Notes under the pieces: generated by a model
What the model was told of the DNA's origin: nothing
Database searches by the model: none
Seen by the model: the letters and a program-made list of their open reading frames with translations, nothing else
Shown here: positions 1 through 64,000 of the stretch, one piece after another
How positions within the stretch are numbered: position 1 is the first letter of the stretch
Layout of the letters: every line of letters begins with the position of its first letter
Translations under genes and position numbers: made by a program
NCBI GenBank assembly: GCA_977017645.1
Contig: OZ360239.1
Coordinates: 55,056,001 to 55,120,000 of the forward strand
Length of the DNA: 64,000 nucleotides
Direction of reading: 5' to 3'
Source: Torpedo marmorata
Lineage: Eukaryota

Positions 1-1049
1 ATTTCCACCCTGCTCTAACATTAAATTGACATTGTGAATTGGGATCATAGTCTGTGTGGATTAGTAAATTGTTCATCAATGGGATGATCCTGTGTTAAAT
101 CTAATGGTCTAATTCTAGTTCAAGTTTGTTAGATTGAAACCACCTACCCTATTTAACCACGCGTCTCACTGAACTTGAGATATCATGTACATAGGAGAGA
201 AAAGAAATGACTCATGAAAAGATAGAATGAGAGTTCCTGACCACAGGAGCCATGAAAAGCAAGCATATTTTGCCTTGGAGAGTTTCTTCTGCAATGATTT
301 CATATTGGGATTGTATAGGTGGTAGATCTGAGGTGATCCAGAAACTTTGTTTGACATCGCATGTAGTTTCATTCCAAAGGCTTATGAAACTGGATTTGAG
401 AAATGTTTCCTCGTTGAAAATTTATTAACTTAAGTTGACTTTTATAAAATGTTGATAAAGTTGATTCTTCGAAACAACTACAAAACTCTATGTTATACAT
501 TTCCATTTGGAGAGATCTTTCTTGGTTGTCAGAGTTCAATTCAAAGCCATCGAATGGAAACAAGATAAGTCTTTGCTGGAAGCAATTCTGTAGCACCAAT
601 CTTCAATTTTAACAATTATTTTCTTAAAGTCAACACCAAGATCAATAGTAGTAAATGAAATGCAGACTGCAACATGGTCTTGAGTTGGTGCTTTCTGTCC
701 CCATGGCTCTTTGCTCTGATGATAGTTTTCTGCATGGAGAATTTGGTACAAATGATCATGCCTTCAGTTTAATACATTTAATTTATCAGCAGTATTGCTT
801 TAATTATAGCTTCTTCAAAGCTCAGTTTCTGCTATTAATATTTATCCCATTTTGTTGAGGCCAGTTGTATCCTTTTTGGAACAGGAGAACAACAGTGATC
901 ATTTCCCTTGGTTTATCCTGAGTCGACAAAGAATTGTTGGAGGAACTCCGCAAGTCATACAGCATCCATGGGTAGAAATAGTCAGTCAATCTTTCTGGCC
1001 TGAGTCCTTAGTCAAGACTAAGGTGAAAATACATATATAAAGGGGGAAA

Positions 1050-1470
1050 GAAGCTGGAGGAGTGGCTCAGAGGTGCATCAGACAAGGTGTAAGAGGTGGA
1101 GAGAAAGGTAGAGGGAGAAACCATAAGGAGGGGGGGGGGATAAGAGAGAGAGAAAAATATAAGTACATTAGGTAAAGAAGAGAGAATTAGGGGTTACCTA
1201 AAGTTAGAAAAATCAATGTTTGTGCTATTAGATTTATGGCTGTCCAGGAGGAATATAATCGATTGTTTTATTGTTCCGCGGGTTTATATTTGGCCTCGCC
1301 CTGACAATGGCTGAGACTAATAACAGACATGCCACTGCAGGAATGGTTGGGGAGTTGAAATGCTTAACTGACAATGTCTACCCATGGATGCTGTCTGACC
1401 TGCTGAGTTCTTCAAGCAATAATTTGTTTGCTTGAGATTCCAGCATCTGCAGGTTTTGTCTTTCTCAATT
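1050..1470 (-). mobile_element. Degenerate Penelope-like element 3' end (GIY-YIG remnant plus inverted terminal-repeat fragment)
   Basis: Minus strand resembles the HFNS...IFLL...NIDFSNFR end seen in the 28.5-kb copy; followed by an oppositely oriented GCTGTCTGACCTGCTGAGTTCTTC segment at ~1385-1465. Confidence 0.5.
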
Positions 1471-3280
1471 GAGGATTGCAACTAGGATTGTATTTTGGTC
1501 TGCTTCAGTTAGAATTTTGCCTTCCCTGAAAGATAACAATGAATCATTTGGGATTTAACCAATGTCTGAAAACTGCTTAGTCACTTTTACAGATATGGGC
1601 TTTGTATTCCCTCTGGCAGTCCCTCAGTTCCATTACTTTATTCAAATGAACACTTTGTTTGTGAATTCTCTCAGACTCAAAGCTAAAATAGGTTGTTTAC
1701 CAGCCTCCATTTAGAGTAGTTACAGAGACAATAAGACTGAAATGGGCAAGCAATATTAGAAAATATTACTGGGTGTGGGTGGTACCAAACTTTCCATTAG
1801 TAACAGGATAATAGAAAAGTTGTCAATTCTAAATCTTTGCCTGGATTGTGTTGATTTCACAGGTGGTGTATCTTATAATGTCTGCTTACAAAATGATGAC
1901 AGTAGAGAGGATTCTTTAATCCAGTACATTGTGATGCCAGATCACATTGCACACTTGAGTTAAATGAATGATTCACCTTCAAATATAAAAATTAATTTTA
2001 ATAATTTTAGGGGTTTTAACACTCCTATTTAGGAAGTCCAAATAAATTGACCAATTGATATTGTGATACATATAACAGATGTTGTTATCTTAGGTGGTTT
2101 CAAGTCCACCCTTGATTGAACAGGAGATCAGAGAACGTATTTTTCTAATGCATGAAAATTATGTTATTATATTGCTTCATAAAGTACCTGGATAAATATC
2201 TGCAGAAGTGCTGGAAACACTCAGCAAACCAGGTTCCTGATGCCCAAACAATCTGATGCCGTTCACAAGGCAATCTTCATACAATTATATATTTTGCTAG
2301 AGATCTGTTGTGTGAGATCATGTTGACATTGCAGACCCTTGTGTGACCATCCTCAAAATGGTTCCCACCAAGGGAAGTTGATTCTTCCTGTTATCCATGA
2401 GTACTTTATACGTTTTGATTAAATTTCCTGCCAGCCACATATGTTTCCAAGTAAACAAACCTAACCTAATTGTTCTCTCATCATAACTAAAATTCTTCAG
2501 CTTTCATAAATCTAATTTTATGCTCTTCAGCTCTATCACATCCTTCCAGTAATATGAACAGATCAATACACAATATTCTACTTGGGACCTAACTGGTGTT
2601 CTGTATTATTCTGGCACAACCTTTTAATGCACTTGGATGCTATGCTGAAGGTAAGTATCCAGAATACCTTGACAATCTGTAGACATGATCCTTTACATTT
2701 AAGCTTTTTGCCATTTATTATGTTGTCATCCTTGTTGCCTTGTTAAATTTTCAAAAGTTAGTCAGCCACAATCTTTAACAAATTCCTCTTTCCTACCTTG
2801 ATTAAAGTCTACTCTTCTCATTGATTTCTACTGAATTGTTCCTATAACTTGCCCTTGACTAATGTTAGACTGTAATTACATGATGTTTCTCCTTCTGTAA
2901 ACAGAAGGACCATTTTAGCAATATTTCAGATCTCCTTCCTTTAAGTCTGTACCAAGTGATTTGAAAATTAACTGTCATTAATTTTAGAGCTATTGCTATG
3001 TGACCCCTCTTCTAGGATGCATTGAATGCAAATGGTTTATTGAACTTAATTAAGCTGGATCCCTTCACATTTCTTTGTCAGTTATGTCCAATATTTCACA
3101 CCTTCCTTAACTTCTAAGCAGGATGGGATTCTTGCATACTCTTTCCTCTGCTTGTGACCCCCCCAAACAGAGGAGGTCCACATTTCTTGGGTCAGCTTGG
3201 ATGCTTCTCCTCTTGTTTGAGTTCCATGGCTTGGTACAACAAAAAGGTCTACTTTTGCTCCAACCACAAAAATGTTGTTT

Positions 3281-3432
3281 ACAAGTGCAATACACAAAGG
3301 TGCTGGAGAAACTCAGCAGGACATGCAGCATCAATTGGAAGTAAAGGGTAGCCAATGTTTCCAGCCTGAGCTCTCCAGCACTTTTGTGCCTTGCACTGCA
3401 ATCACAGCATCTGCAGACTTTCCTGATTAACT
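3281..3432. mobile_element. Fold-back Penelope terminal-repeat element (older subfamily)
   Basis: GCTGGAGAAACTCAGCAGG arm with inverted CTCCAGCAC...TCTGCAGACTTT arm; imperfect TSD AATGTTGTTT/AATGTTATTT. Confidence 0.6.
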
Positions 3433-4347
3433 AATGTTATTTGGCAGGTTGCTTGGTCCCACATAAAGATCTTGGAGGATAATGTTAGTTCAGCACTATG
3501 ATCAGTTAATACCAACAATTGATTTGGTGAGTGATCTTACTATGGATGTCCCTAAAACATGCTCTCGAGCTTACTGTTGTGTTGCTATGATGGAGCTCAG
3601 CGTTGTGCTTGCTTCAGGAGACTGGCAAGATGGCCTGCTCATCTAGGCTGGCCCATGGAGCTGGATCTTCAATGGAGGCTGACACATCAGACACATCTAC
3701 TCATTGACTTCATTTAAGCTCTCCTGAAACCCTCTTTCCTTTCAACTTAAATGCATTCCTTTCTAGTTACTGATATAGTTGTCATAAAGTGTTTTGGTTC
3801 TTTTAGCCTTTCATAATTTTATATATCTGTTAAATCTCCCCTCCTTCCTTTTTGGTCCAGCAAAAACAAGCCCAACCGAGCTAGTCTCTCCCCCATAACT
3901 GTAAATCTCCTCCCTGGGGAACATTCCCATAAATTTCAATTAAAAAACAAAATGCTGGAGATATTCCTCAGGTCAGGCAGCATCTGTGGGAAAAAAAATA
4001 ATTAATATTTCATTTCTAAATCCTTTGTTTAAACAAAGGGTCTCAGATCCAAGACATAAACTAAGCTTTTTTCCCCCACAGATGCTGCCTGACCTGTTGA
4101 ATGTTTCCAGCATTTTCTGTTTTTATTTCAAATTTCTGACATTTTTGTATTTTGTTGCTCAGAAATCTCCTCTGCATTATCTTTTGTGCTATCATATCCA
4201 TCCAGTGCTTTGGCAAGCAGAATGTACTCTGGCTGTGGCCTAACTATAGTTCTGTACATTCTCTAACGACTTACTGGTATATTCTGTGCGTCACCAAAAT
4301 AAAAATGTGTGCTTTCTTATCCACCTCAAAGCCTTCAATATATAAAA

Positions 4348-4986
4348 CACGACAACAAATTGTTTCAAAAGGTTTGCTTCCTTAAACAAAAATAATTTTA
4401 TGATAAGACAACTTCAAGCTGAACATAAAGATAATTTTAGATTTGCACTTAGGAAGTTGGAGAAACATTAAATTAACTTTTATTAAATTTAGCATGTTTA
4501 ATTGCATAATGATGCTGGCACATTGCATTAGTTCAACTGACCTTTCATCATGTTCGTCACTGACTGCACCAAGATCAGCAGGGAAGAAGTCCAAGTGCGA
4601 ATGCAGAAAATGAATTTTCAATGACATGTTGCACTTCATGGTTTGTGTGCTTGAAGCCTGTTGTCAATCAGCTGGATGTAGTTTGGTGCTCTGTAGTTGC
4701 CAAGAAAATTCTCAACATCTTTAAATGCCTTCCATGCCTAAGACAACATTTGCATAGCACCTACACTGATTGCATTCCCAGGCATGTTTGGATTGACCAA
4801 AACAGCTTGCTCTGTGGGAATATACCAGTAGACTTTAAAAAATGACAGGAAATCACAAAAATAGGTTATATCATTAAAAAATGGTACATGATATGAAAGT
4901 TTTAAGCTGATTTTCATGATCAGCAGCTCAAAATCCATAAAATGCACCCAGAAGTGTTCAGGAAGCAAAATCTTTGATGTCCAGTG
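4348..4986 (-). mobile_element. Internally deleted Chapaev3-like (CMC) DNA transposon
   Basis: Minus-strand peptide CNMSLKIHFLHSHLDFFPADLGAVSDEH (ORF 4382-4639), recalled as a Chapaev3 transposase C-terminal motif; imperfect termini CACGACAAC vs CACTGGACATC. Confidence 0.6.
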
Positions 4987-5609
4987 TAATTGCTACCATT
5001 GACGATATGTAGATATAATCACCAAGATCCCTCTTCTAAGTATCCTTCCATTGTATATTCCTTTGTCACCATTCCCTTACTCAAATGCAATGCTCACAAC
5101 TTTATTCCCAAACTGATATTGTATGGCTATTTTCTCATTAATATTTGTGAGTCCTTTCTTGCAAATTCATTGCCACATTTCTCTTTTGTATTCATTGGTT
5201 GCAAAGAATTTTGGATTATTTTCGCTCTGGGAGAAGTGCTAGTTTTAGAGCAATTCTTCATTCCTGTTCTGAATGTTCAACCGCATAACACCTGGTTTCA
5301 CAATTAATTTCAGGAAGTCTTCACAGTGAGGACCAGTCTGAATCATGAATCATCAAGGGTCGCTATTTAAATAATGCCACATTGTACACCTGCTAACTCA
5401 CTCTCTGTACTCCCAAAAACTTCCTGCTTGACTCTCACCTCAACCAGGCCTTAGCTTACCCCAGATTTTTATTTTATAGTCTGGTGTTTTCAGTATAAAT
5501 ATGTTAGAGAAATATTTTTTTCTGTTGTTAAATGTAACATGATACAGTACAGTTGTGTACATGAAGCTATAGATGGTGACTTGATTATTCAGAAATTGGA
5601 GCTATTGTT

Positions 5610-6129
5610 GTTTTTGAATAATTTATTTGTATTTTTTAAAGCCAAACATATTATCAATAACAAAAATAATACATCATCAAATATAATATTCGTCTGTTGA
5701 CTATTATACTAAAAAACAACAACAAAATTACAAACAAAGGAAAACCCACCCACCCAATTCCCCCTAAAAGAAAAAAAAAAGAGGAATAGAATAAGAAAAG
5801 GTTGAAATAGAAAAGGAAAGAAGACGTTGGAGGTTCGTCGTCCACCCCACAGGCTTAAATTACTTGGCATACTCGGATTTCTGAAGAGGAAATGGACATA
5901 GGTCCTGGAGGCGAGGGGGGGGGGGCTTGGATATAGATTTACAGCCATGTGTTGTAAATATGGAGTCCAAATCTTTAAAAATATATCATATCTATTTCTA
6001 AGATTATAGGTAATCTTCTCAAGGGGAACACATTTTCTCATTCCATCTTGTCATACCTAGATGGGAATCAGACTTCCTTGTGACCACTATACATTTCCTG
6101 GCCACCGCCAATGCGATCTCCACAAATTT
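5610..6129 (-). mobile_element. 5'-truncated L1-like LINE 3' end
   Basis: Near-identical to 57925-58900 on the opposite strand; 16-bp TSD AATTGGAGCTATTGTT at 5594-5609 and 6130-6145. Confidence 0.8.
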
Positions 6130-6671
6130 AATTGGAGCTATTGTTAACAAACTACAAGATAACGCCCCTATTGTATCCTGAACCATTATTAATTTGGTAA
6201 AACTCCACAAATCTGACAGGCTTTGTAGTTTGGTGCTGTACTGACAGATTTTATGGACTATTGGATATAATTTCTGTTAATACCTCAACATCCCTTAAAT
6301 CATTTCTGAGATGTTGCATGGTATGAATTTTCAGTGAAACGGTTAAAACCTGAAATGGAGTGTGGGAACAAGGACCCCCATGAGTTGAAAAGAAAAATTA
6401 GAACCAGGCCTGAGTGAGTAGAAATGAAGCATTGGAAGCTGGACCCTGGTGTGTTAGTGGGAGTGCAGGAACTGGGGCCCTGGTGAGTGGAAGGAGGGTT
6501 CAAATTCAGGGCCCTGGTATGTTAAAGGGAGCACAGGGATCAGGGCCCCAGTGAGTCAAAAGGGTGAACCAGATTCAGTCATGATTTAAAATTGGAACAA
6601 GAGTAATCCATGTCAACTACTTGAGCATTCTCAGTAAGGTGTGGCTAATGTGTGATCTACTTATTTAAACT

Positions 6672-8165
6672 ACCATATAACCATATAACAATTACAGCAC
6701 GGAAACAGGCCATTAGGCCCTTCCAGTCCGCACCAAACCAAACATTCCTATCTAGTCCCACCTACCTGCACCCTGCCCATAACCCTCCACTTCCTTCTCA
6801 TCCATATTCTTGTCCAACTTTTTCTTAAATAATAAAATTGACTCTGCCGCCACTACTTCTCCCGGAAGCTCATTCCACACCGCTACCACTCTCTGAGTAA
6901 AGAAGTTCCCCCTCATGTTACCTCTAAACCTCTGCCCCTTAACTCTTAGCTCATGTCCTCTTGTTTCAATCTCTCCTATTCTTAATGGAAATAGTCTATC
7001 CACATCCACTCTGTCTATCCCTTTCATAATTTTAAATACCTCTATCAAATCCCCTCTCAACCTTCTACGCTCCAAAGAATAAAGACCTAATCTGCTCAAT
7101 CTCTCCTTGTACCCTAGATTTTTAAACCCAGGTAACATTCTGGTAAACCTTCTCTGCACTCTCTCCACCTTGTTGATATCCTTCCTATAATTTGGCGACC
7201 AGAAATGCACACAGAACTCTAAATTAGGCCTCACCAAAGCCTTATATAATCTCAACATCACTTCCCAACTCCTATATTCTATGCAATGATTGATAAAGGC
7301 CAGCATACTAAAAGCCTTCTTCACCACCCTATTCACATGAGTTTCCACCTTCAGGGAACGATGCACCGTTATTCCTAAATCTTTCTGCTCTTCTGTATTC
7401 ATCAATGCTCTCCCATTTAATACATATGTCCTGTTCTGATTCTTCTTACCAAAATGAAGCACCTCACACTTATCAGCATTAAACTCCATCTGCCATTTTT
7501 CAGCCCACTTTTCTAAGCAGCCCAAATCCCTCTGCAATCCTTGAAAACCTTCTTCATTATCCACTATTCCACCTATCTTAGTATCATCTGCATATTTACT
7601 AATCCAGTTTACCACCCCATCATCTAGATCATTGATATATATAACGAACAACAATGGGCCCAATACAGATCCCTGAGGCACACCGCTGGTCACCGGCCTC
7701 CAACCTGACAGACAATTATCCACTACCACTCTCTGGCCTCTCCCTTCCAGCCAATGTTCAATCCATTTGACTATCTCAGAATTTATACCTAAAGACTGCA
7801 CCTTCCTAACTAACCTTCCATGCGGAACCTTATCGAAGGCCTTACTGAAGTCCATATAGACAACATCCACTGCGCTACCCTCATCCACATTCCTAGTCAC
7901 CTCTTCAAAAAATTCAATCAGATTGGTCAAACAGGACCTTCCGCTCACAAATCCATGTTGAGAGTTCCTGATCAGACCCTGTCTATCCAGATATTTATAA
8001 GTACTATCTCTGAGAACTTTCTCCATTAATTTACCTACCACAGACGTCAAACTTACAGGTCGATAATTGCCAGGCTTCCTCCTTGAACCCTTTTTAAATA
8101 ACGGAACCACATGCGCAATATGCCAATCCTCCGGCACTATCCCCACCTCTAATGACATTTGGAAA
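6672..8165 (-). mobile_element. 5'-truncated CR1 LINE with uninterrupted reverse-transcriptase ORF
   Basis: ORF 6752-8218: NYRPVSLTS, DFSKAFD, GVPQGSVLGP, YADD, LERRRLRGDLI; 3' tail of (TTATATGG)-type repeats. Confidence 0.92.
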
Positions 8166-8265
8166 CTTAAGGAACAACACATCATATTCCTCCTGGATAA
8201 CCTTAAACTTAATATCACTAAGTTTATCTATCTATCAACATTTATTACAAAGCTGCCTTTTTACT

Positions 8266-8515
8266 TAGAACCATAGAACATTACAGCACAGAAACAGGCC
8301 CTTTGGCCCTTCTAGTCTGTGCCAAACTATTATTCTGGCTAGTCCCACTGACCTGCACCCAGTCCATAGCCCTCCATACCCCTCCCATCCATGTACCTGT
8401 CCAAATTCTTCTTAAATGTTAAAATTGAGCCCGCATTCACCACTTCAGCTGGAAGCTCATTCCACACTCCCACCACTCTCTGTGTGAAGACGTCCCCCCT
8501 AATGTTCTCCTTTTC
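8266..8515 (-). mobile_element. CR1 3'-end fragment
   Basis: Similar to 6680-6920 (CTAGTCCCAC..CCTGCACCC, AAGCTCATTCCACAC). Confidence 0.75.
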
Positions 8516-10252
8516 ATTGTGTCATTAGCAAATTTGAATAGCAGCTTCTGACCACATCATCCATGTTGTTAACCCTGTCTGGTTCCAGTCAATACATGCG
8601 TATAGAAAACGCTAGTCAAATCCTACTAACTTAAACACTTACCTATTTTCCTTGCTGTCTCCTGCCATTCTTGCGAAAGATGTATCAAATTTGCTCTGGA
8701 AGGGCACCTTTTAATATCCTTTGAGATTCTCCATCCACTAATCTGGACAACTCTTCAATTAAAATAAAAAGTACAAGCAGCTTTGTGAGGCATGATCTAT
8801 CCTTTTATAAATCAATGTTACCTCTCTCCAATCAGGTAAAAATGTTCTGCTCACTTCAGTACTTGTCCTTAATTATCATCTTGTAATCTCCAAACATTAC
8901 CACTAAGTGGTCTACAACTCCCTGGATTCCCTTTCTTACCTTAAATAGCAATCAAAGAGTGTGCAATTTTCGAATCAAGAAGATCAGATTCAGGTTAAAT
9001 GTACTTTGCAGATGTTCTAACAGCATCTTCCAATGACCCTTTCAAATGCTGGGATCTTGGGGACGTGTCAGTCATAGTAAATGTTTATTTGCATGAATCC
9101 CTACCCCATGCAATATTAATTTCCTTGGGACGTTCTGCATTTTATCCACGTGTCTGCTGCAATGATTCACCATGCCAACCCTTCCTTATTTCTACTTGCA
9201 GTATAGCTGTGATTTTCAAGAAGCCCACATGTTTCTGACCACATCTCATTTCCTACAACACAATAAACCCTTAACCACCAAAATTATATTTATTTATAAT
9301 ACTTTGTAGAGAACAATGGCTTTGAAACCATGACAGGATTTTCAAGGTAGATATTTGGAGTTTCTGAGGTGAGAAAATAATTATCAACATGTATAAAACA
9401 TTAAATATATCATATACCTATACACATGAAGGTTTAATATGATGGAAATGTGAATTTTGGAGACAGGGGAGCAACTAAGTCAATCCAAGTAGATTGAGGA
9501 AAATTGGCTAAAGTGAGTTTCATAGAGCAGTGATTAGGTACGATGATGCAAAACTATATGTTTAAGTGTCTGAATTTTTTTGCAGAAAGTTATAAGTAAA
9601 GAATGTTATCCTTTAGGAAAGAATGAGTTTGATGAGGCCATCCTGGGAAGAGTACAAGAGGAAAACAGTACACATTTAGAAAGAATGCTTAGAAAAACAT
9701 CATCCGCAATAGAGCCAATAAAATAGAAATGATGTTGGAGCAAGGTTTGAGGCAGGTTTGTCAGTGAATCGGTTACATTACACATTGGGTATTATAGCGG
9801 TGGGGGGTGCTGCTCCTATATAGGTCAAATACAGATAGATCCTTCACAATATCAAGACTACTAAATGCTAATTTGAATCCTTGAAGTGTAATTCAATGCA
9901 AGATATGTTTCAGACAAATGAAGCAAGGCCGGATCTCACAAACAGTGATGTGGCAATGTAAAGATATTCGGTTATAGTGTTGTTGTTTGGCCAAAACAGA
10001 AGGATATCAGTTGCTTTTCGAAGCAGAAATTGGTACAAAGCAAAGATTTAGCACCAGTGGACTCATGGTCCGCGGTTATGATAAAGAAAAAAAACTTGTC
10101 CAGTGCACATTATGAATGCTATTATTTAAATCTCATGTTTGAAAGTTTTAATTCTCAGTTGTTGAGAGTGTGAGGAGGAGAGGGGGGGGGGTTGTTAAAG
10201 TGCTGCAAAATCTCTCGCTTCAATTCGTGATTCCATCACGTGTATATCTGAA

Positions 10253-11322
10253 TATTACGAACTAACAAACCTTGCTAATACTAACAAAGGAACAGCAATG
10301 GAGAATTCACCAGACAATGGTAAATTTAAAATAATAGTTTTTATTAAACTATTAATAACGTAACATTTCTTTCTTATCTCTAAACTTAACTCTAACTTAA
10401 ACCCCACTATGCGCAAAGGTAAATGTGTGTGTGTTAAAGTCCAAAATATTTTAGTTTAAACTTGGTTCTGAAAAAGCCAATTTTAAAGTCCAGTTTCAAA
10501 CTTTTTGTTGAACTTCAGGATCCCTTTAAATTGTGGTTCAGAGTAATTATAGAGCACGAATGGAGCATCAGATTTCTTTCAAACTCACACATCTTTTGAT
10601 GAGTTGTCTTTCAGAGATTCTTTCTTCATACGAGTGTTTTCATAAGTTTTCCCCTCTTGTTAAGGTTACAGAACTGTGATCTTCAAGATGATTTCTTTCT
10701 TAATCAACAGTGGTCTGTCTTATTTTAAAAGCCACTTATATGGTGTATCTCCCATGGTAAGGATAATACACAAAACAGCACCTCTATCTATGTCAGAGAT
10801 CACTGCTTCAAATTCTGTCTTTCCAGAAAGTCAAATTTCTTCAGAGGTCTTCAGAGTTGTCCAAAATGTCTCTCTGCCAGCATTATATAGTTCTCTGACA
10901 TCATGTGATGTGACATCAGCACAGTTTCATTTCTGCAAAACCTTTTGCATTTCTTCAGAACCACTTCATATCCATTAAAGCATCTGACCTCATCTCTGTT
11001 TAAGTGGTCATGTCTCTGGAAAGTCTGGCACATGTCACTCAAATGGCACTTGAATTTGCAACAGCTGCTAGCATAATGCTTTTAAGAACAACACATTGTC
11101 CTGAAATCACTTAAAATTCACTTCTGTTTCATTATTGGTTTTGTCTTCTTAGACCTTGCGACTCCAAGCTGACATTCTTTCTCTTAGTGCAATGGTTTTT
11201 CTGCAAATGTGCTGTGACCTGTGTGTGACCGTGTACCAGCCCACAACTACCCTTACTAACAATATATATAGTTCTATAACTTAACTTTAAATATTAATAT
11301 TAACATTAACACATCTGTTACA
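10253..11322 (-). repeat. 3' LTR of the Gypsy element
   Basis: Direct repeat of 15354-16408; plus-strand ends TA(for TG)...CA. Confidence 0.92.
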
Positions 11323-11332
11323 CCTCCTTCCC
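11323..11332 (-). other. Polypurine tract
   Basis: Minus strand GGGAAGGAGG immediately before the 3' LTR. Confidence 0.75.
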
Positions 11333-11480
11333 ACAGAGAAAATTTTGAACTTCTAAAAGGTCAAAATTTTAAATTGCAATCTATCATTTGTTTGATAGAT
11401 TTCTTACACAACATGATACAAACAAATATTGCAGAAATAACATGTAAATTCAACATCTGGATAGGCAATCAGCAATCACA

Positions 11481-13000
11481 TTATCCTTGCCTCTTAATAT
11501 GAGTTACAACCAAATCATATTCTTGCAAAGTTAAACTCCATTTCAATAACCGTCTATTTTTATGTTTCATTTTACTCAAAAACACCAACAGATTATGGTC
11601 AGTATAAACAATAATTGATCCCATAGCAGTGCAAACATATACTTCAAAATGTTGCAGAGCTAATACAAGAGACAATAATTCCTTTTCAATAGTAGAATAA
11701 TTCTTAGATACGTAAGCCACTGGATGTTCAATACCATCACAGTCTTTTTTTTTAATAGGACAGCTCCTGTTGCTTCATCACTGGCATCTACTGCTGAAGC
11801 AAATGGCTTTCCAAAGTCAGGAGATTTAAGCACAAGCTTGTGACATAAAATGGCTTTTAGTTTGTCAAAAGCTTCCTGACAAATAGTTGTCCAAATAAAC
11901 TTTTCACCCTTTTTCAAAAGATTAGTCAGAGGAATGGCAATGTCAGCAAAACTTTTACAGAACTTTCTGTAGTACCCAACCATTCCTAAAAATCTCCTCA
12001 CAGCTTTCTTACCCATGGGTACAGGAAATTCAATAATTGTCTGAACTTTAGCTTGAACAGGCGCCACTTTTCCTTGGCCTACAACATAACCAAGATAAGT
12101 CACCTTAGCATGACAAAATTCACTTTTAGCTAAATTAACTGTAAGATTGGCGTTCAAAAGTTTATCAAACAATCTCTCTAATGCAGAAATGTGTTCTTCC
12201 CATGATTCATTCCCTGTAACCAAGTCATCAATATAAGCATCTGCATGTTTTAAATCTTGAGTCACAGAATTAATCATCCTTTGAAATGATCCTGGAGCAT
12301 TCTTCATTCCAAATGGTAAAACATTGTATTCATATAAACCCGATGGGATTACAAAAGCAGAAATTTCCCTTCCTCTTTCTGTTAAGGGAACACACCAGTA
12401 ACCTTTTAATAAATCTATCTTTGTAAGAAAGGTAGCCTTTCCAATCTTATCCACACAATCATCCATCCTAGGGATAGGATAAGCATCTGTCTTTGTCACT
12501 CCATTAACTTTTCTATAATTAGTGCAAAATCTAACTGTCCTATCTGATTTAGGTACCAGTACACAAGGTGAACTCCAATCTGAAGTAGAACGTCTAATAA
12601 TATTATTCTTTAACATGTACTCAATCTCTTGATCTACCTGTTTACTCTTTTCAATATTCATTCTGTATGGATGCTGTTTGATGGGTTTTGCATCTCCAAC
12701 ATCAGCATTGTGGCAAACTCTCTGTTGCACATCCGGAAATACATTTCTGAATTTTAAAATCAACGGTTTCATTTGTTCCTTTTCCTGAGGTTTCAAATCA
12801 GCTAACTTCTCATCCAAATTTTCCAATATACTTGAATTAGACAAACGAGCTGGGACAATGTTTTGTGTGAAGTGACTCTCACAAGAGTCAGCTTGTGTGG
12901 TTTCATGATCCATAACCACCTTAGTTTTCTCCACCACCAATACCTCTGGTGAAGGCTGCTTCTGGCTAACATCCAAATTCTCAAAATAATGTTTTAACAT
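11481..13000 (-). pseudogene. Gypsy pol RT + RNase H (frameshifted)
   Basis: PIKQHPYR, WSSPCVLVPK, KIDLLKGYW, PFGMKNAP, YIDD, VDASD; RNaseH NYSTIEKE/YTDH in a shifted frame (11481-11720). Confidence 0.9.
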
Positions 13001-13082
13001 GTTAACGTGGCAACTCTGTATTTTACGTCTCCTATCAGGAGTTTTAACTACGTAATTAACTTCATTTACCTTAGATTCTATT

Positions 13083-14107
13083 TCATGTGGTCTTTAAAAT
13101 TTTGCTCTGAGGATTAGAAATTGTTGGAAAAATAATTAACACTTTATCCCCTGGTTTAAATATTCTCTCACGAGATTTCCTGTCGTACCAAACCTTCATA
13201 TCATCTTGAGCCATTTTTAAATTCTCCTTAGCTATCTTACAGACCTTCTGTAAGCTATCTTTGAACTTTGAAACATAATCTAACAAATTCAACTGTACAT
13301 CCTCATTAACCCACTTTCTTTCAACAACATTAAAGGTCCCCTAACCTCATGTCCAAACACTAACTCAAAATGACTAAAACCTAACAATTCTTGTATCGTT
13401 TCCCTTACTGCAAACAAAAGTAAATGAACACCTTCATCCCAGTCCTTCTCATTCTCAAAACAATAAGTCCTCATCATAGTTTTTAAAGTCAAATGGAATC
13501 TCTCCAAAGCTCCCTGAGATTCTGGGCGATATGCAGATGATGTAATTTGCTTAGCTCCCAATTTATAAACTAACTGCTGAAATACACATGACATAAAGTT
13601 ACTCCCCTGATCTGACTGTATTTCTTTCAGCAGACCAAATGAAGTGAACATTTTCACCAGAGCCCCAGACACAGTTTTTGCTTTAATATTCATAAGTGGT
13701 ATTGCTTCAGGAAACCTAGAAGCTGTACACATAATAGTCAACAAATATTAATTTCCAGCTTTTGTTTTGGGCAATGGACCAACACAATCCACAATAACTT
13801 TAGAAAATGATTCCCCAAAAACAGGAATAGGTTTTAAAGAAGCAACTGGTGGACTCTGATTAGGTTTCCCCACAACCTGACAAGTGTGACATGTCCAACA
13901 AAATCTCTTAACATCCTTTCTTAAATTAGGCCAATAAAATTGTTTCATAATTTTATAGGTAGTTTTCCTTACCCCAAGATACCCACTTAAGGGTGTGCTA
14001 TGATCCATGTTGAGAATCTCATCTCTATAGGCGTTAGGAACCACAACCTGGTGAACAACTGCCCACTCTTCATTAGCATGAATCTCAACTGACCTCCATT
14101 TTCTCAT
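13083..14107 (-). pseudogene. Gypsy integrase (Zn-finger + rve core), interrupted
   Basis: H...G(H/Y)LG...FYWP...CHTCQ, VDCVGPLP, SRFPEAIPL, IQSDQGSNF, SAYRPESQGALER. Confidence 0.88.
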
Positions 14108-14259
14108 TAATATTCCTTGCTTAATTTCCTCATGTGAGCAAGATCAATATCTTTATTTTGTTTCTCTATTAATTTTTCCCTGGATAATGAAAAATTATTT
14201 TCCAGCTGCTGTGCACTGTTACTACTTTCAAGTTTAATACCAGACTCCTGGTCTAACAA

Positions 14260-15200
14260 TTAAAAAAAAGTGACTGATGAATCATCACAGCCTGCTTCTT
14301 CCTGTGCCTGTAGTTGAATTTTGCAATCTTTTGTTCCTTTTAAATGAGTCTGTCGAGTACTTTCTTCACTGGCAAGGTTTTTAAACATAGCTTTTAAATC
14401 AGTTTGCTCAGCATTTTCTTTGCTACCCTGTTTCTCATCTCTTGGAATACAAGCATCTAGCACTGTTTCCTGTTCTCTCTTTCTCTTCAAGGAAAAAAAA
14501 ATCCCTACCACATGACCAGGTTTCTTATAATAGTTACAAAATGAACCAAAAGGTTTTCCCCATCTATTTTCTACCTTATTTTGGTACTTCATGTTACCCT
14601 TCTGAAAAGGTATTTTAGGCACAAATTTCACATTGTGATAGTCATCTGCAAATGTAGCAGAATTTCGTCCCTTTTTAAAAGTTTCACTTGGCTTTAATTT
14701 AAGATCTGGATTTACATCATACTCATTTGAAAATTCTGCAAAATCTGACCGTTTCTATTTCTCTCATCTCTATTTCAAACCTCTGTTTTTTTCTGCTTCT
14801 TCTGCCTCAAATCTCCTTTGCCGTTCTGCCTCCTCCAGTCTATATTTTCTCTCTCTCTCTCTCTCTCTCTAATTTCTTTGTTTCAAACTCCATCTCCTTT
14901 ACACGTAATTCAATCTCTATTCTACGTCTCTCTAACTCAACATGTTCCAGCTGTAACTGCTGTTTAAGAGAGTAAGATTTTCACTCAGGAAATTGTTTTA
15001 ACTCCTCCTTCTTTTTCACCCTCTGCAACTCTGCAGAGCTTGAAAATTCCAAAAGCTTATCAAGTCTCATTTGGAAAGTTTCACTTGGCCCACACTTAGT
15101 TTTGGGGTTTAAAACATAATCATCTGCAATTTTTGCAGACTTTGACGAAGTCTCCACTTACAAATCTACACAGATTGGTGATAACAAACATTTACCAAAA
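14260..15200 (-). pseudogene. Gypsy gag remnant with degenerate zinc knuckle
   Basis: CNYYKKPGH knuckle-like motif in ORF 14260-14631; position between PBS and integrase. Confidence 0.55.
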
Positions 15201-15331
15201 CCCATTGCAGCTGTTGTGTTTACACACACACACAATAAGCCTTTTAATTGGCTTTCAAAAAGATTTTTAACCAACAAATCGAATTTTAATCTATCAAATA
15301 AGCTCTCATTAAGCTCATAATTATTGGTCAA

Positions 15332-15349
15332 ATCACGAATGAGCCCCCA
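15332..15349 (-). other. Primer-binding site, tRNA-Pro-like
   Basis: Minus strand TGGGGGCTCATTCGTGAT just inside the 5' LTR; 15/18 match to TGGGGGCTCGTCCGGGAT. Confidence 0.75.
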
Positions 15350-15353
15350 ATTT

Positions 15354-16408
15354 TGTTACGAACTAACAAACCTTGCTAGTACTAACAAAGGAACAGCAAT
15401 GGAGAATTCACCAGACAATGGTAAATTAAAAATAATAGTATTTATTAAACTATTAATAACATAACATTTCTTTCTTATCTCTAAACTTAACTCTAACTTA
15501 AACCCCACTATGCACAAATGTAAATGAGTGTGTGTTAAAGTCCAAAATATTTTAGTTTAAACTTGGTTCTGAAAAAGCCAATTTTAAAGTCCAGTTTCAA
15601 ACTTTTTGTTGAACTTCAGGATCCCTTTAAATTGTGGTTCAGAGTAATTATAGAGCAAGAATGGTGCATCAGATTTCTTTCAAACTCACACATCTTTTGA
15701 TGAGTTGTCTTTCAGAGATTCTTTCTTCATACGAGTGTTTTCACAAGTTTTCCCCTATCTTGTTAAGGTTACAGAACTGATCTTCAAGATGATTTCTTTC
15801 TTAATCAACAGTGGTCTGTCTTATTTTAAAAGCCACTTATATGGTGTATCTCCTATGGTAAGGATAATACACAAAACAGCACCTCTATCTATGTCAGAGA
15901 TCACTGCTTCAAATTTTGTCTTTCCAGAAAGTCAAATTTCTTCAGAGGTCTTCAGAGTTGTCCAAAATATCTCTCTGCCTGCATTATATAGTTCTCTGAC
16001 ATCATGTGACGTGACATCAGCACAGTTTCATTTCTGCAAAACCTTTTGCCTTCCTTCAGAACCACTTCATATCCATTAAAACATCTGACCTCATCTCTGT
16101 TTAAGTGGTCATATCTCCGGAAAATCTGGCACATGTCACTCAAATGACACTTAAATTTGCAACAGCTGCTAGCATACTGCTTTTAAGAACCACACATTGT
16201 CCTGAAATCACTTAAAATTCACTTCTGTTTCATTATTGGTTTTGTCTTCTTAGACCTTGTGACTCCAAGCTGACATTCTTTCTCTTAGTGCAATGGTTTT
16301 TCTGCAAATGTGTGTGACCGACCAGCCCACAACTAACCTTACTATCAATATATATAATTCTATAACCTAACTTTAAATATTAATATTAACATTAACACAT
16401 CCTTTACA
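15354..16408 (-). repeat. 5' LTR of the Gypsy element
   Basis: TG...CA termini; direct repeat of 10253-11322. Confidence 0.92.
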
Positions 16409-16937
16409 CTGAAGAACGGCCACTTGGAGATTTCAGCCGTTCTTCTGCCATAATGCAAATTTCCAGCTCAGATGAGAATCCGAGGACAATTTAATGAATC
16501 CCCTTCAACTTCACCCATCCAGAGTCAGTTAGTTCAGGCAAAGCCTCTGGCGATGTTCAATTATCTAGACGGCAATTGATTGGCAGTCGAAGGTGGAAAT
16601 GCCGGAAAAGTAGATTAGTCTAGATAAGTACTTTATGATCGACATATAGAGGTGGTGAGCGGAAGGGCTTGTCCCAATCTGCCTATTTCCCAATGAATCT
16701 CAATAGACTGCAATTATTAAATACACTCCTATATGTTTATACGTATGCACCTGATTAAGGTTATGAAAGGGAATCTATCTTGAGGTCTCGTGTGTCTGGA
16801 TTGCCAAACTTCTGGCAACCTTCCAAGGAGGGATGAATTTAAAACGGATTAATAATTTACGGGTTTGATCGCGTGTCTGAGGCGCAGCTTCTTCCATCTG
16901 TCAACGAGTTGCCTCAATACTTCTGTTCTCTCCCTAG

Positions 16938-17546
16938 GAAGCTGCGGTTGAGTTGATCTTCGCCGCCTTCTCCACGACAGCTAGTGCCAGCACATCCCTG
17001 GTGTTGCTGCTCCTTCAGCACTCCCAGGTCCTAGAGAAAGCGAGGTACGAACTGGAACAGCACGGTCTGATCCCCAGTTGCCAGTGCAATAGGCTCTTTG
17101 CCACCCAGGATAAAACCGTGGGCCACAAAAACAGCCGGCGTGTCCCTGAAACTGAAAACCAGGCGAGCGAGTCCATGGAAAGCCACCAGCGGCCAGAGAA
17201 TTTAGCCAGAGACAGTACCTTCCAATCTTCCGTTACTATTGTGGATAAATCCATCCGGCATAAAGAGTCTTCTCATATCCGCGCCGACCACGATCGTACC
17301 ATCCCAGATAAAGAACAGCCTTCCCCCTTTCGAAATAGCGAGTGTCCGGTAGCCGAGTCTCCCGGGGCGGCGGCGAAGGAGAGTGAAACAGGACGGTCGT
17401 GCGGAGATTGCGACTGTCAGCGCTCTCTGAGTCTGGAAATCCTGGGCCGCCTGCGCTACCTCGACTGTGTGGTCAAGGAGGTCCTGAGGCTGCTTCCCCC
17501 TGTGTCTGGGGGTTACAGGACGGCGCTGCAGACATTTGAACTGAAT
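16938..17546 (+). CDS. CYP26C1: Cytochrome P450 26C1, penultimate coding exon (I-helix to K-helix), 203 aa
   Basis: ccctag|GAA acceptor, AAT|gtaagt donor; EAAVELIFAAFSTTASASTSLVLLLLQH and KEVLRLLPPVSGGYRTALQTFEL (ExxR); synteny with CYP26A1/MYOF favours C1 over B1. Confidence 0.92.
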
Positions 17547-17934
17547 GTAAGTAAACTTCCAGTCGGGAAAGAAGGCTCTCTCTCATTTATAGATTCGGAA
17601 TTCGGCTGCGTAGACGTGACCATTGCCTGCGCCAACTTTGCCAAAGAGTATTCTAATCTGGTCCCTTCCCCTGGCAAAAAAAAATAAAAAAATCTTCGGA
17701 GCACTTATCCAATACCCTTTCAAAGGTTATTGAAACTGCATCCATCGATCGTCCTTGTCGAGTATTCCAGATTATAATAATTTATTTTTATAGCCGTCCG
17801 TCATTAGTCACTGTTATTTGTGAATTCACTACACCCGTCGCGTGTGGGATCTATATTATCCAGTTCAATGTAGTTCAATTTTCGATCATTTTGATTTCGG
17901 TATTTTAAACTGTTTTGCTTATTCCGAAAAGTAT

Positions 17935-18140
17935 CCAGCAACACATAATGCCGGAGGAACTCGGCGAGTCGGGCGCATCCGTGGAAGATAATTGACAGCT
18001 GATATTTCGGCCCGAGACCCTGTCAGGGTTTTCGGCCCGAAACGTCGACTGTTTATTACCTTCCATGGCCTGAATCGCTGAGTTCCTCCAACATTTTGTG
18101 TGTTGCTCCAGTTTTACAGCATCTGATTGCCTGTGAGAAG
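17935..18140. mobile_element. Fold-back Penelope terminal-repeat element (divergent subfamily)
   Basis: GCCGGAGGAACTCGGCGAGTC arm inverted against GCTGAGTTCCTCCAAC; contains GGCCCGAAACGTCG. Confidence 0.6.
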
Positions 18141-20024
18141 TTTCCACCCACCTCCAATAAAGGGGTCGGATTCCATTGTACTGAGGAAGCGGGCTGTAAT
18201 GCTAACTAAGTCTAGCGCGGTGTTCGGTGAGCTGGATCGAGCTGAAACGAATGCAATAATGAACAGCTAAAACACTTCAGTCTGTACGTTCCACACAGAC
18301 GTGGGGCTGGAGGGTGAAGGTATGTTTAAGAGGTTACAATAATAAATATCAAGGTCGATTCAAAAGACTATTGGCTCGCAAGGTGCATAAAAGGAGGGGA
18401 GTAACGGAAATCTTCGGTTTGTATCAAGGACTTGAAATATTTTCCAGTGTTTCGTAATACACGGGAGACTTAGAGGCGCAGATAAAATCAGAATTGCTTT
18501 CCCACATGCAGACATTCATAAGGAGCCTGACGCATCGATCGAAGAATAATTGTCGACCAAATCATAAGGCCTTCCTGCTTAGAGAAGCAGAACTTTGCTT
18601 CTGGCCGGACTTATTCTAACCAAACCACAGGGGTGAAGGACAGTCAGCCGGGAGAGGGAGTGGTGGTGAGAATCACAATGGCCATTGATCCCAAAGCAGC
18701 CCACATGTTAAAGTGGGTAACTCTCTTGAAAGGAACCCCTTGAAAAGATACCACGGGTTCATTATAAACAGCTGGTACGAGGAAACTCGTAGTCTCTCGT
18801 GCAGTATTGAAGTTGTACGCCCAATTCCTTGAAATAAAATAAAAATAATTGCTGTTGCCAGAAAAGTGAAATGAGCAGGAATATCTGGAAAATCAAACGA
18901 ACCCCCATCCACCCAATATATTAAATGTTCAGATGTTGCCTGGCCTGTTCATAGGGTTGGGACTTGTAGATGTGTTACTGGGGTTCATAGAATTTCGTCT
19001 TGACTCTAGAAACTCTTCAAGCCAAATTAAGTACTGCAAAGTTAGATACATCATAGTCTGTCCTTTCACGACATTATTAATGCACATTGTAACTGGTTGA
19101 AACTTTATATTGGAGAAACACGTGCAGGAATCTTGAGCAAACAAAACGGAGCGAGAGGGTTTGCAGATTCCTAAAAGGATCTGTACCCGAAACCTTGTCT
19201 GTCTATATTTCTCCATGAATGCCTACTGACCTGCTGAGTCTCTCCAGATTCTTTGTTTTCTGAAGCTCAATATTGATGTTTGTGACACATCGCACGCAAC
19301 AGACTGGCCATCTGTAAAATCCATTTTTTATTTCTATTGCTTTTCTGCTCTTTAATAAATTCTCTCTGAATTCTGATATATCCTCGCCTCCATCTTATAA
19401 ACATCTCATTTGAAGAATCGTATATTCTATATCCAGCTATTCATCTTAAATATTCATCTGTTTAAATTTATCAAACGTTCCTTTGTTTCTGTTCATTTTT
19501 CCCTGTTGAAAAAACATTGTCATCTTCCAATCAAACTGCACGTTGGGGATGGGCAATGAAGGAGGGCGTTGCCAGCGACATCCACATTCCTTACGCAATA
19601 ACTCGAAGAAGCACAATCTGCTACCACCTTGCCTAACTTCTCAAACTCATTTAGTACTCCCCATAGCTCACATTCCTTCCTAACTTTCTATCATCAGTAA
19701 ACTTAGATACAATTTGAATTTGCATCTTAGTTGTTAACATAAATGGAGTTAGCCGAAGGGCCAAGGCTGGTCCTTGTGACATCTCACTGCTAACATGAAA
19801 GGCACTGATTTATCCCACCCTCTTTCTGCTGAAGTTTGACGTTTATCGGTAAAGGCCGATTTCACCTTGCATTCGCGGACCTTCGCGAAAAAAAAACCGC
19901 AATAAATGATCAGAATTCGTTAATGTGTGCGTTGGAAGTCCTTGGGGTGGCTGAAGAAAAAAAGGCAAGTGAATGGTTGGACCTGCCCCATTATGCAATG
20001 ATATGAACCCAGTATCCAGTCTCG

Positions 20025-20292
20025 TAAAACACGAAAATCTGTAGACACCGTGGTTGAAGTAAAAAACACAAATGCTGGAGAAACTCAGCAGGTCAAACAG
20101 TGTCTTTTATGTAGCAAAGGTAGAAATACATAACCGACGTTTCGGGCTTGAGCCCTGTTCGGACACCTGCCGGCATTTTCTCATACTTTGATGAAGGGCT
20201 CAAGCCCGAAACGTCGGTTATGTATTTCTACCTTTGCTACATAAAAGACACTGTTTGACCTGCTGAGTTTCTCCAGCATTTGTGTTTTTTTA
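20025..20292. mobile_element. Young fold-back Penelope terminal-repeat element with hammerhead-like motif
   Basis: ~100-bp near-perfect inverted arms; 15-bp TSD CAGTATCCAGTCTCG (20010-20024 and 20293-20307). Confidence 0.85.
20182..20222 (+). ncRNA. Putative minimal type-I hammerhead ribozyme (U3 variant)
   Basis: CATACT-TTGATGA-A-GGGC(TCAA)GCCC-GAAAC-GTC-GGTTATG: stem I, core, stem II, palindromic minimal stem III, GUC triplet. Confidence 0.55.
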
Positions 20293-20999
20293 CAGTATCC
20301 AGTCTCGGAGCTGTGTTTTGACAAACTGCCTGGACTTCCCCTGAGAACATCAGCGATGCCATCCATCAAGAAGGCTGCGCTGTTTTCAATGCCCTTTCTC
20401 TGACATGTTCCCTTTCCGCAACGCGGACGCGAGTGGCAGGGTTGACATTAATTGTCTGTCCCCCACACACACCCCCCCCCCCTTGACCCTACTCTGAAAT
20501 TCCACGCAGTTGCCAGTGCGGAGTGGCACTTGGGTCAGGCCAAGGATGGGAGGATTTTCCTGAAGGGCGTGCTGAATTAGAAGGGATTTGTTACAACCAT
20601 CTGATCGTTTCCTGATAACCATTACTGATTCTATTTAAAACCCAAGGTTTCTTCATATCTACTGTATCTGTTTTAAACCTCCAAGCTATTATGTCCAGTA
20701 CAAGTTGTCCAGGGTGAAAAATGTGCTTGGGACTGCTTGAGGAATATGGCCCCGGTCTCTGTCCTGGTGCTGATGAGCCGAGGCCCGTACACCGCCTCTT
20801 CCCGTGCTTTCCACAAACTACCACACAACATCCGTGCAGTCCAACGTGACGCTGCTCGTAGCAGCGCTGCAAGAGAACGGCAACAACCACTTCACAGCCG
20901 ACCATCTTGTCGAGCATTTTGAGTGCACGTTCGCGATGCTCTTTGCACAGAGGCCGAAGGTTCAGATGGCGTGCACTTGTCGACTGTTTGCTCAGTGCG

Positions 21000-21292
21000 A
21001 AGGGGTCACAGTTTAAGGATAAAGGGGAAGTCTTTTAGGACTGAGATGAGAAAAAAAAATTCACTCAGAGGGTGGAGAATTTGTGGAATTCTCTGCCACA
21101 GGAAGTAGTTGAGGCCGGTTCCTTAGCTATATTTAAGAGGGAGTTAGATTTGGCACTTGTGACTAAGGGGATCAGGGGGTATGGAGAGAGAGCTGGTACT
21201 GAGTGGATGATCAGCCATGATCAAAACGAATGGCGGTGTAGGCTTGAAGGGCCAAATGGCCTACTCCTACATCTATTTTCTATGTTTCTATG
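21000..21292 (+). mobile_element. CR1 3'-end fragment
   Basis: RGHSLRIKGKSFRTEMR-like translation, NLWNSLPQEVVEA; TTTCTATG tail. Confidence 0.75.
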
Positions 21293-21440
21293 AATGCTAC
21301 CGTTTTCTGGGCACGTGGTGACAGCTTGCAAATTTGAACAATGTAATGATTTACAATGGTGTGCATTTAATGGTGTGCAATCCTGAATATTCAAATACCG
21401 GTAACTAAATCTCTAAATGAGTATGTGCAATTTATTTAAG

Positions 21441-21762
21441 TAAAACACGAAAGTCTGCAGACACCATGGTTGAAGTAAAAACACAATGCTGGAGAAACTC
21501 AGCAGGTCAAGCAGTGTCCTTTATATAGCAAAGGTACAGATAGGAGAGCATCAAGGTACAGATGGGGAGCAGTTTTGCTGGTGTGCCCTTCTACCTATTA
21601 CCACCTATTACCTCCTGCCTGTGGGCCTCCCTCTGCCCCTCCTCCTCACTCTTTTGTTCGGGCGCCTGCCCACATTTTTTCAAGCCCGAAACGTTGGTTA
21701 TGTATCTTTATCTTTACTACACTGTTTGACCTGTTGAGTTTCTCCAGCATTGCGTGTTTACA
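21441..21762. mobile_element. Fold-back Penelope terminal-repeat element
   Basis: Same family arms as 20025-20292; TSD-like AATTTATTTA at 21429-21438 and 21766-21775. Confidence 0.75.
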
Positions 21763-21865
21763 TGGAATTTATTTATTTAGTTTCGAAAAGCGTTAAATTC
21801 TACAAGCTTGCCTTCATACAGTCTGATTCAACAATTTAACCCGGTCATTCTATCTTTTTTTTAAA

Positions 21866-22106
21866 AAATTAGACATACAGCACGGTAACAGGCCATTTCG
21901 GCCCACGAGTCCGTGCTCTCCAATTTACACCCAATTAACCTACAGCCCCGGTACGTTTCGAACGGTGGGAGGAAAACCGGAGCCCCCGGGGAAAACCCAT
22001 GCATACACGGGGAGAACGTACAAACTCCTTACAGACAGCGCGGGATTCGAACCCAGGTCCCGATCGTAAAGGCGTTGCGCTAACCGCTACACCAACCGTG
22101 CCGCCC
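21866..22106 (-). mobile_element. tRNA-derived V-SINE (HE1-like) with CR1-derived tail
   Basis: Minus strand GGGCGGCACGG.., A box TGTAGCGGTTAG, B box GGTTCGAATCCC, V-domain-like GGAGTTTGTACGTTCTCCCCGTG, tail GGCCTGTTACCGTGCTGTATG. Confidence 0.8.
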
Positions 22107-23509
22107 ATTTATTTAAGTGACCAAAATTTCCAACACAATCTTCTCCCTCGAGCTGCAAGCAAAGCTCTATCCAACAAGGGTCTTCGACTTGAAACGTTAC
22201 CTCTGTTTCTCTTTCCTTAAATGGTACTTGACCTGCTGAGTTTTACCTGGTTTTTCATCTTATTTTATATTTCCAGCATTGTAATTTTTACGAGTTAGAA
22301 ATGTCCTTAATTTTATAACCACTCAGACCACCATTTATTTAAAAATACTAATTGTCCACATCTCAATACACACGATACATTTGGCTGCACGATGTACTAC
22401 TGTTCCAAGGAAACGATCTCAAACGCGTGCTTTCGAAACTCATCCTGCAGCATCCAGGAAAAACAGGTCAGTTTTTCTTCAGTCAGCCCCCCCTCCCCAG
22501 ATATGATTTCGCATCCCAGAGCCGCGAACGTTTCCTTTAATGCCGAGCCCGCAGGAAAATACTGTCTCCGAGATGAGTGAATGATCCCCTGTATATTGTC
22601 AAATCCCTTGTTAATACTTCCTATTCAGGGTCACGGTTACACTGAGTATTTGTCCCACTCAGAACTGTTCGAGGGCAACATAAGAACTGCAGAAGCTGAA
22701 ACCTTGAGCAAAGAAAGAGAAGAGGGAGGAACTCAACGGGTCGGGCAGCATCCGTGGAGAGAGATGGACAAAGTTTCGCGTCGGGTCCCTTTTTGGAGAC
22801 TAGGTCGGAAAAGTGAGATATTCAAGCGTGAAGAGAGGGTCGAGGAGGGTGGGGGGTGGTGGGGGGTAAGATGGAAGAGGATACTGGACAGAAGAAGATC
22901 GGAGGTGGAGAAATAGGTGGGGAAGAGAGTACTGGTGATTGGAGAAAAAAGCGAGTACGGGAGCGTGTAAAGGACAGATAGAATGTGGAACCGGATGATG
23001 GTGGGGGGCTGTGCTGGATGTCACACAGCCCTGCAACGCCCTTTTTCCATTACTATGGTTTTTGTTGCATTGGTTCCCCATGCCCCAACAGATGGAGATC
23101 AAGATTCGTTGCGGCTCCGTCCCATCAACTATCCTGTAAATTAATCACTACTTCTCCACCGCGGCTCATTGCTCAATTCCTGCTCTCTGACATGTTGGCG
23201 TTCTCTATTTTGAAAGTCACTCTCTCATTATCCTCCTTTCCTATTTTGAAACGAACATTTATTTTGTCTCAAAAAGGACGTAGAGGGACTCACCAGGTCA
23301 CGCAGCATCCGAAGAGAGAAAGGAGCAGTCAACATTTCGGTCGGGTATCTTTCATGTTCAAGATAACTGCAAAGGCAATTCTCTGTCTTTTATCTTGTTG
23401 CTCCTCAGATGTCTGTCTTTCCCCAAAGCTAATAAGCTCCCCCCCCATCTCCCTACTTCTCCTCCCTCTCTCTCCCAGTCACGCTTACGAGGTTCTCCTT
23501 CCCTATCTC

Positions 23510-24901
23510 TACTTTCCCCCTCCCTCTTCCCTCCCTCTTCCCTTCCCCTCTCCTTCCCTCTCTTTCTCTCTTTCCCCCTCTCTTTCCCCCTCTCTTTCCC
23601 CCTCTCTTTTCCCCCTCTCTTTCCCCCTCTCTTTCCCCCTCCTTCTTCCCCCTCTCTTTCCCCCTCTCTTTCCCCCTCTCTTTCCCCCTCTCTTCCCCTC
23701 TCTTTCCCCCTCTCTTCCCCCTCTCTTTCCCCCTCTCTTTCCCCTCTCTTTCCCCCTTCTTTCCCCCTCTCTTTCCCCCTCTCTTTCCCCCTCTCTTTCC
23801 CCTCTCTTTCCCCCTCTCTTTCCCCTCTCTTTCCCCCTCTCTTTCCCCTCTCTTTCCCCTCTTCTTCCCCCTCTCTTTCCCCCTCTCTTCCCCCTCTCTT
23901 CCCCCTCTCTTCCCCCTCTCTTTCCCCCTCTCTTTCCCCTCTTTCCCCCTTCTTTCCCCCTCCTTTCCCCTCTCTTTCCCCCTCTCTTCCCCTCTCTCCC
24001 CTCTCTTTCCCCTCTCTTTCCCCCTCTCTTTCCCCCTCTCTTTCCCCCTCTCTTTCCCCCTCTCTATCCCCCTCTATCCCCCTCTTTCCCCCTCTCTTTC
24101 CCCCTCTCTTTCCCCCTCTCTTTCCCCCTCTCTTTCCCCCTCTCCTTCCCCCTCTTTCCCCCTCTTTCCCCCTCTTTCCCCCTCTTTCCCCCTCTCTTTC
24201 CCCTCTCTTTCCCCCTCTCTTTCCCCCTCTCTTCCCCCTCTCTTCCCCCTCTCTTTCCCCTCTCTTTCCCCCTTCTTTCCCCCTCTTTCCCCTTCTTTCC
24301 CCCTCTCTTTCCCCCTCTCTTTCCCCCTCTCTTTCCCCCTCTCTCCCCCTCTCTTTCCCCCTCTCTTTCCCCCTCTCTATCCCCCTCTATCCCCCTCTTT
24401 CCCCCTCTTTCCCTCTCTTTCCCCCTCTCTTTCCCCCTCTTTCCCTCTCTTTCCCCCTCTCTTTCCCCCTCTCTTTCCCCCTCTTTCCCCCTCTCTTTCC
24501 CCCTCTTTCCCCCTCTCTTTCCCCCTCTCTTTCCCCCCTCTCTTTCCCCCTCTCTTTCCCCCTCTCTTTCCCTCTCTTTCCCCCTCTCTTTCCCCCTCTC
24601 TTTCCCCCTCTTTCCCCCTCTCTTTCCCCCTCTTTCCCCCTCTCTTTCCCCCTCTCTTTCCCCCTCTCTTTCCCCCTCTCTTTCCCCCTCTCTTTCCCCC
24701 TCTCTTTCCCCCTCTCTTTCCCCCTCTCTTTCCCCCTCTCTTTCCCCCTCTCTTTCCCCCCCTCTTTCCCCCTCTCTTTCCCCCTCTCTTTCCCCCTCTC
24801 TTTCCCCCTCTCTTTCCCCCTCTCTTTCCCCCTCTCTTTCCCCCTCTCTTTCCCCCTCTCTTTCCCCCTCTCTTTTCCCCTCACTTTTCCCCCTCTTTCT
24901 C
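23510..24901 (+). repeat. ~1.4-kb polypyrimidine minisatellite (TCTCTTTCCCCC)n
   Basis: Almost pure C/T, ~12-bp unit, directly visible. Confidence 0.97.
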
Positions 24902-25107
24902 CGTGGTTGTAGGTCCCACTGTCTTGCAAACGCTTTGAAATCTTTCTTCCCCGAGGGAAATTACTGGGGATTTGTAAGGAAGCAGGGATGAAAACGTACG
25001 GACAGTTGGTAAGGAGGTAGAAACAAAGCGGCGTGAGGCAGGAATGAATCACAGCAGTGCAGAACCGTATGTGAGTGGGCCATCTGCTTCCGACGAGCTG
25101 AATGAGT

Positions 25108-25360
25108 AAAAAAACACAAATGCTGGAGAAACTCAGCAGGTCAAACAGTGTCTTTTATGTAGCAAAGGTAAGAAATACATAACCGACGTTTCGGGCTTGA
25201 GCCCTTCATCAAAGTATGAGAAAATGCCGGCAGGTATAATCGAAACGTCGGTTATGTATTTCTACCTTTGCTACATAAAATACACTGTTTGACCTGCTAA
25301 GTTTCTCCAGCATTTGTGTTTTTTACTTCAACCACGGTGTCCACAGATTTTCGTGTTTTA
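25108..25360. mobile_element. Young fold-back Penelope terminal-repeat element
   Basis: Inverted arms; 13-bp TSD GAGCTGAATGAGT (25095-25107 and 25361-25373); hammerhead-like motif on minus strand 25178-25218. Confidence 0.85.
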
Positions 25361-25505
25361 GAGCTGAATGAGTGACAGCTTGTAGAAGGTAGCAAGCCTA
25401 TTGGCCATCGAGCGTAAGGCGAAGGGATGAATTAATTACTTGTTATAACTCTAAATAACATATCTCAAGCACTGCCCGCAGTTACCTGCTCTGTCTGATT
25501 CACAG

Positions 25506-25874
25506 GGATGTCAGATACCCAAAGGCTGGAATATTATATACAGCATTCGTGACACACAAGAGACAGCGGCCGTCTATTTGAATCCAGACAGATTCGACCC
25601 AGATCGGTTTGGACCCGAGCGGGATGAGAGCAAAGTGGGTAGATTTAATTATTTGCCCTTCGGAGGGGGCGTTCGGAGCTGCATCGGAAAAGAGTTGGCG
25701 CAAATCATCCTCAAAACACTGGCGATTGAATTAATCAGCAGCGCGCAGTGGGAACTGGCCAGTGCCGCCTATCCCAACATGCAGACCGTGCCAGTTGTAC
25801 ACCCAGTCGATGGGCTGAAGGTTCGGTTTCGTCGCTTGAACGATAAAGGAAATTGCAAACCCATAAACGAATAA
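25506..25874 (+). CDS. CYP26C1: Cytochrome P450 26C1, last coding exon (heme-binding motif)
   Basis: ttcacag|GGA acceptor; GCQIPKGWNIIYSIRDT, FDPDRF, PFGGGVRSCIGKELA (FxxGxRxCxG), MQTVPVVHPVDGL; TAA stop. Confidence 0.93.
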   Translation, partial: GCQIPKGWNIIYSIRDTQETAAVYLNPDRFDPDRFGPERDESKVGRFNYLPFGGGVRSCIGKELAQIILKTLAIELISSAQWELASAAYPNMQTVPVVHPVDGLKVRFRRLNDKGNCKPINE

Positions 25875-26433
25875 CAGGACACAGCCAAGTACCTCGCAGC
25901 CTGTGTAAGGCGAGTTAGCCAATGCCCGAGTCCTGTGACGTCAGACGACGTGGTCAAATCTATGCCAAGCGATTTGCCCCCACAAAATGTGAATGCCAGT
26001 AAATGTAAATTAACATTGACTGGCTTCAGGCTTCGGCAGAGGGCCCACTGCCAATCACTTCCAAGCACCGGAAACCAGTTATCTCAAAAGTGTTTGTTGA
26101 ATCTTAAAATGTTTTTTCCCCTCACCAATACAGTACACCCAAACACACCATGGCAAAACACAGTACTTTATCTATGCACTTATACATTAATGTACTAGTT
26201 TTTAGAGCGTGCAGCTACGAACTAAAGTGTGGAACCGCAGTTTTCCCACACGACTGTTGACCAGGTACTGACCCCTTTACGTTAAACTTTGTTTCATCAG
26301 TGTGGAAAGGATGGCGCTTCGACAGTGAATTTTGTCACATTGCCTTTTTGTTCTTTTTCACCCAGAATATACTTCGTTTAATACTTCAATCAACAGTGAA
26401 GGGACCAAAATAAGTTATGTATTTTGTAAACCA

Positions 26434-26439
26434 AATAAA
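26434..26439 (+). terminator. Candidate polyadenylation signal of CYP26C1
   Basis: AATAAA followed by GT/T-rich downstream sequence, 560 bp after the stop. Confidence 0.65.
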
Positions 26440-26643
26440 ATATGTGTTTGTTTTGTTTACATTGGCTGTTGCTCTGGTTAGGTTATAAAGACTACAGCCG
26501 TTAATCTAGCATGGCCTCTTTCATCCTTGCCTCACTCCACATGTCCATCCTCACTGTCCTTCGACAATGGTCACAGTCTGGAGTGACCTGAAGAGGAATA
26601 GACTGTTAGAACTGTGAGCTGGAAAGATTGGGGAATGGGGACT

Positions 26644-26941
26644 GGGGTGGTGACGAGGCGGGTGGGGCTGAGGATTGTGAATGGAGAGCGAGGTGGTGGT
26701 AGGGAGATTGTGTGAGGGGTGGTGACGAGGCGGGTGGGGCTGAGGATTGTGAATGGAGAGCGAGGTGGTGGTAGGGAGATTGTGTGAGGGGTGGTGACGA
26801 GGCGGGTGGGGCTGAGGATTGTGAATGGAGAGCGAGGTGGTGGTAGGGAGATGGTGTGAGGGGTGGTGACGAGGCGGGTGGGGCTGAGGATTGTGAATGG
26901 AGAGCGAGGTGGTGGTAGGGAGATGGTGTGAGGGGTGGTGA
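26644..26941 (+). repeat. G-rich 72-bp tandem repeat, ~4 copies
   Basis: Unit starting GGGGTGGTGA(CG) recurs at 26644, 26716, 26788, 26860, 26932. Confidence 0.92.
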
Positions 26942-26954
26942 GGAACCAAACATA

Positions 26955-27200
26955 TGAGATTTCAGAGGCAAGTTATTTTACAGAGAGTGGTGGGTGCCTG
27001 GAATGGATTGCCGGGGGTGGTGGTGGAGGCTGGTACAATAGGGGGCATTTAAAAGATTCTTAGATAGGCACATGGATGCAAGAAAAGTAGTGTTATTTAT
27101 GGGTGTGAAGTAGGGAAGGATTAGATTTTTGTGGAGTAGTTTATATAGGTCGGCACAACATTGTGGGCCGAAGGCTCTGTGCTATGCTGTTATGTTCACT
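26955..27200 (+). mobile_element. CR1 3'-end fragment
   Basis: TTTTACAGAGAGTGGTGGGTGCCTGGAATG..., GGGCCGAAGG tail. Confidence 0.65.
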
Positions 27201-28511
27201 GTTGTGATGATCTTTGTTCTTTAAGAACAATGACATGTTATGGATATGGACAGTATTCAATTCATGAAACTTATGGACACGCCAGGGGATTCTCGAGCGG
27301 CTGAGTTGCCCTGTTAGTGTTTGTTTTAAATTGAGGCATGTAATCACATGAACATTTCCCATTAAACTTTAAGGCCAAAATATCCTTGCCTTGAAAATGG
27401 ATTGCGCTGTTTTATTAAAGTGCTAATCATACAAAATCCGATTTTACGTGGAGTTAGTTGCGAAATCAGACTTTCATGTATGATCTATATATCGCTTGCC
27501 CTATCTTTTCTGACAGCAATGGTGTCATTTGCCAGATAATACACCTTTCTATAAATGTGCATCAAAACTCCATGCTACCGCCAGTTTGTCGCTTTTCTAC
27601 ACATTTAAAAGGCCAAGGAATCGGATAATTTCAAGTGGTTCCAGACTACTCAAACATCTCAAATCAAATGCGTGCAGAGTGTTTGCTACCATACTTAGTT
27701 GTCGATGTAATATTTCCGTGTGTGCCTCAGAAGTGATATTTTTCGTTGCACTTCAGTGCTGGACCTATTATTATAGTTACGACTGATCTCTCAGAGTGAG
27801 ACAGGGACCTTGTGGTCCGACATAAAGGCATGCGTATCAGCCTTCTCACAAAGAGTCTTCACAGACATGCATTCTATCAAGACCAATAAACAATGTATTT
27901 GCATCCGCAGTTTTCCAAGGCTTTCACCATCGACGTAAGTGAGATTCTTCAGATTCACACGCCTACTTGGACGATTCTGACTGTAAAGATCAAGTTCGTG
28001 TTGTCTCTCAACTTCCTCACGTTGGGCTCTTTTCATGTAGCCATAACCGTGTTTCTCCGTTTGTTGCTCACTGTGGCACAAGCGAAGCTACCCAGACACT
28101 GCGCTCATGAAGTGATGGCGTCACTGCTTATGATTCCAGCGAGGAACCGGCAGCATTTGGGGCACTAAGATTTTCCAGTATTATTGGCTTTTCACAAACA
28201 CGGGCAGCTGTTGGCTGCACTCATGTACTCATCGGAACTGACGTAGGAACTTCATCAAACGGAAAAGGTTTCACTTCAGGGTGTAATGTCTGAGCACACA
28301 TTATCACTGAGATCATCCAAGCCATTCGGTCTCAGGATGGTCACTGAAAGTAAGAATAAGGTAGTCCTTGGGGCAACACTTTACTCCTCCACATGTGGCT
28401 CTAATACCTGGTCCTACTCTCTCTGACACTGGGTATCACCCAGTATTATCCAACCGACTCACTTTGTGTAGTTTAATAAGCACTGCAACTGAGCAGGTAC
28501 TTGAAAGGCTT

Positions 28512-29132
28512 CGTCAAGAATCGTCAAGTGAAACTACACTTCACTTGTACTTCCAGAGAACATATTTACTGCATCGGGAGATCGTTTTGCTGAGCACCTC
28601 CTCTCCGTCCGCAACAACAGCGACCTCCCAGTAGCCAGCCATTTCAATTCCGAGTCACACTCCCACACTCACATGTCTGTCTATGCCCTTATGTACTATC
28701 CCACCCAGACTACCCGCAAATTGGAGGAACAACATCTCATTTTCTCTCTGGGCACTCTCCAGCCAGATGGCATTAACATTGACTTTTCTGCTTTCCACTA
28801 AACCTGCTTGTCTTTTCCTTCCCCTCCCCCCTCACCTGTCCTTCCTGTTTTTTTCCACCCACCCAGTCATCCCTCCTCCCCCTCTTTGCTGCTGTCTCCT
28901 TCCTCCTTTCTCCACCTATAATCTCCTGCCTTTGCCACCCCCCTTCCCCCCTCACTCTTTTGTTCGGACGCCTGCCGGCATTTTCTCATACTTTGATGAA
29001 GGGCTCAAGCCCGAAACGTCGGTTATGTATTTCTACCTTTGCTACATAAAATACACTGTTTGACCTGCTGAGTTTCTCCAGCATTTGTGTTTTTTACTTC
29101 AACCACGGTGTCTACAGATTTTCGTGTTTTAC
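28512..29132 (+). mobile_element. Penelope-like retroelement 3' portion: GIY-YIG endonuclease C-terminus plus terminal repeat
   Basis: Manual translation FTCTSREHIYCI / GDRFAEHL..DLPVASHFNS..KLEEQHLIFSLGTLQPDGINIDFS, TAA 28799-28801; 14-bp TSD TACTTGAAAGGCTT (28498-28511 and 29133-29146). Confidence 0.85.
28987..29027 (+). ncRNA. Putative minimal hammerhead ribozyme (U3 variant) in Penelope terminal repeat
   Basis: Identical motif to 20182-20222, downstream of the GIY-YIG stop. Confidence 0.55.
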
Positions 29133-32100
29133 TACTTGAAAGGCTTATTGGGAAACAACTAGAATGGGGAATATCACATTTTTTAAAACGGACTCAGAGT
29201 GACAACATTACTTACCCTCTTTAATTTAATGAACTTGAAATACCTTATTCAGAGTGATTTCAGCCTGTCTACACAATGACGGAAAAGAACGAATGGTCTT
29301 TAAATAAGTGATAGACCTCGTTACACTGATGGACCCAATGGGTTCATAGAGAACCAGAGGCTAGCTGCAGCATGCGTGTCAATGTTTCTTTATCCGAGGA
29401 AGATCACTCAGTCGGAGATATTCAACGGCGTTAAGAGGTGGAATCTTAGGAGATGGGTCCAGAGGTCAGGACTTCTACTTCTGTAACTTCTCACATTAAT
29501 GCCCTCGCCTACCACAGCGGGTTGACCCAGATATAAGGGCCGTACATGTACTACAATGGTTGTGGAAAATGCAGCTTGTCTCCTCAGTAGGATGCACTGC
29601 AGTAAACAGCAAGACTCAATCATCGCAAACCAAAGGCAACAGCCTGTTCCAGAGGAAGAGCAACTGGCAGACTTGAAGCCTGAAAGCAGATCTTGAGGAG
29701 CAGCAGGAATAGAATGAAAGCTACCTGGAGGAATGTCTCGCTTGGCATCCACTGTTTTATCTCACAGCTGAATAGAGTGGTGTCAGCAAGAACTATAAGG
29801 CGTTCTCGGATAAAGGGGAGCTTCTCAGAAATAACCTGCCAGATATAGGTCTATTTTAAGGGATTCTTATTTTCCTGAATGAGACATATGTAGACCAGTT
29901 CAACGAGGTTCCCATTATGGAGCCGCGGGTTTCCCAGACAACTTACACCTTCCTCCCCGGTTCATAGAACTCCCACCATACTCCTTCCCGATCCTGCCTG
30001 TACCTCACTTTCATTTGGGTGAATGTGGGACTTAGCTCCCTCTCCTTTGAGGCATGACAGCAGGCGAATGTCTGTCTGTCATTCGGTGTATATCATCGAA
30101 GGTTAGCACCCTAATCTGTTGCCAAGCACAATGGCGGAATCTGCGCTTAACTGAATGAGGTTCCACCAGGAATCGTGCAAATTTCACTTTATCTAATGAT
30201 GCTTCAGACAAAATTTTGACCAATCTTGTATTTTCCCCAGGGCGCCCAATGTAGCATTGGCCCCAATGTATTGACATATTGGTGAACCAGAAATAGGTGC
30301 AAAATCGAATACCGACATTGCCTTTGATTCACCAGTCGTCGTCGTCGTCCCCCCCCCCCCACCCGCACCAGTCCCCCACCCAACTTCTCCATTACTTGGA
30401 GTGGCTTGCTTTTCTCTTTCTCAGTTCTGATGAATGGTTTCTCTTTCCACAGATGCTGATTGATTGGCCGAGTTCTTCCTGCATTTCTGTTTTTGATGGA
30501 TATAATATATGGAATTGAATAAATAGGTATCTGTCGCAGTTCCTAGAGGAAACTATAAATTTTCAATAAACAACATAAATGCTTAATATTCAACAGGTCA
30601 GACAGGAGTAAAAAAACGACAAATAATTATCTAGCTGAACAGAGTAGATACAGATTTACCAGTTTTAGTTAGGATGTCTATTTAGTTTTATTAGTTTCTT
30701 CTACTCACATATAATGGTTATAATGTTGGAAAATGTGTCAATGTATGTTGTGATATTTAAAGAATAAACGTAAAATAATATAAATACCAGTTTGGGTTCT
30801 TGTGATAATGGGTTGCAGTTTTAAACATTGTATGTAGAATTTTCCAGAAGTAGGTATTAGTTTGATTTGTAAAATTGAGACTAATTTTATTTCAAATATA
30901 ATTGATTGCGCTTTGTGAAATTCGAGAACATTAAAACCGACAGTTAAGGTCAATGATACTGTATATTAGTGCTGGTTCATCTTGTACATTACACTCACCA
31001 CCTTCATCCCATTCTCTTGCTGCTGAGCTGCGAAACCACTCTCACTTCACCATTCTCTGTCCCTTCTCTCAACTGGTTATACTTCCAACCCATCTTTGTG
31101 GCGTGGTATACAGTAATTGTTCATAGCAGCCTCTCGGCACATACACCGCCAGGGTCCCATACAGAATTAGTCGTTCCTTTCCATACCACAAATCCTTAAC
31201 CATGGACCAGAAGCTTACACTGAAACTATTGCGCTGGCAAGACAGTTTAGAGAATGGGCTTACATCGCAAATCCATCAATCTATTCGACTGCAGAAATCA
31301 TTGAGTCATATCCAGTCCGCCCCATTCACCCATCCGATTTTATTCTCCTGAGATATTCCCGGTAACTCCTCCCACCCAGATTAATCCATCAGAGGCAATT
31401 TACACTGAGCAACTTGCCCACACCAACACGTATTTGGGATGTTGGAGGAAACCAGATCAGCCGAACAGTACCAACGCAGTCAGAAGGAGAACGTACAACA
31501 CTCACACGGACCCGGCTGGAAGTCGCCGGAGCGGAGAGGCAGCAGCTTTACCGCTGCGGCTGCGCAAATGTGTTGTCCCATTTTATTCTTCCAAAATAAA
31601 ATATATTCACAAAAAGATGACGCAATACCTCAATCAGTCCTAACACTATGACTCAAGTGCATTTCAGTGAAGGAGGGGGTGGAGGAGTTATTAATGATCA
31701 ATCGCAGCAATTAACACTGTCCAAAAACTTCAAAAGGACTGATCATCTCAGATGAGACAAACAGGAATTAATACTTAGGGTAACATAACTTCCTTCTTAC
31801 TGTCAACATCAACGATTTTCATGCCATTTGCCAATTTTCTAATCATATCTCCTATTCACATCCAAATCGTTATTGTATATGTCAGCAAGGATTTGCAACA
31901 CTGTTTATTGTGGTACACCACTGGTTCCAGGATTTTAACCATACAAAAATGCCACCATCACCCTCTGTACACATTACCAAACCCAATTCTGGATCCTTAC
32001 AGTAGCCCAAATAGTCCGCATCAATTACATTTCCCAATACACTGCATTGGCTTTTTGAAATAACGGATGTCCCCTAACAAAGCCATGCCAAAAGGTTTTG

Positions 32101-32346
32101 ATTAATCCCTGCCCATCCATATAGATTTAATCTTGTCTGACAGATTTTTTTTCCAGTAACTTCCCTACCACTCACCGTCTACTATTCACCAGCCTGCAGC
32201 ACATTTGCTATCCTCAAGTCATCTGGCACTTCTCTTGAAAATTTCGAAATCTCAGCTTGGACCCCAGCAATCTCCCATAGAAACTGGGATACACCATAAC
32301 AGGTTCTGGGATTTGTCCACTTATAAGCCTGTAAATACATTTATTC

Positions 32347-33172
32347 GGAATCAGAATTTATTGTCATGAACAAGTATTGAAATTCGGTGTTTTGCGGAAG
32401 CATCATAGTGCAAACATTCATATTATAACCATCTTATGACAGTACTATAAAAATATAAATAATAGTGCACGAAAAGTAAGCCAGTATCTTTGGTTCATTG
32501 ATTATTCCTGATTCTGATGGCAGCGGGGAAGAAGCTGTCCTTGTGCTGTTGAGTGCTCGTCTTTAGGCTCCTGTACCTTTTTCCCAATGGTAGCAGAGTG
32601 AAGATGGCATGGCCTGGGTGGTGGGCGTCTTTGAGGACAGAGGCTGCTTTTTTAAGACACACCCTCATGTAGATGTCCTCGATGGAGTGAAATCTGGTGC
32701 CTGTGATGTCACAGGCCGAGTTAACAACCCTCTGGAATTTATTCTTATCCTGAGAGTTGGCGCCTCCATACCAGGCAGTGATGCAACCAGCCAGAATGCT
32801 CTCCACGGAACACCTGTAGAAGTTTACGAGAGTCTTCGGTGACATACTGAATCTCCTCAGACACCTCACAAAGTATAGCCGCTGGCGAGCCTTCTTTGTG
32901 ATTGCATCAACGTGGAGGCTCCAGGACAGATCCTCTGGGATGTTGACACCTAAGAATTTGAAGTTCTTGACCCTCTCAACTACTGAGCCCTCGATGAGGT
33001 CGTGTTCCCCTGACTTCCTCCTGAAGTCCACAATCATCTCCTTGGTTTTGCTGACGTTGAGCGCAAGGTTGTTGTCATTACACCATTCAACGAGTTGATC
33101 TATCTCCCTCCTGTACCCTTCCTCATTGCCGTTTGTGATTCTGCCGACAACTGTGGTGTCATCGGCAAACAT
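32347..33172 (-). mobile_element. Rex1/Babar-type LINE 3' portion
   Basis: [47 protein letters not shown]; ATTCTG-type tail. Confidence 0.85.
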
Positions 33173-34236
33173 CCTCTTAGAATTTTACTGTCTCCTCTCC
33201 CCCTTCACCCAGCATTAACCAACAATTTCTTCTCCTTCGTGATTGATTTAAGGTCCTATCTATAAGCTCCACCTCCATGCACACTTCTTTAGTTACTAAT
33301 GGACCCTAATCTTTCCCTGATTCCCCTCCCCCTTTATTCTTACAAAATGCTTTGAGATCTTCCTCAAGCTTGTCTTTAGGTGATATTTCCTCCCCCGTTT
33401 TCCCTCCTGAATTACTTTCAAGTACTCTCATTAATGTTCTCTGTTCCTGATGGGCCTCCCCTGCTTTCAATACTCTGCTTTATCCAACCCTCGATATTCA
33501 GGGTTCCTTGGTCTTGCTGTCCTTACCTTTCTCCCTTATGGGAATGTTGCACCTGAACCCTGTTCCAATTTTGAATTACTCCCATATGTCCGATATTGAC
33601 TTAACTGTGAGAAGCTGCTCCCAGTCCACGTTTGCTAGGTCTTGTCTTATGATGGACTCCTGATGCAGGGTCTCTAAACTTGGACTGTTCCCTTGTCCTC
33701 CACAGATGCTGCCTGACCCGCTGAGTTCCTCCAGCAGTTTGTGTTTTTTGCTCCAGATGTTAACATCTGCCGTCTATTGTGTCTCCTCGTCTTATGATAT
33801 TCAAACCGTGATACCCCCAATTTACGACCTCAATTGCTTGTTTCAATTTGTTATATATCTGCATTAGACATTTTGCTTGTGTTTATTTTGCGCTGCTTGG
33901 TATGCTGAGGAAGATGTTCAGTTTTATGGCCTAAAGACACCACAGCTATGTTTTGCATCTCTTAATCATTTTGATATGAAGGATAACGACCGTGTATTCA
34001 TGTAAAAACTGGGAGAAGCCACCATCTCATTAACACTGACCCAATTTTAAAATCCTAATGCCTCAGCAGCGCACAGCATCCATGCATTTTGCTTCAGAAA
34101 ATTTATACCCTCACATCCAGACAGTGGAAAACAACGAAATCGTTTATTTTAAACTCTCTTAATATAAAGTGTAATTGCTCTTTAAGGTGCATGGGAATTC
34201 GCTTTTGTTCACCTGTAGAATATAGAACAGTTTACA

Positions 34237-34421
34237 CACACAGAAATGCTGGTGGAACGCAGCCGGGGCGAGGGCTTATTCCTTGAAGAAGGGCTCAGGC
34301 CCATAACGTCGGTTATATATCTTTACCTTCTATGGACGCTGTGAGACCGACTAAGTTCCTCCAGCATTTCTGTGTGTTTTTACTACAATCACAGCGTCTG
34401 CAGACTTTCGTGTTTCACATC
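34237..34421. mobile_element. Fold-back Penelope terminal-repeat element
   Basis: TTGAAGAAGGGCTCAGGCCCATAACGTC (decayed hammerhead motif); 11-bp TSD AACAGTTTACA (34226-34236 and 34422-34432). Confidence 0.7.
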
Positions 34422-34605
34422 AACAGTTTACAAACATGGTGCACTTCGGTGAATTTGAGGTTTCAGGGCGGAATATCGACGCTCTGCATTAATCTTCGAA
34501 TAAGAGGTGATTTCAGATCAGTGCGGGAAGCAAATAGGCAGGCATTTCGGCGTTGTCTTGGCTCCAACACTCCTGCCATGATAGATCTGTTGAATAGACG
34601 GACAG

Positions 34606-34679
34606 TGAACTTGACGAAGTTTCTGCCAAAGTTCACGCGGATGTCACGGTCCGTCTTTTTTCAGGTCAGACTGCGGTCA
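34606..34679 (+). promoter_or_regulatory. Distal retinoic-acid response element cluster of CYP26A1
   Basis: Half-site TGAACT 34606-34611; DR5 AGTTCA-cgcgg-ATGTCA 34630-34646; DR5 AGGTCA-gactg-CGGTCA 34663-34679; resembles the recalled mammalian distal CYP26A1 RAREs. Confidence 0.8.
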
Positions 34680-37499
34680 GCTCTGGCTGAAAACACAAGC
34701 CTTGGGGCCAAAAGAACTGCGTGTCCCCAGCTTTGGGGAGCATACAGGAAAGGCCATTTACTGACAATCCGCAGGAACCCCGGCATCAAACTGCTCTTCA
34801 CACATTATAGTAAAGTTTTATGGTCTGAAAAATTCACCCACCTCACCTCTAGGCTAATCCAGGTCAGAGAGGAGCAAAGACATACATCATGGAGCTGAAT
34901 TCAATAGGTTCACCTGCAACTAATGGGTTCGGAGAATACACATCATTTGTCATTAATACAATCGCATGAATCAAAAAAAAAACTTTTTCTATTATGTTGA
35001 AAGCCACATATTCAAATACATTTTTAAAAAATTACTCTGTATCACTCCAGCGAGGGAATAACCGCTTTAAGAGATTATCATTGTTATTAAAAGTCGCTGT
35101 AACCCATAATTACGCCATCTGCTGGGACCTAACAAACAAATGACCATAAATGAATGAGCATAACACTGATTAATAAATAACAGGTCCATTCCGCTCACCA
35201 AAGAGAGCAGTCTTACCCCGCATGCGGAACAATGAAACGTCTGTATACCTTTTTTTGAAGACAGCTTTGACTTAACTATAGTTGGCAGACGTTTATAAAT
35301 TACGGTTTGAAAATCTGCAATTGAATCACAGCGAACGCGTTATCAACTGCTATTGTTTTAAAATTGAAACAGTTAAGCATAAAATAGATTAGTATAATTT
35401 AAAATAAATGGAAAAAAAAAGTTTTTAAACAATTCGCCAAATGGAGCTTTAGTGTGGCCGCCGGAAATTATCTGGCACTATGGTAAGTTTTATTTGGATA
35501 AGAATCCTGCATATTAAGTTTTTGGTTAATTATTCTGAAACGGGTTACTACATAGGGATGCTATGCTTTCTTCGTGTGTGGGGGATATAGTTAATAGTCA
35601 TTCTGAAATAGACTATTTGCAGTTAGAGCAAGAGATATACTGAGCTGCGAAAACTTAAACTGCACAAGCCAGTGTTTTATTGCTGGCAGTCGTCCATTTA
35701 TTTAACATTACACCTGAAATTCGAATGGGTTTCCTTCCGACAGTCTTTTAATCGGCACTATATTTATGTGGTGATTATTCAGTGATTATTCCACCTTATA
35801 ATAAAGTAAGGTTAAATGAGCATTTTGAAACATCCACTCAAAAATGCGTGTAATCTCCGTGGTACGGAACGCAGCATTTACAGGTCTCATGAAAGCACAC
35901 AAAAATCTGAATTTTACTCAGCAGACTATGATGGTGGAATTATCACAACAAAATGAAATATTTTCGCCCAGTGTATCTATGACCGTCTGTTTCGTTTTAT
36001 TCCCGCTGCTCATCGAGACACTGGAATTGACGGCCTTTTACACACACACACACACACACACACACTTCCTTTTAGAAAGTTGCTACTGAATTTATTTCAC
36101 AATTGGTTCAAGATGTTAATAAAATAAAGCGCACCTAACTAAGCTTCAAATATTTGCAAAGCACTATTTAACGCTCGTTTTCCTGGTTACAAATACCTAA
36201 CCGTATACTTTTGAAACCACGAAACCGGTGTGAAATCGTGTGTTGTTAAGACGAAATATAGGCATTGCGTCTCATCTTGAATTAACTTTCAGTAGTTTAA
36301 AGGGTTGGATACTTTGAGCTCTGGGGCTTCCATATTTTTCAGAGTTAGAACTAGGTGTGAACACCCAGAGTTCCCTATGGGCTTATTGTGGAAGGTTTAT
36401 CTATAACGCCATCCCTACTGCTGAATATTCACAGTGCACGATACCAACAATGATTGTTGAGTCTATCTCGGATACACTTTTCACAAAAACTGCACACTAT
36501 AGTACTTGACAAATGGTGATAATAGCTGCATAAATATTAAAATATCCTTTAATGTGCTGTCTTCAGTGTTTTGATTTATACTGTACGTCAACAATTTCAT
36601 TGTGCTTCGACAAAAAAAAATCAGCAATTTCACACGGAAGTGTTGCGATTTAAAACCGGTCACACCGCCCCGCACACTCCCGTGTTCATCGGGCGCTCAG
36701 GTCTGTCAACAACACATATCGCCTTTTCTGCAATTATTAGATTTGCAGAACAATGAAGTATAACACTCCTTTGTTGTATTTCACAACGGGTCGAATCGTT
36801 GTTTAGAAATGTATAACTAGTGGGTGTAACTAAAGGATTAACTACGTTTTAGTAAAACGCTGCATCTGCCGCTCAAATTCAACTACCCTCGTCATCTCAC
36901 TGAAACGGAACCCAGCCCGACAATTAGCAACTGAATAGCGTTGAAAGTATTGTTAACCTCCCTCCCCATCAGTGGTGCAGGTAGTTATATTCATTATTCG
37001 TTACTCTGCACATAATTACAATTTGCATTGCAATGCTCGGAATGCGATGGCAAAGTTAGGAGTGATCAACAGTGCCTAGTGATCCAGACTTGAACTTCAG
37101 GAAAAGCAGCTCCTGCTTGTGAATACGGATAAACTGGAGACAGCTGACTGTGTCATTCTGGATATTTTTTACTCTGACTACTTCCAGCTAAAAGTCCAAC
37201 TAGCTCTTCTTTCGCTACAACGCAACGCTGATAGATCCTAAGTAACGAAGCGGCAACGATATTACCCAATGTCTTCGGGTAAAATCCCATCACAGTAAGC
37301 GAGTTACGGCATATGCTCAATTGTATTTCGCTACTCGATCCTGCAAAACAATTCCTTTCTTTGCTACCCGGTAGGAGAAATACCTGCTCAAATGTTACCG
37401 GGGAATGTTGATCAATTGGGGTCTCTTTATCTAAGATGGATTCTTTAATCTTAAATATATAAGTACAAAAACAGTACAGAACACGGCTTTCTTTACATT

Positions 37500-38330
37500 A
37501 CTATGGTATACATTGGTAGTGGTAGCACATTTTGTGTACATGGCACTATTGCTATTTGTAGCTCTTTGGGATGATATAGGGGCTTCTAAAGACTTCTACA
37601 CTGGACACGTCAATGTCCAGTGGCAGAAGAATCCTAGACTGCAGTCATTCCCCACAAAGCCTTTGCGTTGGCTGCAACAAGCTTCAGTGCATCCCCCAGC
37701 ACACGATCCTGGAGCTTGAAATGTACCAGTCAGCAGCAATCCCGCACGGAAGTTGTACCTGGAAGACCAACACGTTTAGGGCAGACCAAAGAGCATCTTT
37801 CACAGAGCTGATGAACTTCCTGCAGCACCTGATGTTCATTTCTGTGTGCACCTCTGGGAACTAGAAATAGACCGGAGTCCTCTGTTATGGAGCTGCTCAG
37901 AATGAACTGATGAGGCATCTTGCATCCTTCTCACGGTATTCTTGGGATGGACAAAGTCCACAAAAAGATGGGCGACCATCTCATCCTCATCCACCTGTCC
38001 CCTGAGCAATGTTCCTTGGGACTGAGATATCAATCATATAGGGAGGATCTGATAGGGAGCCGCCAGCCTACCGAGGTCTTGGTGCTTATTGATGAGTCCT
38101 GACGATGAGGATTTTGTGAGATGATATGGGCAGTCTGCTCAGGGAACCACACCGCAAGATCCATCGGGCGTTTGTCCAACAGTGCCTGCAGGACTTCTGA
38201 TTCAAGCAGTTTCTCTGAAACAACTTTTTTCAGGAAGGAAAGAAACTGGAACATTGCTGTTCAGAGGGAAACCTAACCTTCTTAACACCTGGGACAGGTA
38301 GATCCTCAGCCCTGAGGGAGACCTGGTGCC
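37500..38330 (-). mobile_element. Degenerate Tx1/L1-like LINE remnant
   Basis: Minus-strand peptides WFPEQTAHII and NKHQDL resemble Tx1-clade ORF2 C-termini. Confidence 0.5.
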
Positions 38331-38340
38331 CGTGCACTTT

Positions 38341-38567
38341 ATAGTAAAACCACAAAGCTGGAGAAACTCAGCAGGTCAGTGTACTTTATAGAGCAAAGAT
38401 AAAGATACGGAACCAACGTTTCTGGCTTGAGCCCTTCATCAAGATACCTTGATTATGTTGGTTATGTATCTTTATCTTTGCTCTATACAGTACAGTTTGA
38501 CCTGCTGAGTTTCTCCAGCATTGTGTTTTTACTTCAACCAAGGTGTCTGCAGACTTTCCTCTTTTAC
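38341..38567. mobile_element. Fold-back Penelope terminal-repeat element
   Basis: Inverted arms; decayed 13-bp TSD GCCCGTGCACTTT/GCCCATGTACTTT. Confidence 0.75.
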
Positions 38568-39236
38568 GCCCATGTACTTTGGTTCCGTTAAAGTTGGGAG
38601 TTTTAGAAAGCAGAGATACACCCTTCAATAAGACCCGGGAGATATTGTACCTTTATTTGGACTGCAATTGGAGAAAACAACCTCTGATGCTGAAAATGAG
38701 AAACAAAAACAGAAATTGCTGGAAACACTTAGCAGGTCAAACAGAGGGAGACAGTCAAGATGCCCCAGCATTTTCTGTTGCTTTGTTTCGTATTTGGATT
38801 GCATCTTGTTTACTTGCACAACTAGTAATCTTTATGCAACTTCAGATTCATTGGAGTTGTAGAAATAGAGGAAATTGTGGGGTACCTTCCCATCAGTGTC
38901 CCAGATGTACGTTTAAAAACAATGCTTTATTACATTTTATTGGGAGTCGATCGTAATATTGGAGGGACTATATTCATTTTCTTGACATGCTGTACACGCT
39001 GTTTGAGATTACATTTTAAAACGTTCCGATTCAGACTAAATGCAGCAGTTCATAGACGGGGCAGCGAATTTGTACTTTGCTCGTACATATCGATCATTTC
39101 CAGCAACTCCAGACTTACATTCTGATTTGTACGCGCGGGGAGTTATAGCTGCTGTAAACGTACCTATAAACTGTGGGTGGCGACGGTCACTGTTTACTTT
39201 CTGATATAACTTTACTTTTCCATTGCTCTGCCTGGC

Positions 39237-39253
39237 TGACCTGAGTTTGAACC
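39237..39253 (-). promoter_or_regulatory. Candidate DR5 RARE
   Basis: Minus strand GGTTCA-aactc-AGGTCA, perfect RGKTCA-n5-RGKTCA, ~1.1 kb upstream of the CYP26A1 TATA. Confidence 0.55.
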
Positions 39254-40275
39254 GAGAACGAGGATGGGATCATAATTTTAGGAATTCACATCTGAATGAC
39301 GATGTAGTTATTTCTCACAGTTACCCAAAGGCGCGGTTTAATCTGCAGTCGGGGGTGAACGCTAGGCCAGGCTGCTTTTTAAACAACAGCCACTCAACCC
39401 CTACGCCACGTCAAAGCGAAACTTGGCTCCACGACAATGACATAATTAATCTTTACATCAGATCCTTCCAATTGGAGGGCGGGCAGCAGCCCACCCAGAG
39501 CAAACTTCCAGCTCCGAATTTTACAAATATATCGCGCTAGGCAATTTATTTTAAAATACGAAATCTTAGCTTTCATTCTGAATAATCACACGTAATTCTC
39601 ATGGTGATGAGCGAGCCGAGGTGAACACCAATTCCTTTTAACAGCGTTGTTTTAAATGTAATTAAAGGTTCCATAACGATGAACAGCTTTCAGCTCCAGT
39701 GAATTTCTTGCCAAACTTACTATCTTAAATTTCAAAAGAGACCTTTTGTTCTCGTGCCTTAATGCGTGAGACTATCGCTCGGCATTGCAGTACCCAGGAC
39801 CTTGAGACAAGTTTGATGTCATTTTAAATTGAATACGCGCTGTAAATAAAACGTTTCCTACATCATGACTCAGTTGGATACAAGTACAATGAATTTATCA
39901 GCGGGGTAAATGTAAAATCTGATTGATCTTATTGATGGGCTGGTTGTCAATTTGGCCAAAGGGGCCGTTTTACGATACTTAATCAAATAATTACACTGAA
40001 GAAAGAACTAACGGAATATTTTCCTCCCAAAACCTCGAGTTTCTGAGGTATAATTTTCTCGCCCGCCTTCTCACAATGATCCTTTCCAATGACCCGAACT
40101 CCTTGCATAGAATTTTACCGAGACTCCGAAGAGTGCGATCACAGAGCCCAGGTGATCAAAACCTCACGCTCACTGATCTCCTTCGTTTCTGGTTAACAAT
40201 GGGTTAAAGATTTTTGAACAGCGTCATTAAAACAGGCGGAGTCAGAGGGAATGGCACAAACTACACAATTAAAGA

Positions 40276-40292
40276 TGAACTTTGTGTGAACT
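40276..40292 (-). promoter_or_regulatory. Proximal DR5 RARE (R1) of CYP26A1
   Basis: TGAACT-ttgtg-TGAACT within the conserved block CAATTAAAGATGAACTTT.G.TGAACTAATTG. Confidence 0.92.
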
Positions 40293-40334
40293 AATTGAAC
40301 TGACCAAGGTAAAGGGGCTGAGACCTGGAGTGGT

Positions 40335-40340
40335 TATAAA
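40335..40340 (+). promoter_or_regulatory. TATA box of CYP26A1
   Basis: TATAAA ~40 bp downstream of R1 and ~105 bp upstream of the ATG. Confidence 0.85.
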
Positions 40341-40445
40341 GAGGCTTGAACCTGGAGTGTCAGCATTCCCTCATTCTTAGAATCACATCACGAGAAGGGT
40401 GAGGGAGTCCCGAGGGGAGAATTGAGAGGTCCTGTTGTTGTTAAG

Positions 40446-40634
40446 ATGGTCCTGTTTACACTCTGCGCCACTTTCTTGTGCACTTTCGTGCTGCCGCTGT
40501 CGCTTTTTCTCGCTGCGGTAAAACTCTGGGAAATTTACTGCATCAGTGGAAGGGACCGTAGCTGTGCAAGCCCCTTACCTCCGGGGTCAATGGGGCTGCC
40601 CTTCCTGGGAGAGACTCTCCAGTTGGTCCTGCAG
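40446..40634 (+). CDS. CYP26A1: Cytochrome P450 26A1 exon 1
   Basis: MVLFTLCATFLCTFVLPLSLFLAAVKLW..PLPPGSMGLPFLGETLQLVLQ; CAG|gtgaga. Confidence 0.95.
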
Positions 40635-41135
40635 GTGAGAGGTTCCGCTTGTATCGAGAGAAACAACTATTTCAATCGAGCGTCCACGTCAAATTCAGGA
40701 CTTTTAAGAGAACGCCAGAGCAAAATGCTAAACTCGGCATTAAGAATAGAAGGCATTTTTAAAACGTTTTGAGATAATGAAGAACAGGTTGCGAACTTGC
40801 AGTGAAAGCAGACAGGCGGTGCTCAGTTCAGCCAGCGACTTACAGTAACTTTAACTGAATTGCATTCCAGTGTGTCGTCATTAATAAAAGAATTTACAGC
40901 AAGCGTCGCTGTGTAAATAAAGAAACCCAGTAAGTTGGCTGGTTTGAATGGCTGTCATACTGATTTATTTCGCAATTGATTTGGTTTGATTCTGGTAACG
41001 GTATGTAAAACATATTTATAGTTATTGTTTATCTGCAAGTTTTGCAAGAGTTAAGCCGCAGCCTCAAAAATAATCCCGCAAATATGATTCCGGGTACTAA
41101 TTGTACTTAACCCACAACCGTGTGTTCATTTACAG

Positions 41136-41360
41136 AGATACAAATTCCTTAAGATGAAAGTGCGAAAGTATGGCCACATCTACAAGACTCATCTTTTCGG
41201 CAGCCCCACGGTGCGTATCATGGGAGCTGAAAATGTGAAACAAATTTTATTGGGGGAGCACAAACTTGTGTCGGTGCAATGGCCCGCTTCCGTGAGGACG
41301 ATCCTGGGAGCCGGCTGCCTGTCCAGCCTCCACGATTCCCAACACAAACAGAGGAAAAGA
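41136..41360 (+). CDS. CYP26A1: CYP26A1 exon 2
   Basis: tacag|AGA...KYGHIYKTHLFGSPTVRIMGAENV...HKQRKR|gtaagt. Confidence 0.95.
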
Positions 41361-41584
41361 GTAAGTGCATGTTTCCGCATCCGACCCATTCATTGTCGAT
41401 GTTTTGTGTCTAAATTCAACCTTCGCATAGGAAGGTTTTGCACCATGTACATAAGTAATGGCCAAATCCAGGCATTCTGGAATTCATTTAATAGAAACTG
41501 TTGGTATTTCCAATGATGTAGAGGAGGGGGAGATGTTGCAGACCTTTTGGTATTTTGCTGAGATATTCTTTCGGACGTTAATAG

Positions 41585-41869
41585 GTGATTTTGAAAGCTT
41601 TCTCCCGAGAAGCCTTGAAAAACTACATGCCCGTGATGGTGGAGGAAATCCGTGCCGGTCTTGGGCGATGGTTGGAGAGCGGCTCCTGTGTACTGGTTTA
41701 CCCCGAGATGAAGCGCCTCATGTTCGGGATTGCCACCCGGATCTTACTCGGATTCGAACCAAGCCAGACCAACCCGCGTACACAGCAGCAGCTGATCGAA
41801 GCCTTTGAGGAAATGATTCGTAATCTCTTCTCACTGCCCATCGACGTGCCCTTCAGCGGCTTATACCGG
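41585..41869 (+). CDS. CYP26A1: CYP26A1 exon 3
   Basis: atag|GTG ILKAFSREAL...NLFSLPIDVPFSGLYR|gtaag. Confidence 0.95.
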
Positions 41870-42000
41870 GTAAGATGCGCCAAGGTTAGAAATAAAACGG
41901 CAGTGCCAGTAGGTTGTTGCTGCAGTGGGAACTAGCGTGCGGGGAGATGGGAACTTCTAAATCACGCTGTAATGCAGATTTTGTCATTATCTGATGATAG

Positions 42001-42150
42001 GGACTTAAGGCTAGGAATGTGATCCATGCAAAAATCGAAGAGAATATACGGAAAAAGGTAGCAAGGCGAGAGGCCGCGGGTCAGTTCAAGGATGCGCTGC
42101 AGCTTCTGATCGAGCACTCGGAACAGAGCGACCAGCCCCTGCGGTTGCAG
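42001..42150 (+). CDS. CYP26A1: CYP26A1 exon 4
   Basis: gatag|GLKARNVIHAKIEENI...KDALQLLIEHS...LQ|gtaaag. Confidence 0.94.
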
Positions 42151-43082
42151 GTAAAGTTACAAAGAGCTGCCAGAACACTATATCTCACCCAAATCCCAAA
42201 GTGCACTCCTCACCTCTCCCCTCCCCCGGTCTCAGGGCGGTGGTCTGTCTCAGCACTCAACTTCACCGCAACAGCCGCTCAGGAGAGCACTGCCCCAGCA
42301 CAGCGAGAAGACTGCCTCACCTCAGCGCACCTGGGCCACTTCAGCACATCGAGCAGGACCAAGTGGCCCCGGACCCAGACGTAGCGACTCCAGACCCAGA
42401 TCTCCATGGTGCTGCCCGATTACAGCGCTTTCCTGAATCAGACCCACGAAACTGGAAGACCCCCGAGGATACTCTCCGTGCAGCTGGCTCACACTCAGCC
42501 ACAGAAACCTGACCCACCCCATCGAACTACAACTTTCCCACCCCCCCCCACATTAACATTAAACAAAAAAAATCAGTCAGAAAATGCTGGATGTACCTGA
42601 AATATCACCTAATTCTATTTCTATAGATGCTGCTTGCCTTTCAGAGTGCTTCCAGCATTTTATTCCGCCAGAACAATACTCCCCCAGATCCTCAGCATTA
42701 TCGCGCCCGACACGCTTCTAAACCAGAATTTTTCTGGTAGAGTAATCCCATACACAACCCACTAACCAACATCTTGAAAAACACTGGTTACACGTTTTCC
42801 TCTCTGGAAATATTCACTTCCAAACGAAGATTCTCGGCTCGCTTGCTCGGGTGGCAACGCACAAGGTCCAGATAAAACACGCAAATTGCCTAAAGCAGTC
42901 GGCAGAAGACAGCAGATGCAGTTCGCATCATATTTACAACGGTGACAATTGCATCATTCACACACTCATCAAGTACCATTCGCCCGAATCGAGATGCTGC
43001 TACTCTTGCTAATGTCCGAGATGTTTCCTCTCTCTCTCTCTCTCCTCCAGTCCTCCCACCCCCTTTTTTGCTTTCTCTGAAG

Positions 43083-43217
43083 GAGTTGAAAGAATCTGCC
43101 ACCGAGCTCCTGTTTGGGGGACACGAGACGACAGCGAGCACGGCCACATCGCTCGTTACTTTCTTGGCCCTGCACCCCGAGGTGGTGCGAAAAGTCAGGC
43201 GGGAATTGCAGGAGCAG
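43083..43217 (+). CDS. CYP26A1: CYP26A1 exon 5 (I-helix)
   Basis: gaag|ELKESATELLFGGHETTAS...ELQEQ|gtaagg. Confidence 0.95.
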
Positions 43218-43361
43218 GTAAGGCATAGCGGAGCACTTGCACATTCCTCGGCTGGTGGTGCAGACGGTAATCTCCCACCTCCTGTGGTTGCAAATTGAAT
43301 TTAAGATTCAGTCCCGGATTTGGCTTTTGTTTTGAAATTCGGCTTCTCAATGGATTTGCAG

Positions 43362-43517
43362 GGATTATTCAGCCACGACATGAAGGAGAACCCACAAGTC
43401 ACTATGGAAGCCCTTGAACAACTTAAATACACCGGAAGCGTCATCAAAGAAACTCTTCGACTGCGTCCCCCGGTCCCCGGAGGGTTCCGCGTGGCCCTAA
43501 AGACCTTCGTTTTAAAC
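43362..43517 (+). CDS. CYP26A1: CYP26A1 exon 6 (ExxR)
   Basis: ttgcag|GLF...LKYTGSVIKETLRLRPPVPGGFRVALKTFVLN|gtaagc. Confidence 0.95.
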
Positions 43518-43849
43518 GTAAGCTGATTCCGGCAAAAGATTCGTGTCGTTTTTGAAACAACTTGCCCAAAGAAAATGCAGAGGGGAAATTCTGAAAAAAA
43601 GTTTTAAAACATGCGATAGTTTTTTTTAAAAAGTATCCATAATATTCAATTGAATTCAAGTAAATTGAAATGAATATCACTTTACATATATAAACAGAGA
43701 ATCAAGAAAATAAGTGGCATGAGGTAGTTAAAGATAAGACATGCTATGCTCCAACCAGTGAAGACGGGTTTGGGGGGGGGGGGGCGGGTGGTTGAATGAC
43801 CTTCTGCTTCTGGTCTTTATATATGAATAGGAAGCAATCCTTGCAATTA

Positions 43850-44368
43850 CGTTATATACTCGTGTAATCGTCGAAATTTTTGGAGTACTTTTACGGGCCA
43901 AAAAGGGGGGGGGGGGTCGACTTTTACACGGGCCATACTTTTGACCTCGTGAAGTACCTGTGTCGTTCAGGCATCGGGAGCTCGGATGGCCAGACTGGGT
44001 GGTTAAGTCCCCGGTCAGGGCGCCGAGAGCTCGGATGGGCCGGTGGTCGGGAGTTCGGATGGGCAGGCAGCCGGGATGAGGATCCACGGTCGGGCGTTCC
44101 GGTGGGTGGACGGCGGGGCAAGGGTCGCTGCAGGGGGTGTCAGGAACTCCGGTAGGCGGGTGGCCGGGGCATCGGGATCTCCAGTAGGCGGACGGCTGGG
44201 GCGAGGGTCCGCTGTCGGGGCGTCAGGAGCTCCGATGGGCGGTCGGAGCCAAAAATAGGGGGTCAACTTTTACAAGGGTCATACAAAAACACGCGATTTT
44301 TGGGCCAAAAAATGAGGGGGGGGGGGTTGACTATTACATGGTATCGACGATTACACGAGTATATACGG
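43850..44368. mobile_element. Tc2/pogo-like MITE
   Basis: TIR core TATATACTCGTGTAATCGTCGA at both ends, TA flanks (43848-43849 and 44369-44370), GC-rich non-coding interior. Confidence 0.8.
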
Positions 44369-45152
44369 TAAAAGATTTTTTCCCACTATAATCTCAAATT
44401 ACATGAGAGATATAATGAACAGAAATTTGTTGGCAATAACTGGTCAGGTGGCATCTAGAAATATTGTTATGTTTAGGGTGCCCTCTAATGGAATAACAAG
44501 TGAAAGAGGAGAAAAGGTGGTCAAAGAAAGTAAGGAACGATGACAGAACACAAAATATATCTGACTCAGGAAGCTACAGAGTCATGCAGAAATTGTTGAG
44601 CTTCATGTATATTTACAAAAATTCACTGAAATCAAAATTCTGAACATACACAACTTTTGTGTGAAATAAAAAGAAAATTTGTCAATTCATACTTGACCAG
44701 GAGGAATCACTGGCTCAAAGGAATACTGGTCTGCACTAGTTCTCCCCTTGAGCCGACCATTAGAGAAGGGATGATGTCTGCAAATTCTTTATTTTAACCT
44801 ATTTAGATTTAAACTATGCAATGGAACATTGTTGCTGCTGTTAATTAAGTACACATTGAGAGTGATACCATTGGATAATTTACAGTGAATATGTAGATTC
44901 TACCAATATGTAGAATCTGAAGCTTCTAATTTGAACTGTTCACGGCTCCAGTGGCAAGGCTGAGCCATTGAGAATACCTGGACAATGTTGCCGATTTCAG
45001 AGATTTTGTACCAATGACATTTTGAGTAGTGAACCAATAAGATATATAACAATATCCGTACCATCACCAGATGAAATTCACACTCATTAGAGAAGTTCCA
45101 TATTTTAAAGTAATACGTTTCTGCAATAATGACATAAAAAATTCATTTCCAG

Positions 45153-45497
45153 GGATATCAGATACCAAAAGGCTGGAATGTTATTTATAGCATCTGTGAC
45201 ACTCATGATGTTGCAACCAACTTCTCAAACAAGGATGAATTTAATCCTGATCGTTTCATGGAGGGCTGCCCAGAAAAGGATGCATGCAGATTTAGCTACA
45301 TCCCATTCGGTGGAGGCTCAAGGAGTTGTGTAGGTAAAGAGTTCGCCAAGATCCTCCTCAAAATCTTCACAGTGGAGCTTGTCAGAGCTTGCGACTGGCA
45401 ACTTTTAAATGGACCTCCTACAATGAAAACCAATCCCACCGTATACCCGGTGGACAATCTGCCAACAAAATTTACACCTTTCCCATACAAAATATGA
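45153..45497 (+). CDS. CYP26A1: CYP26A1 exon 7 (heme-binding motif, stop)
   Basis: ttccag|GYQIPKGWNVIYSICDTH...FNPDRF...PFGGGSRSCVGKEFA...YPVDNLP; TGA; spliced CDS totals 1485 bp. Confidence 0.96.
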   Translation, partial: GYQIPKGWNVIYSICDTHDVATNFSNKDEFNPDRFMEGCPEKDACRFSYIPFGGGSRSCVGKEFAKILLKIFTVELVRACDWQLLNGPPTMKTNPTVYPVDNLPTKFTPFPYKI

Positions 45498-46709
45498 TCT
45501 ATTAACAAACCAGAACTCTGCCAATACATGAACAGACGTTGGAGTAGTGTTCCATTCATGTCATCAATATGTATGCAAGTGGAGTAATAGCCTTTAGGTT
45601 GTCATCTGGTGGGTTCATAAATCTGGCAGAAGCTTTAATCTATTTTCTATAATATAGTTTTGTCTGTTATGAAGGTCAAACTATTTCCTCCACAATGTTC
45701 TTTGTCTGTATGGCACACTGGTGAAGTCAAACTGTTTATTAATTCTGTAAATAAGCTGTTTTACACTACTTGTAATATTCTCTACCCACTGCTTTTAGAT
45801 TTTGAATTATTTAAATGCTTTGTATCTTTGATATGTGATTGCTAATTTATGTTAAAGTCTTGGCATGTAAATATTATAACTTAATCTGCCTGGCATGCAT
45901 TGCAAGAACATGTCAAGCACCAAGCTATGAATCAGGAGGAAGGCCTGTAGAGAGGAATTTTTAACAAAGCTATACAGTATGTAATAAAAAAGGACATGAA
46001 CCATAGAGCTGATGAAATGATTTATAAGCAACCAACAGTGAATACAGAAAGTACATTTTGATTAATAACACTTCAGTCTGCATTGATATTACACATTTGT
46101 TCCAAATTCATATGCAGCATGTGAACAAATGCACGAACCATTGAGTTTTTGCCTAGTACAATAGTTCTACACTTTATAAAATCAATGGAATATCAACCAG
46201 TTTCTTCCATTCCTACAGGACACATGCACACCAAATGGAAGCATTTGCAGTCTTGAATGAAGTTCTATTTTATAAAATGATATTCTATAGAAATCCCATA
46301 AATCTGCACATTTAAAACTTATATTGTAACAGATTAAGCAAGCCAGCCACCTTGAATAGCCATTGTTTTATAACACTTCATCTTAGTTCATCATTCAAAA
46401 ATCAACCCTGGTATTTCATAACTAGAGAGGCACCTGCTAAACAAACAGTCAATTGTAGAAAAGCTGGGATTAAACCAGCAGGATCCTGGTCATCAGGGTC
46501 AGGGCATTAACATGGAATCACTGATAAATGGCCCAGTCATGACCCCATGAACCTTGGCTAACCTTGGTAAATGTAGATCTTGTCGCCTTCCTAACCTCAG
46601 TTCATTTCTATTCTTTAGGCCACGAGGTTGTAGACATATGAAATGAATGTTCGTGGACTAGCTATTCAACAGAATTGCTGTTGCAGGAGGACCAGCCAAT
46701 CCTACCTCC

Positions 46710-46745
46710 TTAGATGGGATTCACAATTCGCATGGATAGGTAGTT
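46710..46745 (-). CDS. MYOF: Myoferlin last coding exon
   Basis: ttatctcccgcag|NYLSMRIVNPI*; matches the recalled myoferlin C-terminus NYLSMKIVKP. Confidence 0.85.
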   Translation of the reverse strand, partial: NYLSMRIVNPI

Positions 46746-47700
46746 CTGCGGGAGATAAAACAATTTTTTTTTAAAGTGTATTTCAGAGAGGTACTGCCTC
46801 AATTTAAACTTAAACTTCTCCACTTAATATTTGTCAAAGGCAATTTCCACAATTTAACACAATTTCCAGAATATCTGTAGTCATCAGTTAATCCGACAGG
46901 TTTAAATAAGAATCACATCCAAGACCTGGGTCACAAATTGTGCATCTGAACAAGATCAGCTATGTATCATTATCCAACACACTCTTGGTGGAAATTTTTT
47001 TTCCCCAAAAAGCAATGATCAATAGAAATAAAAGGAGATTGACATACATTTACTTGCAATAAAGAAATATAGGGTCCGGATTCAGTTTCATGTCCTGCAT
47101 TGTGGTGACCAACAGCAAAGGACTGTACTAGATAACCCTGCCTACCTACCTGCACAATACGTTTATCTGCAGTACACATATCATATTAAACATGCATTTA
47201 CACACCACTAGTTTTTCTAAATATCATCCATGCATGGTTATCTCTGCAGCAGAGAAAGTGGGACAGTGATCATTTGCATCTGATTACTTGCTGAATGTTG
47301 TACACCCCCTGTATTTGAGTTTCATTGAGATTTAAATACGATTTTTTATTTTAATATGATTTTTCATGTACATTAATTTAACGCATCAGGTGAATAAAGA
47401 TGAATAAAACGGCATCTCCTCAGGGAATCACCTCTCTGTGCTGCATTGCCAAGCATTTGCTACCACAAGCCTCAGAATTTACTTGCCTATTTGCTCCACC
47501 ATGCACATTATCACACCCTCTATTATTCCTTTCACATCCTTGTTCATCTGCCCTCCCCAGGCAACTGCACCTGTTCACATTCCTCCCCATCAACAACCAG
47601 GACTAAACACTAACACTAATACTTACTTGAATCTCATATTCACTGTTCTTTATCCCCATCAACCTTTTAAAATGGTGGCCTACCCACTGTCCAGCTCAAT

Positions 47701-48915
47701 AGAATCAGAATCAGAATTTATTGTCATGAAATTCGGTGTTTTGCGGCAGCATCACAGTGCAAACATTCATATTATAACTATCTTACGACATTACTATAAA
47801 AAAAATATATAAATAATAGTGCACGAAAAGTAAGGCAGTGTTTTTGGTTTATTGATTATTCAGGAATCTGATGGCAGCGGGGAAGAAGCTGTCCTTGTGC
47901 CATTGAGTGCTCGTCTTTAGGCTCCTGTACCTTTTTCCCCAATGGTAGCAGAGTGAAGAGGGCATGGCCTGGGTGGTGGGGGTCTTTGAGGACAAAGGCT
48001 GCTTTTTTAAGACACCGCCTCGTGTAGTTGTCCTCGATGGAGTGGAGTCTGGTGCCTGTGATGTCACAGGCCAAGTTAACAACCCTCTGGAGTTTACTCT
48101 TGTCCTGAGAGTTGGCGCCTCCATACCAGGCATTGATGCAACCGGCCAGAATGCTCTCCACGGTACACCTGTAGAAGTTTACGAGAGTCTTCGGTGACAT
48201 ACCGAATCTCTTCAGACACCTCAAAAAGTATAGCCGCTGGCGAGCCTTCTTTGTGATTGCATCAACGTGGAGGCTCCAGGACAGATCTTCAGAGATGTTG
48301 ACACCCAGGAATTTGAAGTTCTTGACCCTCTCCACTACGGAGCCCTCGATGAGGACTGGGTCGTGTTCCCCTGACTTCCTCCTGAAGTCCACAATCATCT
48401 CCTTGGTTTTGCTGACGTTGAGTGCAAGGTTGTTGTCATTACACCATTCAACGAGCTGATCTATCTCCCTCCTGTACGCTTCCTCATTGCCGTTTGTGAT
48501 TCTGCCGACATCTGTGGTGTCATCGGCAAACTTGTAGATGGCATTGGAATTGTGCCTGGCCACACAGTCATGGGTGTATAACGAGTAGAGCAGTGGGCTA
48601 AGCACGCATCCTTGGGTTGTGCCTGTGTTGATAATCAGTGAGGAGGAGACGTTGTTTCCAATTCGTACTGACTGTGGTCTTCCGATGAGAAAGTCAAGGA
48701 TCCAGTTGCAGAGGGGGGTACAGAGGCAAACACGAAAATCTGTAGACACCGTGGATGAAGTAAAAAACACAAAAGCTGGAGAACTCAGCAGGTCAAACAG
48801 AGGCCTAGAGTTTGTAGCTTCATGACCAGCACTGAGGGAATAATGGTATTGAAGGCCGAGCTGCAGTCGATGAAGAGCAGCCGTATGTATGAATTTCTGT
48901 TTTCGAGGTGATCCA
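47701..48915 (-). mobile_element. Rex1/Babar-type LINE (5'-truncated), interrupted by a Penelope-repeat fragment at ~48728-48796
   Basis: [19 protein letters not shown]; near-identical to 32347-33172; nested insert flanked by ACAGAGGC duplication. Confidence 0.87.
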
Positions 48916-51119
48916 GAAGTAGAATTTCTTACTCAGCTGTACTCCTAGTGTAGCCCAATAATCTCTCAAACTTACTTTTCTTCCCATTCTCCTCATGCTT
49001 CTAAACATCCTCAAGTTGCTCTTCAGTGCCAGCATAATTTCAAGGGAAACTTATATTCCATGTATGCAAAGGTAGTATCCAAGGTCAATGCATAACCCCC
49101 TAGCACTACCACAGTATTGTCTGGCCACTTGTTCTTCAATTTCTGGAGGTGTAATAGCTTCCTTTAGAAAAAAGATAATAACAAAAGCCATTGTTTTGAG
49201 TCTCCACAATAAATTACCCAGCTTCACTATCATTTTTATCCTCTTCCCAGGCATGTCAGGTTGAATGACACTACCCAATTTTTCAACATCTGTGTTCACT
49301 GCAAAGACTGTCTGCATCCAAGTCTTAACAGCACATCCATGCCTTTGATCAATTTAGGCATTAACCAAACCTTCAATTTTACTTCAGCCATCATTCCAAT
49401 GGTCACCTGATTGGCCACATATCCATTTTTGGCAGTTTTGAATAAACCACCTTCCAATCCTTAACCAAGTTCCACTCACCCATCATTTTTGTGCCTACTG
49501 ACCCACATGACTCCTGATCTGCCAACACCTCAAAATTAAAATTCTTATCCTGGAGTTCAAATCCCAACAAAGCCTTAATTTCAGGAAACAAAGTTATAAA
49601 TCAAATCTCCTTCCTTCAAAATCTGACCTCTTGTGCATTGCAAAATTCTTTCTCACCACCACGAACAGCTATTTCTCTGTTCCTATTGTCACACTACATT
49701 ACATTTATTAACTGGTTTCTTGGAGTCAAGGGATGCAGCAAAGGATATTGACGAAGAAAGTAGCATTTGATAAATGATACAGCCTATTGCAATACATAAA
49801 ATAAGACTAAAACAAAATTGATACCTGACATTTATTCCCCACTGAAGATTTCCCCAGTCACAAAATGATTCCATAAATTCCAAAGCCATATTTTTCTGCA
49901 GAAAATGAATTCTGCGCTGCATTCTTTTCCATCTGACGTTGAAGTGCAGCGATCCTTTCCTGCGCAGAGCTCTACCTAGTGGGCATTCTGAGAACTAGGT
50001 TTCCCTTCCAATAAACCAGGCAAGTTTGAATGCGATTCAAGTGCTTGACTTTCTCTTTAGAAATAGGTCAAAAATTATTTACTCAAAATAATGACCTTTG
50101 TAGCAGAACTAGGAATAATTAGTATTCAGGGAAATATGTGGGTGGGGTCAAGAAAGCTAAATGTGATTGGTGGAGTGAAGGAGAGAGTAAAGGACACAAA
50201 GAAATAATGGTACTGAGCAAAAGGGGACAGGCAGGGTACAAATGCAGAAACAAAGACCAGTGTGCATATGGTGTAAATGGGAGATGGAGGATTATCAACT
50301 ATAATTACCAGGTGGAAAGACGATCACCAAATCCAAATTAAGAAAATGTTGAATATACTCATTATTTTAAAATGGTTGAACCTAAAGATCAAGTCTGGAA
50401 GACTACCTATGCTTGTTAAGTGAGCGTGATAGACAACTTGAAGCTATTCTCATTCCTGAAGACTGAAGAGGTTCAGATGAAAGGTCATCCTGAAGCATTA
50501 GCCATTTCTTTCTCCACAGATGCTTGCTGATCCATTAAGTATTTCCAGCAATATGTTTTAATAACTAAATGGGTTTTTTTTGGCATTCTATTACAATCAG
50601 CAATTGTGGTAGAACTTGATGTTGGGAAACATCCAATTTTATGCCTATGGTAGCAACAATGACATTATATGATTCCCATGATGAAGCCAGAGGAATTCTT
50701 CACTCATGTTGCCACTTTTATTCTTATACACATATTATTGCTGCTTAGGCAATCTGCAAAAAAAAAACAACACATTTTTTTTAAGCATATTCAAAATGAT
50801 GCAGTTGACGGGGACAAGGAAGAAAAAAAGGTGGCTGCCTCGGTGACGATGAGAAGTGTTTATCTTTGGAAAGTTGCTTGGTCACGTTATGAGGCAGCTT
50901 CCTCAGAAATATGTATTTTTTCACCAAATAATTTCCTAATATCTGGCTATTTTCATTATCATCATTGTGAGAGTATATATACCATGTCTCCAACTTATCA
51001 ATCTTTCTGAATTGCTGGTCAAATACAGCTCCTTATTCTTAGTTAGCAGCCTGAATAGATTCACTGGCCCACATCAGTTCATCGAAATGGACCCACGGAA
51101 TTCTCACCACTTTAATTTT

Positions 51120-51295
51120 TAATTTAGACATACAGCACAGTAACCGGCCCTTCCGGCCCACGAGCCCATGCTGCCCAAGTACACCCAATTAACCTACAAC
51201 CCTATATGTTTTGAAGGGTGGGAGGAAACCAGAGCACCCGGAGGAAACCCACGAAGACAAATGGAGAACATACAAACTCCATACAGACAGCGCTG
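51120..51295 (-). mobile_element. 5'-truncated V-SINE copy
   Basis: Similar to 21866-22040. Confidence 0.75.
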
Positions 51296-52497
51296 GCTAA
51301 ATGAGATCCGTGACATTGGTAACCTGATCAGCCCTTTCAAAGGGCAAAGGATTGGCTCAAATCAAGTGAGATTCCTCCATCGATGACCATATGAACATAT
51401 CTAAACTAGTGGTTCCCATTTTACAGTGCACTCCAATGAGATTCTTTCTTACTCTCCAGTGTTGATCTCCAAATCTTTCTTCATTTAATGTGGTGAATGG
51501 ACTCTTGGGACCAAGTGGATATATTTCCCTACATCAGAACAATTCTGAAGTCAGCTCAGAGGTACAATTTAGAAAAAAAGTCAATAAAACCAGATAGCTT
51601 TGACTAGTTTCTGTTGCCTCATAACCCTTCTCTGTCCTCCAGTGTTCTGGATTTTAGAACACAAATTGCCCAACAAACGTGTCAACTGTCTTTAACATCT
51701 AGAATTTGCAGCAGGGTTTGATGAATTGCATTCTGTCTAATCACTATATTTAGTCCAAATGTGCGACAGTTTTTAAAATCAGTCCAAGTTTCGAAGGGTA
51801 CCCCCAATTTACAATCGCTCTAAAATCCTCTTGAATCTCTTAAGCAAGAGCTTATTATTTTGCAGCTTCTTAAAATCTCTCAACTCAATGACAGTGTACT
51901 GACCAAAACTGGAATGGCCTGCTGTTACTGTGAATGCATAAACATTTATCATCAGGTGGAGGTTTTCTTTATGAATTATTTTGTTCATTGCTTTCCATGC
52001 TCATTACGTAGAGATATTGGCTGTGTTTAGACTCAACTTTTTTTTTTTCCTTTTATTATCAAGTTCTGCCATTTCATCACACTTTTCCATTTTTCCTTTT
52101 CTTTTGCAATCTCTGGTGACAATACCAGTTGCAATTGTAACTTGCTTTACACTGGTTTTATTCATGGTGTCTAATATTGACATCTAGTCCTTAGGAAGAC
52201 AATGGATTTGGCCATCCTCGGGTAGTTTATGATTCATTATGTTAAAGAATACAAATCAAATTTGCACTGATTTCAGAGTTCAGAGAAAAGGCGAGAGAAA
52301 AATAGTTAAATAAGAATAGTTATGTTTTTAAGGGAGTTTTATTCACCTCCCAGCATGTCGTTTATCCGAGGGATGAAGTTGTACAGGACAGATTGGAGGT
52401 AGTTCTATTCCTCAGCCATCTCTCCAGTTGATGGTGTTGTGACATTAGAAGCATATCTGTGTGAGGGGTGAGCAGCCAAACACACTTTGACTTTAAG

Positions 52498-52667
52498 AAA
52501 CACACAGAAGTGCTGCAGAAACTCAGCAGGTCACACAGCGTCCAGAGGAAGCAAAGGGATATAACAAAAATTTCGGGCCTGAGCGCTTCCTCAGACCTTG
52601 ATGAGTTTCTCAAGTACTTTTGTGTATTGCACTACAATCACAGTGTCTGCAGACCTTTCTGTTTAAC
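52498..52667. mobile_element. Fold-back Penelope terminal-repeat element
   Basis: Inverted arms; 11-bp TSD TTGACTTTAAG (52487-52497 and 52668-52678). Confidence 0.7.
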
Positions 52668-53065
52668 TTGACTTTAAGGAAGCCAAGATGCAAATACCAG
52701 GTTACCATTAATTACCATTTCTACAAAAAGATTAAATGGTACCATGACATTCACCTTTCACAATTTCAGAACTAATTAACAATAGTGTTATGTGGGTTAG
52801 TCTTTACAAAGACATTTGATTAAATTATAAGTGTGACAATATGGTCTAAGAGGACTAAACAAGAAAGCAGAGCCCTGGAATATTTAAAAACATCATGTTT
52901 GCAATGATTTAAATTAAATTTAAATTAAATGTAAATTAGTCACAGCACCCTTATTGAAACCTGCAAAATCAACTTTGTTTTTCTTCATGAATGCTGCTTG
53001 TCCTGCTGAGGGATTCCAGCATTTTAACATTTTATTCCAAATTCCAAGTCTGCCACATTTAGTTT

Positions 53066-53300
53066 AAAGGTAAAGGTTCCATTATTGTCACGTAATACTA
53101 CATTTAGAATGTAACATACATGAAATTCTTTAATTTTTGTCGACGGTAAGGCAGACAGAGAGTCGCTACTTTGTCCAGCGCCCCTCACAGAAACCTACAG
53201 CACCTTGTGTTCCTAGGCTGTCTCCCCTCCAAATACTGACCAGTCCTGTGCTTGCTTAGCTTCCGAGGTCAGACAATCCCAGTCTTATTCAGGCTGTTGG
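53066..53300 (-). mobile_element. 5S rRNA-derived SINE (SINE3-type)
   Basis: Minus 53300-53191 resembles 5S rRNA (TCGGAAGCTAAGCA..TGGTCAGTATTTGGAGGGGAGAC..GGTGCTGTAGG), followed by a non-5S body and CCTTTA-repeat tail. Confidence 0.75.
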
Positions 53301-55579
53301 TTAATCTCATTTACTTAATAAAATACACATTACTTTTAACCAATGGCCAATCGTAAACTATGGTTCATTCAAGGGCTACTCTGACCTTCAAAATTCATCA
53401 AATGTAGCGAAGCTCCTGACTTGTCCACATCAGTGGAGGCAATACGTGTTCTTATGTGGGGCTCCAGCACGTTACTGGCTGGGAGATTTTCCATCTAATG
53501 ATCAGATCTAATTATTTCCTTTTCCACCAAGCGCACAAAATCGAGCAATCAAACTTGACAGCCAGTAAAGACAAATGCTTTACATTTCACTTTTAACCTA
53601 GCAGATCTAAATCAGAACATTCAAATTTATGCTTTAAATGTACCCAAATTTAAAATAATCTCAGCTACTTATAATGGTACATGTTAGATCAAATTTCAAC
53701 TGTTAAACAGGCACCTTTCCTTCAATTATAAGTGGATAAAACTTGTATTAGAAACCTTCTAAACTGGTATAAAACAACTCAGATACTCATCAGCATTGTG
53801 CATGTGACTAAATATCAGAAAAATGCTTCAAATTAATTTTATGGTGGAAAGGAAATAGATAAGAATTCCACCACATGCATAACAAAAAGGATAAAGCACC
53901 ACTTGAAAAATCCATCCCATGATAACAGAATAGTTAAAACTTCCTGGCTGACTCTCTCTTTTAAAAAAAGTACAACACAAGTCTGACTCTCTTTTCTCAG
54001 CTTTATCAACCCTGTTAAAAAAATCAGCTAAGGTCACAAGGCTAAGAAGGGAGATGATGATGGTGTACAAACAGCAATGGAAAGCAAGGTCATGAGAAGG
54101 GAACTTGCCTTAACACAACATTGAGAGATCCAGCACTGCACAACTAACAGCTGCTTTGGTTTGCCATTCCTGTGCTAGCTCCACTAACTGTGATTTACTA
54201 CTGTACCAGCTCTGGTGTTGACACCTTTATGTCCCTCCCTCCTATCCCAGCAAGCCTGGAGGCCATGATGGATGCTGCTGAACTTTTCCTCCTATCACCT
54301 TAAAAAGAACTTTCCCATAATCTTTTGTTTCCCATCAAAGTGGAGGACAGAAGGGTTTTTATTTAATTTTAAATTAACAGCCTTGTTGCTCTAACTTGGT
54401 AGCAATATACAGAATTTATTACACCAGTGAATTTCTTAAACACCAATCTCTTTCTTTTCTACCCAATGAACTGAACATAGTCCAGAGTAAATCAATGTAA
54501 TTGCTGGTCGTCCAACATTATTGTAGCAATACTTTATACTAAGTGCCATTGGTAATTTGGTGTATTTAATTGAAAACGCTAAGATAATGGGGAACTTGGC
54601 TACTAACATTAACCCCTCTCTCACTGATGGTTCATGAATAGATTAAATATAAAAGTAGCTACAAGGTACACACAATTAAATAAACTGAATTAGCCCGGAA
54701 ATGAAAATACACAATAATGCATATGCTTACATTTTCATCCTGTGGTCAGACAATTATCTTTCATTGATAAATTATTTCTACTTTGCTTTTCGCTTTTTAA
54801 GGAAAATTTAACGTTTGGAGTAGTGCCTTCATTTCCATTCAGGGCTCTCAAATTCTAATTGCAGCCTTAACTGGCATGCCGTACAGACAGCCTCCAGTTG
54901 CCTTTTTTTTACTGATGGGATCATAAACTATTTCAGGGACATCCCGTCTCGTAAAGTAGCTAACTTGTTAGTCAATACAGCACATCGATATGATGATGGT
55001 TGTTGTGGGGGTGGGAGGGGTTTAGGGTGAGAAACCCACACTCTTAGTGAAAAGACAGCAAACTGCGGGGGAGGGAGCAAAAAATACATGAGCAAAACCC
55101 TGGCTTGCTCAGAAATGTTTAGTACTCTTTTTTGAGGTGACCACAAAAGATTCTAAAGTAACCACAACAGCAGTGAGCAAATAGTGAATTAATCAAGAAA
55201 GTGGAATGAAGAATGGGCAAGAGATAAAAATGTTTAAAAGGTACTGCAAGTGGCAGAATTACCAAGCTAACTCCCTTTGAGAATATTGCTTTGTGGCTTC
55301 AGACTCGAGTGCTGAAAGTGGCAATAGTAAACAGTAGCCAATTGTAGCAGTCAGGTCACACGTTCCATTTTAGATCAGGTCTTGGCTGTCTTTGGCCAAA
55401 TACTTTTCATTTGATTCTGCAGAATGAAAGCTAAAACCCAAAACATTACATCTGAATGATGACCCAAGTTACAAAGGAAAATTAAAAAAAGAAAAGTCAA
55501 CTCGTACTTGTTTGTTGAAAGCATGAATTGTCTGTGTGCAATGTCACCTTGAGAACAACAATATTAAACATGTACTTAC

Positions 55580-55727
55580 TGGCAATGAATAAAAGAAGAT
55601 CGCAAGGAACAAAACTACAAACAGCAGTATTATGATCCCAAGAAATATCCATTTGAATCGGCGCCAGATGATGTATTTCATTGTCTTGCAAGGACTGGTG
55701 AACCACAGGAAAGACGTTTCTGGACGG
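55580..55727 (-). CDS. MYOF: Myoferlin penultimate coding exon (transmembrane anchor)
   Basis: [49 protein letters not shown]; AG/GT boundaries with consistent phase. Confidence 0.93.
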
Positions 55728-56759
55728 CTGATTGTAATGAAATAAATACAGTTAATTTTCCTTTCTAAAAGGATAAAGTGTACACAATTTACATTAGGCA
55801 CTCATTTACAGAATTAAGAAACCATTATTCAAGTAAACCATGGGCATGTTTATTATCGTTTTTAAAAATGATAGTGAGTTCTTATCTAACCAATGGCTCA
55901 GTGGGTGAAGGTAGCAAGATAAAGGCACTCTTGAGGACAGTTTGGGTTTTGACTTCTACTTCAGAAGTGGTGCTGCTATAACTGAAGTTAACCTCTTTTG
56001 GTGGAATGGATGAACAAGATGTTTAAAAACACTATGTCTACATTTGAAGAATGCCCATTAGAATGAAGACCCAAGTAGATACCATTATAATCTGTCCTCC
56101 ATGGAAATCAGCACCTTTTACGAGAAAATAAAATGGGAATCCTCCTGTATCCCAGAAAGGACACACACAGTGATACTACCCTTGTTGGTGAAAACATAGA
56201 CCAGGCCATTCAGCCTCTTGTGCCTACTCTATCATGCCACAAGTTCATAGCCCCAAAATCCCATACTCTCTATTCCAAACCCTCTATTTGCTTTGTTTCC
56301 AAAGAATTGTCAATCTCTGCCTTGAACATATTCAGCAACTGAGCCTCCACAACTCTCTTGGGTGGAGAATTCGTAAATATTCACTACAGTCTTTTTATTG
56401 CAAACCCTCACAGCTGACTCCAATTTTTGAAATGGTATGCTCCATCTCTCGACACGTTAACCAGGGAAAGCAGCATCACCCTTCCACCTGCCCTGTGGAG
56501 CACTGCAAGAATTTCTATGAGATCACATCGCATTCTTCTATATTCTGGACAGTAAAACCAAACGAGATGAGATGACAGAAACTAATCACACACTGAATCA
56601 AAATACAGATGTTGGAAATTTTAAACAACATCAATGCTAGAAACATTCAGTAGGTCAGGCCACATCTGGCAAGGGCCAACAACTGGAGATATTAAACATT
56701 TTCTTCAGATTTAGCCTGATTTGCTTGCTCACAGCATACATTAATGAGCATCGGATTAG

Positions 56760-57050
56760 TTTAGTGGACAATTGCAAGTTCAAGCTCCACTCCAAGACTT
56801 CAGTGCAACATTTAGGCTAATACATGAGCTCTACATTCATATGAAGCTTCTCAAGGAGCAATATTAAGCCGAAGCCTGTGGATCTTGGTAAAAGATCCCA
56901 TGGTAATATCCCAAGTAACATTCATCGTTCAACCACACATCATGGAATAAAAGACATCACAAAACACGTGCTTATGAGATCTTGCTCGGCACTAAGAAAC
57001 CACAATTGCTAATAATTACTGTGTATTGAAGCAATTTATGAAAGATGGAG
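56760..57050 (+). mobile_element. Degenerate Deu-domain SINE-like remnant
   Basis: GTAAAAGATCCCATGG motif recalled from the DeuSINE core; heavily decayed. Confidence 0.4.
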
Positions 57051-57648
57051 AACTACAGGATGTTTAAGATATAAATTTTAGAAATATATAGTTCAAAAAC
57101 AAGTTTACAAAACTGGAAAGAACCATGAATCACAGTGATGGCAGGTGTCAAAATCTTTTTAATGAGGAGCTGATAGTAGTGAGCATGACAACCAGCCACA
57201 AAGCTTCTGCAGTGATGTTCCTTTCTGTTGTCTCTATATGCTCTAGAAAGTGCAATGTGCACGTTTTACTAAATTTACACTGGTTTAAATTCATGCATCT
57301 ATTTTCTCCACTCTTCCTGAAGGACGCCATGGATTCTCGGATTTCGAGAGACCAATAAGCCACGTACATTCCTTATGTTGCTTTAAGTATTAGTAGACCT
57401 ACAGAGTGACAGCATAACAGAATCCGTTTGTGGATCAACCCTTACAAAATCCATTATCCAGTGCTGAAAAGGCCTTTAAAATGGAAATCTGGCAGATTTC
57501 CATCTCTAACCCTTGGGTATTGGCTTATTCATGTTCCATGTCCTGTCGAATCTGACAAGCAGCTGCCTTGTTCGTCTTCATCCTTGTATTAGCTCTAGCT
57601 GGCTAAAAAGTTCAATAGATATGCTTTACTCTCAACATTTACAAAACC

Positions 57649-58912
57649 CAATACAATTTTTTGCACCAGTTGTATCTCACGCCGCAAAAATTGAATAAAT
57701 TTAAATCAGAAATATCAGATAAATGTTTTAGATGCGGCAAAGAAATAGGAACGTTTTTACATTTAACCTGGTCATGCCCCAAAGTAAAACCTTTCTGGAC
57801 GGACTTAGGGAAACTCTTAGAACAAATTACAGAAATTCAGTTCCCACAACGCCCAGAATTATTTCTATTGGGCAATATCTCCGGCGTAAGACCTAAGATG
57901 AGGCTATCAAAATTTCAAATAAAATTTGTGGAGATCGCATTGGCGGTGGCCAGGAAATGTATAGCGGTCACATGGAAGTCTGATTCCCATCTAGGTATGA
58001 CAAGATGGAATGAGGAAATGTACAGTTGTGTTCCCCTTGAGAAGATTACCTATAATCTTATAAATAGATATGATATATTTTTAGAGATTTGGACTCCATA
58101 TTTACAACACATGGCTGTAAATCTATAACCAGGCCCCCCCTCGCCTCCAGGACCTATGTCCATTTCCTCTTCAGAAATCCGAGTATGCCAAGTAATTTAA
58201 GCCTGCGGGGTGGGCGACGAACCTCCAACGTCTTCTTTCCTTTTCTATTTCAACCTTTTCTTATTCTATTCCTCTCTTTTCTTTCATTTAGGGGGGAATT
58301 GGGTGGGTGGGTTTTCCTTTGTAATTTTGTTGTTGGTTTTTAGTATAATAGTCAACAGACGAATATTATATTTGCTGGATGTTGCCTGGGTTTCTGGGTT
58401 TTAGTTACAGGGAAAGGTTGAACAGGCTGGGACTTTATTCCCTGGAGCGTAGAAGGTTGAGGGGTGATTTGATAGAGGTATTTAAAATTATGAAGGGGAA
58501 AGATAGAGTCAATGTGGACAGGCTTTTTCCATTGAGAGTGGGGAAGATTCAAACAAGAGGGCATGGATTGAGATTGAAGGGGGAAAAGTTTAGAGGAAAC
58601 ATGAGGGGGAATTTCTTCACTCAGAGGGTGGTAGGAGGGTGGAACGAGCTTCCGGCCGAAGTGGTAGACGCAGGTTCAATTTTAATGTTTAAGGAAAAGT
58701 TGGATAGGTATATGGACGAGAGAGGTGTGGAGGGTTATGGGCCGGGTGCGGGTCAGTGGGACTAGGTGGGAGAATGTGTTCGGCATGGACTAGAAGGGCC
58801 GAACTGGCCTGTTTCTGTGTTGTAAGTGTTATATTTGATGATGTATTATTTTTGTTATTGATAATATGTTTGGCTTTAAAAAATACAAATAAAATATTCA
58901 AAAAAAAAAAAT
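57649..58912 (+). mobile_element. 5'-truncated L1-like LINE with nested CR1
   Basis: C-terminal zinc finger CFRC..GTFLHLTWSC; A-tail; 11-bp TSD TTTACAAAACC (57638-57648 and 58913-58923). Confidence 0.85.
58375..58828 (+). mobile_element. CR1 3' fragment nested in the L1 3'UTR
   Basis: LERRRLRGDLIEVFK...FFTQRVV; 9-bp TSD TTATATTTG (58366-58374 and 58829-58837). Confidence 0.88.
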
Positions 58913-58999
58913 TTTACAAAACCAAGGTCCTTCACCAGACTGTCCTCATGATGATACCTTGCAAACATGGATCTGGGGTGCCACCTTTCAGCAAAGGAA

Positions 59000-59650
59000 A
59001 TTTTGATGAATAAGTTCATCACCATCTTCAATGCACCAGTAGAGCCTTTTGTCAATTGATCAAGACCTCGGACTGGCACAAAATTCAATGTCTACTGGGC
59101 TGCACAGATCACTGCCCTCCAATGAGCCTCTGAGGCCGTGACTATGTATAGGAGGCTCTGAGGTAAAATATGAAAGACACATGCTCCAAATTCATTGGAA
59201 GGATAAGTGAACCAATGTTGGTGATCTCTCCTAGCCAAAACCTCCAGCTTTAAGTCCTTGGGAACACATGGTTGACTTTGCTGGACTGGCCACATTGTTC
59301 ACATGCCTGACGCTAGATTCCCAAAAAAGACCTGCTGTTCCAAATCTGATGCAAGAGGAGATTACCAGGCAGGAAAGAAGGTTCAACAACAGGCTCAAGA
59401 TTTCCTTTGAAGACATTCCCACTGATCCCTGGGAATCCTGGCCCCACGATTCAACAAAGTGAAGAAGGAGCATTGAGGAAGGTATTTCTAACCTTGAGAT
59501 CACATATCGGGAGCACGTGGAAGCTCAGCATAGGCAATGGAAGGAGCATGCCACTTCACAAACTACCCACCCATCTGCCTCCTGTGCCATTTCCTGGGAG
59601 AGTCTGGGGCTCCCATACTTGCCTCATTAACCATTCTTAACGCACAACAC
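59000..59650 (+). mobile_element. Degenerate RTE-type LINE 3' end
   Basis: RQERRFNNRLKIS..IPTDPWESW resembles the RTE C-terminus. Confidence 0.5.
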
Positions 59651-60303
59651 CATAAGGAAAATAATCCTCTATGCTGAGAGACAGCCCAAGATGATAAGTA
59701 CAACTTTTTCTGGCAATGAAAGGGTCTAGTTTGGTTGCAAAAGCTTCTTCCTCATCAATTCACTTATTATACACATACTTGGACATTCAGTGAGCTCTTT
59801 GAGAGAAGACGGATGTACAGACTGCTTCTCAAAATGAATCTACACTCAGGGATGGAGTGGAGAGTCTATTTATAAACCAACTCATTAGCAATGACATTGT
59901 GAATGTTCATGATGTTTGGAGTTGTAACATCCCTAAAAGTTGAAAGTGCAAGAAATGCCTTCTCTCATCTAAATTCAAATGAACCAAATCCCAGAACAAA
60001 CCATTTGTTTAAATGTTTTTTTTTTCATTGAAAGAACAAACACAACTCTCAACTGCATACAACACAGTGGAATCAATAGAACATGAATGTAAATCCTAAG
60101 TGCATGAAATAGGAGGAGATAAAAAAATCTCTGCTTACAAAGAATTGTAAAAAAACATCTATTCACTTCAGATAGTCAGTATTCAATGTTTAAAGCTCAA
60201 AAATCCCTATGCTATTAAATGTGATGCCCCATATAGGCCCCCATCCTTTCAAATTGTAAGATACAAACATACGAAAACAAATCAAGGAGGAAAAAAAAGT
60301 TAC

Positions 60304-60413
60304 TTTGGAGGCTCCAGTTTTGGGTTCATGTTGGGTTCATCTCTTGCTTTGGCAGCAGGTTTTTCCTCAGCCTCTTGTTCAGTGACAATCTCCAGTGTCA
60401 TTTCAACTTTACC
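60304..60413 (-). CDS. MYOF: Myoferlin exon (Ferlin C-terminal region)
   Basis: tttccag|[36 protein letters not shown]|gtaact. Confidence 0.93.
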
Positions 60414-62029
60414 CTGGAAAACAAAAGAAAAAAAAAACTTTCAGCAAAATGTCTAATGAGAACAGACATTCACAGATAAGTGATATGGTTACCTCTGAAT
60501 GCAAAACTTCTAGGATTACCTCAACCTTTTAAAAAACATGCAATTCTTTTCAGGCCAACAGTCCAATCTCAAAGGCCAACTAAAGCAAGTATGTGATCCA
60601 TGAATTGAGGGGCAGAGTTAATTTTGTGTAATCTCAATTAACAATCGACTTTAAAAAGTTCCTCTGGTATTCAAGCATTACTTTACTAATTAGCAAAATG
60701 CCTTTAATGGTTTTCCCATTGGAGTTATAAAATTCTATCAACATGTCATCATTGACTGATAATAATCCAAGGTATGAAATAGCTTAATAGTTGCTGTAGC
60801 TCCTGGGTGTTGAATCATTAATCAAATAACCTTTCATATTCTTTGTGGCTTCAGACAATTGCAATTTTTGAACAGCATGTTGCAGAATAAAATACATTTA
60901 CTTCCCTATAAATTAATTTATGCTGTATACCATTATGTCATTAATCAAAATTATTCCCTCTGTCTATCCTGACCTAGTTTAATACCTTAGGGAAAAACAC
61001 AAGTGATCAAAAAAATCAGCTTTATGTTATGATCCAATAATAAATGGAGTCTTTTCTTTTGTTCGTGTTTCTGCTCAAACTAATTTGTAAATTGGCTCAT
61101 GTACAAGTGGAAGAGCTTCAGAATGTAACCATTGAAAATAAAAATAGCATTAAAATATTGCTGGATATATTTTTGAATTGTAACTCATTGCAGTTTGTTA
61201 ATTTAACTGGAGAGAGGGTTGCCACAAAAATGACAAAAAAGCTTTGGTTGATACTTGGATATCAAGTAATTTTAAAAAATTAAACATTAACTCATTATAC
61301 CGTTACTTGTATAGTAGACAGAATTTCAGTACATTATTTGTTTTAAAAAGCTTTTAAATTCACCTCAAGGCACCCAGCATGAAAAACTGCTCAAAGAGCC
61401 CCTTTAATGGCCTGTGAAGCAGGGTGATTGTCAGAAATTCTGAAGAGTCTTTAATTTACTCTGGGCAAGGAAAAAGGTGACATGTTTACAGCCTGCTTTT
61501 CGTACTATGCTTTCTAAGCCCACAAAAGGTTTGTAGAAATTGAATTTGCATTGAGTGCAAAATACAAAATCAGGCAGCATGCGTAGAGAGAATCAGTTAA
61601 CATTTCATCTTAACAATCTTTCAAAATCACCAATTTAGATATTAACTACCATATGCTCCTCGCTCCTCAGAAGCCACATGACCTAGCAAACATCTCCAGG
61701 AGTCTTCCGTATTTAATTTTAGATTTCCAGCCTACATAGTATTTTGTCTCTGCGATAAGCAAGTTGCACTTAAAGTTCTTGGACCTTTTGTCAAGGTCTG
61801 CAATATATGATTAGGAAAAAGCAGCCAGAGGGTAGATGTGGTGTTCAAGCAACATATTTACATTTTTGCTAAATAATTTTGAAAAATTGTTTTATTCAGA
61901 ATGGAATACACTCATCGTCACATTTCTGATTTGGACAAATCTGGGACAATATTAGAAATACAAAAGAAATGCTGATGAGTCAAGATGATTAAAACTTGTT
62001 CAAGGGAGTTACCAACCACATAAAGTAAT

Positions 62030-62375
62030 GCATGCTGACGATACCACAGTAGTGGGCTGTATTAAAAGGGGCGATGAGGGAGATTGAAAACTTGGCTGAA
62101 TGGTGTACTAACAACAACTTCTCACTCAATGCCACCAAAACCAAGGAACTGTTTGTAGATTTTAGGTAGCGAAAACCAGAGGTGTACAATCAAGTGATCA
62201 TTGGGGGATCAGAGGTGGAGAGGGTGAGCAAATTTAAATTTACATATCTTTTCCTTGAGTACAGTTTATACTACCGATAAGTAGAAATTCTGGCTAGCCC
62301 GCAGGAAAAAGAATCTTAGGGTTGTCTGTGATGTCATGTACTGTATGTACTCTGACAGTAAATTTGAACTTGAAA
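62030..62375 (+). mobile_element. Degenerate Rex/Babar fragment
   Basis: ADDTTVVG, WCTNNNFSLNATKTKEL-like translation. Confidence 0.6.
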
Positions 62376-62529
62376 TTGTCTTGAATTTATTACTGCAAAC
62401 CAACAGAATCTCAAGTCTATTAAGTGTAGTGCTCCTCCTCAAATGATATGCAAATTGGCCACTTCCTTTGAAATCTCAATTAGCTATCCAAACAATTGAC
62501 CTCAAAAGTTTGTCCAGTATTCAAGCATT

Positions 62530-63060
62530 AGAACATAGAACACTACAGCACGAAGCAGTTCTTTTTTTTGGCCCATGTGTGTCTTCTCTTTTGTCCATGT
62601 TGTCTGTGCTGACCATGATGCTAAATTAAACTAATCCCATCTTCCAAAATATGGTCCATATCATTCCATTCCCTGCCCATAATGAACTTGTCTAAATGTC
62701 AATTAAACACTGCTATTATATCTACATCCACCATCTCCCCTGGTAGCTTGTTCCAGGCACCTGATGTTCTTGGTGTAAAAAAAGACCCTATTGACACCTC
62801 TCATAATTTTATATATGTCGTTTAGGTTGCGCCCAGCCTCCAATGTTCCAGAGAAAAGAATCCAAGTTTGTCCAACCTCTCCTTGTAGATAATACTCTCT
62901 AATCCAGGAAACATCCTGGTGAACCTGTTCTGCAACCTCTTCAAAGTCTCAGTATCCTTCCTGTAATGCGGTGACCAGAACTGCACTAAATACTCCAAAC
63001 GTGTCCAGATACTCAGTAAAATCTTCAACAATTTCCCTCCCACTGATGCAAGGCTCACCA
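62530..63060 (-). mobile_element. Degenerate CR1 3' fragment
   Basis: LEYLVQFWSPHYRKD..RFTRMFPGL (ORF 62822-63058). Confidence 0.7.
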
Positions 63061-63639
63061 GCCTTTTTATGTGCCGGATTATTCCTATTACCCTCTTTAA
63101 ACAATCAAACGCAATCTGCAGGAGGAACTCCAGCAGATTGTGTTCGGCTTCAGATTCCAGTATCTGCTGTCTCCCTTGGGCCCTTATTAAACAATATTGG
63201 TTATTTTATAGTCTTTTAGGACCTAAAAGGAAACAAAGAAGAAACTGTAGAGGAGGGTACAATTACGAGGTTTGTAAGACCTTTGGACAAGCACATGGCA
63301 GGGAAATTTAAGATGGTTATGGGCAAAAGGCAGGGCGTGGACGAGTTGGGCTGAGGATCCTGCTTCTTGCTGAAGAGCTCTGTGACTATGACTCAAAAGA
63401 TCAATCAAGGCCTCAGCAATCTCCTCTTTTACCTTCCTTAATAACCTGTGATTGATCCCATCAGGTACTTCAACAATTAACAAAATGTCCATCATGATCT
63501 TTCTCATTTGAGTTTAAAATGACAGTATCAAAGTTATTAACAATATTCTTAACCAAAACAAATGGCAAATAAACCACAAATTGCTAGAATATGACAACAC
63601 TGAAAATAAAATTCCATTAATGTACTGAAAGGTCCTTAC

Positions 63640-63830
63640 AGCCAAAATACGTTTGCCATCTTTCTCTTGGACACATGGCCACCAACCATTTATGGATTTC
63701 TGAGAAAAAAGTGAAGTCACTTTTGGAGATTTAGCACTCATATCCTTTGGATCCGGGAGCATATCCAGGTCACATCCTTTGGCTGTTTTGGCTGGACTTA
63801 TCATTGAATTGAGGTTCAACTCAAGGACAC
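63640..63830 (-). CDS. MYOF: Myoferlin exon (end of last C2 domain)
   Basis: tttgcag|(G)VLELNL..PAKTAKGCDLDMLPD..SLFSQKSINGWWPCVQEKDGKRILA|gtaagg. Confidence 0.93.
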
Positions 63831-64000
63831 CTGCAAAATGGAGATAAGATCGTTGATGAGAACCAATCAAGAGTACTTGGCACGCAGTACAATCTTTTGC
63901 ATTGTTTTACTGGGCTTTCTTTAAACTTCAAAATTAACAAGCAGAATCATCCACTATTTAAAATAAACAAATATTCAACTTTAATTTCATCATTTAAATT

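What the first reader, a model, noticed from the sequence alone, without database searches (positions are those of the whole stretch)
20025..29132. Abundant mini-retroelements carrying a variant minimal hammerhead ribozyme
Seen: three identical 41-nt motifs (20182-20222 +, 25178-25218 -, 28987-29027 +) read CATACT-TTGATGA-A-GGGC(TCAA)GCCC-GAAAC-GTC-GGTTATG. This folds as a type-I hammerhead: stem I with one bulge, stem II, a loopless palindromic ACGT stem III and a GUC cleavage triplet. Decayed copies lie near 34.28 kb and 38.42 kb. Known: Penelope-like elements carry minimal hammerheads thought to cleave as dimers, and the C3-G8 pair is normally conserved. Unusual: the three intact copies and both decayed ones have U3 with G8 retained, plus an extra A after A9, so the variant looks family-wide rather than copy decay. 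Inference: a mobile family with an attenuated or differently folded ribozyme; the 20182 copy lies in sense within the CYP26C1 pre-mRNA.
Basis: partly seen in the sequence, partly recalled or inferred. Interest (0 to 1): 0.7.

Follow-up and report, generated by a model that had tools for sequence, protein, structure and literature searches.

The report
Jumping-gene ends with weakened hammerhead ribozyme
The motifs are the ends of a hugely amplified Penelope-type jumping gene, likely in a ray, whose small hammerhead RNA motif has U instead of the usual C at a core pair in about 99% of exact-match copies, which likely makes it a very slow cutter and offers a natural test of whether such elements need to cut their RNA at all.

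Summary
Observation confirmed: three identical 41-nt motifs; the same 41-mer occurs 40,048 times in the 6.2-Gb genome. They are not a separate mini-element. They are terminal repeats (pLTRs) of a Neptune-type Penelope-like element with RT and GIY-YIG, inserted as truncated or fold-back copies with 13-15-bp target duplications. U3 is family-wide: 81,501 U3 versus 881 C3, with no amplified C3 or A8 rescue. The extra A after A9 is a published, normal trait, and a U3·G8 example already stands unremarked in a 2014 supplement. Added here: older subfamilies had C3; U3 came after a stem I change that is predicted to trap C3 in a misfold, and U3 is predicted to ease that trap. Copy ends do not pile up at the cut site. 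The copy in the CYP26C1 intron is predicted to be locked in a 96-bp hairpin. Best reading: a slow ribozyme kept by selection; cleavage untested. The scan reported this family before on other pieces of this genome.

The parts
20025..20290 (.). Fold-back insertion of two 5'-truncated pLTR ends of the PLE (youngest subfamily); arms 20061-20156 and 20195-20290 are 100% complementary over 96 nt
   Evidence: 15-bp target-site duplication starting at 20010 and 20293
20182..20222 (+). Minimal hammerhead motif, U3·G8 core, predicted cut between 20215 and 20216; sense in the last CYP26C1 intron; predicted to be sequestered by the fold-back arm
25106..25360 (.). Second fold-back insertion of two truncated pLTR ends
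   Evidence: 13-bp duplication starting at 25095 and 25361
25178..25218 (-). Identical hammerhead motif, antisense to CYP26C1; stem I probability 0.0 in context
28512..29132 (+). 5'-truncated PLE copy: end of the ORF plus the complete 3' pLTR with its 37-nt tail; 97% identical over 560 nt to the 3' end of full-length copy L066
   Evidence: 14-bp duplication starting at 28498 and 29133
28532..28801 (+). C-terminal 89 codons of the PLE ORF (end of the GIY-YIG region)
   Evidence: no Pfam hit on its own; longer relatives found with it carry weak RVT_1 and GIY-YIG hits
28987..29027 (+). Identical hammerhead motif in the 3' pLTR, about 3.1 kb past the CYP26C1 stop codon and past four AATAAA/ATTAAA hexamers
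34230..34418 (+). Older (M subfamily) fold-back copy; motif at about 34277-34317 with U3 and A7, G12 and A13 lost
38339..38567 (-). Older (Y3-type) fold-back copy; motif at about 38408-38448 with U3, stem II broken
21440..21760 (.). Further fold-back copy of the family; 5' half of the hammerhead deleted
52494..52667 (.). Further decayed fold-back copy of the family
16938..17546 (+). Penultimate coding exon of the CYP26C1-like host gene (start approximate)
25506..25874 (+). Last coding exon of the CYP26C1-like host gene

Best explanation
The motifs are the hammerhead segment of the terminal repeat of a Neptune-type Penelope-like retrotransposon whose younger subfamilies carry U3 with G8, and this is likely a very slow, dimer-dependent ribozyme whose fold is likely still kept by selection in the source elements. 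Steps. (1) Shown: a 4.0-kb element with RT and GIY-YIG remnants and a hammerhead in both pLTRs inserted with target-site duplications; most copies are 5'-truncated. (2) Shown, on a tree of limited resolution: older subfamilies have C3; A1.2 became G in a C3 subfamily; the C/T tract then gained one base and position 3 became U; the descendants amplified most. (3) Predicted: G1.2 lets C3 and the core pair with the 3' strand in an inactive hairpin; U3 weakens that trap and restores stem I register, at the cost of a wobble 3-8 pair. (4) Inferred: cleavage is rare, so most templates are copied straight through the site. (5) Predicted: the two copies in the CYP26C1 intron are silent passengers.
For: Element identity: (linker C-X4-C-X2-C fits the CX2-5CxxC motif). 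Family-wide U3: 81,501 vs 881; 81 U3, 10 C3, 14 other, 15 absent of 120 hits in 130 random 10-kb stretches. In the youngest 35-mer context, non-T at 3 = 142, non-G at 8 = 319, control non-G at 5 = 475, so there is no amplified rescue. History: a 95/91 clade holds 50 U3 of 54 rows; C3 rows dominate outside it. Selection: across 8 U3 group majorities 0 of 12 catalytic-core positions and 0 of 6 further stem II positions change, apart from CpG-type changes at 15.2/16.2 in the two smallest groups, while N7 takes A, G and U, H17 takes C and U, and 8 of 20 peripheral positions change (Fisher p = 0.014). Misfold gap, monomer medians: 2.5 kcal/mol (old C3, A1.2; n = 4), 6.7 (C3, G1.2; n = 11), 2.6-3.9 (U3 groups; n = 53, 1, 1, 1), 6.1-6.5 (4 natural C3 revertants); the same order in tandem dimers. 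Low activity expected: all single and double mutants of the C3/G8 region except the G:C swap were of low activity in PMC9901934; these motifs are slow even with C3. No pile-up at the cut site.
Against: No cleavage was measured and no raw RNA reads were available. Core conservation is partly built in, because copies were found with a core-anchored pattern and profile, and the Fisher categories were chosen afterwards. Other pLTR blocks are as well conserved as the core, so conservation need not mean catalysis. The youngest and largest subfamily weakened stem I further (C2.1 to U). The trap is still predicted to win in every group, canonical ones included, and nearest-neighbour energies ignore core tertiary contacts. 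Several groups rest on 1-4 copies. The tree uses 106 columns, needs 10 changes for U3 (at least 5 forced by starred branches), leaves 5 U3 rows outside the main clade, and was rooted at the midpoint. C3 rows were largely fetched by searching for C3. Full-length copy L066 begins 41 nt upstream of the 5' cut site, so its template was uncut or re-ligated.
Confidence: 0.5

Rival explanations
1. The motif no longer cuts. Its sequence is kept because the hairpin or the DNA serves another cis role in the pLTR (binding of the element's RT/EN protein, a promoter element, or a stop point for reverse transcription).
For: C3 single mutants are of low activity. No excess of copy ends at the cut site: 103 raw hits, of which 8 of the 30 loci read were small indels, against 55 at a control site 6 nt away, about 1.1-1.3 fold after correcting for flank probability. 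Up to 7 of 44 random copies begin 27-34 nt upstream of the cut site, at the 5' edge of the core, and 0 of 44 at the site. Naiad PLEs thrive without hammerheads. Non-ribozyme blocks are conserved too.
Against: The core positions that vary between U3 subfamilies, N7 and H17, are the ones the hammerhead leaves free, and H17 is never G in a majority. Stem I is rebuilt in different ways (UACC/GGUA, CAUACC/GGU-U-AUG).
Confidence: 0.3
2. Neutral decay: the hammerhead is a dispensable passenger, U3 was fixed by hitch-hiking in one successful master lineage, and the apparent conservation reflects few master elements and little time.
For: The youngest subfamily is about 3% diverged and adds a second weakening change. 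PMC8557442 suggests hammerheads may simply parasitise PLEs.
Against: U3 persists through subfamilies from about 16% to 3% divergence (4-23 random copies per class). Over that span flanks changed and gained indels, but the core did not.
Confidence: 0.13
3. The motif is an efficient ribozyme in vivo through another fold or a helper protein (for example a C kept at position 3 with a bulged U), and the sense copy trims CYP26C1 pre-mRNA.
For: In the CC-UU subfamilies a C lies next to U3, so a bulged-U fold is conceivable; natural insertions near C3 keep low activity. Helper factors were proposed in PMC4209133.
Against: The youngest subfamily has no C left in that position. The intronic copy is predicted fully paired in a 96-bp hairpin. 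The nearest same-sense copy is 8.8 kb away, past the stop codon and four poly(A)-type hexamers. The insertion is a young repeat copy with an intact target duplication.
Confidence: 0.07

Closest known systems
Minimal type I hammerheads (min-HHR) in pLTRs of metazoan Penelope-like elements (Cervera and De la Pena 2014, PMC4209133)
   Same: Type I order, no stem III loop with palindromic ACGU, an extra nucleotide between 9 and 10.1, G10.1-C11.1, short stem I, presence in both pLTRs, and mostly solo or opposite-strand copies.
   Different: Consensus there is CUGANGAH and the variant discussed is the compensated U3-A8. Here U3 stays with G8 in at least 81,501 copies, against the 2,000-9,000 motifs per genome quoted there. 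No shark or ray is among the 56 representatives of their Fig. S3.
Saccoglossus kowalevskii (1) PLE hammerhead in Fig. S3 of PMC4209133
   Same: Core reads UUGAAGAA, that is U3 with G8, in a PLE-associated motif given as the representative of a family.
   Different: One representative sequence, not discussed in the text I read and not assayed there; longer stem II.
Neptune clade of endonuclease-bearing PLEs (as described in Craig et al. 2021, PMC8557442)
   Same: [quoted passage not shown]
   Different: No RT tree was built here, and Nematis shares the linker. The insertions seen have clear 11-15-bp target duplications and are not in microsatellites.
Animal non-LTR retrozymes (PMC7229834; bioRxiv 10.64898/2026.07.22.740005)
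   Same: Type I hammerhead and a link to PLE pLTRs.
   Different: Retrozymes are protein-free tandem repeats. Here copies are dispersed ends of a coding element; 8 of 59 had a same-sense neighbour within 5 kb.
Natural hammerhead core variants (Perreault et al. 2011, PMC3088659)
   Same: Core changes near C3 occur in nature and keep low activity; one saltern variant is written U2a G2b U3 in PMC7151607.
   Different: Rare, single prokaryotic or viral examples, not a family amplified in a vertebrate genome.

Membership tests
PLE minimal hammerhead | Core U4 G5 A6 N7 G8 A9 / G12 A13 A14 with A15.1-U16.1 and an NUH triplet | tested here: met
   sequence; invariant across group majorities
PLE minimal hammerhead | Watson-Crick pair between positions 3 and 8 | tested here: not met
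   U3·G8 wobble in 81,501 of 82,382 exact matches; met in older subfamilies
PLE minimal hammerhead | Extra nucleotide between 9 and 10.1, G10.1-C11.1 pair, palindromic 15.2-16.2 | tested here: met
   against the traits listed
PLE minimal hammerhead | Stems I and II with compensatory changes | tested here: inconclusive
   Stem II does not vary within the U3 lineage; stem I is rebuilt between subfamilies but with few independent events; no formal covariation test was run
PLE minimal hammerhead | Located in both pLTRs of a PLE | tested here: met
   L066: motifs 3.87 kb apart, pLTRs 96.8% identical over 156 nt
PLE minimal hammerhead | Self-cleavage as a dimer | not testable with these tools
   no assay; no raw RNA reads
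Rfam hammerhead families | Match to a covariance model | tested here: not met
   no hammerhead family among 8 matches or 2 matches
Neptune-type PLE | ORF with RT then a C-terminal GIY-YIG | tested here: met
   RVT_1 E 7e-6 to 7e-3 in 3 of 4 ORFs and GIY-YIG E 0.002-0.03 in 2 of 4, all below Pfam cut-offs; every copy read is frameshifted or truncated
Neptune-type PLE | CX2-5CxxC linker between RT and EN | tested here: met
   C-ARRR-C-NT-C in P0001; motif
Neptune-type PLE | pLTRs, inverted 5'-truncated copies, 30-40-nt tail | tested here: met
   3' ends cluster at about +75 and +112 from the cut site; fold-backs
Neptune-type PLE | Placement in the Neptune clade by RT phylogeny | not tested
   no reference RT set was fetched
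Non-LTR retrozyme or non-autonomous mini-element | Protein-free unit in tandem arrays with fixed ends | tested here: not met
   5' ends scattered; 32 of 59 copies carry the ORF end and 48 of 59 are solo

The most novel reading that the evidence does not exclude
A vertebrate retrotransposon lineage tuned its ribozyme down: after a stem change trapped C3 in a misfold, it fixed a U3·G8 wobble that frees the fold but slows chemistry, kept every other catalytic base for a long time, and then out-multiplied its C3 relatives, so that slow rather than fast cutting is what these elements are selected for.
Probability: 0.25. Interest if true: 0.65.

Novelty: new variant of a known kind. Interest (0 to 1): 0.4.

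Why it matters
What the hammerheads of Penelope-like elements do is stated as unclear in PMC8557442. This genome holds a dated natural series: canonical C3, trapped C3, U3, and U3 with a wobble at 2.1, plus natural revertants, all as real sequences. Assaying them would show directly whether amplification success tracks cleavage rate. Descriptor searches that demand C3 or U3-A8 miss the whole family, roughly 4 x 10^5 copies by extrapolation from 81 hits in 1.3 Mb, so hammerhead censuses of cartilaginous fish are likely too low. The link to CYP26C1 is likely incidental.

Tried and rejected
Rfam scans: no hammerhead hit. RNA evidence: no RNA holder listed; 11 runs, all contigs, none on record as RNA. 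Laying contigs of five runs showed that the family is present in runs labelled as five organisms. 28993 T>C was not among the 40 best-supported differences shown (36 hidden), and loose ends ending ATACC before 28993 hint at CC-UU forms in three runs (agreement 0.39-0.61). That is a hint only; one search gave no substitution table. Cut-site fossil test: negative. One search was meant to count truncations at the core's 5' edge but was swamped by the TACC subfamily (3,788 hits), so it is uninformative. A general descriptor script missed the family and was dropped. A constrained cofold crashed and was replaced by a linked-dimer fold. Rejected: non-autonomous mini-element or retrozyme; extra A as a novelty; U3-A8 compensation; a hidden young C3 master in the youngest subfamily; a regulatory role in CYP26C1. 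Literature: five searches bear on whether U3·G8 is in print for sharks or rays and none returned such a paper. Lunse et al. 2017, Nelson and Uhlenbeck 2008 and Przybilski and Hammann 2007 are not held and may contain U3·G8 examples or rates. Supplement file 1 of PMC4209133 could not be searched, and supplements of the bioRxiv preprint are closed.
Full report
Observation. The three 41-mers are present and identical. The exact 41-mer occurs 40,048 times in the 6.22-Gb genome G000, and the reversed control 0 times. The two decayed copies have U3 and G8 but damaged cores. Rfam has no hammerhead match here. The host gene is CYP26C1-like: 94-98% identity to ray proteins of that name and P450 Pfam hits. 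The genome is therefore likely a ray's (inference). The last intron runs 17547-25505; the 20182 motif is sense and the 25178 motif antisense.

What carries the motif. The 28987 copy follows 89 codons that end an ORF. Searching G000 with them gave 235,316 first-look candidates, of which 150 were scored. Ten long copies were read. Their ORFs give weak RVT_1 hits in 3 of 4 and GIY-YIG hits in 2 of 4 tested, all below Pfam cut-offs, and carry a C-X4-C-X2-C linker that marks Neptune and Nematis PLEs (PMC8557442, passages). L066 is a 4.03-kb unit with the motif in both pLTRs, which are 96.8% identical, and an 11-bp duplication at its two ends. The three window insertions have 15-, 13- and 14-bp target duplications. 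The 20025 and 25106 insertions are fold-backs of two truncated ends, a known PLE arrangement. Among 59 distinct U3 copies from 130 random 10-kb stretches (identical copies collapsed), 32 keep the ORF end upstream, 48 are solo, 8 have a same-sense neighbour within 5 kb and 3 an inverted partner. These are ends of a coding PLE, not a mini-element family.

Position 3. With the same 26-nt remainder, U3 has 81,501 exact matches and C3 has 881; with any loop, C3 has 2,011. The 30 C3 loci read are a mix of older subfamilies, sporadic revertants and truncation junctions. In the youngest context, changes at position 3 number 142, at G8 319, and at the control G5 475. That is background, with no amplified C3 or A8 rescue. 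In random stretches, 120 of 160 profile hits covered the 5' side: 81 U3, 10 C3, 14 other, 15 absent or decayed. The dropped hits that were printed look like truncated or old copies, not a coreless subfamily.

What is already in print. PMC4209133 (parts 1-2 of 4 of the text; supplement file 2, parts 1-2 of 3) lists a nucleotide between 9 and 10.1 as a conserved trait, describes U3-A8, and reports low activity even for dimers. Its Fig. S3 holds a Saccoglossus PLE motif reading UUGAAGAA, that is U3 with G8, without comment in the text I read. PMC3088659 (outline, sections 8, 9, 17) reports U3-A8 and low-activity insertions near C3. [quoted passage not shown] PMC7151607, PMC7229834, PMC6765202 and PMC3884650 were seen as passages; the 2026 bioRxiv retrozyme preprint as part 1 of 5 plus passages. 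Three key papers were not held. Five searches returned no paper on this variant in sharks or rays.

History. I classed copies by sequence downstream of the ribozyme, using labels of my own. O2 (about 20% diverged) has C3 and A1.2. O1 has G1.2 and both C3 and U3 forms. M and Y (16% down to 3%) are U3; Y1 also changed C2.1 to U. Divergences rest on 4-23 random copies per class. U3 forms are one base longer in the C/T tract than C3 forms, so U3 arose by a U insertion, or by a C insertion followed by a transition. A tree of 99 rows built without position 3 (rows with an unclear 5' side left out; Y1 and Y3 subsampled) puts 50 U3 rows in a 54-row clade (95/91). Five U3 rows lie outside it, the label needs 10 changes, 46 of 94 branches are open, and the root is the midpoint. 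C3 rows were enriched by my searches.

Selection. Across 8 U3 group majorities, 0 of 12 catalytic-core positions change, while N7 takes A, G and U, H17 takes U and C, and 8 of 20 peripheral positions change (post hoc Fisher p = 0.014). Stem I is rebuilt in different ways. Against this, detection was anchored on the core, and other pLTR blocks are equally conserved.

Folding (predictions). The monomer's lowest-energy fold pairs the core with the 3' strand (-11.8 against -7.7 kcal/mol for the hammerhead-compatible fold). The penalty for the compatible fold has medians of 2.5 (O2, n = 4), 6.7 (O1 C3, n = 11), 3.9 (Y1 U3, n = 53) and 2.6-3.2 (three single U3 copies); 4 natural Y1 revertants give 6.1-6.5. 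Linked dimers give the same order: 12, 24, 17, 13-15 and 21. So U3 is predicted to ease a trap created by G1.2. The energies omit tertiary contacts, and the trap wins in all groups. In context the 20182 copy has stem I and II probabilities of 0.0 because of its 96-bp arm; stem I is also 0.0 for the 25178 and 28987 copies.

Does it cut? Nothing here measures cleavage. If cut RNAs were often copied, 5' ends should pile up at the site. There are 103 pattern hits at the site; 8 of the 30 loci read were small indels. A control 6 nt downstream gave 55. By my arithmetic, after correcting for flank probability (0.35 and 0.28), the ratio is about 1.1-1.3. Of 44 random copies, 0 start at the site and up to 7 start 27-34 nt upstream, some of them alignment-edge artefacts. 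L066 starts 41 nt upstream of its 5' cut site. This fits rare cleavage, no cleavage, or re-ligated circles.

Verdict. A real, family-wide variant of a known PLE hammerhead. It works like a PLE minimal hammerhead by ancestry and layout, but fails the Watson-Crick 3-8 test. Slow ribozyme kept by selection: 0.5. Dead but kept for another cis role: 0.3. Neutral decay: 0.13. Efficient or host-regulatory: 0.07. Earlier notes of this scan describe the same family on other pieces of this genome; I had reached my reading before seeing them, and took from them the idea of the cut-site test. Interest 0.4: the class is known and U3·G8 has a printed precedent, but the dated series with natural revertants makes an open question testable.

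Noticed in passing
window 10255-16077: Gypsy-like LTR retrotransposon remnant on the minus strand (RT, RNase H and integrase pieces at 11660-14754, named from recalled motifs) between 98%-identical direct repeats 5,101 nt apart; it likely lies in a large CYP26C1 intron, since the gene's 5' exons were not found in the window.
   Followed up: no
window 40521-45473: A second CYP26 gene on the + strand, 41-49% identical to CYP26C1; likely CYP26A1 by the recalled tandem arrangement.
   Followed up: no
window 29041-29050 and Y subfamilies: The Y subfamilies gained about 7 nt that turn CTATGGAC into a TATA-like stretch (TATATAAAG in Y3 and Y2, CATAAAAG in Y1) about 20 nt past the cut site; a promoter downstream of the ribozyme could relax the need for cleavage. 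Speculative.
   Followed up: no
L147, L150, L155, L244, L247: Very old relatives read AGTC-TCGA or its CpG-decay forms before the core, suggesting a separate ancient family with U3 and C4.
   Followed up: no
L171, L172, L180 (G000:C2, 8.1-8.5 Mb): Near-identical C3 copies with a CC stem sit in a 2.4-3.2-kb unit repeated in tandem with a minisatellite; likely local duplication rather than retrotransposition.
   Followed up: partly
random stretches: 5' ends of truncated copies seem to gather 27-34 nt upstream of the cut site, at the 5' edge of the core (up to 7 of 44); the genome-wide test failed by design.
   Followed up: partly
L277, L279: Short insertions that begin exactly at the predicted cut site and carry 10-11-bp target duplications; they could be copies of cleaved RNA but are not in clear excess.
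   Followed up: partly
window 23400-24950 and 26572-27003: A long 10-12-nt purine/pyrimidine minisatellite in the last CYP26C1 intron, and a 72-nt tandem repeat downstream of the gene.
   Followed up: no
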